Assembly (NCBI GenBank): GCA_965223705.1
Contig: OZ245015.1
Span: forward strand, 2,624,001 to 2,688,000
Length of the DNA: 64,000 bases
Source: Myxococcota bacterium
Lineage (GTDB): Bacteria > Myxococcota_A > UBA9160 > UBA6930
Reading direction: 5' to 3'
Part shown: positions 1 to 64,000 of the stretch, piece by piece
Layout: every line of letters begins with the position of its first letter
Position numbering within the stretch: the stretch's first letter is position 1
The notes under the pieces: generated by a model
The model's input: only the letters and a program-made list of their open reading frames with translations
What the model was told of the DNA's origin: nothing
The model's database searches: none
Program-made: the position numbers and the translations under genes

Positions 1-148
1 GCGCCTCCGTGACCTGATCAACGACCTGATACGCCTTGCTCTGGCGCGTCATCATCTCCGTCAGGTAAATCGATATGACGCCCAGAATGGCCATCGCCAC
101 CAGGACTTCGACGAGGGTGAACCCTTTGAGATTTTGCTTGTGCATCAT
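1..148 (-). CDS. Prepilin-type minor pilin, PilW-like (5' part; runs off the window)
   Basis: Translated by hand: MMHKQNLKG|FTLVEVLVAMAILGVISIYL..., a class III signal (G|FxxxE). ATG overlaps the stop of the PilV-like gene. Absent from the ORF track. Confidence 0.8.
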   Translation of the reverse strand, partial: MMHKQNLKGFTLVEVLVAMAILGVISIYLTEMMTRQSKAYQVVDQVTEA

Positions 149-663
149 GAGTCGTCGTACCGGGACGAGCTGATGGCGAACCGTCGAGGGGGTGCCCCTG
201 CGTCGTCGTTGTGTTCGCGCCAAGTGACACGTACATCGATATTCCGGAGATCGGGTCGGGCCGGATTGGTCGTGAGCCGCCAGTCGACCGTGTAGACCTC
301 GTCCGTAAAATTTTGACCGGCGGCGTTGAGCGTGATGTTGTCCGTAACGACGTTCGCGCCGATGACCCATCCACCGGTGTCGGCGAACTGCGGATCGTCG
401 TACGGAAAGCGGTGAAAGACCTCGACCTGATCCCGTGCGATGCGCGCCGCCCGTGTGTAATGGCGGCCGACGGTCCCCCCGCGCATGGCGTGGATCTGCA
501 TCGCCAACATCGCGAGCATCCCGAACGTCAAGACGACCATCGCCACCATCAGCTCGATGATGGTGAGTCCCGCCTGTCGCCGGCTCGCTGTCCGGCGAAA
601 CGGTGAGACGCGCCGGCGGAGCCGCCTCGCGTACGCCGCTGTGTGTTGCCCTAGTTGGTCCAT
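145..663 (-). CDS. pilV: Type IV pilus minor pilin PilV-like
   Basis: G|LTIIELMVAMVVLTFGMLAMLAMQ prepilin motif; lies between FimT-like and PilW-like genes. Confidence 0.75.
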   Translation of the reverse strand: MDQLGQHTAAYARRLRRRVSPFRRTASRRQAGLTIIELMVAMVVLTFGMLAMLAMQIHAMRGGTVGRHYTRAARIARDQVEVFHRFPYDDPQFADTGGWVIGANVVTDNITLNAAGQNFTDEVYTVDWRLTTNPARPDLRNIDVRVTWREHNDDAGAPPRRFAISSSRYDDS

Positions 664-1334
664 ATACCCGCCGTCTGTTCCCAGCCGTGGATCTTCACGG
701 CACCGAGCGGCGTCAACACGACGCCGTAACCGCGGCTGCCTCCGCCGGCCGCGTTGTTCAGATAGATTCCGCCGCCTCCGGAGCCCGTCGGGCCCAAGTT
801 GCAGGCGTTGTCCGACGTGACGGGCGTGCCATCGGGCCGAAAGACCACCCAGTTTCTCGCGGTCCCGCCCGTATCCTGAAAGCTCAGTCCTGAAGCCCCG
901 TGAGGAGCCAATCCGGAGTCATCCGGTGCGACCGGCGCCCCGCCGAGGACGCCCCAGTTGATTCCTTGAACCGGGTCGATGATTTCGGTCATCACGAGTT
1001 CGCCCGCGTCGACGCAACAATCGCCGTCTTGATCGTCGACGACCTGGACCGGGCGAACGAAGCCCGAGACCGGCTCAACGGGGAGCCCGATCCCGCAGGC
1101 GTCTTGTGCTGTCAGCGTTCCGAAGAACACGATCTGGTTGCGCCGCAACCGGATCGCGCGCTGGCGGGCCACGTGCAACACGCCGGCAGTCTCACGAGCG
1201 ACGGTCTTCAACCGCGTGTTGTTTCGAATCTCCCGAAACTGCGGCACGGCCATAGCGGAAGCGATCGCCAAGATCGCGATCACGACCAGCATTTCGATCA
1301 CCGAGAAACCTGCACTTCGATTGCGTTTGTCCAT
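651..1334 (-). CDS. fimT: Minor pilin FimT/FimU (GspH-like)
   Basis: MDKRNRSAG|FSVIEMLVVIAILAI...AVPQF, ARQRAI, and C-terminal VVFRPDG. Start trimmed to ATG 1334, just downstream of a sigma-54 promoter. Confidence 0.8.
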   Translation of the reverse strand: MDKRNRSAGFSVIEMLVVIAILAIASAMAVPQFREIRNNTRLKTVARETAGVLHVARQRAIRLRRNQIVFFGTLTAQDACGIGLPVEPVSGFVRPVQVVDDQDGDCCVDAGELVMTEIIDPVQGINWGVLGGAPVAPDDSGLAPHGASGLSFQDTGGTARNWVVFRPDGTPVTSDNACNLGPTGSGGGGIYLNNAAGGGSRGYGVVLTPLGAVKIHGWEQTAGIWTN

Positions 1335-1360
1335 TCCGCCTCGCAGCCGGAGCTTCCTTG

Positions 1361-1376
1361 AGCAAGCCCCATGCCA
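1361..1376 (-). promoter_or_regulatory. Sigma-54 (-24/-12) promoter of the minor pilin operon
   Basis: Minus strand reads TGGCATGGGGCTTGCT (GG-N10-GC), 26 nt upstream of the fimT ATG; a sigma-54 activator (pilR) is nearby. Confidence 0.75.
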
Positions 1377-1414
1377 GGCGTAGAAATCGGTATCGCTGGG
1401 TGTTCGCTTGAGTT

Positions 1415-2962
1415 TCAGGGCTTTTGCGCGCGAAGCGGTTCGCAGTCTTCTTCGCACTGCGAAGCGGTTTGCGCACTGCGCGCCGCGCCCACAGGCAACT
1501 CCGCCTCATGAGCCGGCAACACCAGCGCAAAACGCGTGCAAAAGTTTTCGGTACCCGCTTGCCACTGCAGCACGCCACCGAGCTCTTCGGCGAGTCGCGC
1601 GGCGTTTGCCAGACCCAATCCCGTGCCTTCTCCCGGAGGTTTCGTCGTGAAGAACGGGTCGAACAAACGATCCGCATCTTCGTCTCGCACCCCGGACCCG
1701 TTGTCATCGACGCAACACCGCACGGCGTTCGGCGGGCGCCCGGCGCGGAGGGCTTCCTCCGGCTGCTCCCCCTCTCGGGAATCGAGCACCCACGGTTCGA
1801 GGAGCACCCGGATCTTGGGATCGTGCGTCTCGAGGAGCGCGTCGCCGGCGTTGAGGAAGAGGTTGATCAGGATCTGACTCACCGAGCCGGTGTCCGCAAA
1901 GGCGAGCGGCACGGAGCCCTTCTCTTCCCGAGTCACTTCCACCCGCGAAAAGCGGGGCTGAGCCGTCACCAGCGCCACGGCCTCCTGGACGAGCAAATGC
2001 ATCGAGACGGGCTCGGGGACGGTTCTCGGCGGGCGCGAGAAGTCGAGAAGCTGACGGAGAATCCGACGCACCCGGTCGCCTTCGCGCGCGACGCGCTCCA
2101 AGTGTCCCCTGCCGTCCTCCGACAGTCCCGGGTCGCGGCCCGCCAGATCGACCAGGGCCAACATCGCGCCGATCGGATTACCGACCTCGTGGGCCACGCC
2201 GGCGGCGAGTCGGCCCACCGACGCCAACCGCTCGGCGCGGTCGAGCCCCGCTCGCGTACGCTTCAGCTCCGCGTTGGTCCTGCGCAGCTCGAGCAGCGCC
2301 TTTTCGGTGGCGTCGCTTCGCTCCGCAAGCGCCTCGGCCATTTCGTTCCACGCGGATCCCAATTCGGCAATCTCCCGGACACCGTCGATCGGTACCCGCG
2401 GACGGACCTCTCCGTCGGTGAGTTGTCGCACCGCGAAGACCAACTGTTCGAGGGGGCGCGCGACGCGACGGCGGACGAGGTAGACGCCCAACAACGTGAA
2501 GATCAGGACGTCCCCGACCAGCACCCAGAAGACGACTTGTGCGCCCGACCAACGCGTCTCGAGGGAATACGTCCGCGGGAGCCGACCGACAACGGCCCCT
2601 TCTTCGACCGGCGCCGCGAAGCGCACCTGGCCCCACAGACGGCCCGGTTGTAGGAGCACCTGCGCTTCTTCGAGGACGCGCTCGCCGAGCTCGCGACTGG
2701 CGGGGTCGATCCGACCGGCCGAAGCGTTCCGCGGTGCGACACCGTGGTTCGCGGTGACGGTCCACCACTCGGTGCCGGGGATGGCACTCTCGCCGATGGG
2801 TCGGGGATTTCGCGCCTCTTGAAGCAACACCCGGCCCAGAAGCTCGCGGGTCTGGGCTTCGTGGTGGGAAAAGAGGAGACCTGCGAGCACGACCCCGGAC
2901 AAGGCCATGACCACGGCGAGACTCACGACGAGTGCCGTCTGAATCCCGGCCGGTCGCCGCAT
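1415..2962 (-). CDS. HAMP-domain membrane sensor histidine kinase (PilS2-like)
   Basis: Two TM segments, HAMP, H-box AHEVGNP, N-box NLFLNAGDA, DNGSG, FDPFFTTK, GTGLGL. Start trimmed to ATG 2962. Confidence 0.9.
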   Translation of the reverse strand: MRRPAGIQTALVVSLAVVMALSGVVLAGLLFSHHEAQTRELLGRVLLQEARNPRPIGESAIPGTEWWTVTANHGVAPRNASAGRIDPASRELGERVLEEAQVLLQPGRLWGQVRFAAPVEEGAVVGRLPRTYSLETRWSGAQVVFWVLVGDVLIFTLLGVYLVRRRVARPLEQLVFAVRQLTDGEVRPRVPIDGVREIAELGSAWNEMAEALAERSDATEKALLELRRTNAELKRTRAGLDRAERLASVGRLAAGVAHEVGNPIGAMLALVDLAGRDPGLSEDGRGHLERVAREGDRVRRILRQLLDFSRPPRTVPEPVSMHLLVQEAVALVTAQPRFSRVEVTREEKGSVPLAFADTGSVSQILINLFLNAGDALLETHDPKIRVLLEPWVLDSREGEQPEEALRAGRPPNAVRCCVDDNGSGVRDEDADRLFDPFFTTKPPGEGTGLGLANAARLAEELGGVLQWQAGTENFCTRFALVLPAHEAELPVGAARSAQTASQCEEDCEPLRAQKP

Positions 2963-2969
2963 CTTGAAG

Positions 2970-4352
2970 CTACGCTTCGCCGTCTTCGAGCCCGAGCTTT
3001 TCGAGCCGGTAGCGGAAGGAGCGGAAGCTGATTCCCAAGAACTGCGCCGCGCGCTTCTTGACACCGCCACTGCGGCGCAACGCCTCCCGCAAGATCTTGC
3101 GCTCGAACTCGTCGACCATGGTGTTCAGGGTCTCGCCTTCTGCGGGGACGAGATCCAGCTCGGGCTTCTCGGGTGCCGCCGAAAGGTTTGCCGGTAAGGA
3201 GTCGATCCCGACCGGTTCCCCACTCGACAATGCGACCGCTCGCTCGACGACGTTCTCGAGCTCGCGCACGTTGCCGGGGAACCGGTAGCGGAGCAAGCAC
3301 CCGAGGGCTTCCTCGGTAAACGTGACGCCGGGCCGATCGAGCTCAGCGGCGTACTTCTCGCCGAAGTGCTGCATCAAGAGCGGGATGTCATCGGTGCGAT
3401 CTCGGAGGGCCGGCAGCGGAATCTCGATGACGTTCAAGCGGTAGTAGAGATCCTCTCGAAAGCGACCGGCCGCCACCTCGTCTTCGAGCCGCCGGTTCGT
3501 CGCGGCGATGATACGCGCGTCGACGCGCCGATCGCTGGTACCGCCGACGCGACGCACGGTCTTGTCCTGAATCGCGCGCAACAGCTTGACTTGAAGGGAC
3601 TGCGGGAGCTCGCCGATTTCGTCGAGAAACAACGTCCCGCCATCCGCTGCTTCGAAAAGCCCTGCCTTGTTCTCGACGGCCCCGGTAAAGGCGCCTTTGA
3701 CGTGGCCGAAGAGCTCCGACTCGAGGAGATTCTCGGGAATCGCGCCGCAATTGATCGCGACGAAAGCCCCCGAGGCCCGCTCGCTCTGCTCGTGAACGGC
3801 GCGGGCGACGAGTTCTTTGCCTGTTCCGCTCTCGCCACTTACCAACACGTTCGTGCGCGTCATCGCCACTTGCGCGATGAGCTCATACACCTCTGCCATC
3901 GCGTCGCTGTTTCCGATCAGATGGCGATTCCGAGCCTTGTCGCGAAGCTCCGTGCGAAGGCGTCGGTTCTCGGTGGTCAGGAGTTTCTTCTCGAGCGCCT
4001 TTTCGATGACGAGCCTGAGCTCGTCCACTTTGAAGGGCTTCGTAACGTAGTCGTAGGCGCCTTGTTTCATCGCCTGAATCGCCGTCTCGGTGGTCGCGAA
4101 GGCCGTGATGACCACCACCAGCGTCTCCGGTGAGACGTCCTTGATCTCGGATAGCAACTCGAGGCCGGTTCGATCCGGCATCTGCATGTCGGTGATGACG
4201 ACGTCGAAGTCGTCCGCCTCCACCGCCATCAGCGCCGTTCCGACGTCTCCCGCGGTGAGCACTTCGTACCCCTCGCGCTGGAAGAAGATCTGCAGGAATT
4301 CGCGCATGCTGTGCTCGTCGTCGACGACGAGAATGCGTGCCTTGGCGCTCAC
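2970..4352 (-). CDS. pilR: Sigma-54-dependent response regulator PilR (NtrC family)
   Basis: Receiver domain, [22 protein letters not shown]-terminal HTH; follows pilC-pilS. Confidence 0.88.
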
Positions 4353-6034
4353 AGCGGCTCTCCTTCCCCTTCGGGCAATCGGACCGTAAACCGCGTTCCG
4401 ACACCGACTTCACTCTCGACCCGGACCCGCCCGCCGTGGGCCTCGACAATCCTGTGCACCGTGGCGAGCCCCAATCCAGACCCTCCGGGTCGACTCGTAA
4501 AGAACGGGTCAAAAACGCGCTCAAGCGCTTCTGTTGGAATTCCCACGCCCGTGTCCGAGACCCTGATCTCGACCCACGTTCCCTTCTCCTCACTATGTCG
4601 GTCCGGATCGCAGTCCCCTTGAGGCGGGTCCTCTCGCACGCGTGTCCCTTCGATCGCAAGCACGCCACCGCCCTTCTCCATCGCGGCGGCCGCGTTCAGC
4701 GTGAGGTTCCACAGGACCTGATGAAGCTGCGCGCGATCTGCCAGCGCGCGCAGCGACGCCTCGCACTCGATACGCAGCTCGATGCCCGCATCCCCCGACG
4801 ACCGAAACAATTCAGCGACGTCGGCCAAGACGTCCGCCACCGGAACCGCTGTCGGCATGGTCGTCGAAGGCCTCGCATAGGCGAGAAACTCTGTCAGGAG
4901 ATGGTCGAGCCGCTCGATTTCGCGAATCGCGATGCCCATCAAGCGATCGGAGGCGTCGGCGTCGTGTTCACCCGACCGGAGCATCTCGATCGAACCCGAG
5001 ATCGCCGCGAGGGGATTGCGGATCTCGTGCGCCATGTGAGCCGACAGTTCCCCTGCCGCTGCCAGCCGCTCGTTCTGCCTGAGATCGTGCTCCATGGCGA
5101 CGACGTCCGTGACGTCCTGGAAGATCCACACCGCGCCGCGTGGGTCTCCGTCGGCGTCCCGGAGAGTCGAATGCGCCATGCCCAGGTGGCGCTCCCGCCC
5201 GGCTCGATCCCGATAAGGCACGCGAATCCGTCGGCCCGACTCGGCACGTGCTCGGCGCTCGAACAGCGGAAGACTGTCGACGAGCAGCTCTCCCAGGAGC
5301 TCCTCGCGAGCGAAGCCTGTGATGCGCTCGGCCTCTCCGTTCACGGAGGAGACGCGGCCCTCGACATCGACCGTGATGAGCCCGCTGGTCAAACTCTCTA
5401 CCGTCCGTTCGTGAAGTTGGCGCAGATCGCCCAGATCTTTCCGGCTTCGGTGCAACGCTTGCCCAGCGGCCTCGAGCTCCCGGCCGAGCAAGCGCGAAAG
5501 AGCCGCCACCAGCACGAGGACAGCGGACATCAGTGCCCATGGGTAGAAGAGCGCCGGTCCCGGAAGCCCCAAGTGAAACACTTCGCGGAGCCCGGCCATT
5601 TCCGCGCCCACGAGAGCCGCGAGGTACCCGGCCGAGGCCCCACCCGCCCCGAAATAGGCTCCGCGGCCCGGATTGAACAACGCGCCGTACACCGTGACGG
5701 GCAGGAAGAGGAAGCCGAAGATCGACGCGGTTCCGCCGGTAAAGAGGACCAAGCCGCTCACGATGAGAACGTCGCTGGTGAGCTGCCACCCGACGAAGTG
5801 GCGCGGCCGCTTCACCTGGCGAAGCGCAGCGGCAAACACCACCGTCGACAAGAAGCCGAACGCGAGCGTCCCGTAGAGACCGACCTCGGCGATCTCGGCA
5901 CCCTTGCGCCCAGCACCGATCATGGTGAGAGCCAGAGCGAACGCGCCGCAAGAAAGGGCGAGCCTCGCAGCGAGCAGCTGCGTCAACCGCCTGCGTGCGC
6001 GTCTCTCGAGGGGCCGTGTTTCCGTCGCGTCCAA
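4349..6034 (-). CDS. pilS: Sensor histidine kinase PilS (multi-TM, PAS)
   Basis: Multi-TM N-terminus, PAS, AHEIRNPL, DTGVG, GSGLGL; between pilC and pilR. Start trimmed to TTG 6034. Confidence 0.85.
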   Translation of the reverse strand: MDATETRPLERRARRRLTQLLAARLALSCGAFALALTMIGAGRKGAEIAEVGLYGTLAFGFLSTVVFAAALRQVKRPRHFVGWQLTSDVLIVSGLVLFTGGTASIFGFLFLPVTVYGALFNPGRGAYFGAGGASAGYLAALVGAEMAGLREVFHLGLPGPALFYPWALMSAVLVLVAALSRLLGRELEAAGQALHRSRKDLGDLRQLHERTVESLTSGLITVDVEGRVSSVNGEAERITGFAREELLGELLVDSLPLFERRARAESGRRIRVPYRDRAGRERHLGMAHSTLRDADGDPRGAVWIFQDVTDVVAMEHDLRQNERLAAAGELSAHMAHEIRNPLAAISGSIEMLRSGEHDADASDRLMGIAIREIERLDHLLTEFLAYARPSTTMPTAVPVADVLADVAELFRSSGDAGIELRIECEASLRALADRAQLHQVLWNLTLNAAAAMEKGGGVLAIEGTRVREDPPQGDCDPDRHSEEKGTWVEIRVSDTGVGIPTEALERVFDPFFTSRPGGSGLGLATVHRIVEAHGGRVRVESEVGVGTRFTVRLPEGEGEPL

Positions 6035-6044
6035 GCGCTGTGCG

Positions 6045-7256
6045 CTAGTTGATGTTCTCGGCGAGCTTGAAGATCGGGAGATACATCGCCACGAGGAGAC
6101 CGCCGATCGCGCCACCGAGGAACACGATCATGATGGGTTCCATCAAGGAGGTGAGCGCCCCGACGGCTGTGTCGACTTCATCATCGTAGAAGTCGGCGAT
6201 CTTGCTGAGCATCTGATCCATCGCGCCGGTGGACTCACCCACCGCGATCATCTGCACAACCATGCTCGGGAACACTCCGGATGCCTCGAGCGGTTCCGCG
6301 ATCGTGCGCCCCTCTGAAATTGCGGCGCGCGTCTCGAACAGGCTCTTCTCGATGACCTTGTTACCCGATGTCTTCGCGCAAATCTCCAGTGCGTCGAGGA
6401 TCGGCACACCGCTCGAGATCATCGTCCCCAACGTCCGACTAAAGCGGGCGACCGCCGTCTTCTTCAGCAACGGTCCGAACACCGGAAGTTTCAAGAACAC
6501 TGCGTCGCTCTTGTAGCGAAAGCTCTCACTGCGTTTTCGCGCCTGGAAGAACGCGATAAAGACTGTAGCCGCCGCGAGCAGCATGTAGACGATGTACGCC
6601 TGCATGAAGTGGCTCAGGTTCACGACGATCTGCGTCGGTGCGGGTAGCGCACCGCCGAAATCCGCAAACATCTTCTCGAATACCGGAATGACCTTGACGA
6701 GAAGGAGAACGATCACGCCGATCGCAACGGTCATCACCGTCAGCGGATACACCATCGCACCCTTGACCTTGCGGCGCAGCGCGTCCGCCTTTTCCAGGTA
6801 CGTGGCGAGGCGATTCAGAATCGTGTCCAGAATACCCCCGACTTCGCCGGCGGCGACGAGGTTGACGAACAACTCGTCGAAGATCTTCGGGTGCTTCCCC
6901 AACGATTCAGCGAATGTGGCGCCTTGCTCCACATCGCCTTTCACTTTCGCCAGAACGCCCGCGAAAATCGCGTTCGGTTGTTGGCTCGCCTGAATTTCTA
7001 GGCACTGCACCAACGGGAGACCCGCGTCGATCATCGTCGCGAACTGACGCGTGAACACCACCAGATCGCGGATCTTCGGACCGCTTCCCGGCAGGTTGAC
7101 GTTCTCAAAAATGTCCTTCGGCTTGAGCTTTACCTTGACGGGCGCGATCGACTGCGCGCGCAATTGCGTCATGACAGCGGCTTCGTTGACCGCCTCCATC
7201 ACGCCTTTCTTCTTTACGCCGCTGCGCGTCTTTCCCGACCAGTTGTAAACAGGCAT
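6045..7256 (-). CDS. pilC: Type IV pilus platform protein PilC
   Basis: FTRQFATMIDAGLPL, AGEVGGILD, GESTGAMD, AMYLPIF (T2SS-F family). Confidence 0.95.
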   Translation of the reverse strand: MPVYNWSGKTRSGVKKKGVMEAVNEAAVMTQLRAQSIAPVKVKLKPKDIFENVNLPGSGPKIRDLVVFTRQFATMIDAGLPLVQCLEIQASQQPNAIFAGVLAKVKGDVEQGATFAESLGKHPKIFDELFVNLVAAGEVGGILDTILNRLATYLEKADALRRKVKGAMVYPLTVMTVAIGVIVLLLVKVIPVFEKMFADFGGALPAPTQIVVNLSHFMQAYIVYMLLAAATVFIAFFQARKRSESFRYKSDAVFLKLPVFGPLLKKTAVARFSRTLGTMISSGVPILDALEICAKTSGNKVIEKSLFETRAAISEGRTIAEPLEASGVFPSMVVQMIAVGESTGAMDQMLSKIADFYDDEVDTAVGALTSLMEPIMIVFLGGAIGGLLVAMYLPIFKLAENIN

Positions 7257-7272
7257 TCGCTACTCCCGAACT

Positions 7273-8370
7273 CTACGCGGCGCTTGCGGCGCCGCCCCGA
7301 GCCCCTTTTCCGGAGGTGATGATCTGCTGGAGCTCCTCGGCGTCGCTGCTGCGACCGAGCGCATCGTCCAGAGAGATCGTTCGACGGCCGTAGAGACCCG
7401 CGAGCGATTGGTTCATGGTCTGCATGCCGAACTTTTCCTGACCGATCTGCATCTGCGAGTAGATCTGGTGGATCTTGTCTTCCCGAATGAGGTTCCGGAT
7501 CGCGGGATTCGGAATCATCACCTCGCACGCCATGACGCGGCCTGGCGCGTTGTTTCGCGGAAGAAGCGTCTGGCACACGACACCTTCGAGGCTGAACGAC
7601 AATTGCGCGCGCACCTGAGCCTGCTGGTAGGGGGGGAAGACGTCCACGATCCGGTTGATCGTCTGAACGGCGGAATTCGTGTGGAGCGTCGCGAACGCCA
7701 AGTGACCCGTTTCGGCCACTGTCAACGCCGCCTCGATGGTCTCGAGATCGCGGAGCTCACCGATGAGGACGACATCGGGATCCTGGCGGAGGATGTACTT
7801 CAGGGCCGTCTGGAACGAGTTCGTGTCCGCGCCCACCTCCCGCTGATTGACGAGACATCCCTTGTGCGGGTGCAGATACTCGATCGGATCCTCGATCGTC
7901 ACGATGTGCTCGTTGCGTTCGGAATTGATGAAGTCGATGATGCTCGCGAGCGTGGTCGACTTGCCCGAACCGGTGGGCCCCGTCACGAGAATGAGACCCC
8001 GCGGTTTTCGAGCCAGGCTCGTGATGACCTTGGGCAGATCGAGGTCTTCGAACGTGCGAATCTTGTAGGGAATCGCACGGAACGCGCCTGCAACGGCCCC
8101 GCGCTGCATGAAGATATTCGCGCGAAATCGCGAGAGGCCACGCACGCCAAACGAGAGATCGAGCTCGTTGTTCTCTTCGAACTTGTGCTTCTGCGCGTCG
8201 GTCAGGATCGAATAGCAGAGCTGCTTCGTCTCGGGGGGAGACATCGGCGGCATTTTGATCGGGACGAGTTTGCCGTCCACGCGAAGCTGGGGCGGACTGC
8301 TCGTGGTGACGTGGAGGTCACTCCCGCCTTTTTCGATCATCGCCTTCAGGAGCTGGTGCAGGTTGGCCAT
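7273..8370 (-). CDS. pilT: Pilus retraction ATPase PilT
   Basis: GPTGSGKSTT, EDPIE, LRQDPDVVLIGELRD, AIRNLIRE motif. Start MANLHQLL at ATG 8370. Confidence 0.95.
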   Translation of the reverse strand: MANLHQLLKAMIEKGGSDLHVTTSSPPQLRVDGKLVPIKMPPMSPPETKQLCYSILTDAQKHKFEENNELDLSFGVRGLSRFRANIFMQRGAVAGAFRAIPYKIRTFEDLDLPKVITSLARKPRGLILVTGPTGSGKSTTLASIIDFINSERNEHIVTIEDPIEYLHPHKGCLVNQREVGADTNSFQTALKYILRQDPDVVLIGELRDLETIEAALTVAETGHLAFATLHTNSAVQTINRIVDVFPPYQQAQVRAQLSFSLEGVVCQTLLPRNNAPGRVMACEVMIPNPAIRNLIREDKIHQIYSQMQIGQEKFGMQTMNQSLAGLYGRRTISLDDALGRSSDAEELQQIITSGKGARGGAASAA

Positions 8371-8381
8371 TCGCTCGCTTT

Positions 8382-10082
<1,701 letters not shown>

Positions 10083-10213
10083 AGTGATCCCTCTCCTGCA
10101 GCAAGGGCCGTAATGCAGGAAACTCAACATCCTGGGCCGGCTATCACGAGACTTGCCGGCGGCAGAAAACCCCTGCGAACCCGCACGGTTATCGGCCTTT
10201 CGAAAAGGGATCT

Positions 10214-11245
10214 TTACTCGCTTTGCCGAACCCCCCCGAGGGACTCCGAGAGGGGTCTGCCTCTCACCCACAGCGCTCCGAGTCCCGGAAGCGTGGTTCC
10301 GATCCAAAACACACCGTGGGCCACGGTGCCGACCGCCACCGCCAGGCCTTTCGGCACCCCGTAGGGCTTTAGCGCCAGCCAACACGCCGCGTGATAGGGC
10401 CCGACGAATCCCGGGGCAGCGGGCAGCGCGACCCCGCCGGCAATCCAGATCGTCATCGCCACGGCTGCGTCCATGGACGATCCGGACGCAATCGCCCCCG
10501 GGGCTCCGTCGACACTCATAAGAGCCGACCAGAGCGGCGGCACGGAGCTCAACCAGCACGCGACCGTCAAGAGGGAGACGGGTGCGAGGGTGCGCAGATC
10601 GCGCAGAACCGCGCACCCCGCGGCGGCGTCCCCGGCGAATTGGGTGATCGCCAAGCGGACGCGGCTCCCCAACGGTCGCGCGAGCCACCCGACGATGCCT
10701 TCCGCTCGGGCTCGCGTCAGGCTCGGCAGAACGGCCAGGATGACGGCGGGTGCGATGAAAAAGGCCGGCAAGTAGGTCGTTAAGGTCGTGCCTTCGAGCC
10801 CCAGCACCGAAGCGCCACGCAAGCCGAGAAACAGAGCCGCCAGCAGCCCGAGTGCAGCGACGTCGAGGAGGCGCTCTACGAGGACCGTGCCCATCACGGT
10901 GGGGACGCGGACCTCCCCTTCACGGGCGAGGTAGACACAGCGCGCGACTTCGCCCGCGCGGAACGGCAGGACGTTGTTCAAGGCAAAGCCGACCCACACC
11001 GCCCGGAAATGCGCGCCGAAGCCCAGGTCGCCGACCGGGCGGGTCAGGTACTGCCAGCGCCGAGCGCGCAACGCGACGTTCAACAAAAAGCAAGGCAGCG
11101 AGATCGCGAGCACCAGGACCCAGTTCGCTTCCGCGAGAGCGTCCCCGAGCGAGCGGAAGTCGAGACCGCGGGCTACCCACACCAGCGCGGCCGCGGTGAC
11201 CAATCCCGCGAGCGCCGCGTGGATCGTGCGGCGGGAGCGACTCAC
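10214..11245 (-). CDS. Lysylphosphatidylglycerol-synthase TM / flippase-like membrane protein
   Basis: Multi-TM; LRARRW, NNVLPFRAGEVAR, VERLLD and PAAPGFVG motifs. Confidence 0.8.
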   Translation of the reverse strand: MSRSRRTIHAALAGLVTAAALVWVARGLDFRSLGDALAEANWVLVLAISLPCFLLNVALRARRWQYLTRPVGDLGFGAHFRAVWVGFALNNVLPFRAGEVARCVYLAREGEVRVPTVMGTVLVERLLDVAALGLLAALFLGLRGASVLGLEGTTLTTYLPAFFIAPAVILAVLPSLTRARAEGIVGWLARPLGSRVRLAITQFAGDAAAGCAVLRDLRTLAPVSLLTVACWLSSVPPLWSALMSVDGAPGAIASGSSMDAAVAMTIWIAGGVALPAAPGFVGPYHAACWLALKPYGVPKGLAVAVGTVAHGVFWIGTTLPGLGALWVRGRPLSESLGGVRQSE

Positions 11246-12189
11246 CCGCGCAGGCGTCGCCGCGCTTCGGCGGCATCGGCGCGAATCTGAGCGACCAGGG
11301 CGTCCGGTCCGTCGAACTTCTTCTCGACGCGGATGTGGTGGATGAAATGAAGTTCCACGCGGCGGCCGTACACGTCTTCGGCGAAATCGAACAGGTGCGT
11401 CTCGGCGAGCACGGGGTCGCTGTCCTTGAAGGTCGGGCGGCGACCGACGTTCGTAACGGCATCGAAGACCGCGCCGGCCGGTGGCGTCCCCTCGTCGAGG
11501 AACGCGAGACGCGTCGCGTACACGCCGTCGCGCGGCAGCACTTCGTTGTCGGAGGAGAGATTCGCGGTGGGAAAACCGATGGTACGGCCACGGCGATCAC
11601 CGGGAGCGATGCTTCCGCGAACGGCGTAGCTGCGCCCCAAGAGACGCCCGGCGGCTTCGACATCGCCTTCTAGCAGCAGGGAACGGATCCGGGTCGAGTT
11701 CACGGCTTCGTCGGAAACGGTCACCTCGGGGATGATCGTCACGGAAAAACCCAGGGCGGGTCCGAGCTCGGTCAGCGTCTTCCGAGACCCTTCGCGATCG
11801 CGACCGAAGTGGAAGTCGTATCCCACGTAGACTTCGCAGGGTGCGAGCCGCGCGTGGACGACTTCTTGAACAAAAGCGTCCGCGTCGTAACGGGCGAAGG
11901 CGTCGGTAAACGGTTCAATCACCACCGCATCGATCCCGGCCGCTTCGATGAGCTTGAGCTTTTGCTCGAGCGTCGTGAGGAGCGCCGGCGCGCGCTCCGG
12001 CCGCACCACCTTCCGGGGGTGCGGGTGAAAGGTGTACACCACGGCGGGGCACCCGAGGACCGAAGCCCGGCTGGTCACGGTCTCCATGATCTGGCGGTGC
12101 CCCACGTGGATTCCGTCGAAATTTCCGATCGTGACCACGCCGCCTGTCCAGTCCCGCGGGACCGACTCACTGCCTCGAACGACTTCCAA
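11242..12189 (-). CDS. ribF: Bifunctional riboflavin kinase / FAD synthetase
   Basis: IGNFDGIHVGH, GYDFHFG, GRTIGFPTAN, NVGRRPT, ETHLFDF. Confidence 0.96.
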   Translation of the reverse strand: MEVVRGSESVPRDWTGGVVTIGNFDGIHVGHRQIMETVTSRASVLGCPAVVYTFHPHPRKVVRPERAPALLTTLEQKLKLIEAAGIDAVVIEPFTDAFARYDADAFVQEVVHARLAPCEVYVGYDFHFGRDREGSRKTLTELGPALGFSVTIIPEVTVSDEAVNSTRIRSLLLEGDVEAAGRLLGRSYAVRGSIAPGDRRGRTIGFPTANLSSDNEVLPRDGVYATRLAFLDEGTPPAGAVFDAVTNVGRRPTFKDSDPVLAETHLFDFAEDVYGRRVELHFIHHIRVEKKFDGPDALVAQIRADAAEARRRLRG

Positions 12190-12205
12190 CCGTTAAACTC
12201 CTGAC

Positions 12206-13255
12206 GTGCCGATTCTCGCGCGCCACTACGCCGGACGCTTTCTCGCGCATTTTTTCGGCGCGCTCATGATTCTCGCCGCGTTCCTCGTGATCGTAGAGCT
12301 TTTGCTCGATCTCGAGGAGATCCTCGAAGCCGAGACGACGTTCCTCGGGATCCTGGGCCTCGTCGTCACGCGAATCACCGCCTTCTACCTACCCTACCTC
12401 GTTCCGTTCGCCGCGTTTATCGGGGCTTTCCTGACCGCGGGTCTGGCCGCGCGAGCGCGCGAGATCACGGCGATGAAGGCCGGCGGGATTTCTCCGATGA
12501 GCGTCGCTTGGGCGATGCTCGCCATCGCGACCTGGATCTCCGTGGTGTCGTTCGTGGTCGACGAAACCGCGGTTCGCTGGGCGGAATCCGACTTGCGGTC
12601 GCGTGAGACGGGCGAAGCCACGACCATCGCCGTCCGGCACGGACGCATCTGGTATCACACGGGGCGATACATCTACAACATTCAAGCGATCGACGGGCAC
12701 GTCGTCCGCGGAGTCCGTCTCTACGAGCGCGACGAACTAGGACGCTTGGCACGCCTGATCGAAGCGCGCAGCGGGCGAGAAACCGAACCCAGCCGCTGGC
12801 GCTTTGATGACGCGACACTGCGTACGTTCGACCCCGATCGGCCGCGGACACCGCCCACGGTCACCGAAGCGGACCAGGTCGAGATCGCACTCGCTCCCGA
12901 ACGCAGCCCGAACGTGCTCCGCGAAAGCCTTTTGGAAGAACCGATTTGGGTGCTTCTCGGCGAGGCCGGCGACACCCACCCCTCGGTGCGCGCAACGATC
13001 CATCAGCGGTTATCGCAGGTGCCACTCTCGCTGGCCTTCGTGCTCCTGGCCATTCCGTTGGGTTTTTCGGTCGAGCGCGTCCGCAACCTGGCGAAGCCGG
13101 CGCTCGAAGGCAGCCTCGCCATCGGAGCGCTCCTTTCGATGCGGGAGTACGCGGCGAAATTGGCGGGTGCGGACGGGGGCGCATGGCTGTTGTGGGCCAC
13201 CTTGATCGGGTTCGCGCTCTACGCCGGCTTCCGCCTTCTGCGGATCGACCGTTAG
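12206..13255 (+). CDS. LptF/LptG family LPS export permease
   Basis: ILARHY N-terminus, three TMs, EITAMKAGGIS, periplasmic domain, three C-terminal TMs. Confidence 0.85.
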   Translation: MPILARHYAGRFLAHFFGALMILAAFLVIVELLLDLEEILEAETTFLGILGLVVTRITAFYLPYLVPFAAFIGAFLTAGLAARAREITAMKAGGISPMSVAWAMLAIATWISVVSFVVDETAVRWAESDLRSRETGEATTIAVRHGRIWYHTGRYIYNIQAIDGHVVRGVRLYERDELGRLARLIEARSGRETEPSRWRFDDATLRTFDPDRPRTPPTVTEADQVEIALAPERSPNVLRESLLEEPIWVLLGEAGDTHPSVRATIHQRLSQVPLSLAFVLLAIPLGFSVERVRNLAKPALEGSLAIGALLSMREYAAKLAGADGGAWLLWATLIGFALYAGFRLLRIDR

Positions 13256-14151
13256 GGCTCACGCGCCGGCGCGCCCTTCCCGTCTTGCAAGAATTTCAGG
13301 AAGGGGTGGTCGGGTGGCAGTACGAGCGTCGTGCCCGACCCGATGGTGTCCCGATAGGCCTCGAGACTGCGCACGAACGCAAAGAACTCCGCATCGGCTC
13401 CGTAGGCTTCGGCGTAGATCCGAGCCGCTTCGGCATCGCCTCGGCCGCGCTCGATTTCCGATTGTCGCCCGGCTTCGGCGACGGTCACGCGGGCCTCGCG
13501 ATCCGAGCTTGCGCGAATACGTCGCGCCTCCTCCTCGCCCTCGGCCCGGTGCTTTCGCGAGAGGCGCTCACGCTCGGCGCGCATGCGCGCATACACGTTC
13601 TTCTCGGTGTCCGTCGGAAGCTCGGTGCGATTGATCCGGACGTCGCGGACGGCGATCCCCGCTCCCGCTAACGCGCTCCCGGTTTTCTCCGTGATCGACG
13701 CCATGATCGCGACTCGCTTCTCTGTCACGACCTCGTTCAGCGTGTGCTGCCCGATGACTTCGCGCACTTTCGCCTTCACTTCTCGGTCGATCTGGGTCTC
13801 CGCCTCGCTCATACCGGTCGGAAAGGACTTGTAGAACAGCAGCGGATCGTCGATTCGCCAGATCGCGTAGTTGTCGACCACGATCCCTTCGCGGTCCCGG
13901 GTCTGCACGGTGTTCGGGGCGGAATCGAGTTGCAACCAACGTCGATCGAACGTGCGGACCTCCTGCACGAAGGGCCATCGGAAGGAGATCCCGGGTTCCG
14001 TGGGCCGGTCGCCGGGCTGTCCGAGCAGGAGCAGGATCTTCTGCTCATCTTCTCCCGTGATAACGACCGGACCGATCCCCCGCTGTCCGAGCAGGATGAA
14101 ACCGACGCCCAAGGCGACGATCACGACGATCAACAGCAGGAACTTCCTCAC
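13252..14151 (-). CDS. hflC: FtsH protease modulator HflC
   Basis: N-terminal TM, SPFH domain, VYARMRAERER, FFAFVRSLEAY. Confidence 0.9.
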   Translation of the reverse strand: MRKFLLLIVVIVALGVGFILLGQRGIGPVVITGEDEQKILLLLGQPGDRPTEPGISFRWPFVQEVRTFDRRWLQLDSAPNTVQTRDREGIVVDNYAIWRIDDPLLFYKSFPTGMSEAETQIDREVKAKVREVIGQHTLNEVVTEKRVAIMASITEKTGSALAGAGIAVRDVRINRTELPTDTEKNVYARMRAERERLSRKHRAEGEEEARRIRASSDREARVTVAEAGRQSEIERGRGDAEAARIYAEAYGADAEFFAFVRSLEAYRDTIGSGTTLVLPPDHPFLKFLQDGKGAPAREP

Positions 14152-15134
14152 GGCGTGGGCTCGGATCGGTTACGGCCCAGCGGCAAATACGGCATCACGT
14201 TGCTCCCACCGGGTTCCATGACGACGAGCTCGGCGCCGGTGAGCACTTCTTCCATCGCTTCCAGGTACAAGCGTTGCCGGGTGACCTGGGGCGCCCTTTG
14301 ATACTCCTCGACCAACGCGAGGAACCGCTTCGATTCGCCGTCGGCCTTCGCGACTTTTTCCTCCGCGTAGGCCTGGGCAGACTCGACGAGCTCCGTCGCC
14401 TCGGCGCGCGCTCGAGGGAGCACCTCGTTTGCGTAGCCTTCGGCTTCGTTGACTTTCCGATCGCGGTCCTGGGCGGCTGCAATGACGTCATCGAACGCCG
14501 CGCGCACGTCCTTCGGCGGCTTCACTTCCTGAAGCTGGATGCTCACGACGAAAATCCCGGCTTCGTAAGCGTCGAGCGTCTCCTGGAGCAGCTCGGTCGC
14601 CTCGGCTTCGACCGCGGCGCGTTTGTCGGCGAGCACTTCGTCGATCGTGGTGCGGCCGACCACTTCGCGCACGGCCGCTTGTGCGGCGTTGCGGAGGGTC
14701 TCACGTAGCTCGGCGAGTTGATAACGGGCGTTGAACGCGTTGCCGATGCGGTACTGGAGGACGAATTCGAGATTGACGATGTTGTTGCCCTTGGTCTGCA
14801 TCGTGGCTTCCGACAGACCGGTCCCCGAATCCTCAGTCGCCGCCGCAGCCCCGAAAGCGCCGAACTCTTCCCGCACGATCGAATCCACCAACATGATTTC
14901 GTGACTCTCGATCGGCGGAGGCAAGTGCCAGCGCAGGCCCTCCCGCGTTTCGGTGTACTGGAACTCGCCCAAGCGCTGGACGATCGCCGCCTGACCCGGC
15001 TCCAGCTGGTAGATCCCGAGGTACGCCCACGCGGAAGCGAGGCCGAACACCAGAAGCAGCAGGAAGAGGTTCGCTACGGTGCTCGCGGCGCTGCGGCGCT
15101 CTTTTGCTGCGGCGCCTTCTTTGCCCTCGGCCAT
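14148..15134 (-). CDS. hflK: FtsH protease modulator HflK
   Basis: GLRWHLPPPIE, AFDDVIAA, AEGYANEVLPRARAEA, APQVTRQRLYLEAME. Start trimmed to ATG 15134. Confidence 0.9.
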   Translation of the reverse strand: MAEGKEGAAAKERRSAASTVANLFLLLLVFGLASAWAYLGIYQLEPGQAAIVQRLGEFQYTETREGLRWHLPPPIESHEIMLVDSIVREEFGAFGAAAATEDSGTGLSEATMQTKGNNIVNLEFVLQYRIGNAFNARYQLAELRETLRNAAQAAVREVVGRTTIDEVLADKRAAVEAEATELLQETLDAYEAGIFVVSIQLQEVKPPKDVRAAFDDVIAAAQDRDRKVNEAEGYANEVLPRARAEATELVESAQAYAEEKVAKADGESKRFLALVEEYQRAPQVTRQRLYLEAMEEVLTGAELVVMEPGGSNVMPYLPLGRNRSEPTP

Positions 15135-15135
15135 C

Positions 15136-15903
15136 TCAGCCCTCCGCCGTGCCTGTTCCGCCCGGGGTGATAAAACTGCGAACCGTGTCGATCGGCACCG
15201 GGAAGACGACGGTCGAGCTGTTCTCCGTCGCGATTTCCGCCAGGGTTTGCAGGTAGCGGAGCTGAATGGCCTCCGGTTGCGTGGACAGCACCCGCGACGC
15301 TTCCGCGAGCCGCTCGGCGGCTTGGAACTCACCCTCGGCGTGGATGACCTTCGAGCGCTTCTCTCGCTCTGCCTCGGCCTGTTTCGCCATCGCGCGCTGC
15401 ATGTCGCTCGGGAGATCGATCTGCTTCACCTCGACGGCGCGTACCTTCACGCCCCACGGCTCGGTTTGCTGATCGATGATCTCTTGAAGCTGGCGGTTGA
15501 TCGCTTCGCGTTCTGCCAAGAGCTCATCGAGCTCGGCTTGACCGCAGACGCTGCGCAGCGTTGTCTGCGACAGCTGAGACGTACCGTAGAGGTAGTTCTC
15601 CACCTGGATAACCGCTTTCTCCGGGTGCAGCACGCGGAAGTACAGCACCGCATTGACCTTCACCGACACGTTGTCACGGGTGATCACTTCTTGGGACGGC
15701 ACGTCCATCACGATCTCGCGCAAGCTCACCCGCACCAGGCGGTCGACACCCGGGATAATCCAGCGGATACCCGCTTCTTTGACGCCGTTGAATCGGCCGA
15801 ACCGGAACACGACGCCCCGCTCGTACTCCTGAAGAATTCGGATGCCGGCGAACAACAGCGCGCCGACGATCCCGACCAGGATGATCGGTGAGAACGAGAT
15901 CAT
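15136..15903 (-). CDS. Stomatin-like SPFH (slipin) protein
   Basis: [41 protein letters not shown]. Confidence 0.92.
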
Positions 15904-17279
15904 GAGCCCCCTCCTTGGCGTTCCATTCCGGTCGCCTCTTGCCGACGAACGCGCAGTTCGAGGCCTCGCACTTCGACGGCCTCAATCGATTCTCCGCTCT
16001 CGATCCGCTCGTCGGATCGGGCTTGCCAATACTCTCCGCGGATCGCCACGGTGCCGGTTGGATCGATCACGCTGACGGCCCTGCCCGTCATGCCGATCAT
16101 CTCCGACACCCCGGCGACCTGTGCGCGCCCGAGAGAGCGACCGACGGCGTAGACCACCAGGGCGCCGAACACCGCCATGCCGCCGACGGACGGTACCAAG
16201 ACCGACCAGAAATCGACGTTCAAGTCCGACACCTCCGGGCGATCGAAGAGCATCGAGCCGCCGATCAAGAAGCAGGCGATACCCGCGGCCATCAACGCTC
16301 CGTAGGACGTGAAAAAGAGCTCGGCGACGAACAAGGCGAGCCCCAGGGCGACGAACAGGGCGCCGAACCAAGAGAACGGGAGAATCTGCATCGCGATCAT
16401 CGCGAGGATCAGGCAGAGCGCGCCCGCGACGCCGGGGACGATGAGTCCCGGTTGACTGAACTCGATGTAGAGGCCGATGGCCCCCGCCAGGAGGAGGATC
16501 ATGGCGACGTTGGGATCGACCAAGACGTTGAGGAAGCGCGTCAAGGTCTCCATCGCGACTTCGCGCGTCGGCGCGCCCGCGACCGCCAGAGCCTGCGCGC
16601 CATCCCCGACGTCGACCGTCCTGCCTTCGAGTTGTGCGAGAAGATCCGCCCGGTCGTCGGCGACGAGGTCGATGACGCCGAGCTCGAGGGCTTCGGCGGC
16701 GGTCACGGCGACGGATTCGCGCACCGCCTGTGCCGCCCATTCGACGTTGCGCCCGCGTTCCTTCGCGATCGATTCGATGAACGCGACGAGAAGATTCTCG
16801 GCCTTTTGTGCGCTGTAGTCCGCCGGCTTCTGCTCTTCGCCGTCCTGCGCGGGAGCACCGCCGCCGCCGATACCGACGGGGTGGGCGGCGCCGATGCTCG
16901 ACCCCGGTGCCATGGCCGCGACGTGGCCCGCCATGGTGATGAACGTTCCCGCCGAGCCGGCCCAGGCGCCGCGCGGGGAGACGTAAACCGCGATGGGAAC
17001 CCGCGCGTTCAGCATCGCCTGGATGATGTCCTTCGTCGAAGCGACCAGCCCGCCGGGCGTGTCGAGCTCGATCACCAGGACCGAGGCGCCCTCCTCTTCC
17101 GCCTGGCGGATGGCCTTCTGCAGATAATCCGATGACGCCGGATTGATCGACCCGGCAATCCGGGCCACCAAGACCGGACCGGTCCGCGTGGACGCCGGGG
17201 CCTCGTCTTCGGCCAGCGCCATCAACGCCGGAACCGCAGTGAGGGCGGCGACGAGCCACGCGACCCACCGGCGCTTCAT
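15900..17279 (-). CDS. nfeD: NfeD family membrane-bound ClpP-class protease
   Basis: LDTPGG, SAGTFI, IGAAHPV, TM bundle, C-terminal OB fold (GEYWQA); coupled to the stomatin gene. Confidence 0.9.
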
Positions 17280-18475
17280 CGCGTGCCCCGAAGTTTTTCG
17301 ACGCGGTCGAGGATCCTGCCGGCGACTTCGCGCTTGGACATGAGCGGGAGTGCTTCTTCTTCTTCGCCCGGCGAGAGCAGGAGCACCGCGTTTTCGTCGG
17401 TTTCGAAACCGGCGTCGGCGCGACTGATGTCGTTCGCCACCAGGAGATCGCAGCCCTTGCGTTCGAGCTTGCGCCGTGCGGCGGCCGCCAGGTCGGAGCT
17501 CTCGGCCGCGAACCCCACGACCACGCGATCACCGCGGTCGCGCGAGACCTCCTCGAGGATGTCGGGGTTCCGAACCAACGACAGCGTCAGCGTGTCGGAC
17601 TCGAGCGCCTCTTTCTTGATCTTGTCGCGAGCGGTCTCGGCGGGCCGAAAGTCGGCAACCGCCGCGGCCATGACCAGCACCGTGGCGCGTTCGAACTCCG
17701 CGAAAACGGCGTCGCGCATTTCGAGCGCGCGCTGCACGTCGACACGCGTCACGCCGTACGGTGTGGGAAGCGCCGTGGGGGCGCTGATGAGGATGACCTC
17801 GGCGCCCCTGCGAGCCGCTTCTTCCGCGACGGCGTAGCCCATTTTCCCGGAGGAGCGATTGCTCAAGCTGCGGACCGGATCGAGTGGCTCCTGGGTTCCA
17901 CCGGCGGTCACCACGACGCGTTCGCCGGCCCAACTTCGAGGGCCCAGCACGTGCTCGACCGCGGCCGCGATTTCCGACGCTTCCGCCAGACGACCCGCGC
18001 CTTGCCAACCGCAAGCGAGGTCGCCCGCGTCCGGCCCCACGAACTGCACGCCGCGCTCGCGCAGCACACCGGCGTTGGTCCGCGTGGCGGGATGCTCCCA
18101 CATGTTGACGTTCATGGCGGGTGCCATGACGACGGGAGCCCGCGTCGCGAGCAGGACGGTCGAAACCAAGTCGTCGGCGATTCCCGACGCGGCCTTGGCC
18201 ATCAAGTTCGCCGTGGCGGGCGCCACCACGACCACCTCGGCCCAGTCCGCGAGATCGATGTGCCCGATTTGGCGCTCCTCCGTCGGGTCGAGTACTTCGC
18301 TCCGGACTTCTTCCCCGGAGAGGGTCTCGAGCACGAGCGGCGCGACGAACGAACGCGCCGCGGGGGTCGTTGCACAGCGAACGCTGTGGCCCCGTCGCTT
18401 CAGTTCGCGCACCAGACCGGGAATCTTGTAGGCGGCGATCCCTCCGCTGACGAGCAGCAGCACGTGATGTCCCAT
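17276..18475 (-). CDS. coaBC: Phosphopantothenoylcysteine decarboxylase/ligase
   Basis: GGIAAYK, PAMNVNMW, LACG, SNRSSGKMG, AAAVADF, VGFAAES. Start trimmed to ATG 18475. Confidence 0.95.
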   Translation of the reverse strand: MGHHVLLLVSGGIAAYKIPGLVRELKRRGHSVRCATTPAARSFVAPLVLETLSGEEVRSEVLDPTEERQIGHIDLADWAEVVVVAPATANLMAKAASGIADDLVSTVLLATRAPVVMAPAMNVNMWEHPATRTNAGVLRERGVQFVGPDAGDLACGWQGAGRLAEASEIAAAVEHVLGPRSWAGERVVVTAGGTQEPLDPVRSLSNRSSGKMGYAVAEEAARRGAEVILISAPTALPTPYGVTRVDVQRALEMRDAVFAEFERATVLVMAAAVADFRPAETARDKIKKEALESDTLTLSLVRNPDILEEVSRDRGDRVVVGFAAESSDLAAAARRKLERKGCDLLVANDISRADAGFETDENAVLLLSPGEEEEALPLMSKREVAGRILDRVEKLRGTR

Positions 18476-18588
18476 TCGGCTCCCCCACGGGCCTCGGGGC
18501 CCGGCTCGCGTCGGTGGCTTCACCGCGACGGTGAAGTGCGAGTGTAGCCGTCCGGGCCCCGGGGTCAGGCCTTCGTGACGGTCGTTGG

Positions 18589-19086
18589 CTATCGCCCGAG
18601 CTTGCTCCGGAGCGCCTCGGCCACGTGGGGCGGCACCCAGGCGTCGATGTCGGTGCCAAAGCGGACCAGCTCCTTCAGCCGGGACGAGCTGACGTAGAGG
18701 TATTCCTGGTCCGTCATCATGAACAGGGTTTCGATGTCGGGGTAGAGGTGCTTGTTCATCAGGGCCATCTCGAACTCGTACTCGAAATCGGCCACGGCGC
18801 GGAGCCCGCGTATCACGACTTTTGCTCCGATTTCCCTCGCGTAGTCGACGAGCAGACCGTTGAACGCTGTGACCCGTACATTGTCGAGACCCGCGCAGGC
18901 CTTCTCGAGGAGAGCGACGCGCTCTTCCACGCTGAACGTTCCCTGCTTCTCGACGTTGTGCGCGACGGCTACGGTGACCTCGGGGAAGGCTTCCCGAGCC
19001 CGGTGCACCAGGTTGAGATGACCGTTGGTCACCGGATCGAAACTCGCGGGAAAGAGGGCCAGTCCCGACCGCAGCTCTGCACTCAT
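18589..19086 (-). CDS. coaD: Pantetheine-phosphate adenylyltransferase
   Basis: FPASFDPVTNGH, IRGLRAVADFEYE, VSSS. Confidence 0.95.
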   Translation of the reverse strand: MSAELRSGLALFPASFDPVTNGHLNLVHRAREAFPEVTVAVAHNVEKQGTFSVEERVALLEKACAGLDNVRVTAFNGLLVDYAREIGAKVVIRGLRAVADFEYEFEMALMNKHLYPDIETLFMMTDQEYLYVSSSRLKELVRFGTDIDAWVPPHVAEALRSKLGR

Positions 19087-19652
19087 CGCTTCTCCTTCAA
19101 TTCACGGGGCGGCCGGAACCGCCGGATCACAGTATCACCGTAGCGCCGCTCGTCCTCTTGAACGAAAGGCGGCAAGACACCTTCCGGGCCCGCGGGGGAG
19201 TGCACCGACCTTTCGAGGACGAGCAGCCCTTCGGGTGTCATCACGTGCCGAAGTTCGTCTGCGAGTCCCTCGTGGGCGCGCGAGGCGTAGGGAGGGTCGA
19301 GGAACGCCAGGTGTGCCCGAACCCCCTCGTCCCGCAGGACGCCGAGAGCCGTGCGTGCGTCGAGCTTGAGGACGCGATACTGCGCCGGCGAAAACAGCGC
19401 GTCGAGGTTGGCGCGAAGAACCTTCGCCGTGCGACCGTCGCGTTCGACGAATACGACGAACGAAGCGCCGCGGGAAAGGGCTTCGGCACCCAACGACCCC
19501 GAGCCGGCGAAAAGATCCAACACGCGACATCCATCGAGATCCCCGAGCGCAGCAAACAGCGCTTCGCGTACGCGGTCCGACGTGGGCCGGACGGAACGAC
19601 CCGACGGAACGCGCAGCTTTCGCCCCGACAATTGTCCTCCGGTGATTCGCAT
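19083..19652 (-). CDS. rsmD: 16S rRNA m2G966 methyltransferase
   Basis: MRITGG, RPTSDRVREALF, LDLFAGSGSLG, DPPY; usual rsmD-coaD pair. Start trimmed to ATG 19652. Confidence 0.93.
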   Translation of the reverse strand: MRITGGQLSGRKLRVPSGRSVRPTSDRVREALFAALGDLDGCRVLDLFAGSGSLGAEALSRGASFVVFVERDGRTAKVLRANLDALFSPAQYRVLKLDARTALGVLRDEGVRAHLAFLDPPYASRAHEGLADELRHVMTPEGLLVLERSVHSPAGPEGVLPPFVQEDERRYGDTVIRRFRPPRELKEKR

Positions 19653-19684
19653 CGCGCAGAAAATTCTCCTCGTCGAAAAAACCT

Positions 19685-19714
19685 TTGCCGCAATCCGAAT
19701 AGCTCGCTTACTAT
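19685..19714 (+). promoter_or_regulatory. Possible sigma-70 promoter for the XRE regulator
   Basis: TTGCCG-N18-TACTAT in an AT-richer divergent intergenic region. Confidence 0.45.
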
Positions 19715-19806
19715 GCGCGTCCTCTCGGAACGTACCAACGCACGCAAGTGTCGAACGCCCCAACCTCGATGCGACCCAGACCGAGGGAAACGCACGAACG
19801 GAGATC

Positions 19807-20046
19807 ATGCCGGTGGCTTCCATCGAACGGCAGAAAAGAAAACTACCCGAGCGTCTCGCATTGGTTCGAGGCGAGCGATCCCAGCGTCAATTCGCCCGGG
19901 ACCTCGGCGTCTTTCAGCAAAACGTCAATCGCTACGAGAGCGGGACGACTCCGCACGCGGACTTCTTGATGCGTCTCGCCGTGAAAGAAGGCATCTCCCT
20001 CGACTGGCTGCTGCTCGGCAAGGGCCGGATGCGCCGAAGTCGCTGA
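19807..20046 (+). CDS. Small XRE-family helix-turn-helix regulator (79 aa)
   Basis: SQRQFARDLGVFQQNVNRYESGTTP...GISLDWLLLGKG; ATG 19807 after GGAG. Confidence 0.85.
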   Translation: MPVASIERQKRKLPERLALVRGERSQRQFARDLGVFQQNVNRYESGTTPHADFLMRLAVKEGISLDWLLLGKGRMRRSR

Positions 20047-20160
20047 GCGGTTCCGCCCCGGGATAACGCCACCTTCCGTCAGGTGGTAACGCGTTACCCA
20101 TACTACCGGTCGCGGGCGTCCGCACCGAGTAGCAACTGTCGCAACAACCCGCCGTAACGC

Positions 20161-20550
20161 ATGATGTCTGCACACCTCGGCGCCGAGGGCATCCTTCTTG
20201 CCCTTAGCGACGGCATGGGTTGGTTGATCTCTCTGGTCGTCCTGGTATCGGCTGCCGATCATTGGACCACGTATCTGTGCCTGCGCGCTCCCGTCTCCGG
20301 ATGGATTGTCACCGAAGCAAACCCCGTTGCGGATTGGTTGTTCGGGCAGTTCGGTCTCGTTGAAGGGCTGTTGATCGACAGCCTGATCACGTTGGCGGCG
20401 CTCTTGGTCCTCTACCGTACGAATCGCGTTCCACACGCCGCGAAATGCGCGTTCCTCACCGCAGTTGCGATGGGCACGGGCTATGCGGTGCTCAACAATC
20501 TAGGCGCCATCCACCAGCTGGGACTCGGGACGCTCGTCGCGGGCGGCTAG
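20161..20550 (+). CDS. Small membrane protein, DUF5658-like
   Basis: DxxTT...EANP motif with several TM segments; the start may be 20215. Confidence 0.6.
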   Translation: MMSAHLGAEGILLALSDGMGWLISLVVLVSAADHWTTYLCLRAPVSGWIVTEANPVADWLFGQFGLVEGLLIDSLITLAALLVLYRTNRVPHAAKCAFLTAVAMGTGYAVLNNLGAIHQLGLGTLVAGG

Positions 20551-20558
20551 CTTTCCCG

Positions 20559-22046
20559 CTACCCGCCGTGCTCGTGCAAGGCGAGCGCGAAACGATCGAG
20601 CGCGCGCATGACCGCCGTGGCGTCTGGGCCGGCCCGATTCACCATCGCCGAGAAGACCAACAGGTCGCCGTCGCGGGTCTCGACATAGCCGGACAGGCCC
20701 GAGACGCCGTTCAGAAGACCGGTCTTCGCCCGTAGCGCTTCGCCGACGGACTTCGCCCGATCTTTCAACGTTCCGTCGGAACCTCCGATCGGCAAACCGG
20801 AAATGAACTCCGAGCCCCATGTGAAAGAGGTCCGGGCGGCCCGCAGCGCGCCGACGAGAGTCCGCGGCGAAACGCGGTTCTCACGAGAAAGTCCCGAACC
20901 GTCGACCCAGACCGTTTTTCCGAGATCGATGCCGCGGCCGACGAGTTCTGCGCGCGCCGCGCGAACGCCTTTCTCCCACGTCCCGGGGACACCGTGTGCG
21001 TCGGCGCCCATGGCTTTGAGCAGCGTCTCGCCGATCGCGTTGTTGCTCCACTTGAGAAAGCGCCGCACCGCCGTCGCAACGGAGGGGCCCTCGAACTCGT
21101 AGAGGGGCGCCTCACAATCGGCCGCACCTTCGCGGGCCTGACCGTCGACGCGGATCCCGTGGCCGCGGAGCTGTTCGAGGAAAACGGCACCGGCGTAGCC
21201 GACCGGATCCGCGACGCTTCGCGCGAACCGCCTCGCCTGGGCCCTTCTCGACAACTGGCCGCTCACGGAAACGGTCTCGCCCGGTGCTGCGAGCGCGCGT
21301 TCGACGCGGAGTCGCGACGAGCCGGCGACGACCTGCGCGCGGTTCGCGACCCGGAAGTACGAGAGCGGCGGGTCGACGCGCACCGCAGGCGCCTCCCCCG
21401 TCCCAGACTCGGACGACACCCACACTTCGAAGGCGCCGTAGTTCGCTCCGAGCGCACTCACCGGCCCGAAGTATGCGCGGCTTGTGACGGCGCCCCAGGA
21501 GGGGTGATGCCGGACGCCGTCAAAGGCGCTGGCATCCAGGATGAGATCCCCGGTGACCCGCTTGAGCCCCCGGGCCCGCAGGTCCGCCGCGAGGCGCCAC
21601 CACTGCTCCGAAGTCAGCAGAGGATCGCCGCTCCCGATGACGCACAGGGCTGCGACGGCGCCACTCGCCGGAAGTGTTGGAGTCGTTTCCACCCGGGTCG
21701 CAAAGCGATGAGCCGGCCCGAAGTGCGAGAGGACCGCGACAGCGGTCAGAACCTTCTGATTCGAGGCGGGGATGAGCGCCCGATCGGGATAGTGCTCGAA
21801 GACCGTACTCCCGTCGCTTGCGCGGACGGCCAAGGCCCCGACGCGTGCGTTCTTGAGGGCGGGCGCCGCCAGGGCCTGTGTCAGAGCCTTCGACGCCGCC
21901 GGCTCAAGTTCCCCCCGTGCCTGGGTCGATGCCGCCTGACAGGCGGTGCCTCCCAGGCCGGCGAGCCCGAGAAGCGCCGCGTATCCACCGATCGCGGCGA
22001 GCCGGCCGATGCGCGCGGTCCGGCGGCTTGACGCTAGCGGGCTTAT
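20559..22046 (-). CDS. dacB: D-Ala-D-Ala carboxypeptidase/endopeptidase PBP4 (peptidase S13); start uncertain
   Basis: PASNQK (SxxK), GSGDP, SNN, DGSGLSRENR, KTG. No canonical start near the signal peptide, so the 5' end is approximate. Confidence 0.88.
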   Translation of the reverse strand: MSPLASSRRTARIGRLAAIGGYAALLGLAGLGGTACQAASTQARGELEPAASKALTQALAAPALKNARVGALAVRASDGSTVFEHYPDRALIPASNQKVLTAVAVLSHFGPAHRFATRVETTPTLPASGAVAALCVIGSGDPLLTSEQWWRLAADLRARGLKRVTGDLILDASAFDGVRHHPSWGAVTSRAYFGPVSALGANYGAFEVWVSSESGTGEAPAVRVDPPLSYFRVANRAQVVAGSSRLRVERALAAPGETVSVSGQLSRRAQARRFARSVADPVGYAGAVFLEQLRGHGIRVDGQAREGAADCEAPLYEFEGPSVATAVRRFLKWSNNAIGETLLKAMGADAHGVPGTWEKGVRAARAELVGRGIDLGKTVWVDGSGLSRENRVSPRTLVGALRAARTSFTWGSEFISGLPIGGSDGTLKDRAKSVGEALRAKTGLLNGVSGLSGYVETRDGDLLVFSAMVNRAGPDATAVMRALDRFALALHEHGG

Positions 22047-22122
22047 CCCCGAGCCTGCGCCGCAGCACAGAAGCCCTCGGACGGCGCGCCACCGTCGGCC
22101 CCTGCCCCCCGCAGGAGCATTC

Positions 22123-23430
22123 TTGGTTCTCAATTGGATCTGGCTGGGACTGGTCGTCATCTCCGTCCTTTTCGCCGCATGGACCGGTCGGATGGGGGAT
22201 GTTTCCACCGCATCCCTGCAGAGTGCGAAGGACGCGATCCACCTCGTTATCGGATTGACGGGCGGGATGATCTTTTTTCTCGGTCTCGTCAAGGTCGCGT
22301 CGGACGGCGGACTGCTGCGCGGCATTGTCCGCGCCCTCTCTCCGGTGCTGCGCCGCCTGTTCCCCGACCTACCGCAGGAGCATCCCGCCATGCGCGCGAT
22401 GCTGATGAATTTTGCCGCGAATGTCCTGGGCCTCGGGAACGCCGCTACGCCTTTTGGTCTCAAGGCCATGGTCGAACTGAACCGTGGCAATCCTCACCCG
22501 GGTTCGGCGACGAATGCGATGGCGCTGTTCCTCGCGATCAACACATCGTCGATCGTGCTCCTGCCGCCCACCGGAACCGTCATGGTGCGACTCGCGGCGG
22601 ATTCGGCGGCACCGTTCGCAATTTGGCTCCCCACCCTGTTCGCGACGTTGTGTTCCACGACCGCCGCGATCACAGGCTGCCTCCTCCTCCAGCGCATCCC
22701 CTTCTTTCGACCGCGGCCGCCCCAAGGCGGAGCGGGGGATGTTTCGGTTCCCGACGACCTTCCCGAGCCCGAAGCCCTCGACGCCGCTCCCAGCGAGTCG
22801 CCGGGTTGGCGCAAGCCCGTCGCCTGGCTGGTGATGGCGGCCGTCGTGGTCGGAATCGGCTTCGAGGCGCGCGAGCTCCTGGCGCGCGAAGGCGGAGATG
22901 CCGTCCTCAAGGCGCTCGCGCGCGACTGGGTCCTGCCCCTTCTGATCCTGACCTTCGTTCTCGTCGGGTTCGTGGGCCGTGTACGGGTTTATGAGGCTCT
23001 CGTCGAAGGGGGCAAGGACGGCCTGTCCGTGGCGGTGCGCATCGCCCCTTACCTCGTCGCGATCATGGTCGCGGTCGGAATGTTCCGCGCGTCCGGGGCC
23101 CTGGACTTGCTGGTCGGTGTGCTCGACCCCCTGACGCGACTGATCGGCGTTCCGGCGGAAGCCCTCCCGATGGCTCTCTTGCGACCCCTGTCCGGCTCCG
23201 GCGCCTTTGGCGTGATGGCGGAGATCGTCAACGAGCACGGCCCCGACACCTTCATCGGTTACTTGACGAGTACCCTGCAAGGATCCACAGAGACGACGTT
23301 TTACGTCTTGGCGGTCTACCTCGGAGCCGCGGGGATTCGCGATGCCCGCCATATCTTGCCCGCGTGCCTCATCGGGGATGCCGCCGGCTTCCTGGGCGCC
23401 GTCGCAGCTTGTCACGTGTTCTTCGGATGA
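22123..23430 (+). CDS. Fused SpmA/SpmB (nucleoside-recognition/gate domain) membrane protein
   Basis: ANVLGLGNAATPFGLKAM, FLAINTSS, LRPLSGSGA, GSTETTFYVLAVY. TTG start 22123 after AGGAG. Confidence 0.88.
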   Translation: MVLNWIWLGLVVISVLFAAWTGRMGDVSTASLQSAKDAIHLVIGLTGGMIFFLGLVKVASDGGLLRGIVRALSPVLRRLFPDLPQEHPAMRAMLMNFAANVLGLGNAATPFGLKAMVELNRGNPHPGSATNAMALFLAINTSSIVLLPPTGTVMVRLAADSAAPFAIWLPTLFATLCSTTAAITGCLLLQRIPFFRPRPPQGGAGDVSVPDDLPEPEALDAAPSESPGWRKPVAWLVMAAVVVGIGFEARELLAREGGDAVLKALARDWVLPLLILTFVLVGFVGRVRVYEALVEGGKDGLSVAVRIAPYLVAIMVAVGMFRASGALDLLVGVLDPLTRLIGVPAEALPMALLRPLSGSGAFGVMAEIVNEHGPDTFIGYLTSTLQGSTETTFYVLAVYLGAAGIRDARHILPACLIGDAAGFLGAVAACHVFFG

Positions 23431-24431
23431 GCGAAGAAGCAGACGCCTTGCCCGCTGTGGTCCGTCGCGAATTGGGACGTGAGATCGTCGCACGTCGAGA
23501 GCTGGCTCCCGGCCTGGGCTCGCGACGCTTTATCCGGCTATCGCTCGACGCCGCGCCGACGCACGTGATCGCACGTCTCGAGACGCCCCGCGCTTCGACA
23601 GGCGGAGAACCGCCTCTCGAGCCACTTCGCACCATTCTCGAACAGGCCGATCTCCCGGTCCCGAAGCGCTTCGGCGGTGACCCGTCTCGCGGCATCGATC
23701 TCCTCGAGGACGTGGGGGACGAGAACTTGGAAATCCGGTCCGCCCGACTCGATCCCGACGCGTTCGAAGCGCTCATCGCGAGGATCCTCGCGGACCTCCC
23801 CCGGCTGCAGGCCATCACCGGGCCCGCCGATCTTCCCGCGCTGGGTCGGCGGCTCGACAGCGACCTCATCGCGCTGAAGGGCCGTGTGTTCGCGCGTTAC
23901 TCGTTGCGCGGGTCCGCTGATGCCGTCGTGGAAGAGGGCTTCCGGGCGATCGCAGAACGTCTCGCCGGTGCCCCGATGCGCCTGGCCCATCGGGACTTCC
24001 AAAGTCAGAACATTTTCATCCAGCAACGCGAGGGCAAGGCCATCCCGCGTTGGATCGACATTCAAGGCGCGTTTCTCGCACCGCCCGAGTACGACGCCGT
24101 CTGCCTGCTGCGAGACTCCTACCTCGAGTTTCCCGAAGGGTCGGTCTCCCGGCTCATCGCCGGCCTGCGGCCCTCCCTGCCCGATGCGCCGAGCCAGCGC
24201 GCCTTCGCCGAGCGGTTTTCGCTCCTCTCGCTCGCGCGCAAAGGCAAGGACCACGGGCGCTTTCTCGAGGCCGCCCGAAAAAGAGGCGACCGCCGCTACC
24301 TCCGCTACACGCGACGGACGTGGCAATTGGTGCGAGCCGCGGCGAGCGAATGCGCGGGGTTCGATCCACGCCTCGAAAGACTCAACGAGGTCGTTGCCGC
24401 GATGCCGCCCGAGCAGGCGTGCGAGGCCTAG
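23427..24431 (+). CDS. amgK: Aminoglycoside-phosphotransferase family, anomeric MurNAc/GlcNAc kinase AmgK-like
   Basis: SRRFIR, LLEDVGD, HRDFQSQNI, IDIQGA, YDAVCLLRD; directly upstream of a MurU-like gene; ATGA overlap with spmAB. Confidence 0.72.
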   Translation: MSEEADALPAVVRRELGREIVARRELAPGLGSRRFIRLSLDAAPTHVIARLETPRASTGGEPPLEPLRTILEQADLPVPKRFGGDPSRGIDLLEDVGDENLEIRSARLDPDAFEALIARILADLPRLQAITGPADLPALGRRLDSDLIALKGRVFARYSLRGSADAVVEEGFRAIAERLAGAPMRLAHRDFQSQNIFIQQREGKAIPRWIDIQGAFLAPPEYDAVCLLRDSYLEFPEGSVSRLIAGLRPSLPDAPSQRAFAERFSLLSLARKGKDHGRFLEAARKRGDRRYLRYTRRTWQLVRAAASECAGFDPRLERLNEVVAAMPPEQACEA

Positions 24432-24450
24432 TGGCCGGCGTGGAGCACGC

Positions 24451-25392
24451 ATGCGCGGAATGATCGTCGCCGCGGGACTCGGGACGCGTCTCCGACCGCT
24501 GACCGAGCTGTGCCCCAAGCCAGCCCTCCCGGTCCGGGGCGTTCCCTTGATCGCCTACAACTTGCGGTTGCTCGCAGCGGCGGGCGTCGACGAAGTCGTG
24601 ATCAATACGCATCATCTCCCGGCCATCCTCGAGCGGGAAGCGCGAGCCTGGTGCCCGTCGGGCGTAACGCTGCGATTCTCCTACGAGCGGGAGCTCCTCG
24701 ACACCGGGGGCGGCATCCGTCGGGTCGTCGATTTTCTCCGCGAGAGCGACCCCGCGATCGTGATCGGCGGCGACATGCTCATCGACTTCGATCTCGAGGT
24801 GCTGCTGGCCGCCCATCGCCAGAGCGGCGCGGCGATCTCGACCCTGCTCCTCGACGACCCAAGGGCGTCCCGGTTCGGTACGATCGGAATCGATGATGAC
24901 GGGCGCGTGCGACGCATCGCGAATCGCTTTCGCGCCCGGGGCGCGCCGGAGACGAGGTGCGGCCTCTATACCTGGGTCAACGTGTTCCGCCCCGAGTCCT
25001 ACGACTACATGCCCGAGCGAGATCGATTCAGCCACTTCGACGCGTGGTGGATCCCGGTTATCGAAGCCGACCCGGACGCGGTCCGCGGCTCCCTCGTTTC
25101 GCGAGACACCTGCCGGTGGGAACCCGTGGGAACGCCCGAGGAGTACCTCCAGGTGAACTTCGACGTGCCGCCGCCCGCGTTTTTTGACGTTGCCGCAGAG
25201 GCGGCGCGCACGGGCGCGACACTCCGTCCCGGCCGCGTGGTGGGTCGCGACTGCACCGTCGCCGGCGAAGCCAACCTCGAGCGCGTCGTCGTCTGGGACG
25301 GTCAGCAGGTCCCCCCCGGTCGCTATCGCGACGGCGTCTTTGCCGACGGACGCTTCATCCCGCTCCTCGAGGCGCCGGGAGGGGCCGCGTGA
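24451..25392 (+). CDS. murU: Sugar-phosphate nucleotidyltransferase, MurU-like
   Basis: MIVAAGLGTRLRPLT..PKP, ELLDTGGGI, VGTPEEY; paired with the AmgK-like gene. Confidence 0.72.
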   Translation: MRGMIVAAGLGTRLRPLTELCPKPALPVRGVPLIAYNLRLLAAAGVDEVVINTHHLPAILEREARAWCPSGVTLRFSYERELLDTGGGIRRVVDFLRESDPAIVIGGDMLIDFDLEVLLAAHRQSGAAISTLLLDDPRASRFGTIGIDDDGRVRRIANRFRARGAPETRCGLYTWVNVFRPESYDYMPERDRFSHFDAWWIPVIEADPDAVRGSLVSRDTCRWEPVGTPEEYLQVNFDVPPPAFFDVAAEAARTGATLRPGRVVGRDCTVAGEANLERVVVWDGQQVPPGRYRDGVFADGRFIPLLEAPGGAA

Positions 25393-26126
25393 GCGAGCTG
25401 GTACTCGTCGGCACTTCGGACGCCTTTGGTTCGGGCGGGCGGCGGCAGTCCGCCTATTTGATCCGCGGGGAGAACGGAGGCGCCCTTCTCGACTGCGGCG
25501 CGACGACACTGATGGGGCTCGCGGAGATGAGCATCGAGCGAGCCGAAATCGACACGATCGTCGTGTCCCACTTTCACGCCGACCACTTCGGTGGCATTCC
25601 CCTGTTTCTTCTGGCTTCGATGTACGAGGACCAGCGCACGGCGCCGCTTCAGATCGCCGGTCCTCCGGGCGTCGAGAGTCGCGTCCGCGGCGCAGCCCAA
25701 GCTCTCGGGCACCGAATCGAAAACCACCGGTGGAGCTTTCCGATCGAATTCGTCGAACTGCGCGCCGGCGTGCGCCGACCGACGGGGCCGATCGAAGTCG
25801 AGCCCTTCGAGACGCATCACACCCCCGATGCGAACCCTCACGGGTTCGTCGTCACGGTCGGCGCGCGCAAACTCGCCTACTCCGGCGACACCGGATGGTT
25901 TGACACGCTCCCGCGCCGCGTCGCGGGTAGCGAGCTCTTCCTGTGTGAGTGCACGCAGGTCACGCGAGATTACCCGTTCCACTTGAGCCTCGAAGAGCTC
26001 CGGGCGCGCCGCGACGAGTTCGACTGCGGCAGAATCCTGCTCACTCACTTGGGGTCGGCGATGCGCGCGCGAAAAGATTTCGACCGTTTCGAGGTGGCCG
26101 ACGACGGCATGCGGATCCGGTTCTAG
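25389..26126 (+). CDS. MBL-fold metallohydrolase (RNase Z-like phosphoesterase)
   Basis: GTSDAFG, LDCG, HFHADH, YSGDT, LTHL; GTGA overlap with murU. Confidence 0.85.
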   Translation: MSELVLVGTSDAFGSGGRRQSAYLIRGENGGALLDCGATTLMGLAEMSIERAEIDTIVVSHFHADHFGGIPLFLLASMYEDQRTAPLQIAGPPGVESRVRGAAQALGHRIENHRWSFPIEFVELRAGVRRPTGPIEVEPFETHHTPDANPHGFVVTVGARKLAYSGDTGWFDTLPRRVAGSELFLCECTQVTRDYPFHLSLEELRARRDEFDCGRILLTHLGSAMRARKDFDRFEVADDGMRIRF

Positions 26127-27262
26127 CGGGGCCTCGGAAGCCCCACGAATTCGCCCAACACGCGAGCGGAGGCGGCGCCCGTGCAGCGCGGCAGATGGTT
26201 GACCTGCCCGCACAACGCGTTGCGACCCATGAGCGAGAACGCGATGGCTTCCGCTGCATCCGGGGAAACACCGAGCGAACCCATATCGACGACCGGCGCC
26301 GGGGAGAGGCGCGATTCAATCGCCGAGACAAGAGCCGGGTTCTTGGCCCCGCCGCCGCCGACGACCACGCGATCGGGAGGCCCCTCCGGCAAGAACTCCC
26401 GACAAGCTCCGGCAAACGCTTCGGCCGAAAACGCCACGAGCGTGGCAACGAGCTCCGGGAGCCCGAGGTCGGCGCGCTTCACCAAAGCTTCCGCCTCGGC
26501 GAGACCATAGTGCTCCCGACCGGTGGATTTCGGCGGCGTGCGTCTGAGGAAGGGGTCCGCCAGGAGCTCCGCCAGCAAGTCCTCGTCGACGGTTCCGGAA
26601 GCTGCGAGGCTGCCATCCCGATCGAAGCGCTCGACGCCTTCCGTCGCCAGTGTGACGACGCCGTCGATGAGCGCGTTCGCAGGACCGCAGTCGAACGCCA
26701 TGACGTCGTCCTCGCCGCAGCCTCGCGGCAGCCACGTCAAGTTCGCGATACCGCCCAGATTGAGGACCACGCGAGACTCGTCTTCCGAACGAAAGGCGAC
26801 CCAATGAAAGAACGGTGCGAGAGGCGCGCCTTCTCCTCCCGCCGCGAGATCCCGCGCCCGGAAGTCGGCGATCACCGTCGAGCCCGTCCGCTCCGCGATG
26901 ACCGAAGGATCGCCGATTTGAAGGCTGGCCCGACGTTCCGGATGGTGCGCGACGGTTTGTCCGTGCGATGCGATCGCGACGTCGGATAGCGGAATCCCGG
27001 CGTCCGCGGCCACAGCCGCCGCTGCGGCTGCGAAATGCGCGCCGAGCAGAACGTCGAGGCCGGCGAGCTCGGCGAGGACCTCCTCGGAAGGCAGCCGCAA
27101 CGCGGCCAACCGGTGAATCCGCTGCTGAAGCTCTCGAGGTAGTGGATCTTCGCGATAGGCGACGAGTTCGAAGGGAACCGGGGGACCGGCGTCGGGCCAG
27201 CGCACAAGCGCGGCGTCGATCGCGTCGGCCGAGGTTCCGGACATCAATCCGATGACGTACAC
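26123..27262 (-). CDS. anmK: Anhydro-N-acetylmuramic acid kinase
   Basis: IGLMSGTSADAID, SHGQTVAH, DLAAGGEGAPL, NLGGIAN, FDCGPAN, PKSTGRE. Confidence 0.95.
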   Translation of the reverse strand: MYVIGLMSGTSADAIDAALVRWPDAGPPVPFELVAYREDPLPRELQQRIHRLAALRLPSEEVLAELAGLDVLLGAHFAAAAAAVAADAGIPLSDVAIASHGQTVAHHPERRASLQIGDPSVIAERTGSTVIADFRARDLAAGGEGAPLAPFFHWVAFRSEDESRVVLNLGGIANLTWLPRGCGEDDVMAFDCGPANALIDGVVTLATEGVERFDRDGSLAASGTVDEDLLAELLADPFLRRTPPKSTGREHYGLAEAEALVKRADLGLPELVATLVAFSAEAFAGACREFLPEGPPDRVVVGGGGAKNPALVSAIESRLSPAPVVDMGSLGVSPDAAEAIAFSLMGRNALCGQVNHLPRCTGAASARVLGEFVGLPRPR

Positions 27263-27327
27263 GCAGCCCCCTCACGACGAGTATGACGTTCGCGCGGACA
27301 ACCGGGTAGCACCGCCGGCCGACCGCG

Positions 27328-27356
27328 TTGACAGCCCGCTAGGACCGCCGAATACT
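27328..27356 (+). promoter_or_regulatory. Sigma-70 promoter of the glycosyltransferase cluster
   Basis: TTGACA-N17-AATACT. Confidence 0.6.
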
Positions 27357-27438
27357 CGTTTTCGGTAGGTCGGGCGCCCCGATCAAGCCCCAAAGAGGCT
27401 CGCTCGTTGACGAAAGCAACCCTTCCCGGTCGGCGACC

Positions 27439-27681
27439 GTGACCGACTCATCGCGAAGTCAGGGCGGCCTGATCTGTGTCGCCGCCGTGCTCGTCGGACT
27501 CATCTTTCTGGCGGGCCTTCTCGCGCGGAGCTGGTGGGCTGTAGCGATCCCGGTCGCCATCGCGCTGCTCTTTGTCCTCGGCCTCGTCTTTTGGGTCGGA
27601 TGGACCATCATGACGGTGGACCTCGACCCCGAGCCGCCGCCGGCGGACCCAGCCCCCCCTGCGGAGCAAGACGCTGACTGA
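27439..27681 (+). CDS. Small two-TM hypothetical membrane protein
   Basis: Two hydrophobic stretches and an acidic, Pro-rich tail; downstream of the promoter. Confidence 0.7.
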   Translation: MTDSSRSQGGLICVAAVLVGLIFLAGLLARSWWAVAIPVAIALLFVLGLVFWVGWTIMTVDLDPEPPPADPAPPAEQDAD

Positions 27682-27769
27682 CGCGCGCCTCCTCTCGCTC
27701 CGGAGTCAGCGTTGCGCGTCGCTTTCTTGATTCGGAACGACCCGTGCGAACCGCACTCCTGATTCGGAA

Positions 27770-29023
27770 TTGCCTGTGCGAATCGCGCTCCTGACGTACC
27801 GCGGCAACATGTTTTGCGGCGGTCAGGGCATCTACGCGTCCCACATCGCCGAAGAACTCCGAGCGCTGGGTTGCGATGTCCACGTCATTGCGGGCCCGCC
27901 GCTTCCCGAGCTCCCTTCGGGCATTCCGCTGCACGAAATCCCGAACGAGAATGTGTTCGGCGTGCCCCTCGCAGAGTGGGCCGAGACGCACGACCCGCGG
28001 CGACTCCTGGCACCGCTGTCTGCGTGGGAAGCGCTGGTTTCTCGGGTCGGTGTCTTTCCCGAAATGCAAACTTTCGGAGCGCGTCTTTTTCTCCGCTGGC
28101 CCACCTTGATGAAACAACATCGATTCGATGTGGTCCTCGACAATCAGAGCTTGACCTGGGGCCTCCTCGGACTGCGCGCGTTGGGCACGCCCGTGGTGGG
28201 TGTCATCCATCACCCCTTACACATCGACCGGGAAGCCGATTTCGCGATCGACCGGACGCTCAAACAGCGGGTCCGCCGCACGCTCTACTTTCCGATGTGG
28301 ATGCAGCAACGCGTCGCACCGAGACTCGATCGCATCGTGACGGTCAGCGAGGCTTCGCGTCGCGAGATCGCGTTGCGCTTCGGGATCCCCGAAAAGCGAA
28401 TCGACGTGGTGTGGAACGGAACCGACGCGGAGCTCTTCCGGCCCCACCCCGAGGTACCGAAAGAAACCGATCTGGTCTTCGTCGGCCGCACGGAGGATCG
28501 CAAGAAAGGGATCGGCACGCTGATCGAGGCTCTCGGGGCGTTGCCGGGGGTCACGCTCAAAATCGTCGATGGGCGCATCCCGGATCATGGCCTCGTTCCC
28601 CGCCTGCTTCGGAAGCACGGTGTCGAGGACCGCGTCGTGCTCGACCGCCGACTTCTCGAACGCGACGAGCTCGCAGCGACCTATACGACTGCCCGCATCG
28701 CCGTCGTCCCTTCTTTCTTCGAGGGCTTCGGTTTCCCCGCGACCGAAGCGATGGCGTGCGGCCTCCCGGTCGTCGCTCACGCGGTCGGCGCTCTACCGGA
28801 GCTACTCGGAAGCGACGATCGCTGCGGGCGACTCGTTCCGCCCCACAACCCGCCCGCCCTGGCGGCCGCCATCCGCTCGCTCCTCGATGAGCCGGGCGCG
28901 TGCGAAGCGGCCGGGGCCCGAGCGAGGGAGCGCGTCGTTCGCACGTTTCCCTGGCGCCAGGCGGGCGCGTCCCTGCTTCGGTGTCTGGAAGCCGTCGTGC
29001 GCGAGCGGCGCGGAGCCCGCTGA
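27770..29023 (+). CDS. Glycosyltransferase family 4
   Basis: RIALLTYRGNMFCGGQGIY, FEGFGFPATEAMACG (EX7E). The start may be GTG 27776. Confidence 0.9.
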   Translation: MPVRIALLTYRGNMFCGGQGIYASHIAEELRALGCDVHVIAGPPLPELPSGIPLHEIPNENVFGVPLAEWAETHDPRRLLAPLSAWEALVSRVGVFPEMQTFGARLFLRWPTLMKQHRFDVVLDNQSLTWGLLGLRALGTPVVGVIHHPLHIDREADFAIDRTLKQRVRRTLYFPMWMQQRVAPRLDRIVTVSEASRREIALRFGIPEKRIDVVWNGTDAELFRPHPEVPKETDLVFVGRTEDRKKGIGTLIEALGALPGVTLKIVDGRIPDHGLVPRLLRKHGVEDRVVLDRRLLERDELAATYTTARIAVVPSFFEGFGFPATEAMACGLPVVAHAVGALPELLGSDDRCGRLVPPHNPPALAAAIRSLLDEPGACEAAGARARERVVRTFPWRQAGASLLRCLEAVVRERRGAR

Positions 29024-29715
29024 TGCTGCTCACCGTCGATCTGGACGAGCTCGACGTGCGTCCCGGTGACCTCCTCCTCGACGCAGGGTGCGGAGAAGGT
29101 CGACATTGTGCGGGGGCACTCGATCGCGGCGCCCGCGTCATCGGCCTCGACATCGATCGCGCCGCTCTCGCCGCCGCACAGGCGACGTTGCGCGAGAGGC
29201 CCGGGCGCTCCGACCTGTTGCGAGGCGACGCGCTCGCACTCCCATTTCCCGATGCCCGCTTTGACCGCGTGATCTGCTCGGAAGTGATGGAACATGTCGA
29301 CGACTACAACGGGGCGCTCCGGGAGCTCGCGCGAATCACCCGTCCCGCGGGCCGGCTCGCCGTCACCGTGCCGACGGAGCTGAGCGAGAAACTCTACCTA
29401 CACCTTTCGGACGAATACTTCGAAAGTCCCGGCGGACACATCCGCATCTTCTCCCCGAAAAAACTCGCGCGCGCGATGCGTCGCGCGGGCTTCGAAGAGA
29501 TCCGAGCGGGCTTCGCCCACGCACTGCACACGCCCTACTGGGCGCTCCGAAATTTCGTCGGGCTCTCGGGTGCCGACGCGCGGCCGGTCGTCCGCGCATA
29601 CCGGATCGGTCTGCTGCGCGCGACGCAATCGCCGTTGGCCCACCGCCTGGAACGTATGCTGAATCGCGTATTCCCCAAGAGCCTGATCCTGTATGCCCGT
29701 CGCAGCGCACCCTGA
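29023..29715 (+). CDS. Class I SAM-dependent methyltransferase
   Basis: MLLTVD..., LDAGCGEGRH, LPFPDARFD, SEVMEH, GGHIRIF; TGATG coupling to the GT4 gene. Confidence 0.9.
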   Translation: MLLTVDLDELDVRPGDLLLDAGCGEGRHCAGALDRGARVIGLDIDRAALAAAQATLRERPGRSDLLRGDALALPFPDARFDRVICSEVMEHVDDYNGALRELARITRPAGRLAVTVPTELSEKLYLHLSDEYFESPGGHIRIFSPKKLARAMRRAGFEEIRAGFAHALHTPYWALRNFVGLSGADARPVVRAYRIGLLRATQSPLAHRLERMLNRVFPKSLILYARRSAP

Positions 29716-31063
29716 ACACCTCCGCGTCGCACTGCTCTCTTACCGGGGCAACATGCGGTGCGGTGGTCAAGGGGTCTATCTCTGGCACCTCGCGAGAGGT
29801 CTCGCCCGCCTGGGACACCGCGTCGAAGTCTGGTGCGGGCCTCCGTACCCGGACCCGATGCCTTTCGTCGAAGCCGTCCACAGACTTCCCGGAAACGAGT
29901 TCTTTGGGAAGTGGTTCAATCCAGATCGGCGGGGCTTCCTGCCCGAACCGCGACCGCTGTCCGTGCTCAAACCCCTGCCGTTTTACGAGCTGGGCGCGAG
30001 CTGGCTCGGGTTTCTCGTCGAGCCCGCGCTGTTCTCGCTGCGGGCCTTCGCGGCGGTAACTGCGCGCGCGCAGCGGACCGGCGCGTTCGACGTGGTTCAC
30101 GACGTGCAGTCGCTGGGCTATGGGCTCCTCGGATTGCGTGCTCGCGGGACTCCCGTCGTCTCCACCGTCCACCACCCCCTGACCGTCGATCGCGCCGCGT
30201 CTTTTCGCGCCGACCGAACGTTCCGTGACGCCGTCGGCACGGCGAAATTCTTCCCGATCGGGATGCAAGCTTTCGTGGCCCGTCGCATCGACGGGATCCT
30301 GACATCTTCGCGCTCGAGTGCCGCGCGGATTCACCGCGATTTTCGGGTACCGCGCGAACGCATCACGGATGTCGCGAACGGAGTCGATACCGACTGCTTC
30401 CGACCCCGCCCGCTGGCGCGCGAGCCGTCGACCGTGTTGTGTGTCGCCCGGGCGGCCGACCCCAACAAGGGTGTTCGAGACTTGGTGCGCGCACTCCGTC
30501 ACCTTCCAGACGACATCGCGCTCGAACTGGTCGACGATGCCGGTCCGAGCAACCCGGCGCGCGTCTGGGCGAAACGAGCCGGGGTGGCGCACCGCCTGAC
30601 GATCACCGGCGCGCTCCCGATCGACGTCTTGGCCGAACGCTACGCGCGGGCGACGCTCGTCGCCGTTCCTTCTCACCACGAAGGCTTCGGCCTGCCGGCC
30701 GTTGAAGCCATGGCGAGCGAGACTCCGGTTGTCGCCGCCGCCGGCGGCGCTTTGGCAGAAGTTCTCGCGGACGGAGGCGGAACCCTCGTCCCCGTCGGCC
30801 AAACCGAAGCGATGGCCGGCGCGATCCGCGAGCTCATCGCCCGACCGTCGCTGCGCGCGACCTTGGGGCAAAAAGGTCGCGAGATTGCCGTTCGCCGCTA
30901 CAGCTGGGCGTCGATCACAGACGCCACCTGCGATGTCTACCGAGCGGTACGTGGTGCGGGAGTCGCCGGTGATTTCGGCCTCCCGACGAGGATCAGTACG
31001 TCCGCGGCCCCCGGGAAAACGCCCGCCAATCGATCCGCGACTTCGAGCCACGCCCGCGCGTAG
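29693..31063 (+). CDS. Glycosyltransferase family 4 (paralogue)
   Basis: RVALLSYRGNMRCGGQGVY, HEGFGLPAVEAMAS. Confidence 0.9.
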   Translation: MPVAAHPEHLRVALLSYRGNMRCGGQGVYLWHLARGLARLGHRVEVWCGPPYPDPMPFVEAVHRLPGNEFFGKWFNPDRRGFLPEPRPLSVLKPLPFYELGASWLGFLVEPALFSLRAFAAVTARAQRTGAFDVVHDVQSLGYGLLGLRARGTPVVSTVHHPLTVDRAASFRADRTFRDAVGTAKFFPIGMQAFVARRIDGILTSSRSSAARIHRDFRVPRERITDVANGVDTDCFRPRPLAREPSTVLCVARAADPNKGVRDLVRALRHLPDDIALELVDDAGPSNPARVWAKRAGVAHRLTITGALPIDVLAERYARATLVAVPSHHEGFGLPAVEAMASETPVVAAAGGALAEVLADGGGTLVPVGQTEAMAGAIRELIARPSLRATLGQKGREIAVRRYSWASITDATCDVYRAVRGAGVAGDFGLPTRISTSAAPGKTPANRSATSSHARA

Positions 31064-31737
31064 GGAGGCGGGAACCGCGCGAGTATTCGTGCGTACGCCG
31101 CGAGTCCCCAGAAGAGCGACGTCCCCGAAACCTCGACATCCGCGAGGTGACGAGACGCTTGCGCGACGAGAAGGTCGGGGTCATAGCGCGTGAAGTGATC
31201 CGCCGGAACGTCGTAACTCCTTCGCCCGCGCGGGCTTCCCCCGCGCAAGCAGCGAAGCAGTTCGTCGGCGACGCGGCCAATGCGACACGCGAGCGCCTCG
31301 AAGTTCGCTACCGCGAGGACGACGCGGCCGGATCGCTTCGTGACACGCGCCATCTCCCGGATCGCTTGATCCGGTGCGTCGAAGTGGTCGAGCGCTCCCT
31401 TACAGATCGCGGCATCAAACGCTTCGTCGGGGAACGGCAGTGCGTCGCCAAAGGCGCGCACGAAAACCGGTGGGTTCACCGCCGGAGCGTGCATGCGAGC
31501 CCAGCGCATCATTCGCCGCGAGGGCTCGGCGCCGATCGCACGCGATCCGCGCGCCGCGAGTGCCACGGTGTCTTGCCCGAACCCGCTCGCGACATCGAGC
31601 ACCCGTCGCCCCGGCCCCGCGTTCGCGAAAGCCAACGTGCGCTCGGTCATCCGCTCGAAGAGGAACGTGCTGTCCGGCGTGCTCGCGACGGGAATCACGT
31701 CGGGCATATCGCGGTCGAGCTCAGCCGACCGCATCAC
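30937..31737 (-). CDS. Class I SAM-dependent methyltransferase
   Basis: VLDVASGFG, LPFPDEAFD, ALDHF, EMARVTK. Confidence 0.82.
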   Translation of the reverse strand: MMRSAELDRDMPDVIPVASTPDSTFLFERMTERTLAFANAGPGRRVLDVASGFGQDTVALAARGSRAIGAEPSRRMMRWARMHAPAVNPPVFVRAFGDALPFPDEAFDAAICKGALDHFDAPDQAIREMARVTKRSGRVVLAVANFEALACRIGRVADELLRCLRGGSPRGRRSYDVPADHFTRYDPDLLVAQASRHLADVEVSGTSLFWGLAAYARILARFPPPYARAWLEVADRLAGVFPGAADVLILVGRPKSPATPAPRTAR

Positions 31738-32111
31738 GCGCCGGCGAGGCGCATGGCTTCGGCGATCCGCTCCCGGAGCTCGGCCTGTTCCCAGGGTTTC
31801 GGAATCACGCCCACGACACCGGCTGCGTCGAGATCGGGGCGCGACAGGACCTCCGAGAGCCCCGTCAGGAGAAGCCTCCCGACTTCGGGCTTCCAGGCGC
31901 GAATTTTTTCGAGAAGCTTGATCCCCGAGACGTCGGGCATTCGCTGGTCCGACAACACCACGGAGATTCCGCCCGCGTCGATACGGGCCAAGGCCTCCTG
32001 CCCGCTGTGTGCGACGACGACGTCGTAAGGCTCCTTGCGCAACGTGCGCTCGAGTGCGCGGAGAATGTGCGGCTCGTCATCGACCACGAGCAGGGTCGGC
32101 CGCGCGCTCAT
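31734..32111 (-). CDS. Single-domain response regulator
   Basis: LLVVDDE, SDQRMP, LLTG, KPW. Confidence 0.9.
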   Translation of the reverse strand: MSARPTLLVVDDEPHILRALERTLRKEPYDVVVAHSGQEALARIDAGGISVVLSDQRMPDVSGIKLLEKIRAWKPEVGRLLLTGLSEVLSRPDLDAAGVVGVIPKPWEQAELRERIAEAMRLAGA

Positions 32112-32914
32112 ACAGACGGCGCCGCGGGAAGCCGCAGCTCGATCCGCGTACCCGACCCGCCGGAATCCAGTTCGAGCGTACCGCCGAGTTCGCGGAGTTC
32201 GCGTGCGGCACGCGCGAGCCCGAACTCGGCCAGGACCGACGCTTCGTGGGGACTCGAACGCAAAAGCGCCGTGCGCTCTTCCGTTCGGAGCGGCGCGCCC
32301 GTGTCGGCGATCGAGAGACAGATCTCCGCGCCGCGGCGGCCGGCGTAGACGCGCACCGAGGCGGCCCGGCCCTCCCCCGCTTCGGCTACCGCTTCCGCCG
32401 CGCGCAGCAAAAGCGTGACGATGATCCGCCGCAAGACCGACGCCGAGCCGCTGGCGCGGATGTCCGGGACGAGCTCTGTTTCCACCACGAGCCCGGGTGC
32501 CGTGACGCCACGCAGGGCGTGAATCGCTCCCTTGACCACTTCCGCGAGCTCCGGCGACTCGCCACTCGAACGGACACCGAGGAGTCCCTGCAAGTCGTAC
32601 AGACTGCTCCGAATGCGCCGGGCGCCTTCGAGCGATTCCCGCACCGCTGCATCCGAATCTTTGAGCGCCTGTTCGGGCTGAACGGCGGCGAGCGCGCCGT
32701 CGAAGGCCGCGATCACTTCGGGTTTCGGGGCGTTCGCCTCGTTCAGTTCGGACCGCAGCGCCAAGGCCGCATCATGCAACCTGCCGAAATCGTCCAGGGT
32801 GTCGGCGAGCTGCAAGAGGTTGGCCTGGACGAAACCCAGTGGATTGCTCATCTCGTGGACAAAGCCCGAGATCAGGCGCGCGAGTCGAAAAGCTTCATCG
32901 CGGTTCGTCGAAAT
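32108..32914 (-). CDS. Sensorless histidine-kinase-like protein with degenerate ATPase domain; proposed ATT start
   Basis: The frame upstream of ATG 32851 encodes the H-box (GFVHEMSNPL). ATT at 32914 follows GGAG by 7 nt. N and G2 boxes are degenerate. Confidence 0.65.
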   Translation of the reverse strand: MSTNRDEAFRLARLISGFVHEMSNPLGFVQANLLQLADTLDDFGRLHDAALALRSELNEANAPKPEVIAAFDGALAAVQPEQALKDSDAAVRESLEGARRIRSSLYDLQGLLGVRSSGESPELAEVVKGAIHALRGVTAPGLVVETELVPDIRASGSASVLRRIIVTLLLRAAEAVAEAGEGRAASVRVYAGRRGAEICLSIADTGAPLRTEERTALLRSSPHEASVLAEFGLARAARELRELGGTLELDSGGSGTRIELRLPAAPSV

Positions 32915-33024
32915 TGCGAGGCTCCCCTGCGATCGGACGCGGCGGACGCGTCTTCGGGGGGATGGCCGGACACTAACCGAATGCGGGGCCGGGGCAAACC
33001 GAGAATCGGCGCGAAGTCGGATCG

Positions 33025-34023
33025 CTAGCGGCGGAGATCGTGCTTCGTGAGTTTTCGATAGAGCGTCGAGCGCCCGATCCCCAAGAGGCGCGCCGCAGCG
33101 GCGACGTCACCGCCCGCTTCCTCGAGCGCGCGCAGCAACGCAGCGCGTTCGTAAGCATCGAGCGAGAGGGGCAAGTTCGAAACCTCGCGTGCCGTCGTTC
33201 GGGTCGACTTCGCGGCGATACCCAGGTCGGGAAAATCCTGTTGCCCGAGCGTGCGCTCGCCGGCGAAGGCGAGCGCGGACTCGATGGCGTTCTCGAGCTC
33301 TCGCGCGTTCCCCGGCCACGCGTGGTTCTCGAGTCGATCCACCGCCTCGCGCGAGAGCATCCCGTCCGGACGTCCGTGTTTCGCGACGAAATGCCGCGCG
33401 ATCGGCTCGATGTCTTCGACGCGTTCTCGCAGGGGCGGAATCTCGAGGCGGACGACGTTCAGTCGGTAGAAGAGATCCATGCGGAACGTTCCCGCTCCGA
33501 CCATCGCCTCGAGGTCGCGATGGGTCGCCGCGACCACTCGGATGTCGACGGGAACAGCTCCGGCCGCGCCGACCGGGCGCACTTCTTTGTGCTGCAATGC
33601 CCGCAACAGTTTCGCTTGAACCACGGCGGGAATCTCGCCGATTTCGTCGAGAAAGATCGTCCCGCCCTCGGCCATCCGAAACAGACCGTGCGCGCCGGTC
33701 GCTCCCGTAAACGCGCCTTTGCGATGGCCGAAGAGCTCACTCTCGATGATCGACTCCGGGAGGGCTCCGCAATCGACCGGAACGAACGGTCCGTCGCTTC
33801 GCACACTGGCCTCGTGCACAGCGCGAGCGACGAGCTCCTTACCCGTCCCGCTCTCCCCCTGGATGAGGACGTTGCTCTCGTTCTGGCGGAGGCTCGCGAT
33901 CCTCCGAGTCAGGGCCTTGATTGCGGGGGAACGCCCCACGAGGGAGCCGCTCTGCGGGGGGCTCGGGCGGGGCTCGTCGATGGTGAAATCGACGACCCGC
34001 GGGCGGCTCGGATGCGAAGTCAT
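33025..34023 (-). CDS. Sigma-54 enhancer-binding protein lacking an N-terminal regulatory domain
   Basis: [29 protein letters not shown], Fis-type HTH; short N-terminus from ATG 34023. Confidence 0.85.
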
Positions 34024-34148
34024 CGGGATCCATATCGGAGACGGGAATCGCTCCCTTGAGGATCGCCCCGGCCCAGGAGCTCTGTTGCGACCCGCCCGGC
34101 CGCTGCCTAAGGTCTCGGGCCGCCCCCCTCCGAGAACCGGAGGCATCT

Positions 34149-35540
<1,392 letters not shown>

Positions 35541-35764
35541 CCGGGCTTCGAGTACGGTTTCGAAATTCGCCGACACAAGAAGCGTCGGTTTCCTGACAGT
35601 TGCACGCTGAAAGACCGGCCCCGCGATCGTGCACGCAACCGGTGCCGAGGCGGGTACGCAGAAAGTTTCGGGCGCGTCTTCCGTAGCATTTTCAGCCAGT
35701 TATCGACTCTTTGGAAAGCTCGCGAAACCCTTGCAGGCCGTGTTCGACGGCTCCGCCGCAAGGT

Positions 35765-35780
35765 TGGCACGCCGCCTGCT
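35765..35780 (+). promoter_or_regulatory. Sigma-54 promoter upstream of fliA
   Basis: TGGCACGCCGCCTGCT (TGGCAC-N5-CTGCT, GG-N10-GC), 50 nt before the first ATG. Confidence 0.7.
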
Positions 35781-35830
35781 TTCCCCCGCATCTCGTGCGC
35801 ACGCCGGGCGCAAAGGGGGGAAGTCGCGGG

Positions 35831-36625
35831 ATGCAGCAGATTCAGGAAGGCGGGATGGAAGACCAACTTCGCAGCGCGAAGACCGAGACCGGGGACGTTC
35901 CGGCGCCGCTCAAAGAGCAGTTGGTGCTCGAGCACACGCCGCTCATCCGGTACATCGTCAACCGCATCGCGGTGCGACTCCCTTCGCACATCGACCTCGA
36001 CGACCTTCACAACACGGGCGTCATCGGCTTGATGGACGCCATCGAGAAGTACGATCCGGAAAAGAACTGCAAGTTCAAGACGTACGCCGAGTTTCGGATC
36101 AAGGGAGCGATCCTCGATCAGCTCCGCTCACTCGACTGGGTGCCGCGCAGCGTCCGCCAAAAGAGTCGACGACTCGAGCGCGCCTACGGAGAGGTCGAGC
36201 AGCGGCTCGGACGATCCGCCAGCGAGGAAGAAGTCGCTGATTCGCTCGGCCTTCAGATCGACAAATTCCACGAGCTGCTCAACCAGGTACGCGGCATCTC
36301 GCTGGTCAACCTCGAAGAGATTCGCGGCAACAGCCAGGACGGAGATCGTCCCGGCAACTTCGCCGACATCGTCGAAGACATTCACTCGGAGAATCCGTTC
36401 GCCACGTTCCGTATTCACGAAACGAAAGGCCTCATCGCGGATACGATCTCGACGCTGCCGGAGAAAGAGCGCCTCGTCATCACTTTGTACTACTACGAAG
36501 ATCTCAACATGAAAGAGATCGGAAACATTCTCGGTATCACGGAATCTCGCGTGTGCCAGATTCACACGAAGTCGGTGCTGCGGTTGCGTTCGAAGCTCAA
36601 GGGCGCGGTCGACCGCGCCTCGTGA
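35831..36625 (+). CDS. fliA: FliA/WhiG family (sigma-28) RNA polymerase sigma factor
   Basis: RLPSHIDLDDL, FKTYAEFRIKGAILDQLRSLDWVPRSVR, LGITESRVCQIH. Start at ATG 35831 or 35855. Confidence 0.9.
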   Translation: MQQIQEGGMEDQLRSAKTETGDVPAPLKEQLVLEHTPLIRYIVNRIAVRLPSHIDLDDLHNTGVIGLMDAIEKYDPEKNCKFKTYAEFRIKGAILDQLRSLDWVPRSVRQKSRRLERAYGEVEQRLGRSASEEEVADSLGLQIDKFHELLNQVRGISLVNLEEIRGNSQDGDRPGNFADIVEDIHSENPFATFRIHETKGLIADTISTLPEKERLVITLYYYEDLNMKEIGNILGITESRVCQIHTKSVLRLRSKLKGAVDRAS

Positions 36626-36632
36626 CGGCTCG

Positions 36633-37379
36633 CTAGCCTTCGGTACACCGCACGAGGACCACGGAGATGTTGTCCTCGCCGCCGCGGGAATTCGCCAGGC
36701 CGATCAGCTCATCGCAGGCTTCTTCGAGACGCGGCGAGGCGTCATCCCGACACGCCTCGGCCACGAGCTTCTCGATCTCGTGATCTTCGACGTGGTTCGT
36801 CAAGCCGTCTGAGCACAGCACGAACACGTCGCCGTGGGCGAGGGTCAGCTCGGCGAGATCGGGCTCGACCGTCCGCCGAACGCCCAGGGCACGCGTCAAC
36901 ACGTGGCGGTGGGGATGTTCTCTCGCATCGTCCTCGCTGATCTCTTGCCGCCGCAACAAGTCCGCAACAATCGAATGATCGTCCGTCAGCTGGCGAAGGC
37001 TCTTGTTGCGCAGGCGATACGCGCGGCTGTCTCCCACGTGGGCAATGGCGGCGCGGTCCTTGTCGATCAACAGACCGACAAACGTGGTCCCCATGCCCGC
37101 GTAGTCGCTCCTGGCCATCGCTGCGTCGAAGATCGCTCGATTCGCGGATGACACGGCGTAGCGACACTTTTCTGCGAGGCTCGCAGTGGCTTCTTCAAGG
37201 GCCGATACGGCGGCAATCGCCGCTTCGACGGCCAAGGCACTCGCCACCTGCCCCGCCTTGTGTCCCCCCATGCCGTCGGCGACGGCGTAGAAGCCCAGCG
37301 GGGGCGATACGGCATAGCGGTCCTCGTTCTCGCGGCGGCGCAACCCGACGTCGCTCTCCGCCGCTGCCTGCAAGTGCAT
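36633..37379 (-). CDS. PP2C-type Ser/Thr protein phosphatase
   Basis: RRRENED, VADGMGGH, HVGDSRAY, LCSDGL, GGEDNIS. Start trimmed to ATG 37379. Confidence 0.93.
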   Translation of the reverse strand: MHLQAAAESDVGLRRRENEDRYAVSPPLGFYAVADGMGGHKAGQVASALAVEAAIAAVSALEEATASLAEKCRYAVSSANRAIFDAAMARSDYAGMGTTFVGLLIDKDRAAIAHVGDSRAYRLRNKSLRQLTDDHSIVADLLRRQEISEDDAREHPHRHVLTRALGVRRTVEPDLAELTLAHGDVFVLCSDGLTNHVEDHEIEKLVAEACRDDASPRLEEACDELIGLANSRGGEDNISVVLVRCTEG

Positions 37380-37604
37380 GATCGTTCCCTTTCCCGCCCC
37401 TCGTGCATCGGCCCGCGGCCGATCCCGCTTAACCGGGTGACAGTTAGCGTAAGGCCCCGGGGAACCGAGTAAAAACATTCAACCCCGAGGCTTCGCGCGA
37501 CGATAATCCGGTAACGTAATTGCCGGCTCGCCGCCCTTCCGGTGTGGCGACGCTCGGATGGTGCCGAGAGCGTCTCGTTCGCCCGAGGCGGCACCGGGGG
37601 GATC

Positions 37605-39533
37605 ATGCCGAAAACACTGCTCCTTGCAGACGACAGCGTCACGATTCAGAAGGTCGTGGGAATCAGTTTCGCAAACGAGGACGTCATCCTCCTCACGGTA
37701 GACAACGGCGACGACGCCATCGCCCGCGCTCGCGAAGCGCGTCCGGACCTGGTCTTGGCGGACGTCGTGATGCCCGGCAAGAACGGCTACGAGGTCTGCG
37801 CGGCGATCAAGAACGATCCCGAGATCAGCGCCACGCCCGTCATGCTCCTCACCGGGACGTTCGAAGCCTTTGACGACAGCCGCGCCAGGGAAGTCGGTGC
37901 AGACGGGCACATCACCAAGCCTTTCGAGGCTCAAGCCTTGGTCGATCGCGTCAACCAGCTGCTCGAGCAGGCCGCTGGCCACAGCGATTCGGCGAGCACG
38001 CCCGAGCCGTCGCCCCAAGCGGAGCCCGCGTCGCCCCTCACCGATGCGTTCGACGAGCCGGGCCCCGCGAACGAGAGCGAGCGCTTCGAATCTCCGGCGC
38101 AGACCCCTCCGGAGTCCTGGACCGCTCCGGACGACTTCGGAACCACGCCGATCCCCGAGCCGACCCACGCGGCCCATCCCGCCGCGCCGCCGGCGGCGAC
38201 GTCCATGACACCGCCGCCGATTCCCGAGGTTGGCGAGTCCAGCGGGTTTGGTTCCGTGCCCCCGCCCGTTTCGGCGGCCCCGACCCCGCCCCCGGTTCCG
38301 GACGCTCTCACCGACGGTGATCTGGGAGACGGTCCGGCCGCGGAGGCTCTCTCGGGCTCCTACGATTTCTTCGAAGACGAATTCGGAGCGAACGCGACGC
38401 CGCCGAGCGAGAGCACGTCGACGAGCTACGGGTTCGGCGCGACAACCGACGGCTCCCTCGAATCCGCGATGTCGGACGAGATACCGTCCAACTTCGATTT
38501 CGGAGACTCCCAGATCGGAAGTCCGGCCTTCCCTTCTGCCGAAACCAACGTCACTGCGTCGAGCAGAAACGAAACCGCGAGCCCCGACAGCTTTTCGGAC
38601 GCCCAGACGATCCCGCCGTCCTTCGACACGGAATTCGACGGCGAGGATGACGAGCCGACTTTCGACGCCACGACCGCCTGGGAGCGACCGCCGACGGAAG
38701 CGACCGAAGAAGCGGCCCCGACCCCGGTGGCACCGCCCTTCGAGGAAGCCCCGACCCCGGTGGCACCGCCCTTCGAGGAAGAACTCGAAACCACCGCACT
38801 TCCCGAGGAAGCCGCCGGGAGCGGAGAGCTCTTGCACGCCGAGGACGTCGTCGAAGCGGCCGAAGACGCGAATTTCGTCGACGACCCCGCTGAACCGGCG
38901 ACGACGCTCCCGCTGCCCGAGCACGACGCCGACGACAGCCTGCCTCCGTTCGAGCATGGCTTCGGAACGGCAGATCGCGACAGGCAGGTCACGCCCTTCT
39001 CCGGGATGGATGCGAGCGGAAGCGGCGCGGCGATCACCGGCATGGATGCGCCGATCGAGGCGGAGCCGTTGACGACGGACGGTCCGGGAGATGAATCAAC
39101 GGGTGCGTTCGGCGACGCGTTCGGTAGTCTCGCCACCGAGAGCCAACGACCCGAGAGCTTTCAAGATCCTGCACCGAGCGGATCGTTTGATGTCGCTCAC
39201 GAGGACGTGGCCCACCTGGACACTCGGACGGGAGTTCGGACCGAGGACGAATTGCCCGGCTCGAGCTTCGCGGAGACCATGCCGATCTCGGATACAGAAC
39301 GCGACGATTCCCCGCAGGGAGATCACGATCTCCGAAGCTCCAATCCGGCCTTCAGGCAGGAGATTCACGACGCCATCGAAAAGATCGCTTGGGAGGCGAT
39401 GGGGCCCGTCGCAGAGGCGATCGTGCGCGACTGCGTCGAGAAGGTGGAGCGCGTCGCTTGGGAAGTCATCCCCGAGATGGCCGAAAAGCTGATTCGCGAA
39501 GAGATCCGCCGTCTGAAAGGCGAAGATCAGTAG
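37605..39533 (+). CDS. romR: RomR-like polarity response regulator (receiver, acidic Pro-rich linker, C-terminal helices)
   Basis: MPKTLLLADDSVTIQKV..GTFEAFD..TKPFE receiver and C-terminal ERVAWEVIPEMAEKLIREEIRRL, matching recalled Myxococcus RomR features. Confidence 0.82.
   Translation: MPKTLLLADDSVTIQKVVGISFANEDVILLTVDNGDDAIARAREARPDLVLADVVMPGKNGYEVCAAIKNDPEISATPVMLLTGTFEAFDDSRAREVGADGHITKPFEAQALVDRVNQLLEQAAGHSDSASTPEPSPQAEPASPLTDAFDEPGPANESERFESPAQTPPESWTAPDDFGTTPIPEPTHAAHPAAPPAATSMTPPPIPEVGESSGFGSVPPPVSAAPTPPPVPDALTDGDLGDGPAAEALSGSYDFFEDEFGANATPPSESTSTSYGFGATTDGSLESAMSDEIPSNFDFGDSQIGSPAFPSAETNVTASSRNETASPDSFSDAQTIPPSFDTEFDGEDDEPTFDATTAWERPPTEATEEAAPTPVAPPFEEAPTPVAPPFEEELETTALPEEAAGSGELLHAEDVVEAAEDANFVDDPAEPATTLPLPEHDADDSLPPFEHGFGTADRDRQVTPFSGMDASGSGAAITGMDAPIEAEPLTTDGPGDESTGAFGDAFGSLATESQRPESFQDPAPSGSFDVAHEDVAHLDTRTGVRTEDELPGSSFAETMPISDTERDDSPQGDHDLRSSNPAFRQEIHDAIEKIAWEAMGPVAEAIVRDCVEKVERVAWEVIPEMAEKLIREEIRRLKGEDQ
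38715..38780 (+). repeat. Perfect 33-bp tandem duplication (APTPVAPPFEE x2) in the romR linker
   Basis: GCCCCGACCCCGGTGGCACCGCCCTTCGAGGAA occurs twice in tandem. Confidence 0.9.
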
Positions 39534-39578
39534 AGCGCGCTGCGGCCTCCCCTGAGGGAGGTGGTGTAAACTGACGGT

Positions 39579-40448
39579 GTGTCCGCCACCGCCCCGTTTC
39601 CGGTCCGCCAAAGTTGGCTCCCTCTCCTGGAGCGGGCGCTCGCCGAGGATCTCGGTCCGGGCGATGTGACCAGCGACGCGGTTCTCGCGGCCGACGCCCA
39701 ATCGTCGTGTCAGCTCGAGGCGCGCGAAGATTTGATCCTCTGCGGCCTTCCCGTGGCCCTCGCCACCTTTCAAGCGGTCCGCGGAGATCTCGCGTTCGAA
39801 CCGCGGCAAAGCGAAGGCGCCGCTGTGGCCAAGGGAGACGTCCTCGCGGAAATCCGCGGGAACGCCCGGGCGATCCTGGCGGCGGAGCGCACCGCGCTGA
39901 ACTTCCTCCAGCGGATGTCGGGGATCGCCACCGAGACGCGGCGCTACGTCGACGCCGTGGCGTCGACCGACGCCCGAATCGTCGACACACGGAAGACCTT
40001 GCCGGGCTGGCGCGCGCTAGACAAATACGCCGTTCGGGTGGGCGGCGGGATGAACCACCGCACCGGCCTGTTCGACGCCATCCTCATCAAAGACAACCAC
40101 ATCGCCGCAGCGGGAGGCGTTGCAGAAGCGATCGGCGCGGCCCGGTCCGGTGCCGCGCAACATCTCTGGCTCCAAGTCGAAGTCGAGAGTTTGGATCAGG
40201 CCGCAGCGGCGGTCGACTGTGGTGTTGACTCACTTCTTCTCGACAACCGCAGCGTCCCCGAGCTCGCGCGGTTCGTCGAAGCTTTCGGTGACCAGTGCGT
40301 CCTCGAAGCGTCGGGAGGCGTGACCTTCGATCGGATTGTGGATATCGCAAAGACCGGGGTGCACCGCATTTCGATCGGCGCCCTCACCCACTCCGTTCGC
40401 GCCGCGGACATCGCGCTCGAAGTCCAAGATCCGGAGACAGGCGCATGA
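39579..40448 (+). CDS. nadC: Quinolinate phosphoribosyltransferase
   Basis: ERTALNFLQRMSGIAT, DTRKTLPG, NHRTGL, IKDNH, EASGG, ISIGALTHS. Confidence 0.96.
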   Translation: MSATAPFPVRQSWLPLLERALAEDLGPGDVTSDAVLAADAQSSCQLEAREDLILCGLPVALATFQAVRGDLAFEPRQSEGAAVAKGDVLAEIRGNARAILAAERTALNFLQRMSGIATETRRYVDAVASTDARIVDTRKTLPGWRALDKYAVRVGGGMNHRTGLFDAILIKDNHIAAAGGVAEAIGAARSGAAQHLWLQVEVESLDQAAAAVDCGVDSLLLDNRSVPELARFVEAFGDQCVLEASGGVTFDRIVDIAKTGVHRISIGALTHSVRAADIALEVQDPETGA

Positions 40449-41467
40449 ACGGGGCGGGCGCCGGCGCGATTCTCCGAGCACTGCGGCTCGCCGGCGCGGC
40501 GCGATGTTCCGGAGAACAACTGTCGCGCGAACTCGGCGTCTCGCGCTCGCAAATCTGGAAACACGTCAGCACGCTGCGCGGTCGGGGCTACGACATCGAC
40601 GGCAGCGCGGGCGAAGGCTACAGGCTTCGGAGCAGCCCGGACCGCCTGTATTCCGAAGAGATCCAACCGGGTCTGGGGACCCGCGCCGTCGGACGGAAGA
40701 TCGAGCATCTCGATTCGACGGATTCGACGAACCGTGTCGCACACGAGCGAGCCCGAGCCGGTGCTCCGCACGGCTACACCGTCATCGCCGAAGCTCAGAC
40801 GGCGGGCCGCGGTCGCCTCGGCCGCACTTTCTTCTCGCCGGCGCACGAAAACCTCTACACGTCGATCATCCTGCGGCCGTCGCTGACCACTGCGTCCTGC
40901 GCAACGGCAATCCTCGCGGCGGCGGTGGCTGTGGCGGAGACCGCTGCAGCGAGTGTCGGAGACGACGACCGGGTGACGATCAAATGGCCGAACGACGTCC
41001 TGATCGATCGCCGAAAGACCTCGGGCATTCTGATGGAGCTCGCCGCCGAGGCAACGCGCGTGGACTACCTCGTGCTCGGCATCGGCATCAATATCAACTC
41101 CGACCCGTCGAGCTTCCCCGAAGAATTTCGCGCCAGCGCCACCAGCCTCGCAGCGTCCGCAGGTCGCCCGATCGACCGCGCCCAGGTGGCCCGCACGCTC
41201 TTCACGCTGCTCGAGGACGTCCTCGACCTACACGAGGCCCGGGGCTTCTCGGCGATTCGCGATCGCTTCGATGCGCGGTTCTCGATGCGCGATCAAACCG
41301 TCACCGTTCGAGATCTCGATGGGGGCTCGACCACGGGCACCGCCCTGGGAGTCGCGAACGACGGTGCCCTGCGCCTACGTCACGCCGACGGAAGCGAGCG
41401 AAGGCTCTTGGCGGGTGACGTGACGATCGGAAGCGGCGAGACCCATGCCGCGAGGGTCGCGTCGTGA
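40445..41467 (+). CDS. birA: Bifunctional biotin ligase/repressor
   Basis: N-terminal HTH, DSTN, QTAGRGRLGR, KWPND, KTSGIL. Confidence 0.94.
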   Translation: MNGAGAGAILRALRLAGAARCSGEQLSRELGVSRSQIWKHVSTLRGRGYDIDGSAGEGYRLRSSPDRLYSEEIQPGLGTRAVGRKIEHLDSTDSTNRVAHERARAGAPHGYTVIAEAQTAGRGRLGRTFFSPAHENLYTSIILRPSLTTASCATAILAAAVAVAETAAASVGDDDRVTIKWPNDVLIDRRKTSGILMELAAEATRVDYLVLGIGININSDPSSFPEEFRASATSLAASAGRPIDRAQVARTLFTLLEDVLDLHEARGFSAIRDRFDARFSMRDQTVTVRDLDGGSTTGTALGVANDGALRLRHADGSERRLLAGDVTIGSGETHAARVAS

Positions 41468-42282
41468 AACCCGCGACCCTACTCGCGATCGACGTCGGCA
41501 ACACGAATGTGTCACTCGGACTCTTCGACGACGTCGGCGGGCGCGGAGAACTGACGAACCACTGGCGAATCGCGACGCGGCGTGAACAGACGTCCGACGA
41601 GCTGACCCTCGTGTTGCGTGGCCTATTCGAACTACCCAGTCGCGACGTTTCCGAGATCACGGACGTCATCATCTCGAGCGTCGTCCCACCGCTCCTACCC
41701 ATCTGGGAGCGGGTCTGCCTCAAACTGTTCCCGTCGCCACCGCAGTTCGTCGGCCCGGGAATCCGCACGGGCATGCCCGTCCGATACGAGAACCCGAGGG
41801 AAGTCGGCGCCGACCGGATCGTGAACGCCGTCGCGGCCTACGACCTCGCCCAGGGCGCCGTCATCGCCGTCGATTTCGGCACCGCGACGACGTTCGACTG
41901 TGTATCGGGCCAAGGCGAATACTTGGGAGGGGCGATTTTCCCAGGCATCCATATCTCGATGGAGGCGCTGTTCGAGCGGGCGAGCATGCTCCATCGCGTG
42001 GAGATCGCGCGGCCGCGTCACGTGATCGGTCGCACGACGACGGCGTCACTGCAATCCGGCCTTCTGTACGGCTACGCCGGGATGGTGGACTCGATGGTGG
42101 CGAGAATTCGCGACGAACTCGGCGAGGACGCCGATGTCTTGGCGACCGGAGGGCTCGCACAACGGATCGCGAGCGAGTCGCAAAGTATTCGCAGGGTCGA
42201 GCCCTTCCTGACGCTCGAGGGGCTGCGCATTTTGTTCGAGAAGAATCGTCCGGAAGGGGATGTAACTCAAAAGGAGAGTTAG
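41464..42282 (+). CDS. coaX: Type III pantothenate kinase
   Basis: IDVGNTN, SSVVP, VGADR, VDFGTATTFD, ATGG, LTLEGL. Confidence 0.95.
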   Translation: MKPATLLAIDVGNTNVSLGLFDDVGGRGELTNHWRIATRREQTSDELTLVLRGLFELPSRDVSEITDVIISSVVPPLLPIWERVCLKLFPSPPQFVGPGIRTGMPVRYENPREVGADRIVNAVAAYDLAQGAVIAVDFGTATTFDCVSGQGEYLGGAIFPGIHISMEALFERASMLHRVEIARPRHVIGRTTTASLQSGLLYGYAGMVDSMVARIRDELGEDADVLATGGLAQRIASESQSIRRVEPFLTLEGLRILFEKNRPEGDVTQKES

Positions 42283-42284
42283 TC

Positions 42285-44354
42285 ATGGGCAACGTCGATG
42301 TTTCGAAGCGGCGAAATTTCGCAATCGTCGGGCATAGTGGCGACGGCAAGACGTCACTCGGCGAAGCGTTACTCCACCGCGCCGGCGCCACCGACGAGCT
42401 CGGCAAGGTCGACGACGGGACTTCGAGCCTCGACCACACTCCGGAAGAAAAAGAGCGTCATCACACTCTACACTCCTCAGTGTACAGCTTCGACTACGAC
42501 GGCCACGCCATCACGTTGGTCGACACACCCGGTGATCCGAACTTTCAGGCCGACGGTCGAATCGCCCTCGGCGCACTCGACGCAGCCGTCCTCGTCATCT
42601 CGGCGACCGACGGAGTCAAGGTCGGCTCGGAATCCATGTGGGCGGCGTGCCAGCGGGCGGAAATGCCCGTCGCGATCTTTGTGAACGGCCAAGACCACGA
42701 TCGGGCCGATTTCTCCGCCGCGATGGAATCGGCGAAGACGATGGGCGCGCCGGCCGCTGCGGTCACGATTCCGGTCGGGGCGGGGGAATCGTTCAAGGGC
42801 GTCATCGACTTGTTGCACGACAAGTACATCGTCGATGGAAAGAGCGGAGACGTCCCCGCCGAGCTCGCGGAAGAAGTGGCCGCTGCGCGGGAGCAACTCG
42901 TCGAAGCCGTGGCGGAAGGTTCCGACGAGCTCCTCGAGAAGTATCTCGAGGACGGCGAGCTCAGCGAAGAGGAGGTCGAGCACGGACTCCTCGAAGGCAT
43001 TCGCAACGGCTCGCTGGTGCCGGTCTTCGCAGGCTCAGCGACGCAGCTCGAAGGCGTTTCCTCGCTTCTCTCGGCGATCTGCACCCTCTTGCCCTCCCCG
43101 CTCGATCGACCCGCTCGATCCGCGCGGGAGATGGATTCGGGCGACGAGACCGAAGCGCCGCCGAACCCCGACGCGCCTTTCTCGGCGGTCGTCTTCAAGA
43201 CGATGATCGATCGCTACGCGGGAACGCTCTCGGTGATACGTGTCGTCTCGGGGAAAGTGCACTCCGATCAGACGGTGCTCAACGTGACGCGCGACGGCAA
43301 AGTCCGCTTCGGCAAGTTGATGAGCCTCTCCGGCGCGGGCCACCACGAAAGTGGCGAGGCGGGGCCCGGCGACATCGTGGCGGTCGCGAAGCTCAAGGAC
43401 GTCCACACCGGCGATGTCCTGACCGCCGAAAAGAATGGCTTGCGCCTCGCCGAGATCCCGATCCCCCACGGCGTGCTGTCCTACGCGATCTCCGCGAAGA
43501 ACAAAGGCGACGAGGACAAGGTCTTCAACGCGCTCGGCCGCTTGGTCGAGGAAGATCCGACGCTTTCCGTCGAGCGCGATCCCGCCACAGGAGAGTTTCT
43601 GCTCACGGGAATGGGCGAGCTCCACATCCGGCTGTCCGTCGACCAGTTGGAGCGGAACTACGGTGTGGAGGTCGAACTCAAGACGCCGAAAGTCCCGTAT
43701 CGGGAGACCATCTCCCGGAAGGCGGAGGGCATCGAAGGCAAGCTCAAGAAGCAGAGCGGCGGGAAAGGCATGTACGGAGTCTGCTACCTGTCGGTAGAAC
43801 CGCTTCCCCGCGGGTCAGGCATCGAGTTCGTCGACGAGATCGTCGGGGGCGCGATTCCGCGCAATCTGATTCCCGCCGTGGAAAAAGGCGTTCACGAATC
43901 GAAGGACGCCGGCCCGCTCGCCGGCTATCCGGTGGTGGACGTCCGGGTACGCTGCGTGGATGGAAAACACCACAGCGTGGACTCCAACGAGATGGCTTTC
44001 AAGATCGCGGGCTCGCTGGGCTTCAAGGCCGCGCTCGAAGCGGCAAAGCCCGAGCTCCTGGAACCCGTCATGAACGTCGAAATCGCGATCCCCGAGGACT
44101 ACGTCGGGGACGTGATGGGCGATATCAGCAGCCGCCGGGGCCGGGTCCAGACCTCGGAAGTCCGCGGCAGCTCTCAAGTGATCAAGGCGAGCGTCCCCAT
44201 GGCCGAAATGCTCGAGTATGCGAGCGCTCTCACCAGCCTGACCGGCGGTAAGGGAGCGTTCCACATGGAGTTCTCCCATTACGACCCGATTCCGGCCCAG
44301 CTCCGGGACAAGGTCATTGCGGAGGCCCAGGCGCAGCGGGAAACGGAGTCCTGA
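42285..44354 (+). CDS. Elongation factor G paralogue (EF-G2-like)
   Basis: EF-G architecture (GMGELH, VPYRETI, KKQSGG, HSVDS, LLEPVM) with divergent G-domain motifs; outside the str operon. Confidence 0.9.
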   Translation: MGNVDVSKRRNFAIVGHSGDGKTSLGEALLHRAGATDELGKVDDGTSSLDHTPEEKERHHTLHSSVYSFDYDGHAITLVDTPGDPNFQADGRIALGALDAAVLVISATDGVKVGSESMWAACQRAEMPVAIFVNGQDHDRADFSAAMESAKTMGAPAAAVTIPVGAGESFKGVIDLLHDKYIVDGKSGDVPAELAEEVAAAREQLVEAVAEGSDELLEKYLEDGELSEEEVEHGLLEGIRNGSLVPVFAGSATQLEGVSSLLSAICTLLPSPLDRPARSAREMDSGDETEAPPNPDAPFSAVVFKTMIDRYAGTLSVIRVVSGKVHSDQTVLNVTRDGKVRFGKLMSLSGAGHHESGEAGPGDIVAVAKLKDVHTGDVLTAEKNGLRLAEIPIPHGVLSYAISAKNKGDEDKVFNALGRLVEEDPTLSVERDPATGEFLLTGMGELHIRLSVDQLERNYGVEVELKTPKVPYRETISRKAEGIEGKLKKQSGGKGMYGVCYLSVEPLPRGSGIEFVDEIVGGAIPRNLIPAVEKGVHESKDAGPLAGYPVVDVRVRCVDGKHHSVDSNEMAFKIAGSLGFKAALEAAKPELLEPVMNVEIAIPEDYVGDVMGDISSRRGRVQTSEVRGSSQVIKASVPMAEMLEYASALTSLTGGKGAFHMEFSHYDPIPAQLRDKVIAEAQAQRETES

Positions 44355-44388
44355 CGCGCGTGCGGCCCCCGCGGAAGCAGGCCGCACG

Positions 44389-45471
44389 TTGTCGAAAGCC
44401 AAGATTCAGCTGCGGCTCTCCTCGGAAGCGGAGAAGTACGTCCGGAAGGACGCGCCGGTGGGTGTCCGCCGGCTCGCGGCGGGCGGCGCCCTCCCCTTGC
44501 CTCCCGTCGAGCTCGTCACAGTCCTGTTCGTGCTGTCCCACGACGCCGACACCGAGGTCAAGACGAAGGCGACGGCGAGCCTCGAAGGGCTCCCGGAGAA
44601 CATCAGCCAGACGGTGCTGTCTTCCGAACAGACCCACGCGAGCGTGCTTCATGCGCTCGGACACATCTTCAAAGACAGCGCGAAGCTGACCGAGACGCTG
44701 GCCTTGAACGCGGCGGCGGACGACGAGACGATCGTTTTTCTCGCTTCCCTCCCCCATCGACGCGTGGTCGATATCGTCGCGAACAACCAAGAGCGTCTGC
44801 TCCGCTGTGACGCGATCGCCGAGGCTCTCGGTGAGAACCCCTTAACGGGCCGCGCCACGATCGATCGCATCCTGACGTTCCTCGGCATCGACAAGGCGAA
44901 GGGTGAGGAAGTCGAGGTGGAGGTCGACGCCGTCGATCCGGACGAGCTCACCGACGAGTCCGCCGCCAACGCGTTGCGAGCGCTGCTCGGCGATGACGCG
45001 GGGGAGTTCGCCGAAGCCCTCATCGACGACACGGATGGTGAGCTCAGCGAAGAAGAGGAAGGGAACCTCTTCGCGCTGCTGCAGCGCATGACCGTGATGC
45101 AGAAGATCAAGCTCGCTCGCCTCGGGAACAAGGAAGCGCGCTCTCTCCTCGTCCGCGATCACAACAAGCTCGTCGCGGCAGCCGCGATTCGCAGCCCGAA
45201 GGTCACCGACAACGAGATCGAAGGCATCGCGAAGGCACGCAACGTATCCGACGAGGTCCTCCGAATTATCGCGTCGAATCGCGAATGGACGCGCAACTAC
45301 TCGGTGAAACGCGCTTTGGCGACGAACCCCAAGTGCCCGATCCAGTACGCCATGAAGTTCCTGAACTTCATGCAGGAACGAGATTTGCGCAGCGTCATGC
45401 GCAGCAAAGACGTCCCGGCGGCCATCTCGACCCATGCGCGCCGCTTGTTGCAGAAGAAGGGAAAAATCTGA
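44389..45471 (+). CDS. Hypothetical alpha-helical protein
   Basis: Long ORF with coding-like codon bias; C-terminal MTVMQKIKLARLGNKEAR...NPKCP region; TTG start 44389. Confidence 0.75.
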   Translation: MSKAKIQLRLSSEAEKYVRKDAPVGVRRLAAGGALPLPPVELVTVLFVLSHDADTEVKTKATASLEGLPENISQTVLSSEQTHASVLHALGHIFKDSAKLTETLALNAAADDETIVFLASLPHRRVVDIVANNQERLLRCDAIAEALGENPLTGRATIDRILTFLGIDKAKGEEVEVEVDAVDPDELTDESAANALRALLGDDAGEFAEALIDDTDGELSEEEEGNLFALLQRMTVMQKIKLARLGNKEARSLLVRDHNKLVAAAAIRSPKVTDNEIEGIAKARNVSDEVLRIIASNREWTRNYSVKRALATNPKCPIQYAMKFLNFMQERDLRSVMRSKDVPAAISTHARRLLQKKGKI

Positions 45472-46319
45472 TGGCGGTCGACTACGACAAGACCGAACTC
45501 CATGCGCGGATCGTTTACTGGGGTCCCGAAGGGAGCGGAAAAACCACCAACCTCGAACTGATTCACCGCAAGCTGCGCAGCGATCACCGGGGCGACTTGC
45601 GTACGATGCCGACGCGAATCGATCCTTCGGTCAACTACGAGATCCTTCCCATCGAGCTCGGACGCGTAAGCGGCGTCTACACGCGCATCGAAATCGTCGC
45701 TGTACCGAGTGGTGAGGAGCAGGCCCCGACTCGCAAGCAACTCCTCGATCGGGTCGACGGAATCGTCCTCGTGCTCGACGCGCGACGAGACCGGGTCGAA
45801 GACAACCTCCGATCCTTCGAGGAGCTCGTCGAGTTCCTCGAGGCGTACGGTCGTTCTCTGTCGGAGATCCCGTGCGTCGTGCAGTACAACAAACGGGACC
45901 TCGCGGATCCCTTTGCCGTCGAGGAGCTTCACCGAAAACTCGACGTCGAGGGACTCGCGGCGTTCGAAGCCGTGGCAAACGTGGGCACCGGGGTGCTGCA
46001 ATCGCTGACGACGGTTTCGAAACTCGTCGTCCGCTCGCTCCGCGAGCCGGCGATACACGGGGAGACGGCTCCGCCGGAGCCCCATGTCGAAGAGACGCCG
46101 CCGTATAACGCTCCTCTCGAACCGTCGGATTCGACCGTGGAAGTGCGGTCCGCCTCGGCTCGCGCGAGCTCGCTGGTGCTTCTCCGAGCGGAAACGCCGA
46201 AAATCGAAGGGGATAATCGGCTTCTCGTGCCGCTGGTCCTCGCGGATTCCGCCGGACACGAGCACCATGTAGAGATTCGCGTCGAGCTCGCCGGAACGAG
46301 TCCGGGCTCCTCGCGTTAG
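45471..46319 (+). CDS. MglA-like small GTPase with C-terminal extension
   Basis: IVYWGPEGSGKTTNL, VDGIVLVLDA, QYNKRD, EAVA..GTGV; TGATG coupling to the upstream gene. Confidence 0.85.
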   Translation: MAVDYDKTELHARIVYWGPEGSGKTTNLELIHRKLRSDHRGDLRTMPTRIDPSVNYEILPIELGRVSGVYTRIEIVAVPSGEEQAPTRKQLLDRVDGIVLVLDARRDRVEDNLRSFEELVEFLEAYGRSLSEIPCVVQYNKRDLADPFAVEELHRKLDVEGLAAFEAVANVGTGVLQSLTTVSKLVVRSLREPAIHGETAPPEPHVEETPPYNAPLEPSDSTVEVRSASARASSLVLLRAETPKIEGDNRLLVPLVLADSAGHEHHVEIRVELAGTSPGSSR

Positions 46320-46331
46320 AGGAGCAGAAGC

Positions 46332-48635
46332 GTGCGCAGGGGCGTCGCCCTTTACGGAGTGACCGAAGAGAGCGCGGGGTTGATCCCGCTGCTCGAATCG
46401 CGGCCCGACTTGGAAGTCGTCGCTGTCTACGATCCGGCGCCCGCAGAAGCGCGGGCGAAACTCGAAGCGTTGGGCGGCGACTACGCCGCGCGCCTCGGCG
46501 ACCGGTTCGTGGCCGACCCGCGCGATTTCCTGCGCGTGGTCGGGCTCTCGGCGATCATCGATGCCGGCCGCGACGCACCGCTCGCAGAGCGAATCCCCGA
46601 GGTCGAGTCAAGCGACGTGGAGGTCGTTTCGACCCTGACGGCGCGACTCCTCTGGGGCTACGGGCCCGCCTCCCGCGAGCGCCAAGGCGAACTCCTCCAA
46701 GCGCTCCGCGAGATTGTAGACTCGCTCAACCTCGCGAGCGACGGTGAAGAGCTCTTCTCCAGGATCCTCGACATCGCGATCAGCGTGCTCGGAGCGGACG
46801 GCGGCTCGTTGATGCTGCTCGATGCGGCCGGCGAAACCCTGTCGATACGCGTCGCCAAAGGCGTCGAGCCCGAGTTGTGGTCCAAAGTCCGGACGCCCCT
46901 CGGCCAGGGCATCGCCGGACGCGTGGCATCGGAGGTGCGCGCGGCCCGCGTCCGCGGCAAGGCGGACCCCGAGGAGTTCCACATCCTGCGGGAGCGCTTC
47001 GATGTGAAGGACGCCCTGTCGTTGCCGCTCGTACACAGCGGGAGGATCCAAGGCGTCTTGAACCTCCACAGCACCGCGAACCTCGACACGTTCTCCGACG
47101 ACGACGTGTCGTTCGCCGAAGAACTCGCGCGCGCTTCGGGAGAGATTCTCGCCCGGGCCGAAGAACATCAGCACTTGCGACGGCAAGCGCACCGCTACGC
47201 CCTCGTCACAGAAGTGCGTCAACATCTCGGCGTTCCGCAACCCCTCGAGGAGCGCTTGTCATCTCTCTGCGCTCTCCTCGCGAAGCGGGTGGGACGCGGT
47301 ACCGCAACCGTCTACCTACTCGAACCGGAGAGCGAGGAGCTGCGCTTGACGGCGACCTCGATGGCGACGGGCAGCTTGCTCGCGGAACTCCGAGTACCCG
47401 TCGGTACCGGAATCGACGGTCAGGCCGCCGGCGGCACGCCGGAGCTCCTCCACGGGCCCGACGGCGCGCTGCGCCTAGCCGCGATGCCACTCCCGAGCGC
47501 GGGTGAAACCGTCGGCGTCTTGTCGGTCCAAGTGGGTACCGCGCCGCGCCGTGCGAACGACTTGCCGGTGGGACGCGCTGCGGAGGAGACCCTCCGAGAG
47601 ATCGCAGCCGCCCTGGCCGACGAAATCGCGAAGGCGTGGCGCGAGGAGCGCATGGAGACGCGTGCGACGAAAGCGACCGCGATCAACGAGGCCGGGCTCC
47701 GCCTGATCTCCGCTCGCGAGATCTCTGAAGTCGTGCGGCAATCGACGGCTTCGGGGGCTCTCGTGCTCGAAGCGGACCACGCTTTGCTGCGGTTGCTCGA
47801 CCCGGAATCGAATCGCTACGTCATCCGCTCCTACTACGGCAGTGCTGACCGCGACCAGCGCGAGCAGCTCTTCGCCCTCGACAAAGACGTCAGCGTCACG
47901 GTGATCCGCCAGCGCGAATCTCTACTCGTGCACCGAAGCGATCGCGACGAGCGGTGGAACACCCATGAGGCGTCGGTGCGTTCCATCCTCGGCGCGCCGC
48001 TCCTGCGCGATGGGCGGGTCGTTGGGACCCTCACGTTCTACGACAAAATGGCGGCGGACGCGTTTTTTCCCGGTCACTTCTCGCGCGACGATCTCGAGGT
48101 CTTGAACCGCTATGCGCGTTACGTCGAGCGGGCCGTCACGAACGCGCTGTTCTACCGCCAGGCGAAAGCGCAGAGCAACTTCGATGAGGCGACCGGACTT
48201 CCCAACGCCGAGTATCTCGCCCGGCGCATCGATCAGGAAATCGCGCGAGCGGGGGGACGCCCGAACGCGTTCGCACTGGCGACGTGCCGAATCGAGAACC
48301 TGAGCGAACTCCGCAGTGCGGTGGACGCGGCGCACGCCGAGCGCGTCGTCCAGCGGACGGCCGAAGCGATGCGCGACAAGCTGCGCGACTTCGACATCGT
48401 CGCGCGAACGGCGGACGACGAATTCGCGGCGTTGCTCCCGGAGCCCGGGGATCTCCCGGGCGATCGCGTCGCCGATCTGGCGCGTGCGGTCGCCGAGGAC
48501 ATCGTCCGCAACGAAGCGCTGAACGACCCGATACGAATCGGCTTGGTCTTTGGTTATACGGTGCCCGAGAGCTCGGACGACCCCCGGGAGAGCTTGGTCG
48601 CACGCGCCCGCGAGCCCCGAATCCGCATGCTCTAG
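46332..48635 (+). CDS. Multi-GAF protein with C-terminal degenerate GGDEF domain
   Basis: GAF motifs (GSLMLLD..GQGIAGRVA..GVLNL..FSDDD), DEATGLPN, and RDFDIVARTADDEF; GTG after AGGAG. Confidence 0.85.
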   Translation: MRRGVALYGVTEESAGLIPLLESRPDLEVVAVYDPAPAEARAKLEALGGDYAARLGDRFVADPRDFLRVVGLSAIIDAGRDAPLAERIPEVESSDVEVVSTLTARLLWGYGPASRERQGELLQALREIVDSLNLASDGEELFSRILDIAISVLGADGGSLMLLDAAGETLSIRVAKGVEPELWSKVRTPLGQGIAGRVASEVRAARVRGKADPEEFHILRERFDVKDALSLPLVHSGRIQGVLNLHSTANLDTFSDDDVSFAEELARASGEILARAEEHQHLRRQAHRYALVTEVRQHLGVPQPLEERLSSLCALLAKRVGRGTATVYLLEPESEELRLTATSMATGSLLAELRVPVGTGIDGQAAGGTPELLHGPDGALRLAAMPLPSAGETVGVLSVQVGTAPRRANDLPVGRAAEETLREIAAALADEIAKAWREERMETRATKATAINEAGLRLISAREISEVVRQSTASGALVLEADHALLRLLDPESNRYVIRSYYGSADRDQREQLFALDKDVSVTVIRQRESLLVHRSDRDERWNTHEASVRSILGAPLLRDGRVVGTLTFYDKMAADAFFPGHFSRDDLEVLNRYARYVERAVTNALFYRQAKAQSNFDEATGLPNAEYLARRIDQEIARAGGRPNAFALATCRIENLSELRSAVDAAHAERVVQRTAEAMRDKLRDFDIVARTADDEFAALLPEPGDLPGDRVADLARAVAEDIVRNEALNDPIRIGLVFGYTVPESSDDPRESLVARAREPRIRML

Positions 48636-48642
48636 GGCACTC

Positions 48643-49182
48643 TCATCGACCCGATTTGGCTCCCGGAACGAGCTGCCGGCCGCGGAAGCCGCCGTTCGTC
48701 CGCTTGAACGCAGCGATTTCTTCGACCCTCCCTTCCACCAGCGAGATGACGACGTGATAGGCGTCGGGGAACGGGAACCACGCCTGACTTGCGAAGGCCT
48801 GATCGAGCTCCGAAAAATACGCGCCCGCTCCCACGTGGGAGTGGTAGACCGCGGTGATGCTCTCACCCGACGCAGCGGCTTGTTCCGTCGCGCGCAAGTA
48901 GTCCCCCTCGTTCATGAAGAACGCGGTCTGACCGTCTCTCGGGTACTGGGCCGGATCCTCTTGGTGCTTGCGCGTGACGTCGTTCCGGCAGCGGTAGACG
49001 CTCCGAAAGACATCCTCCGGAGTGCCTCCGATGAGTCCACAGCACTCTTCGGGTGCGGCCTCTCGGGCGTGCGCACAGAGCTCGTTCCACGGAGTCGCCG
49101 AGGCGACGAGGGGCGGCTCCGAGGGATCGTGAAGGATCCGTCGTTGGGCGGAGGGGGAAGCTTCCTCAAGTCGTTGTGCCAA
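48643..49182 (-). CDS. JAB/Mov34 (M67) metallopeptidase
   Basis: PEECCGL and YHSHVGAGAYFSELD (JAMM motif). Confidence 0.88.
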   Translation of the reverse strand: MAQRLEEASPSAQRRILHDPSEPPLVASATPWNELCAHAREAAPEECCGLIGGTPEDVFRSVYRCRNDVTRKHQEDPAQYPRDGQTAFFMNEGDYLRATEQAAASGESITAVYHSHVGAGAYFSELDQAFASQAWFPFPDAYHVVISLVEGRVEEIAAFKRTNGGFRGRQLVPGAKSGR

Positions 49183-49341
49183 GGCTGGCGGAGTCTAGAC
49201 AACGGTTTCTAGAAATGCACCGAAGCCCTCGAAAGCCCGAGCAAAATCTGACTCCCCGACGCAGACGATCCCATGCGCCCGGGCATCCCTCGAGGGAGTG
49301 CGCTACCGCCCCGGGGAATCGACTCACCGTCGGAGGCTCCC

Positions 49342-50364
49342 GTGAAACTCGATACCCAACTCCGCGACTTCAGCCTGGCGGACGTCGCAGGCCAGGTCGA
49401 ACGCTTTGAGAAACTCGGTTTCGACGGCGTCTGGACCTTCGAAGCCGCGAACGACCCCTTCCTACCGTTGGGCGTTGCGGCCAGCGCCGACACCCGCCTC
49501 GAACTGGGCACCAACATTTCCGTCGCCTTCGGGAGGAGCCCGTTCACCATGGCGCAGGTCGCTTGGGATCTTCAGCGCGCGAGCGGCGGTCGCTTTCATC
49601 TGGGCCTCGGCACCCAGGTCCGGGCGCACATCGAACGGCGTTTCAGCATGCCTTGGAGCGCGCCGGCCAAACGTCTCGTCGACTACATCCGCTGCGTTCG
49701 CGCGATCTGGGACACGTTCCAGAACGGGACCCGGCCGGCGTACAAGGGAGAGTTCTACCAGTTCACGCTGATGAACCCGTTCTTCTCCCCCGGCCCTGTC
49801 GATCGGCCGGACATCCCGATCTGGATCGCCGGTGTGAACACCGGGATGTGCCGGGCGGCCGGCGAAGTGGCCGACGGGTTTCATGTGCACCCGATGAACA
49901 GCGCCGGCTATCTGCGGGACGTGGTGCGGCCGGCGATCGCCGAGGGCGCGCGCCAGGCGGGACGCTCCGCGGGTGACGTGGCCCTTTACGCGCCGGTATT
50001 TGCGGTAACGGGCGACGATCAACCGCAGTGGGACCGCAGCGAGGCAGAAGTCCGCCGTCAAATCTCGTTCTACGCGTCGACCCCGAACTACCGGGCGGTT
50101 CTCGAATACCACGACCTCGGGGGCATCGCGAAAGAGCTTTCGGCAAAGGCACGCGCGGGAGAGTGGCGGGAAATGGCAGCACTCATTCCCGACCGATTGG
50201 TGGACGAACTCGCCGTCATCGCGAAACCGTCCGAGGTGCCGTCGGCGCTGCGCCGCCGCTACGAGGGACTCCTCGATCGCGTTTCTCTCTACTTCCCGAT
50301 CCCCGATGATGGAAATGACGATCGCTGGAAACAATTTGTCGCGGACTTTCGGGCGGCGGTATAG
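49342..50364 (+). CDS. LLM-class oxidoreductase, probably F420-dependent
   Basis: NDPFLPL, VAFGRSPF, LGLGTQVRAHIERRF, ISFYASTPNY; GTG 49342 after GGAGG. Confidence 0.85.
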   Translation: MKLDTQLRDFSLADVAGQVERFEKLGFDGVWTFEAANDPFLPLGVAASADTRLELGTNISVAFGRSPFTMAQVAWDLQRASGGRFHLGLGTQVRAHIERRFSMPWSAPAKRLVDYIRCVRAIWDTFQNGTRPAYKGEFYQFTLMNPFFSPGPVDRPDIPIWIAGVNTGMCRAAGEVADGFHVHPMNSAGYLRDVVRPAIAEGARQAGRSAGDVALYAPVFAVTGDDQPQWDRSEAEVRRQISFYASTPNYRAVLEYHDLGGIAKELSAKARAGEWREMAALIPDRLVDELAVIAKPSEVPSALRRRYEGLLDRVSLYFPIPDDGNDDRWKQFVADFRAAV

Positions 50365-50524
50365 CGGCTGTGAGGAGTTGCGCCTAAGCCGGCAAACTAC
50401 CGATTGCGTTGGCAAATTTGCCGGTGCTTTGCTAGCAACGGGTCGCGCGGGAGAAGCGATTCTCCCACGAACGAACGAGGGAACGGGCCCCTTCCGCGGT
50501 GCCCCGAGGACAAGGATCTTGGCC

Positions 50525-51154
50525 ATGACCGCACGCTTCCTGGGCGCCACGTGCTGCGCGCTCTTTGTTCTCCTGGCCTTCCCGGCCATCGCCGACGAAG
50601 AGCGCGGCAAGCAGTTGTACGAGTTGTGCCAGATGTGTCACGGCGACAATGGCGAAGGCATGACGCTCTCGCTGGCACCGTCCATCGCAGGGCAGAGCCA
50701 GTGGTACGTAGAGAGTCAGCTTCGACAGTTCCGCGACGGAGGCCGCGGCGTTCATCCCGAAGACGTGCCCGGTATGCGCATGCGTCCCATGTCGATTTGG
50801 CTCGCGAAAGACGAAGACCTCGTCGCCGTCGCCGAGTACGTTTCGAATCTTCCGCCCGTCGCGCTCGAGCCGACCTTGGCCGACGCCGACGTCGAGAAGG
50901 GCAAAACCATCTACGTCCTCTGTCAGGCTTGCCACGGTCCGGAAGGGGAAGGAATGGAACCCCTCAAAGCGCCGAAGCTCACCCACGTCTCGGACTGGTA
51001 TCTCGTATCGCAGCTCAAGCGCTTTAAAGAGGGCGTTCGCGGGACGAACCCCAAAAACCCGAACAGTGCGCTCATGCGTCCCATGGCGATGTCGCTCGCC
51101 GACGAGCAGGCCATGAAAGACGTGTCCGCATACATCATGACGCTCTCGAAGTAG
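50525..51154 (+). CDS. Dihaem cytochrome c4-type
   Basis: Signal peptide, CQMCH and CQACH, duplicated AP..Q/WY..QL..F..G.R..M..M domains. Confidence 0.9.
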   Translation: MTARFLGATCCALFVLLAFPAIADEERGKQLYELCQMCHGDNGEGMTLSLAPSIAGQSQWYVESQLRQFRDGGRGVHPEDVPGMRMRPMSIWLAKDEDLVAVAEYVSNLPPVALEPTLADADVEKGKTIYVLCQACHGPEGEGMEPLKAPKLTHVSDWYLVSQLKRFKEGVRGTNPKNPNSALMRPMAMSLADEQAMKDVSAYIMTLSK

Positions 51155-51169
51155 GACGGAGGCTCACAG

Positions 51170-51274
51170 ATGGCCAAGGCTTATCCGCCGGAGGAACTGG
51201 CGGCTCGCATCTTCTACATCAGCATGGTCGGCGTCGGCGCGTTTATCGCCGCCGTCTTCATGTTCGTCCTCTAA
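51170..51274 (+). CDS. 34-aa single-TM peptide in the oxidase operon
   Basis: GGAGG SD, then MAKAYPPEELAARIFYISMVGVGAFIAAVFMFVL*; fills the gap between cytochrome c and coxB; below the ORF-track cutoff. Confidence 0.7.
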   Translation: MAKAYPPEELAARIFYISMVGVGAFIAAVFMFVL

Positions 51275-51293
51275 CGCGCGGGAAGGCTGACCC

Positions 51294-52019
51294 ATGCTCA
51301 TCGAAAGTCTCGTTCCGGCCGCATCGAGCTACGCGAAAGACATCGATTTCGTTTGGGAGCTCATTTTCTGGCTCGTCGGGTTCTGGTTCATCCTGTCGGA
51401 AGGCGTGTTCTTCTGGTTCCTGATGAAGTTCCGGAAGAAAGACGGCCAGAAGGCGCAATACATCACCGGCGAAGAGAAGTACCAGAAGAAGTGGATCACG
51501 TATCCGCACCTCCTCGTACTGGTGTGCGACGTCTTCATCGTCGTGGCCGCGGTTCGGGTCTGGTACGACGTCAAGCAGGACCTCCCGCCGACGGACCGCA
51601 CGGTGAAAGTCATCTCTTCCCAGTGGGCGTGGACGTTCATCCACCCGGGGCCGGACGGAAAACTCGACACGGCGGACGACATCGCGATGAACGATGAGCT
51701 CCATGTAGAAGTCGACGAGATGTACCACTACCTGCTCGAGTCGCGAGACGTTCTTCACGACTTCTCGGTTCCGGTCTTCCGCTTGAAGCACGACGCGATT
51801 CCCGGCCGCACCATCACCGGCTGGTTCCGGCCGACGGCGACCGGTGAGTACGACATCCAGTGCGCCGAAATCTGCGGGATCGGCCACGGGCTGATGGGGG
51901 CACGGATCTTCATCGAGTCGAAAGAAGATCACGAGAAATGGATGGCGAGCCACGCGACGAAGCCCGACGCCGTCCTCTTGGCAGCGAGCCAGAACCCGAA
52001 CCAGCGACGGGAGCAGTAG
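51294..52019 (+). CDS. coxB: Cytochrome c oxidase subunit II
   Basis: Two TMs, SQWAW, DVLHDF, CuA motif CAEICGIGHGLM. Confidence 0.95.
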   Translation: MLIESLVPAASSYAKDIDFVWELIFWLVGFWFILSEGVFFWFLMKFRKKDGQKAQYITGEEKYQKKWITYPHLLVLVCDVFIVVAAVRVWYDVKQDLPPTDRTVKVISSQWAWTFIHPGPDGKLDTADDIAMNDELHVEVDEMYHYLLESRDVLHDFSVPVFRLKHDAIPGRTITGWFRPTATGEYDIQCAEICGIGHGLMGARIFIESKEDHEKWMASHATKPDAVLLAASQNPNQRREQ

Positions 52020-52021
52020 GC

Positions 52022-53725
52022 ATGGCCGAATCGGTATCAGCGCATCCGAGCCACGACGCCCACGATCATCACGAGCAGAGCTTCATCTGGAAGTATGTCT
52101 TCTCGACCGATCACAAGATGATCGCGCGGCAGTACATGTTCACCGGCATGGCCATGGGCCTGATCGGTGCGTTCTTCGCTTACGCGTTCCGCATGCAGCT
52201 CGCCTTCCCGGGGATCGACGTTCCGCTGTTCGGTCTGGTGACCCCGGCGGTCTACAACTCGCTGGTCACGAACCACGGCACGATCATGATCTTCTGGGTC
52301 GCGATGCCCGTTCTGATTGCGGCGTTCGGGAACTTCCTGATCCCACTCATGCTGGGCTGCGACGACATGGTGTTCCCGAGGCTCAACATGCTGAGCTACT
52401 GGATCTTCCTGCTCTCGGCGATCGTGCTCTTGGCCTCATTCTTCGTCCCGGGCGGCGCGTTTGGCGGCGCATGGACGGCCTACCCGCCGCTCTCTGCGAA
52501 AGCGGAATACAGCCTGACCCCATTGGGCTCATCGATATGGGTCGTCGCCGTCGCCCTCGAGTTCGTCGCCTTCTTGCTCGGCGGCATCAACTTCGTCACC
52601 ACGGCGATGAACTCCCGCGCTCCGGGGATGAAGCTCTACGACATCCCGGTCGTCATCTGGATGATCGTGATCGCGAGCATCCTGTTCATGGCGTCGGTCG
52701 GCCCGCTGATCGCAGGAGCCGTCATGCTCTTCATGGACCAGCAGGTCGGAACGGCGTTCTTCGACCCCAACAAGGGCGGCGACCCCATACTCTGGCAGCA
52801 CTTGTTCTGGTTCTTCGGGCACCCCGAAGTCTACGTCGTGCTCCTGCCCGCTCTGGGGATCACGGCCGAGATCATCTGCACGTTCGCGCGCAAGAAGCTC
52901 TTCGCGTACCGAACGGTTCTCATCACGACGATCGCGACCGGCGTGCTCTCTTTCACGGTGTGGGCGCACCACCAGTTCGTCGCCGGGATCGACCCGCGTA
53001 TGGCCAACATCTTCACGATTACGACGCTGCTCATTTCCGTGCCGATCGCGGAACTCTGCTTCGTCTACATCGCGACGCTCTACGGGGGCTCCATCACATT
53101 CAGCACCCCGATGTTGTGGGCCCTCTCCTTTATCGCAACGTTCCTCATCGGCGGCGTCACGGGCATCTTCCTCGGAGCCAGCGGCGCCGACATCTACATG
53201 CACGATACGTATTTCGTGCTCGCCCACTTCCACTACACCTTCTATCCGATCGCCATCATCGGAACCTTCGCGGGCTTCACGTACTGGTTCCCGAAGATGT
53301 TCGGCAAGATGATGGATGATCGGCTGGGGAAGATTCACTTCTGGGGAACCATCATCCCCTTCAACTGCATCTTCATCCCGCTCTTCTATCTGGGCGCCGC
53401 GGGGCAGCATCGTCGGATTTTCGACTACACGAATTTCCCGGAGCTCGCGACGCCGGAGATGCAGGCGATCCGCGTGTTCGCGACGGTCTCGCTCCTGGTG
53501 ATGCTCGGCTTCCAGCTGGTCTTCTTCTTCAACGTGTGGAAGAGCCTGCGAAGTGGCGAGAAGGCACCGGACAATCCGTGGAAAGCGAATTCCCTCGAAT
53601 GGGTCGCTCCCACGCCTCCGCCGCACGGCAACTTCAAGGAGATGCCGACCGTCTACCGAGGACCGTACGAATTCAGCCACCCGGATCGCGAGCTCGACTA
53701 CTGGCCGCAGAACGAACCGGCATAA
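52022..53725 (+). CDS. coxA: Haem-copper oxidase subunit I (A family)
   Basis: STDHK, HGTIM, GHPEVY, WAHH, HFHY, RR. Start trimmed to ATG 52022. Confidence 0.95.
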   Translation: MAESVSAHPSHDAHDHHEQSFIWKYVFSTDHKMIARQYMFTGMAMGLIGAFFAYAFRMQLAFPGIDVPLFGLVTPAVYNSLVTNHGTIMIFWVAMPVLIAAFGNFLIPLMLGCDDMVFPRLNMLSYWIFLLSAIVLLASFFVPGGAFGGAWTAYPPLSAKAEYSLTPLGSSIWVVAVALEFVAFLLGGINFVTTAMNSRAPGMKLYDIPVVIWMIVIASILFMASVGPLIAGAVMLFMDQQVGTAFFDPNKGGDPILWQHLFWFFGHPEVYVVLLPALGITAEIICTFARKKLFAYRTVLITTIATGVLSFTVWAHHQFVAGIDPRMANIFTITTLLISVPIAELCFVYIATLYGGSITFSTPMLWALSFIATFLIGGVTGIFLGASGADIYMHDTYFVLAHFHYTFYPIAIIGTFAGFTYWFPKMFGKMMDDRLGKIHFWGTIIPFNCIFIPLFYLGAAGQHRRIFDYTNFPELATPEMQAIRVFATVSLLVMLGFQLVFFFNVWKSLRSGEKAPDNPWKANSLEWVAPTPPPHGNFKEMPTVYRGPYEFSHPDRELDYWPQNEPA

Positions 53726-53737
53726 GGCAGGAGAACC

Positions 53738-54307
53738 ATGCGACCTATTGCGACAACGCGCAGCGTAACGGGCATCCCCACCGGCCGATTGGCGGTCTGG
53801 TGGGTCATCGCGTCGGAAATCGTGATCTTCGGCGGCCTGCTCTGCTCCTACATCATGCACCGCTTGGCCCACGGAATCTGGGCGGATTACGCGTCCCACA
53901 CCAACATGTACATCGGGGCGTTCAACACGCTGGTGCTCCTCTCCTCGAGCTTGTCCGCTGTGCTGGCGCATCAGTGTGCAGAGCGCGGTGACGGTCCCGG
54001 TGCGGCGAAGCGGCTGCTGATCACGTCGGCGGGCGGGCTCATCTTCATCCTCGTCAAGACCTACGAATGGACGACGGAGATCGGGCTCGGCTACACCATC
54101 ACCGCCAACACCTTCTGGTCCTTCTACTACACGGCCGCCGGTCTGCATGCGCTCCATGTGATCGCCGGTGTCGTCATCATGTTGATCGTGGCGAAGGCGG
54201 CGTTCGAAAACCGCGAGCTCCATCGCGTAGAACTGATCGGGATCTACTGGCACTTCGTCGATCTGGTCTGGATCTTCCTCTTCCCCTTGCTCTACATCGC
54301 AAAGTAG
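53738..54307 (+). CDS. coxC: Cytochrome c oxidase subunit III
   Basis: ASEIVIFGGL, NTLVLLSSS, GLHALHV, YWHFVDLVW. Confidence 0.92.
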   Translation: MRPIATTRSVTGIPTGRLAVWWVIASEIVIFGGLLCSYIMHRLAHGIWADYASHTNMYIGAFNTLVLLSSSLSAVLAHQCAERGDGPGAAKRLLITSAGGLIFILVKTYEWTTEIGLGYTITANTFWSFYYTAAGLHALHVIAGVVIMLIVAKAAFENRELHRVELIGIYWHFVDLVWIFLFPLLYIAK

Positions 54308-54319
54308 TAGGAGCGAACG

Positions 54320-54703
54320 ATGTCCGAACACGCTGAACACGCGCATCCGAACTACTGGAAAGTCTACTGGTGGTTGCTGGCCCTCCTGCTGGTCAGCATC
54401 CTGGGGCCCGAAGTCGGCGCGCGCATGAATCTGCCGGCGCTGACGCTCTTCACGGCCTTCGGAATTGCCGTCGTGAAGGCCTACCTCGTCGCGCGCAACT
54501 TCATGCACGTCAACATCGAGCCGAAGTTCATCACGTATATGTTGGTGACGTGTCTCGTCTTCATGCTGCTATTCTTCGCCGCAGTCGCTCCCGACGTCAT
54601 GAAAGAGGACGGCAGCAACTGGCTCAAGCCGGCATGGCTCGAACAGCAGCGCGCCTACGAAGCGGGCGAGATCGGCGAGGCCGCCCACGGCGGAGGCCAC
54701 TAG
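54320..54703 (+). CDS. Cytochrome c oxidase subunit IV family protein
   Basis: Three TMs; VKAYLVARNFMH motif. Confidence 0.85.
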   Translation: MSEHAEHAHPNYWKVYWWLLALLLVSILGPEVGARMNLPALTLFTAFGIAVVKAYLVARNFMHVNIEPKFITYMLVTCLVFMLLFFAAVAPDVMKEDGSNWLKPAWLEQQRAYEAGEIGEAAHGGGH

Positions 54704-54713
54704 CGAGACGCCC

Positions 54714-55301
54714 ATGAGACGCCCCCGCGCACACGTCTACCCCGTCTCGGAATCGACCCGCGACCCCGTGGTGCAAGATGGCGTGCTGGGAATGGTCATC
54801 TTCGTGATCGCCGAAGTGATGATGTTCGCCGGATTCATGAGCGGCTTCACGATCGTGAAATCCCAGTCCCCCATGTGGCCGCCCGCGGGCCAGCCCAGGC
54901 TGCCGCTGGAAGAAACCGCGATCAACACCCTGGCCTTGATCCTGTCGGGCGTCGTGCTGTTCGTCGCACAGCGAAAGTTCCGAAGGCAGCCCGATTCGGC
55001 CGGCCTCTGGCTCCTCGGCGCGATGCTCCTCGGCGCGTTCTTCGTCGTGTTCCAGGGTGTCGAGTGGGCCGGGCTACTCGCTCAGGGGCTGACCGTGACC
55101 TCGAGCGCCCTGGGAAGCTTCTTCTACGTCGTCATCGGCTGCCATGCCCTCCACGCCGTTGTGGCTATTCTCGGGCTGGGTTATGCGTGGCTGCGCCTGC
55201 AGCGCGGTTGGCTGCCGGCGAGCGTCTTGAACACCGCCGCCGTGTTCTGGTATTTCGTCGTGGGCGTTTGGCCCATGCTCTACGCCACGATGTACCTCTA
55301 G
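54714..55301 (+). CDS. Second subunit III-like protein
   Basis: AEVMMFAG, WPP, QGVEW, GCHALH, FWYFVVGVW. Confidence 0.85.
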   Translation: MRRPRAHVYPVSESTRDPVVQDGVLGMVIFVIAEVMMFAGFMSGFTIVKSQSPMWPPAGQPRLPLEETAINTLALILSGVVLFVAQRKFRRQPDSAGLWLLGAMLLGAFFVVFQGVEWAGLLAQGLTVTSSALGSFFYVVIGCHALHAVVAILGLGYAWLRLQRGWLPASVLNTAAVFWYFVVGVWPMLYATMYL

Positions 55302-55547
55302 ATGCGTCTCACAACGCCCCTCCTCGTTGCCGTCCTCCTTCTCTTCGCAGACAACGCCTTTGCTTGCGCTGTCTGCTCGGCTCGGGAGGACGCGGCGCGA
55401 ATCGCGTTCATCGGAACGACGGTGTTCCTCAGCGTGCTGCCCGTCGGCTTGATCTTCGGGGTCGCGTGGTGGCTCCGCAAAGAGAGCCGAGAGCGCGACC
55501 AGCGCCGAGAAGCGCGTCTAGGCCATCCCGCTCGAGACCGCGCCTAG
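55302..55547 (+). CDS. Small CxxC membrane protein closing the oxidase operon
   Basis: Signal-like N-terminus, AFACAVC, one TM; starts immediately after the previous stop. Confidence 0.65.
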   Translation: MRLTTPLLVAVLLLFADNAFACAVCSAREDAARIAFIGTTVFLSVLPVGLIFGVAWWLRKESRERDQRREARLGHPARDRA

Positions 55548-55673
55548 CGAGACTGCGCCCCCTCTGCGAATCTCTTACAACGCGTTCCCCGACGCGTTGC
55601 GCCCCCGAACAACGGTTGACGTCGTTGGCGAAAACGACGGTCCACGCGTCCTCCGCGCTGTGGCGGAGCGACG

Positions 55674-58607
55674 TTGCCCTCACAAAGCCGAGCCTTGCTC
55701 GACTTGAAAGAAGCGATCGCGCACCACGAAGGGCTGCGCGACACGCTGGTCTACAGCCGCACGCTGGCGAGCACAGCGCCGCGGTACGAGCACCCCAAGG
55801 ATCTCCCCCGCACCCTCTCACCGATTCTCGAACGTCGCGGAATCACCGGGCTCTACGAACACCAAGTGCGCTCCTTCGAGGCGCTCGGCGCCGGAGAGGA
55901 CGTCGCATTGGCGACGCCTACAGCGAGCGGCAAGTCGCTGGTCTACAGCCTACCCGTCCTTGCCGACGCGCTGCGCGACCCCGAGGCACGCGCGCTCTTC
56001 CTGTTTCCCCTGCGTGCGCTCGAGCAAGACCAGGCGCGAAAGCTCGAGGCGGATATCGCGGCACTGGGCCCTGCCTTTGCCCACCTCCGCGTCGCGGTCT
56101 ACGACGGCGACACGAAGCCGTCTCTGCGCAAGAAGCTGCGAAACGATCCGCCCCAGGTCCTGATCACGACGCCCGACATGCTCCACCTGGGGCTCCTCCC
56201 CTACCACGAGAACTGGCGCACGTTCTTCGAGAACCTGCGCACGGTCGTGATCGACGAACTCCATACGTATCGCGGGATTTTCGGTTCGCACATTGCCCAC
56301 GTTTTCCGGCGACTCGATCGCGTGGCGCGTCACCACGGCGCGCGACCCCGGGTCGTCACCACGTCGGCGACGATCGGAAACCCGGGCGAGCTCGCGCACA
56401 ACCTCACAGCGCGGAAATTCACGGTGATCGAGCAAGACGGTTCACCGCGCAGCGAGCGACACGTCTGTCTGCTCAATCCGACCGGATCTCCGTATACAAC
56501 CGCGGCACTTCTCTTTCGCGAAGCGGTGTCGCGCGGACTCCGCACGATCGCCTTCACGAAGGCGCGTACGATCACCGAGCTCATGTTCGCCTGGATCACC
56601 GAGGCGGACCCCGGGCTCGCGGAAAAGATCAGCGCGTACCGATCGGGCTTTCTGCCCGAAGAGCGCCGCGAGATCGAGAAGCGGCTGTTCCGCGGGGACC
56701 TCCTCGGCGTGATCTCGACGTCGGCGCTCGAAATGGGAATCGATGTCGGCGGTCTCGATGTGTGCATTCTGGTGGGTTACCCGGGCAGTCAGACGACGAC
56801 GTGGCAACGCGCCGGGCGCGTGGGACGGGGACGCGACGCCCTCGTCGCTCTGGTCGCACAGCCGGATGCGTTGGATCAGTACCTGGTCGCGCACCCGAAG
56901 CTGTTTTTTTCGGACACGTTCGAGCATGCGGTGCTCGACCCGACGAACCGAGACATCGCTTCCGGGCATCTCCCCTGCGCCGCAGCCGAAATCCCCCTGC
57001 GCGACGACGAACCGTGGCTCGGCGAAGCCGGCGCGCGGGAGAACGTCCAGGCCTTGGAAGAGGCGGGAAAGCTGTTGCGGAGCGAGACCGGAAACGAGTG
57101 GTTCGCGGTTCGCCGACGCCCCCACCGAGATGTCGATTTGCGCTCTGCCGGCGCGAGCTATGCGATCGTCGAAACGACGGAGCGAGGCGAGCCCCGGCTG
57201 GTCGGATCGATCGGTTCGGGGCGGGTCTTTGCCGAGTGTCACGAAGGCGCCATCTACCTGCACCGCGGCCGACAATTCCTCGTCACAGAGCTCGATATCG
57301 AGGAGCGACGCGTGCACGTTCGCGCGGTTCGTGCCCCGTACTACACCCGGGCCACGTCGGACAAGGAAACCGAAATCCTCTCCCGCGAGCGCGCCCGCCC
57401 GGCGGGAAATTTTCGCATCGTCGAGGGACGCCTGAAAGTCACCACATGGATCAAGGGCTACGAGCGGCGGCGCGTGCGCGGGCAGGACGTGCTCGGCACC
57501 GAAACCCTCGAGCTTCCGCCGTCCGTTCTCGAAACCCGCGGCGTGTGGCTCGAAATGCCCGATGAGCTCGGCGCCTTGTTGCGAGCCGAGGACCGGCATC
57601 CGATGGGATCGATCCACGCCTGCGAGCACGCCATGCTGGCGCTCGTTCCGCTCTTCGCCCTATGTGATCGCTTCGACGTCGCAGGCATTTCCTACACGCG
57701 CCACCCACAGCTCGGAAAAATGGCGGTGTTCCTCTACGACGGCCATGCCGGCGGCGCCGGGCTGACAACGCATTTGTTCGATCGCATCGAAGCGTTGCTC
57801 GAAGCGACCCATGAAATGGTGCGGGAGTGCGATTGCGAGGAGGGTTGCCCGCGCTGCGTCCACTCGCCGAAGTGCGGATCGGGGAACCGCCCCATCGACA
57901 AGCCCGGCGCCCTGCGCGCCCTCTCGGCACTGCGCGGACTCGAAATTCTGCCCACACTTCCGGAGAAGCCAGCTGCGGCCGTCGAACCGATCGTACCTGC
58001 GCCCGCCGCAACCCAAGGCGAGGAAGCGCCGAGGATCCTCTTTTTCGACCTGGAAACGCAACGGAGCGCGAGCGAGGTCGGCGGTTGGCACAACGCTTCC
58101 CTCATGCGTGTCGCACTCGCCGTCACCTACGACAGCCGCGCCGGCGCCTTCCGCAGTTGGCGGGAGGCCGAAGTGACCGGCCTGATCGACGCGCTCGCCG
58201 GGGCCGACCTGGTGGTCGGATTCAACGTCCACCGCTTCGACTACCGGGTGCTGGCCGGCTACAGCGAACGCCCTCTCGCAAAGGACATCTCGACGTTCGA
58301 CATGCTGGACGAAATCCACGCGCGCATCGGGTTTCGCCTGGGGCTCGGTCATCTCGGCGAAGAAACCCTCGCCCGCCCGAAGAGCGCCGATGGGTTGCAA
58401 TCGCTCCGCTGGTGGAAAGAGGGCAAGATCGACGCGATCGAACGCTACTGTCGCGATGACGTGGCACTCCTCCGGGACCTCTTCCAATTCGCGTCGGCGA
58501 AGGGTCACCTCCTGTTCCGAACGAAATCCGGAGAGCGCGTGCGGCTTCCCATGCATGTATCCGTTCCGGAGTTGATCGAGCGCGCGCACAAGAAATCCGT
58601 CGCTTGA
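55674..58607 (+). CDS. YprA/MrfA/Hrq1-type DEAH helicase (DUF1998) fused to an RNase H-like DEDD exonuclease
   Basis: PTASGKS, DELH, SAT, SALEMGID, QRAGRVGR, CDCEEGCPRCVHSPKC, then FFDLETQ..GFNVHRFD..YCRDDV. Confidence 0.9.
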   Translation: MPSQSRALLDLKEAIAHHEGLRDTLVYSRTLASTAPRYEHPKDLPRTLSPILERRGITGLYEHQVRSFEALGAGEDVALATPTASGKSLVYSLPVLADALRDPEARALFLFPLRALEQDQARKLEADIAALGPAFAHLRVAVYDGDTKPSLRKKLRNDPPQVLITTPDMLHLGLLPYHENWRTFFENLRTVVIDELHTYRGIFGSHIAHVFRRLDRVARHHGARPRVVTTSATIGNPGELAHNLTARKFTVIEQDGSPRSERHVCLLNPTGSPYTTAALLFREAVSRGLRTIAFTKARTITELMFAWITEADPGLAEKISAYRSGFLPEERREIEKRLFRGDLLGVISTSALEMGIDVGGLDVCILVGYPGSQTTTWQRAGRVGRGRDALVALVAQPDALDQYLVAHPKLFFSDTFEHAVLDPTNRDIASGHLPCAAAEIPLRDDEPWLGEAGARENVQALEEAGKLLRSETGNEWFAVRRRPHRDVDLRSAGASYAIVETTERGEPRLVGSIGSGRVFAECHEGAIYLHRGRQFLVTELDIEERRVHVRAVRAPYYTRATSDKETEILSRERARPAGNFRIVEGRLKVTTWIKGYERRRVRGQDVLGTETLELPPSVLETRGVWLEMPDELGALLRAEDRHPMGSIHACEHAMLALVPLFALCDRFDVAGISYTRHPQLGKMAVFLYDGHAGGAGLTTHLFDRIEALLEATHEMVRECDCEEGCPRCVHSPKCGSGNRPIDKPGALRALSALRGLEILPTLPEKPAAAVEPIVPAPAATQGEEAPRILFFDLETQRSASEVGGWHNASLMRVALAVTYDSRAGAFRSWREAEVTGLIDALAGADLVVGFNVHRFDYRVLAGYSERPLAKDISTFDMLDEIHARIGFRLGLGHLGEETLARPKSADGLQSLRWWKEGKIDAIERYCRDDVALLRDLFQFASAKGHLLFRTKSGERVRLPMHVSVPELIERAHKKSVA

Positions 58608-58642
58608 CCGCGAGGGCCACCCTCGGTCGCTAGTCTCCCGCC

Positions 58643-60589
58643 ATGCTGTTGCAGCTCCAGGAGGTCGCACGAAGCATCGGCGGGCGCACGCTCTTCTCGG
58701 GTTTGTCGCTCCACGTCGCCGCCGGCGACCGGATCGCCGTCGTCGGACCCAACGGCGCCGGCAAATCGACACTCCTGCGGCTGGCCGCAGGGGTCGACGA
58801 TCCGGACGAAGGGAACCGCCACGTCGCCGGGCACGCGCGGGTAGCCCTCCTCCGCCAGGAGATCGATCCCGATCAAGACCGAACCGTTCGCGACGAAACC
58901 GGTTCCGTCTTCGACTCCCTCCGTCGCCTCGAAGAGGAGCTCGCGGGGCTCGAGGCCGAAATGACCGAAGCCGGCGACGCGGGCCGAGACATTCCCCAGG
59001 AGCTGGCGGCGCGCTACGACACGCTGCGGGAGAAGTTCCAGCGCGCGGGTGGTTTCGACCGCCACGCCCGCGTCGACCGGGTGTTGGCGGGCTTGGGCTT
59101 CGACGAGGAGGCCCGGAACCGACCGCTACACGCGTTTTCGGGGGGTTGGCTCATGCGCGTCGAGCTGGCCAAGCTCCTGCTCGCCGAACCCGACGTCCTG
59201 CTCCTCGACGAACCCACGAACCACCTGGATCTCCCCTCGATCGAATGGTTCGAGGGCGTGCTCGCGAGCTTCCGCGGCGCGGTCGTCTGCGTCTCTCACG
59301 ATCGCGCGTTCCTCGATCGGCACGCCGCGCGGGTCATCGAAGTGAGTCAAGGGCGCAGCGAACTCTACGAGATGGGCTTTCGACAGTATCTCGAGGAACG
59401 TACCCGCCGCGCCGAGCAACGCGAGGCGGCGGCGAAGCAACAAGAGCGCGAGATCGCGGCCCAGGAACGCTTCATCGAGCGGTTCCGCGCGAAGAATACG
59501 AAAGCGAAGCAAGTCCAGAGCCGCGTCAAAGCCCTCGAAAAGATCGAGCGCATCGAGGTCGACGCGCCCGCTTCCCGGCGCCCTCGATTGCGCATCCCCG
59601 AGCCCACTCGCGCGGGCGCGACGGTGGTTGCGCTCCGCAACGTCCGCAAGGCCTACGGCGAACAAGTGGTCTACGAATCCCTCGATTTCGAAATCTCCCG
59701 CGGTGAGAAAATGGCGTTGGTCGGACCCAATGGCGCGGGCAAGAGCACGCTGCTTCGGATCATCGCCGGCGTGTTGCCGATCGACGCGGGCGAACGGGTC
59801 CTCGGGCACAACGTCAGCGTCGCGTACTACGCGCAGCACCAGCTGGAAGTGCTGGACGCTTCGCGGTCGGTTCTCGACGAACTCGCGGCGGACGCGCAGT
59901 TCGACGATCACCCGCGGCTGCGAGGCCATCTCGGGGCGTTCCTTTTCTCGGGGGACGACGTGTCGAAACGCGTCTCGGTGTTGTCGGGCGGCGAGAAAGC
60001 ACGCCTTGCGCTGGCCAAGCTGTTTCTCCGCCCGGCGAACTTTCTCGTCCTCGACGAACCGACGAACCACTTGGACATCGAAGCGCGCGAGGTTCTCGAA
60101 GAAGCGCTGCGCGATTACGCCGGAACCGTGCTCTTCATCTCCCACGACCGCACGCTGATCAAGAACCTCGCCAGCGTCGTCTGCGAGGTCACGCCGGGAG
60201 AAATCACGCGGCATCTCGGCGGCTTCGATGCCTACCAGGAGAGGCATACAGCGCGGGAGCCCGAGCTCGCTCGCTCGCCCTCCGAAACCGACGCAGGTGG
60301 CGACGCGAAGGCGGCCCGTGCGCGAGAGCGGGAGCTTCGGAAGCGTGTCGACCGGACGCGCCGACGCCTCGAGCGCCTGGAGGCCGAGATTGCGGAAACC
60401 GAGTCGCGCATCGAGCAATGCAACCGCGATCTCGCCGACCCTACCGTCTACGAAAACCGCGAGGCGAGCTTGCAGGTGGTGGGAGATCTCGAGCGGCTCA
60501 CAGACGAACGCGACGAGCGCTACGCGTCCTGGGAGGAGTTGACGCTCGAGCTCGAACGCCAAGAAGCGGAGCTCGTCCCCGTCGATTGA
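58643..60589 (+). CDS. ABC-F family ATPase
   Basis: Two GPNGAGKST domains, FSGGW/LSGGE, LDEPTNHLD twice, C-terminal coiled coil. Confidence 0.94.
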   Translation: MLLQLQEVARSIGGRTLFSGLSLHVAAGDRIAVVGPNGAGKSTLLRLAAGVDDPDEGNRHVAGHARVALLRQEIDPDQDRTVRDETGSVFDSLRRLEEELAGLEAEMTEAGDAGRDIPQELAARYDTLREKFQRAGGFDRHARVDRVLAGLGFDEEARNRPLHAFSGGWLMRVELAKLLLAEPDVLLLDEPTNHLDLPSIEWFEGVLASFRGAVVCVSHDRAFLDRHAARVIEVSQGRSELYEMGFRQYLEERTRRAEQREAAAKQQEREIAAQERFIERFRAKNTKAKQVQSRVKALEKIERIEVDAPASRRPRLRIPEPTRAGATVVALRNVRKAYGEQVVYESLDFEISRGEKMALVGPNGAGKSTLLRIIAGVLPIDAGERVLGHNVSVAYYAQHQLEVLDASRSVLDELAADAQFDDHPRLRGHLGAFLFSGDDVSKRVSVLSGGEKARLALAKLFLRPANFLVLDEPTNHLDIEAREVLEEALRDYAGTVLFISHDRTLIKNLASVVCEVTPGEITRHLGGFDAYQERHTAREPELARSPSETDAGGDAKAARARERELRKRVDRTRRRLERLEAEIAETESRIEQCNRDLADPTVYENREASLQVVGDLERLTDERDERYASWEELTLELERQEAELVPVD

Positions 60590-60618
60590 CCGTCGCGCTT
60601 CCCGGGGTGGCCCCTCGA

Positions 60619-60647
60619 TTGACGGGCCCCGGACGCCCCCCTAGTCT
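60619..60647 (+). promoter_or_regulatory. Sigma-70 promoter of tRNA-Leu
   Basis: TTGACG-N17-TAGTCT followed by a GC-rich discriminator, 10 nt before the tRNA. Confidence 0.65.
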
Positions 60648-60657
60648 CCGCCGGCGC

Positions 60658-60744
60658 GCCCGGGTGGCGGAATTGGTAGACGCGCATGCCTCAGGAGCAT
60701 GTGTCCGCAAGGACGTGCTGGTTCGACTCCAGTCCCGGGCACCA
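60658..60744 (+). tRNA. tRNA-Leu (anticodon CAG)
   Basis: Acceptor GCCCGGG/CCCGGGC-ACCA, D arm GCGGAATTGGTAGACGC, anticodon arm CATGC-CTCAGGA-GCATG, long variable arm, T loop TTCGACT. Confidence 0.95.
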
Positions 60745-60772
60745 CACCGAAGGAAAGCGGCGGCAATCGCGT

Positions 60773-61312
60773 TCAGGCCGCCCAGTTCATCGAGCCGAGG
60801 TTCGGAGCGTCGAACCATCTCCCGAGCAGACTGAGCTCCCGGGTCCCGCCGAAGGATCCACGACCGCGCCCCCTGTTGCGGACGGCTTCGTAGCGAAGCA
60901 GCACCTCCGGGATCGCCTCCTCCGCGGGAGCGTCGTAGAACAACGCCGTCCGGAGGCAGTTCCTCGCGAAGCGCTGGTCGGCCTCTCGTCGACCACGGGC
61001 GGTCGCACCAAAGGGAGCATGGCGGTATGCGTATTCGAGGATGGCCGCAGCACCGTGCAGGGGGACTTTCACAACGGGTGGAAGCTTCGTCTTGGGATCC
61101 AAGTCCCATTCCCAATCGCGAAACAGGAACTCGTCAGAGACGTCCGGAGCGCCGAGTGCACCCTCGAACGCGAAACCTTCGGGCGGTCGCGGCCCCTCGA
61201 GGTGATCCCACAGCACACGGTCAACACAGACTTGGCGGCGCGACCGCGGCCCCCCGTGCTGACTCACGATGAGGGTTCCCCACCACTGCTTGCTGTCGAC
61301 TGAGAGGGCCAC
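60773..61312 (-). CDS. Hypothetical protein (about 179 aa)
   Basis: GC3-rich frame co-oriented with the mocA-like gene; GTG start after GAGG; no recognised motif. Confidence 0.5.
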   Translation of the reverse strand: MALSVDSKQWWGTLIVSQHGGPRSRRQVCVDRVLWDHLEGPRPPEGFAFEGALGAPDVSDEFLFRDWEWDLDPKTKLPPVVKVPLHGAAAILEYAYRHAPFGATARGRREADQRFARNCLRTALFYDAPAEEAIPEVLLRYEAVRNRGRGRGSFGGTRELSLLGRWFDAPNLGSMNWAA

Positions 61313-61337
61313 GAACACCTCGGTGTGTTGGCCGCCG

Positions 61338-62966
61338 CTACTCCGCGTTCGGTCTTCTCGCCTCGCGCAGAGCTTCGGGCGTGTCGAAGTCGATGTTAAT
61401 CGCGTCGCTCGATGACGGCACGTAGCATACCTCGTCCGGATGGCGGTCGAGCAACTTTCGGGCGCCCTGGTCTCCGCGGAGCGCCCGCATGTCCTCGAAG
61501 AAACGCCGGTGCCACAACACGGGGTTGCCGCGTTTGCGATCGTACACCGGCACGTAGATGCCCCGGTCGTCGTCGGGATCGAACGCATCGACCAACGCGT
61601 TCAGGTGACTCGCATCGAGCCACGGCATGTCGCCGAGACAGACGATCGCAGCATCGACATCCTCATCGAGCGCGTGGAGACCCACGCGAAGCGAGGTGCT
61701 CATTCCGGCCGCGAAGTCCGGATTGTGCGCGATCTCGACGTCTCGGGCGCCGAGCGCTCTGCGGATCGCATCGTTTTCGTGGCCCGTGACGACGACGACC
61801 GGCTCGGCCCGTGATGCGAGGGCAGCGTCCACCACGCGCGCGATCATGGGCGCGCCTTCGACTTCGCAGAGGAGTTTGTTCACCGCTCCCATTCGCTTCG
61901 ACTGACCGGCGGCCAGCACGATCGCGGCGATCCTCGGTCGCGAGGCGGAGGCCTCGGAGCGTTTGCCTTCGCGTGGGGCCGGGCGACTCGGCGTTTCGAG
62001 GAGCAGCCCCCCCACGCCCATCCCGGCGATTTCCCGCGATCCGATCGGCTCCCCGGCGAGCACGCGCTCGAGGACCCAATCGAACCCGCTCGGTTTGGTC
62101 GAGCGCGCACATCCCGGTACGCCGATGATGGGCGTCGCATCGAACTCGGCGAGTAGCAGCAAGTTGCCGGGATCGACGGGCATCCCGAGATGAACGATGC
62201 GCCCGCCGACCGCCTCGACGGCGGTGGGCAACGTATCCCGCCGGTCGACAATTGCCGACGCTCCGAGCATCAGGATCGGTCCGCACGCGGCGTCGAGGAG
62301 CGTGCGCAAGGTGCGCGCCACGGCTTCGGGCTCGTGCGGGCAGCGCACTTCCCGCGCCACCCGCGACCCCAGGCGTTCGATGCGCGTCCGCAGGCTCGAG
62401 CTGGCCCGGGTCATCACTTTTTCGGGAAGCCCGGGGAGCTCGGTGAGCACGACGCCCACGTCACGGGAAATCCAAGGGGCCACCCGGAGCGAAACGCCGT
62501 GCGAGCCTCCGACTTTCATCGCTTCCGCGAGGCGATCTTCGGGGACTGCGAACGGGATGACCTTCACCGTCGCCACCATGGTGCGAGCGCTAACCGGGGA
62601 GTGGGAATCCAGCGTGGCGACCGTCAGAGATTCATCGATGGCGTTCAGCTGATTCACCCGGTCGACATCGACGACGAACAATCCGTCGACCGTCGCGTAC
62701 AGGTTGCAGCGACCGGTCGTCGCGCGAGCCGCCTCGACGCCGGGACCGAGAACGGTTTCCGCCAGAGACGCGGCGGCCAGGTCTTCGTCGACATCGCCCG
62801 ATTCGAGGATTGCGACGACGACGCTCGCGTGACCCGCTTCGCGCAACCACTCCAGTTCGGCGTCTTCGAGCGGACGGCCCTTCTTCAGGGTGCGCTTCGG
62901 AAGCCGGGTCGTATGGGCGAGGCGCGCGCCTCGCGCCAGAGAAAGCGCCACTCGCTCGAAACGCAT
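61338..62966 (-). CDS. Molybdopterin-binding domain fused to a MocA-like nucleotidyltransferase
   Basis: ATTGRCNL, GMPVDPGNLLL, GVPGCAR, then VLAAGQSKRMG..NKLL, LGDMP, GNPVLW, GDQGAR, DFDT. Confidence 0.88.
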   Translation of the reverse strand: MRFERVALSLARGARLAHTTRLPKRTLKKGRPLEDAELEWLREAGHASVVVAILESGDVDEDLAAASLAETVLGPGVEAARATTGRCNLYATVDGLFVVDVDRVNQLNAIDESLTVATLDSHSPVSARTMVATVKVIPFAVPEDRLAEAMKVGGSHGVSLRVAPWISRDVGVVLTELPGLPEKVMTRASSSLRTRIERLGSRVAREVRCPHEPEAVARTLRTLLDAACGPILMLGASAIVDRRDTLPTAVEAVGGRIVHLGMPVDPGNLLLLAEFDATPIIGVPGCARSTKPSGFDWVLERVLAGEPIGSREIAGMGVGGLLLETPSRPAPREGKRSEASASRPRIAAIVLAAGQSKRMGAVNKLLCEVEGAPMIARVVDAALASRAEPVVVVTGHENDAIRRALGARDVEIAHNPDFAAGMSTSLRVGLHALDEDVDAAIVCLGDMPWLDASHLNALVDAFDPDDDRGIYVPVYDRKRGNPVLWHRRFFEDMRALRGDQGARKLLDRHPDEVCYVPSSSDAINIDFDTPEALREARRPNAE

Positions 62967-63649
62967 CAGCGTGGGGCCCGGAGACGCTCGATCACTTCGG
63001 CGAGAATGGAGACGGCGATCTCCGCGGGCGACTTCGCGCCGATGTCGAGCCCGATCGGGCCGGAAATTCGCGCGATTTCGTCATCGCTAAAGCCCTCTTC
63101 GCGGAGCCTGGCGACACGTTTCGCGTGGGTCTTCCGACTTCCCAGGGACCCGATGTAGAACACTGGAGAGCGCAGCACCGCGGCCAGCGCCGGATCGTCG
63201 AGTTTCGGATCGTGGGTCAGCGTAACGACGGCTGTGCGCGCGTCCGGAGCGAGTTGACGAAGCGCCTCGTCGGGCCACTCGCCGCAGCGTTCGATCCCGG
63301 GGAACCGCGCTTCGGTGGCGAAGGAAGCGCGAGGATCGACGACCGTCACCTGAAAACCCGCCTCCGCGGCCATCCGGGAGAGCGGCTGCGCAATGTGCAC
63401 GGCGCCGACGATCAACATGCGCAGCTGCGGATTGAAGGGCTGGATGAACGCGCCGGCTCCGCCCTCTTCGATGCGTCGGCTCGCGTCGTGCGACACCGCT
63501 TCGCGTACCGCCTCCATCTCGGCGGCACCCGCTTCCCAATCCGAAGCTTCGAGCAGGCGCTGCTCGCCGCTGGGAAACTCGGTGACGAGTGCAACCGGTC
63601 GCTTGTCGCGCTGCGCGGCAACGAGCGCTTCGAGAACCGCTCGCTTCAA
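62966..63649 (-). CDS. xdhC: XdhC/CoxF family, C-terminal part
   Basis: IVGAVHIAQ, LTHDPKLD, YIGSLGSRKTH, GPIGLDIGAKSPAEIAVSI. Confidence 0.9.
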   Translation of the reverse strand: MKRAVLEALVAAQRDKRPVALVTEFPSGEQRLLEASDWEAGAAEMEAVREAVSHDASRRIEEGGAGAFIQPFNPQLRMLIVGAVHIAQPLSRMAAEAGFQVTVVDPRASFATEARFPGIERCGEWPDEALRQLAPDARTAVVTLTHDPKLDDPALAAVLRSPVFYIGSLGSRKTHAKRVARLREEGFSDDEIARISGPIGLDIGAKSPAEIAVSILAEVIERLRAPR

Positions 63650-63966
63650 TCGACTCGCTCCACGAAGACTTCGACCTCTCCGCCGCAGGCGAGACCGACT
63701 TCCCAGGCCATCTCATTCGTCACACCGAAATGAAGCGTCTGCGGTGTACCGCTCGCGATCACGGCCTGAGCCGCTTCGATCACGGCGCCCTCGACGCAGC
63801 CGCCCGAGACCGATCCCAAAAACGCGCCCGTTTCGTCTACGGCCAGTTGGCTTCCCAACGGGCGGGGAGACGATCCCCAGGTCCGTACGACGGTCGCCAG
63901 GGCGACGCCGCGACCGGCGTCCTTCCAGGAAAGCGCCTGCTCGAGGATGCGCTGGGAGTCCTCCAC
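63646..63966 (-). CDS. XdhC/CoxI family, N-terminal part
   Basis: LATVVRTWGSSPR, GSVSGGCVE, VGLACGG. Start GTG 63966 or further upstream. Confidence 0.88.
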   Translation of the reverse strand: MEDSQRILEQALSWKDAGRGVALATVVRTWGSSPRPLGSQLAVDETGAFLGSVSGGCVEGAVIEAAQAVIASGTPQTLHFGVTNEMAWEVGLACGGEVEVFVERVD

Positions 63967-64000
63967 CGCCTTACCATCGCGAAGCGGCCCCGTCGCCACA

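Follow-up and report, generated by a model that had tools for sequence, protein, structure and literature searches.

What does a small GTPase of the MglA family do once the residues with which it would hydrolyse GTP have gone? Members of this family are known to cycle as switches, group 1 is reported to have an invariant arginine finger, and a dead paralogue conserved alongside a working mglBA operon adds a layer of pseudo-enzymes to the control of polarity in bacteria. The paralogue considered here lies in a window of 64,000 nucleotides (the whole stretch of DNA that was analysed) from contig OZ245015.1 of a Myxococcota bacterium, and is the second of three genes on the forward strand: an orthologue of rasA (360 aa; 44389..45471), recognised by similarity, a predicted model and a fold search; the MglA-like GTPase (282 aa; 45471..46319), an open frame matched to MglA by phmmer; and a GAF-GGDEF protein (767 aa; 46332..48635), recognised with Pfam. 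The co-oriented genes are joined by the TGATG overlap (45469-45473) and the 12-nt gap (46320-46331) that an earlier note on this sequence described. The GTPase has lost its catalytic residues and its gene is placed between rasA and the gene of a predicted c-di-GMP receptor; we therefore consider it somewhat probable that the paralogue is a non-switching adaptor, that is a pseudo-GTPase, in the control of type IV pili and polarity, likely working with RasA and the putative receptor.

The MglA-fold G domain (residues 1-194; 45471..46052, forward strand) was delimited by alignment and by an AlphaFold2 model. It aligns with Myxococcus xanthus MglA (6h17) without gaps at an offset of 1 (phmmer E 1.5e-38, identity about 38%), and this alignment upholds the changes that had previously been read by eye, TDRTLFFD to IDPSVNYE and TVPGQ to AVPSG. 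Both catalytic residues are thus lost, Arg53 being replaced by Pro52 (codon 45624-45626) and Gln82 by Gly81 (codon 45711-45713), while G1 (GPEGSGKTT) and G4 (NKRD) are present in this copy. To these we add a third change, of MglA Gly21, at the position of Ras Gly12, to Glu20 (codon 45528-45530). Each of the three residues is kept in none of 62 orthologues, whereas the canonical MglAs of this bacterium's class keep all three in 21/21, so that the loss is not a matter of chance. MglA Thr78 is also absent from the dead GTPase, and the phenylalanines of MglA strand beta-2 are rare among the orthologues (Phe56 in 1/62, Phe59 in 7/62); MglB contacts MglA through beta-2 (PMC6785124). The protein would be unable to hydrolyse GTP and, because these phenylalanines are gone as well, deaf to MglB.

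The fold itself is intact in the model, for which Foldseek returned MglA 6izw (E 2e-20) and VIA-align returned 5ymx (Z 26.1, rmsd 2.3 Å over 189 residues). Measured against group 1 of the MglA family, in all members of which an intrinsic arginine finger is conserved beside the threonine of G2 (PMC4316618), the protein has a Ras-like G domain nearest to MglA in sequence and fold, with G1 and G4 both present in this copy. It has neither the arginine finger (Pro52; Arg in 0/62) nor the G3 motif TVPGQ (AVPSG; Gln in 0/62), its 282 aa lie outside the group 1 range of 150-240 aa, and it is without an mglB within four genes, a trait of most group 1 members. The earlier note was correct that no mglB is nearby, the sole match in the genome adjoining the canonical mglA at a distance of 1.38 Mb; the genome carries this normal mglBA operon and a separate SofG-like gene in addition. 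A search for mglB within 49 loci of the family found no match, and the positive control locus (L089) was matched. What the protein does share with pseudo-GTPases is a G fold devoid of catalytic residues in a gene under purifying selection, with dN/dS between 0.05 and 0.32 in 15 of 15 pairs; a frameshift or pseudogene was rejected on these ratios and on the open frames. The family groups as a single clade (SH support 0.96), to which four loci belonging to three families beyond the class are also assigned, in a FastTree tree of 67 rows built without a one-clade test; 40 of the 62 orthologues were omitted from it, as were 10 of the 20 canonical MglAs of the class. The counts given throughout are not independent, because the genomes share ancestry and the highest-scoring matches supplied the first 29 loci.

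The best surviving alternative, though we judge it rather unlikely, is that the protein is dead to hydrolysis but loaded with GTP, an MglA which is always on and shows the GTP conformation to the effectors of MglA. The eukaryotic Rnd proteins offer a parallel for such a state. This copy does keep every residue that binds nucleotide and Mg (Lys24, Thr25, Ser53, Glu57 and NKRD), and the full set of Lys, Thr/Ser, both Mg ligands and NKxD is kept in 21 of the 62 orthologues, among which G4 retains Asn in 62, Lys in 44 and Asp in 60, and G5 retains Ala in 61. That the top Foldseek matches are GTP-gamma-S structures is a weak sign in the same direction, and the substitution of Gly21 is the change proposed in PMC3983030 to lock the MglA of Bdellovibrio. 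The earlier note's suggestion of a constitutively GTP-bound protein nevertheless finds no support as a property of the family: GK[T/S] is present in 34/62 orthologues and absent in 28/62, 11/62 carry Arg at the Mg-binding Thr with G-domain dN/dS still at 0.12-0.22 in those pairs, and six further relatives lack G4, four of the six also lacking the P-loop Lys, yet retain the C-terminal tail. In addition the switch surface contacted by MglA partners is altered, and the mutations K25A and T26N abolish the function of MglA, although several such mutants are also unstable (PMC3000849). On a tree from which those columns were left out, the state of GK[T/S] changes at least 13 times. Nucleotide binding, probably retained in this copy and probably lost in many relatives, would be optional for function, and the distribution of motifs suggests that the family may span binding and non-binding states; with P-loops that range from intact to eroded, it offers a natural model for a small GTPase becoming a scaffold. 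Two observations tell against the adaptor reading: the complete set of nucleotide- and Mg-binding residues in this copy, and the lack of correspondence, among the 62 orthologues, between erosion of G1 and G4 and absence of the GAF gene.

For the non-switching adaptor that we prefer, the places at which partners might bind are indicated by conservation outside the active site. Lys185 of the helix-alpha5 pocket of MglA is present in 62/62 orthologues, and Leu35, Arg40, Arg88, Glu118, His154, Arg155, Ser183, Lys184 and Arg191 are conserved at 90-100%. Partners would be bound through helices alpha1, alpha4 and alpha5, away from the active site, where these family-specific residues are near-invariant. 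The C-terminal extension, previously put at about 90 aa and measured here at about 88 aa, consists of two parts, each defined by alignment and the predicted model. A linker rich in Pro, Ala and Glu and predicted to be disordered (46053..46169, forward strand) varies from 20 to 158 aa in 58 class orthologues and reaches about 650 aa in one orthologue from outside the class. It leads to a conserved three-stranded beta module of about 43 aa (46170..46295, forward strand), modelled by AlphaFold2 with pLDDT >90 on the three strands and found as one strong match per genome in 53 of 58 class genomes, this one included; it may provide a further partner-binding surface. No Pfam match and no usable Atlas match gave the module a family name, and whole-model fold searches barely probed it, so that the fold is unnamed but novelty is not implied.

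The neighbour upstream, which the earlier note called a helical protein, is indeed helical but is not anonymous: it is an orthologue of RasA (MXAN_4150), and the Myxococcus sp. Y35 gene that lies between coaX and frzS is 37% identical to it across 363 aligned columns. The identification rests on this similarity and position in Myxococcus copies other than MXAN_4150 itself, since the M. xanthus contig (L219) stops within frzS. In a recent preprint (bioRxiv 10.64898/2026.08.28.747804) rasA is MXAN_4150 and frzS MXAN_4149, and rasA mutants have defects in common with dif/sglK EPS and pilus-motility mutants by a mechanism described as unclear; RasA is there said to carry a DUF2336 domain, which we did not match (PF10098) in this rasA product or 50 homologues, a scan that lay outside the Myxococcus copies. 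The model has two HEAT/ARM-like alpha-solenoids separated by an acidic linker, the C-terminal solenoid being strongly basic (net charge +17). Of 31 named loci, 21 have a RasA homologue adjoining frzS, split in one case, and no match was found beside frzS in the other 10, most of which are truncated by a contig edge. A prediction of the complex of RasA with the dead GTPase from paired alignments (45 and 46 rows; controls unfolded) gave a score of 0.00 against a mark of 0.32, which we count neither for nor against contact.

The third protein contains two GAF stretches and a GGDEF domain according to Pfam, and similarity within the protein points to a third, GAF-like segment. Its GGDEF is degenerate and keeps an I-site: the motif reads ADDEF and RxxD lies at 48384-48395. 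Among 32 copies GG[D/E]EF is found in none and the RxxD I-site, five residues before the motif, in 31, with Glu636 in 32/32 and Arg639 in 31/32; the protein is a predicted receptor for c-di-GMP.

How firmly the three genes belong together was examined among relatives, where the order of the trio is kept: rasA lies directly upstream of the dead GTPase in 71/71 loci, including those of three families outside the class, and the GAF gene adjoins the GTPase in 53 of 63 informative class loci, being not adjacent in 10/63 and in 4/4 loci outside the class. The earlier note's suggestion that the GAF-GGDEF protein controls the GTPase has to be weighed against these exceptions and stays hypothetical. 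It is distinctly unlikely, in our estimation, that there is no single module and that the GTPase and GAF-GGDEF genes were merely inserted into an old romR-nadC-birA-coaX-fusA2-rasA run to serve separate processes. Homologues of rasA occur in 174/201 genomes of the phylum, mostly without an adjoining GTPase, and many lineages without the dead GTPase have rasA placed after coaX or after the second EF-G; in families f19 and f26 it is found in 15/18 and 10/11, and the G-domain profile found an MglA-family gene in 0/23 and 0/14, respectively. Since rasA is common without the GTPase, their adjacency may reflect insertion into an old operon. (A guess that family f31 is Myxococcaceae was dropped, there being no RasA match in f31.) In Myxococcaceae it is frzS that takes the next position, and the GAF gene was elsewhere in two, and without a match in three, of the five genomes lacking an adjacent copy that were searched. 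Against this, the GTPase is never found away from rasA, the overlaps are conserved (rasA stop to GTPase start of -4 to +1 in 55/62), and both new genes encode signalling proteins, as members of a run in which romR and rasA were already present.

It is quite improbable that GTP is still hydrolysed, whether through shifted residues (Arg49, in 43/62, and Gln or His at 84, in 46/62) or through an arginine that a partner supplies in trans, for which the basic C-terminal solenoid of RasA would be a candidate. MglA groups 2-5 do lack the arginine finger, and GTPase activity is reported for one of their members (PMC4316618). Those groups retain GTPGQ, however, whereas this family has no Gln82; Arg49 and Gln84 occur together in just 16/62, and a side chain at position 21 with repeated loss of the P-loop ill suits a working enzyme.

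The setting of the locus bears on the process that a non-switching adaptor would serve. The gene at 37605..39533, on the same strand as the trio and at the head of the co-oriented run, encodes a receiver, an acidic Pro-rich linker and a conserved C-terminal motif, an architecture from which we take it to be romR. The interval from romR to rasA (39579..44354, forward strand) is a housekeeping block of nadC, birA, coaX and a second EF-G, which is context only and outside the proposed signalling module. Both romR and a pil cluster (145-10688, about 34 kb from the trio) are present in the window as first reported. The romR gene lies 4.1-10.2 kb upstream on the same contig and strand in 40/51 genomes, and on a different contig from the dead-GTPase locus in the remaining 11/51. 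The link to polarity or motility, originally drawn from romR and pil, gains strength from the identity of the helical gene as rasA and from the synteny of romR. An MglA-family gene was without a match in 6/151 class genomes (87-95% complete), and romR without a match in the three of these six that were searched; the absence of both is a co-loss with the polarity module. A Myxococcus FrzS query gave no clear match in this genome, the best receiver matches being at 32%, and frzS was not found with this query. CheW domains occur here in two clusters, and an argument from a Frz-less genome was dropped on that account.

Mechanistically, the dead GTPase would keep RasA at the RomR/MglA pole or close by, and in this class the GAF-GGDEF protein would supply a c-di-GMP-dependent input. 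A bolder form, which we offer only tentatively, is that of a Ras-family pseudo-GTPase subfamily part-way from GTP-binding to nucleotide-free, which forms one complex with RasA and the c-di-GMP receptor, occupies the place of FrzS beside RasA and feeds c-di-GMP into RomR/MglAB; were this so, it would be the first molecular partner for RasA, and RasA would bind an MglA-type fold. The locus joins RomR/MglA polarity, RasA (social motility and EPS) and the control of pili by c-di-GMP, which have been studied separately in Myxococcus.

The nearest precedent is the MglA-Bd2492(TPR)-RomR-CdgA hub of Bdellovibrio bacteriovorus, as presented in PMC3983030, which acts in pilus control and with which the present locus shares the substitution of Gly21 (62/62 here), uncoupling from MglB, a helical-repeat neighbour, RomR and a degenerate GGDEF receptor for c-di-GMP (predicted here). 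In that organism, according to the same source, there is a single MglA, the genome has lost mglB and the G motifs are reported as conserved; MglA binds directly to the TPR protein, which itself binds RomR and the c-di-GMP receptor. Here the dead copy is additional, mglBA is present, neither catalytic residue remains and the genes adjoin one another, and the repeat protein is a HEAT/ARM-like RasA rather than a TPR protein. With M. xanthus MglA the protein has in common the fold, the ungapped alignment, G1 and G4 of this copy and Lys185, but it differs from MglA/MglB in being uncoupled from mglB, in its linker and beta tail and in coexisting with a normal mglBA. A suggested parallel in Geobacter (GSU1930-1933) yielded no paper in a literature search. 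Myxococcus RasA is similar over its full length and occupies the same place after birA-coaX, although the gene after it is frzS in Myxococcaceae, whereas here it is that of the dead GTPase. Receptors of the SgmT/CdgA type likewise combine an inactive GGDEF motif with a retained RxxD, but the architecture here is GAF-rich without a kinase domain and c-di-GMP binding is predicted. Class I pseudoGTPases such as AAGAB (PMC12490416) use the G fold as an interaction surface off the switches, as would be the case here, though AAGAB is eukaryotic and of unrelated function and the present family still has partial G motifs. Within the Myxococcota, SofG and a third Myxococcaceae paralogue of MglA, presumably MXAN_2694, are likewise orphans of the MglA family that are extended at the C-terminus. 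Arg53 and TVPGQ are intact in both, and they lie on separate branches and have no match to the tail profile. The third paralogue shares an RPxHRG stretch with the dead-GTPase family, near which it branches with weak support (0.71).

A PDB sequence search with the product of the middle of three co-oriented genes (45471-46319, + strand; 282 aa) returned MglA chains only (four distinct sequences, best E 1.5e-38) and, as the alignment to MglA is free of gaps, the mapping of residues is unambiguous. With M. xanthus MglA numbering first, the substitutions in the window copy are Gly21->Glu20, Arg53->Pro52, Thr54->Ser53, Asp58->Glu57, Thr78->Ala77, Gly81->Ser80 and Gln82->Gly81. In the MglA-MglB structure (PMC6785124), Arg53 and Gln82 point towards the water used in catalysis while Thr54 and Asp58 hold the Mg2+. 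The earlier note had described three ORFs with a TGATG overlap and a 12-nt gap, the loss of both catalytic residues and the absence of a neighbouring mglB. Re-reading of the window reproduces the gene layout; Arg53 and Gln82, like Gly21, are each kept in 0/62 orthologues; and the only mglB match in the genome adjoins the canonical mglA copy. This genome has three MglA-family genes, namely the canonical mglBA pair, the dead paralogue and a SofG-like orphan with intact motifs (L003:1477-2157; G000:C1, about 2.063 Mb), whose neighbours we take to be methylmalonyl-CoA mutase and MeaB.

An MglA-family match occurs in 145/151 genomes of the class, probably UBA9160, and in 132 of the 151 a match reaches E <= 1e-46, which canonical MglA does not attain with the same query; five more carry diverged copies of the dead paralogue. 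We read 62 orthologues, one per genome: the window copy, 21 from the best-scoring matches and 40 picked across families. Canonical MglAs of the same class (n = 21) keep every scored motif except Lys185 (18/21). The dead-paralogue gene is not decaying, because dN/dS is 0.05-0.32 in 15/15 pairs. In a FastTree tree of 67 rows the dead paralogues form one clade (SH 0.96), separate from canonical MglA and placed weakly near a catalytically intact Myxococcaceae paralogue. In five named Myxococcaceae genomes the matches numbered 15; the five that were translated are all intact paralogues, and a profile search gave no beta-tail match better than E 0.09. Members are publicly named 'ADP-ribosylation factor-like protein' or 'hypothetical', from Myxococcota/Myxococcales. 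The available parts of PMC13408092 and 10.64898/2026.07.10.737566 do not mention such a paralogue, and we found no published description in mostly open literature without supplements, where a member could be among the sequences tabulated with PMC4316618; the dead paralogue is real and conserved, and apparently undescribed. Four other MglA-family proteins (L165, L172, L180, L181) have intact catalytic motifs and 200-460 residues beyond the G domain; in two cases the genome has a dead paralogue as well.

Beyond the G domain, complete class orthologues (n = 58; two poorly aligned ones omitted from the survey) have a Pro/Ala/Glu-rich linker of 20-158 aa, and every one considered carries a 43-residue beta tail. 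An AlphaFold2 model of the window protein (46 sequences) superposes on MglA, with the G domain and three C-terminal strands confident and the linker of low confidence. A profile of the tail matched in 53/58 class genomes; in 243 other genomes of the phylum it gave 15 matches at E <= 0.01, three confirmed on a dead-type GTPase and the rest all weak. Outside the class, four loci from three families show the same architecture directly 3' of a rasA homologue. Two members outside the class (L083:6980-9643 and L125:4741-7023) have acidic linkers of ~500-650 residues, and the gene that comes next is phoH rather than the GAF gene.

The window copy retains Lys24, Thr25, Ser53, Glu57 and NKRD and can probably bind GTP, but for the family the earlier suggestion of a 'constitutively GTP-bound' protein is not supported. 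GK[T/S] is present in 34/62 orthologues, GK[T/S] with NKxD in 23/62 and the full binding set in 21/62, with at least 13 changes of P-loop state on a tree, and six further relatives lack G4, four of these also the P-loop lysine, all six keeping the tail and the place behind a rasA homologue. Orthologues at L126-L129 (G041, G039, G069, G031), L124 and L130 (G223, G173), with G1/G4 heavily eroded and the beta tail kept, are the extreme end of this pseudo-GTPase series. In MglA, K25A and T26N abolish function (PMC3000849, in the part available); as judged from its motifs, the dead-paralogue family does not require nucleotide binding. Because this erosion is accompanied by near invariance of those alpha1, alpha4 and alpha5 residues that differ from MglA, and by loss of the beta-2 phenylalanines (Phe56 kept in 1/62, Phe59 in 7/62), we infer an interaction module whose function would be independent of the GTP cycle. 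Against this, the G4 Asn/Asp and G5 Ala are almost invariant among the 62. A GTP-locked effector mimic, to which the window copy would be suited and the eroded relatives would not, nevertheless seems to us unlikely.

The upstream gene (44389-45471, +), the 'helical protein' of the earlier note, has no Pfam match. Its product is predicted to form two alpha-solenoids with an acidic linker between them, for which a fold search gave generic HEAT/armadillo matches only, at low TM-scores. Homologues occur in 174/201 genomes of the phylum, one adjoining a FrzS-like gene. A motif scan yielded 31 named frzS loci, almost all of them from Myxococcaceae; a homologue converges on frzS in 21, usually after birA-coaX, and the other 10, mostly at contig ends, gave no match; the window protein is 37% identical to the Myxococcus sp. 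Y35 copy over 363 columns. According to 10.64898/2026.08.28.747804, frzS is MXAN_4149 and rasA is MXAN_4150; mutants in rasA are said there to be like those in dif and sglK, and the part of rasA in EPS, pilus motility and development to be still unclear. The DUF2336 profile cited there for RasA does not match the upstream protein family and the comparison was with Myxococcaceae homologues other than MXAN_4150 itself, so the assignment of the gene as rasA rests on synteny and full-length similarity. The C-terminal solenoid of RasA has another, shorter match (E 1e-7 to 1e-12) elsewhere in G321, G369, G357 and G370 (L190-L194). In one MAG, stop codons seem to interrupt both the rasA homologue (L199:3291-4661) and coaX, possibly through sequencing error. 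A Myxococcus-type birA-coaX-rasA-frzS locus is present in a record under the name Comamonas sp. KCTC 72670 (L221), which may be wrong.

The downstream protein (46332-48635, +; 767 aa) contains two GAF stretches and a GGDEF domain by Pfam. GG[D/E]EF is intact in 0/32 full-length copies, RxxD is kept in 31/32, and the nearby Glu636 and Arg639 in 32/32 and 31/32, so that c-di-GMP binding is predicted. With 19 GGDEF matches in the genome, a source of c-di-GMP is likely.

As to linkage, rasA lies directly 5' of the dead GTPase in 71/71 loci (62 + 5 in the class, 4 outside), its stop -4 to +1 from the GTPase start in 55/62. The GAF gene follows in 53/63 informative class loci, a further four being cut off by contig edges, and in 0/4 outside; among five genomes without a local copy, it is present at another site in two, and three have no match. 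The gene romR (37605-39533, +) heads the run, in the same orientation and 4.1-10.2 kb upstream in 40/51 genomes, and is on a different contig in the other 11; six class genomes have no MglA-family match, and the three of them searched have no romR match either. Passive synteny is the alternative: the housekeeping genes of the run equal the signalling genes in conservation, and the genomes are kin, so the counts are not independent; moreover, rasA outside the class usually lacks an adjacent dead GTPase, and in two families (f19 and f26) occurs without an MglA-family match. Set against the invariant rasA-GTPase pair, we regard this explanation as improbable. Family f31 has divergent MglA matches, but a search of 13 + 5 genomes gave none for rasA.

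The sequences show which residues are lost, that the gene is under selection, and how its domains and its neighbours are arranged. As the explanation we modestly favour a pseudo-GTPase adaptor acting with RasA, and with input from a c-di-GMP receptor, in pilus/EPS/polarity control; its inactivity, partners, localisation and control by c-di-GMP are inferred. The adaptor would not cycle and would be blind to MglB; it may bind partners through its conserved helical surfaces and tethered beta tail, operating with RasA beside the normal RomR-MglAB system, and the receptor would be an input that it has gained in this class. Hydrolysis by shifted or trans residues, for which Arg49 (43/62) and Gln/His84 (46/62) leave room, is very doubtful, Arg49 and Gln84 occurring jointly in only 16/62. 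The module would work in the manner of the Bdellovibrio hub (PMC3983030) but does not belong to that system; in the hub, the pilus pole is controlled by an MglA that has Ser21 and no MglB, together with a TPR protein, RomR and CdgA, a degenerate GGDEF receptor. In class I pseudoGTPases such as AAGAB, partners are bound at sites other than the switches (PMC12490416). The dead paralogue descends from group 1 MglA (PMC4316618), yet departs from its defining arginine, TVPGQ and size.

Both romR and a pil cluster are in the window, as first noted, the latter (pilB-pilT-pilC-pilS-pilR and pilin-like genes, 145-10688) 34 kb from the module. Between coaX and rasA the window has a second elongation factor G (42285-44354), which is missing there in 8/40 class loci but found before rasA in several other families of the phylum. 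A prokaryotic JAB-domain gene (48643-49182, -) converges on the module and is seen 1-7 kb downstream of it in many class loci. Beyond it, as read by eye, lie a cytochrome c/haem-copper oxidase cluster (50306-55301) and a helicase with an exonuclease-like C-terminal part (55674-58607).
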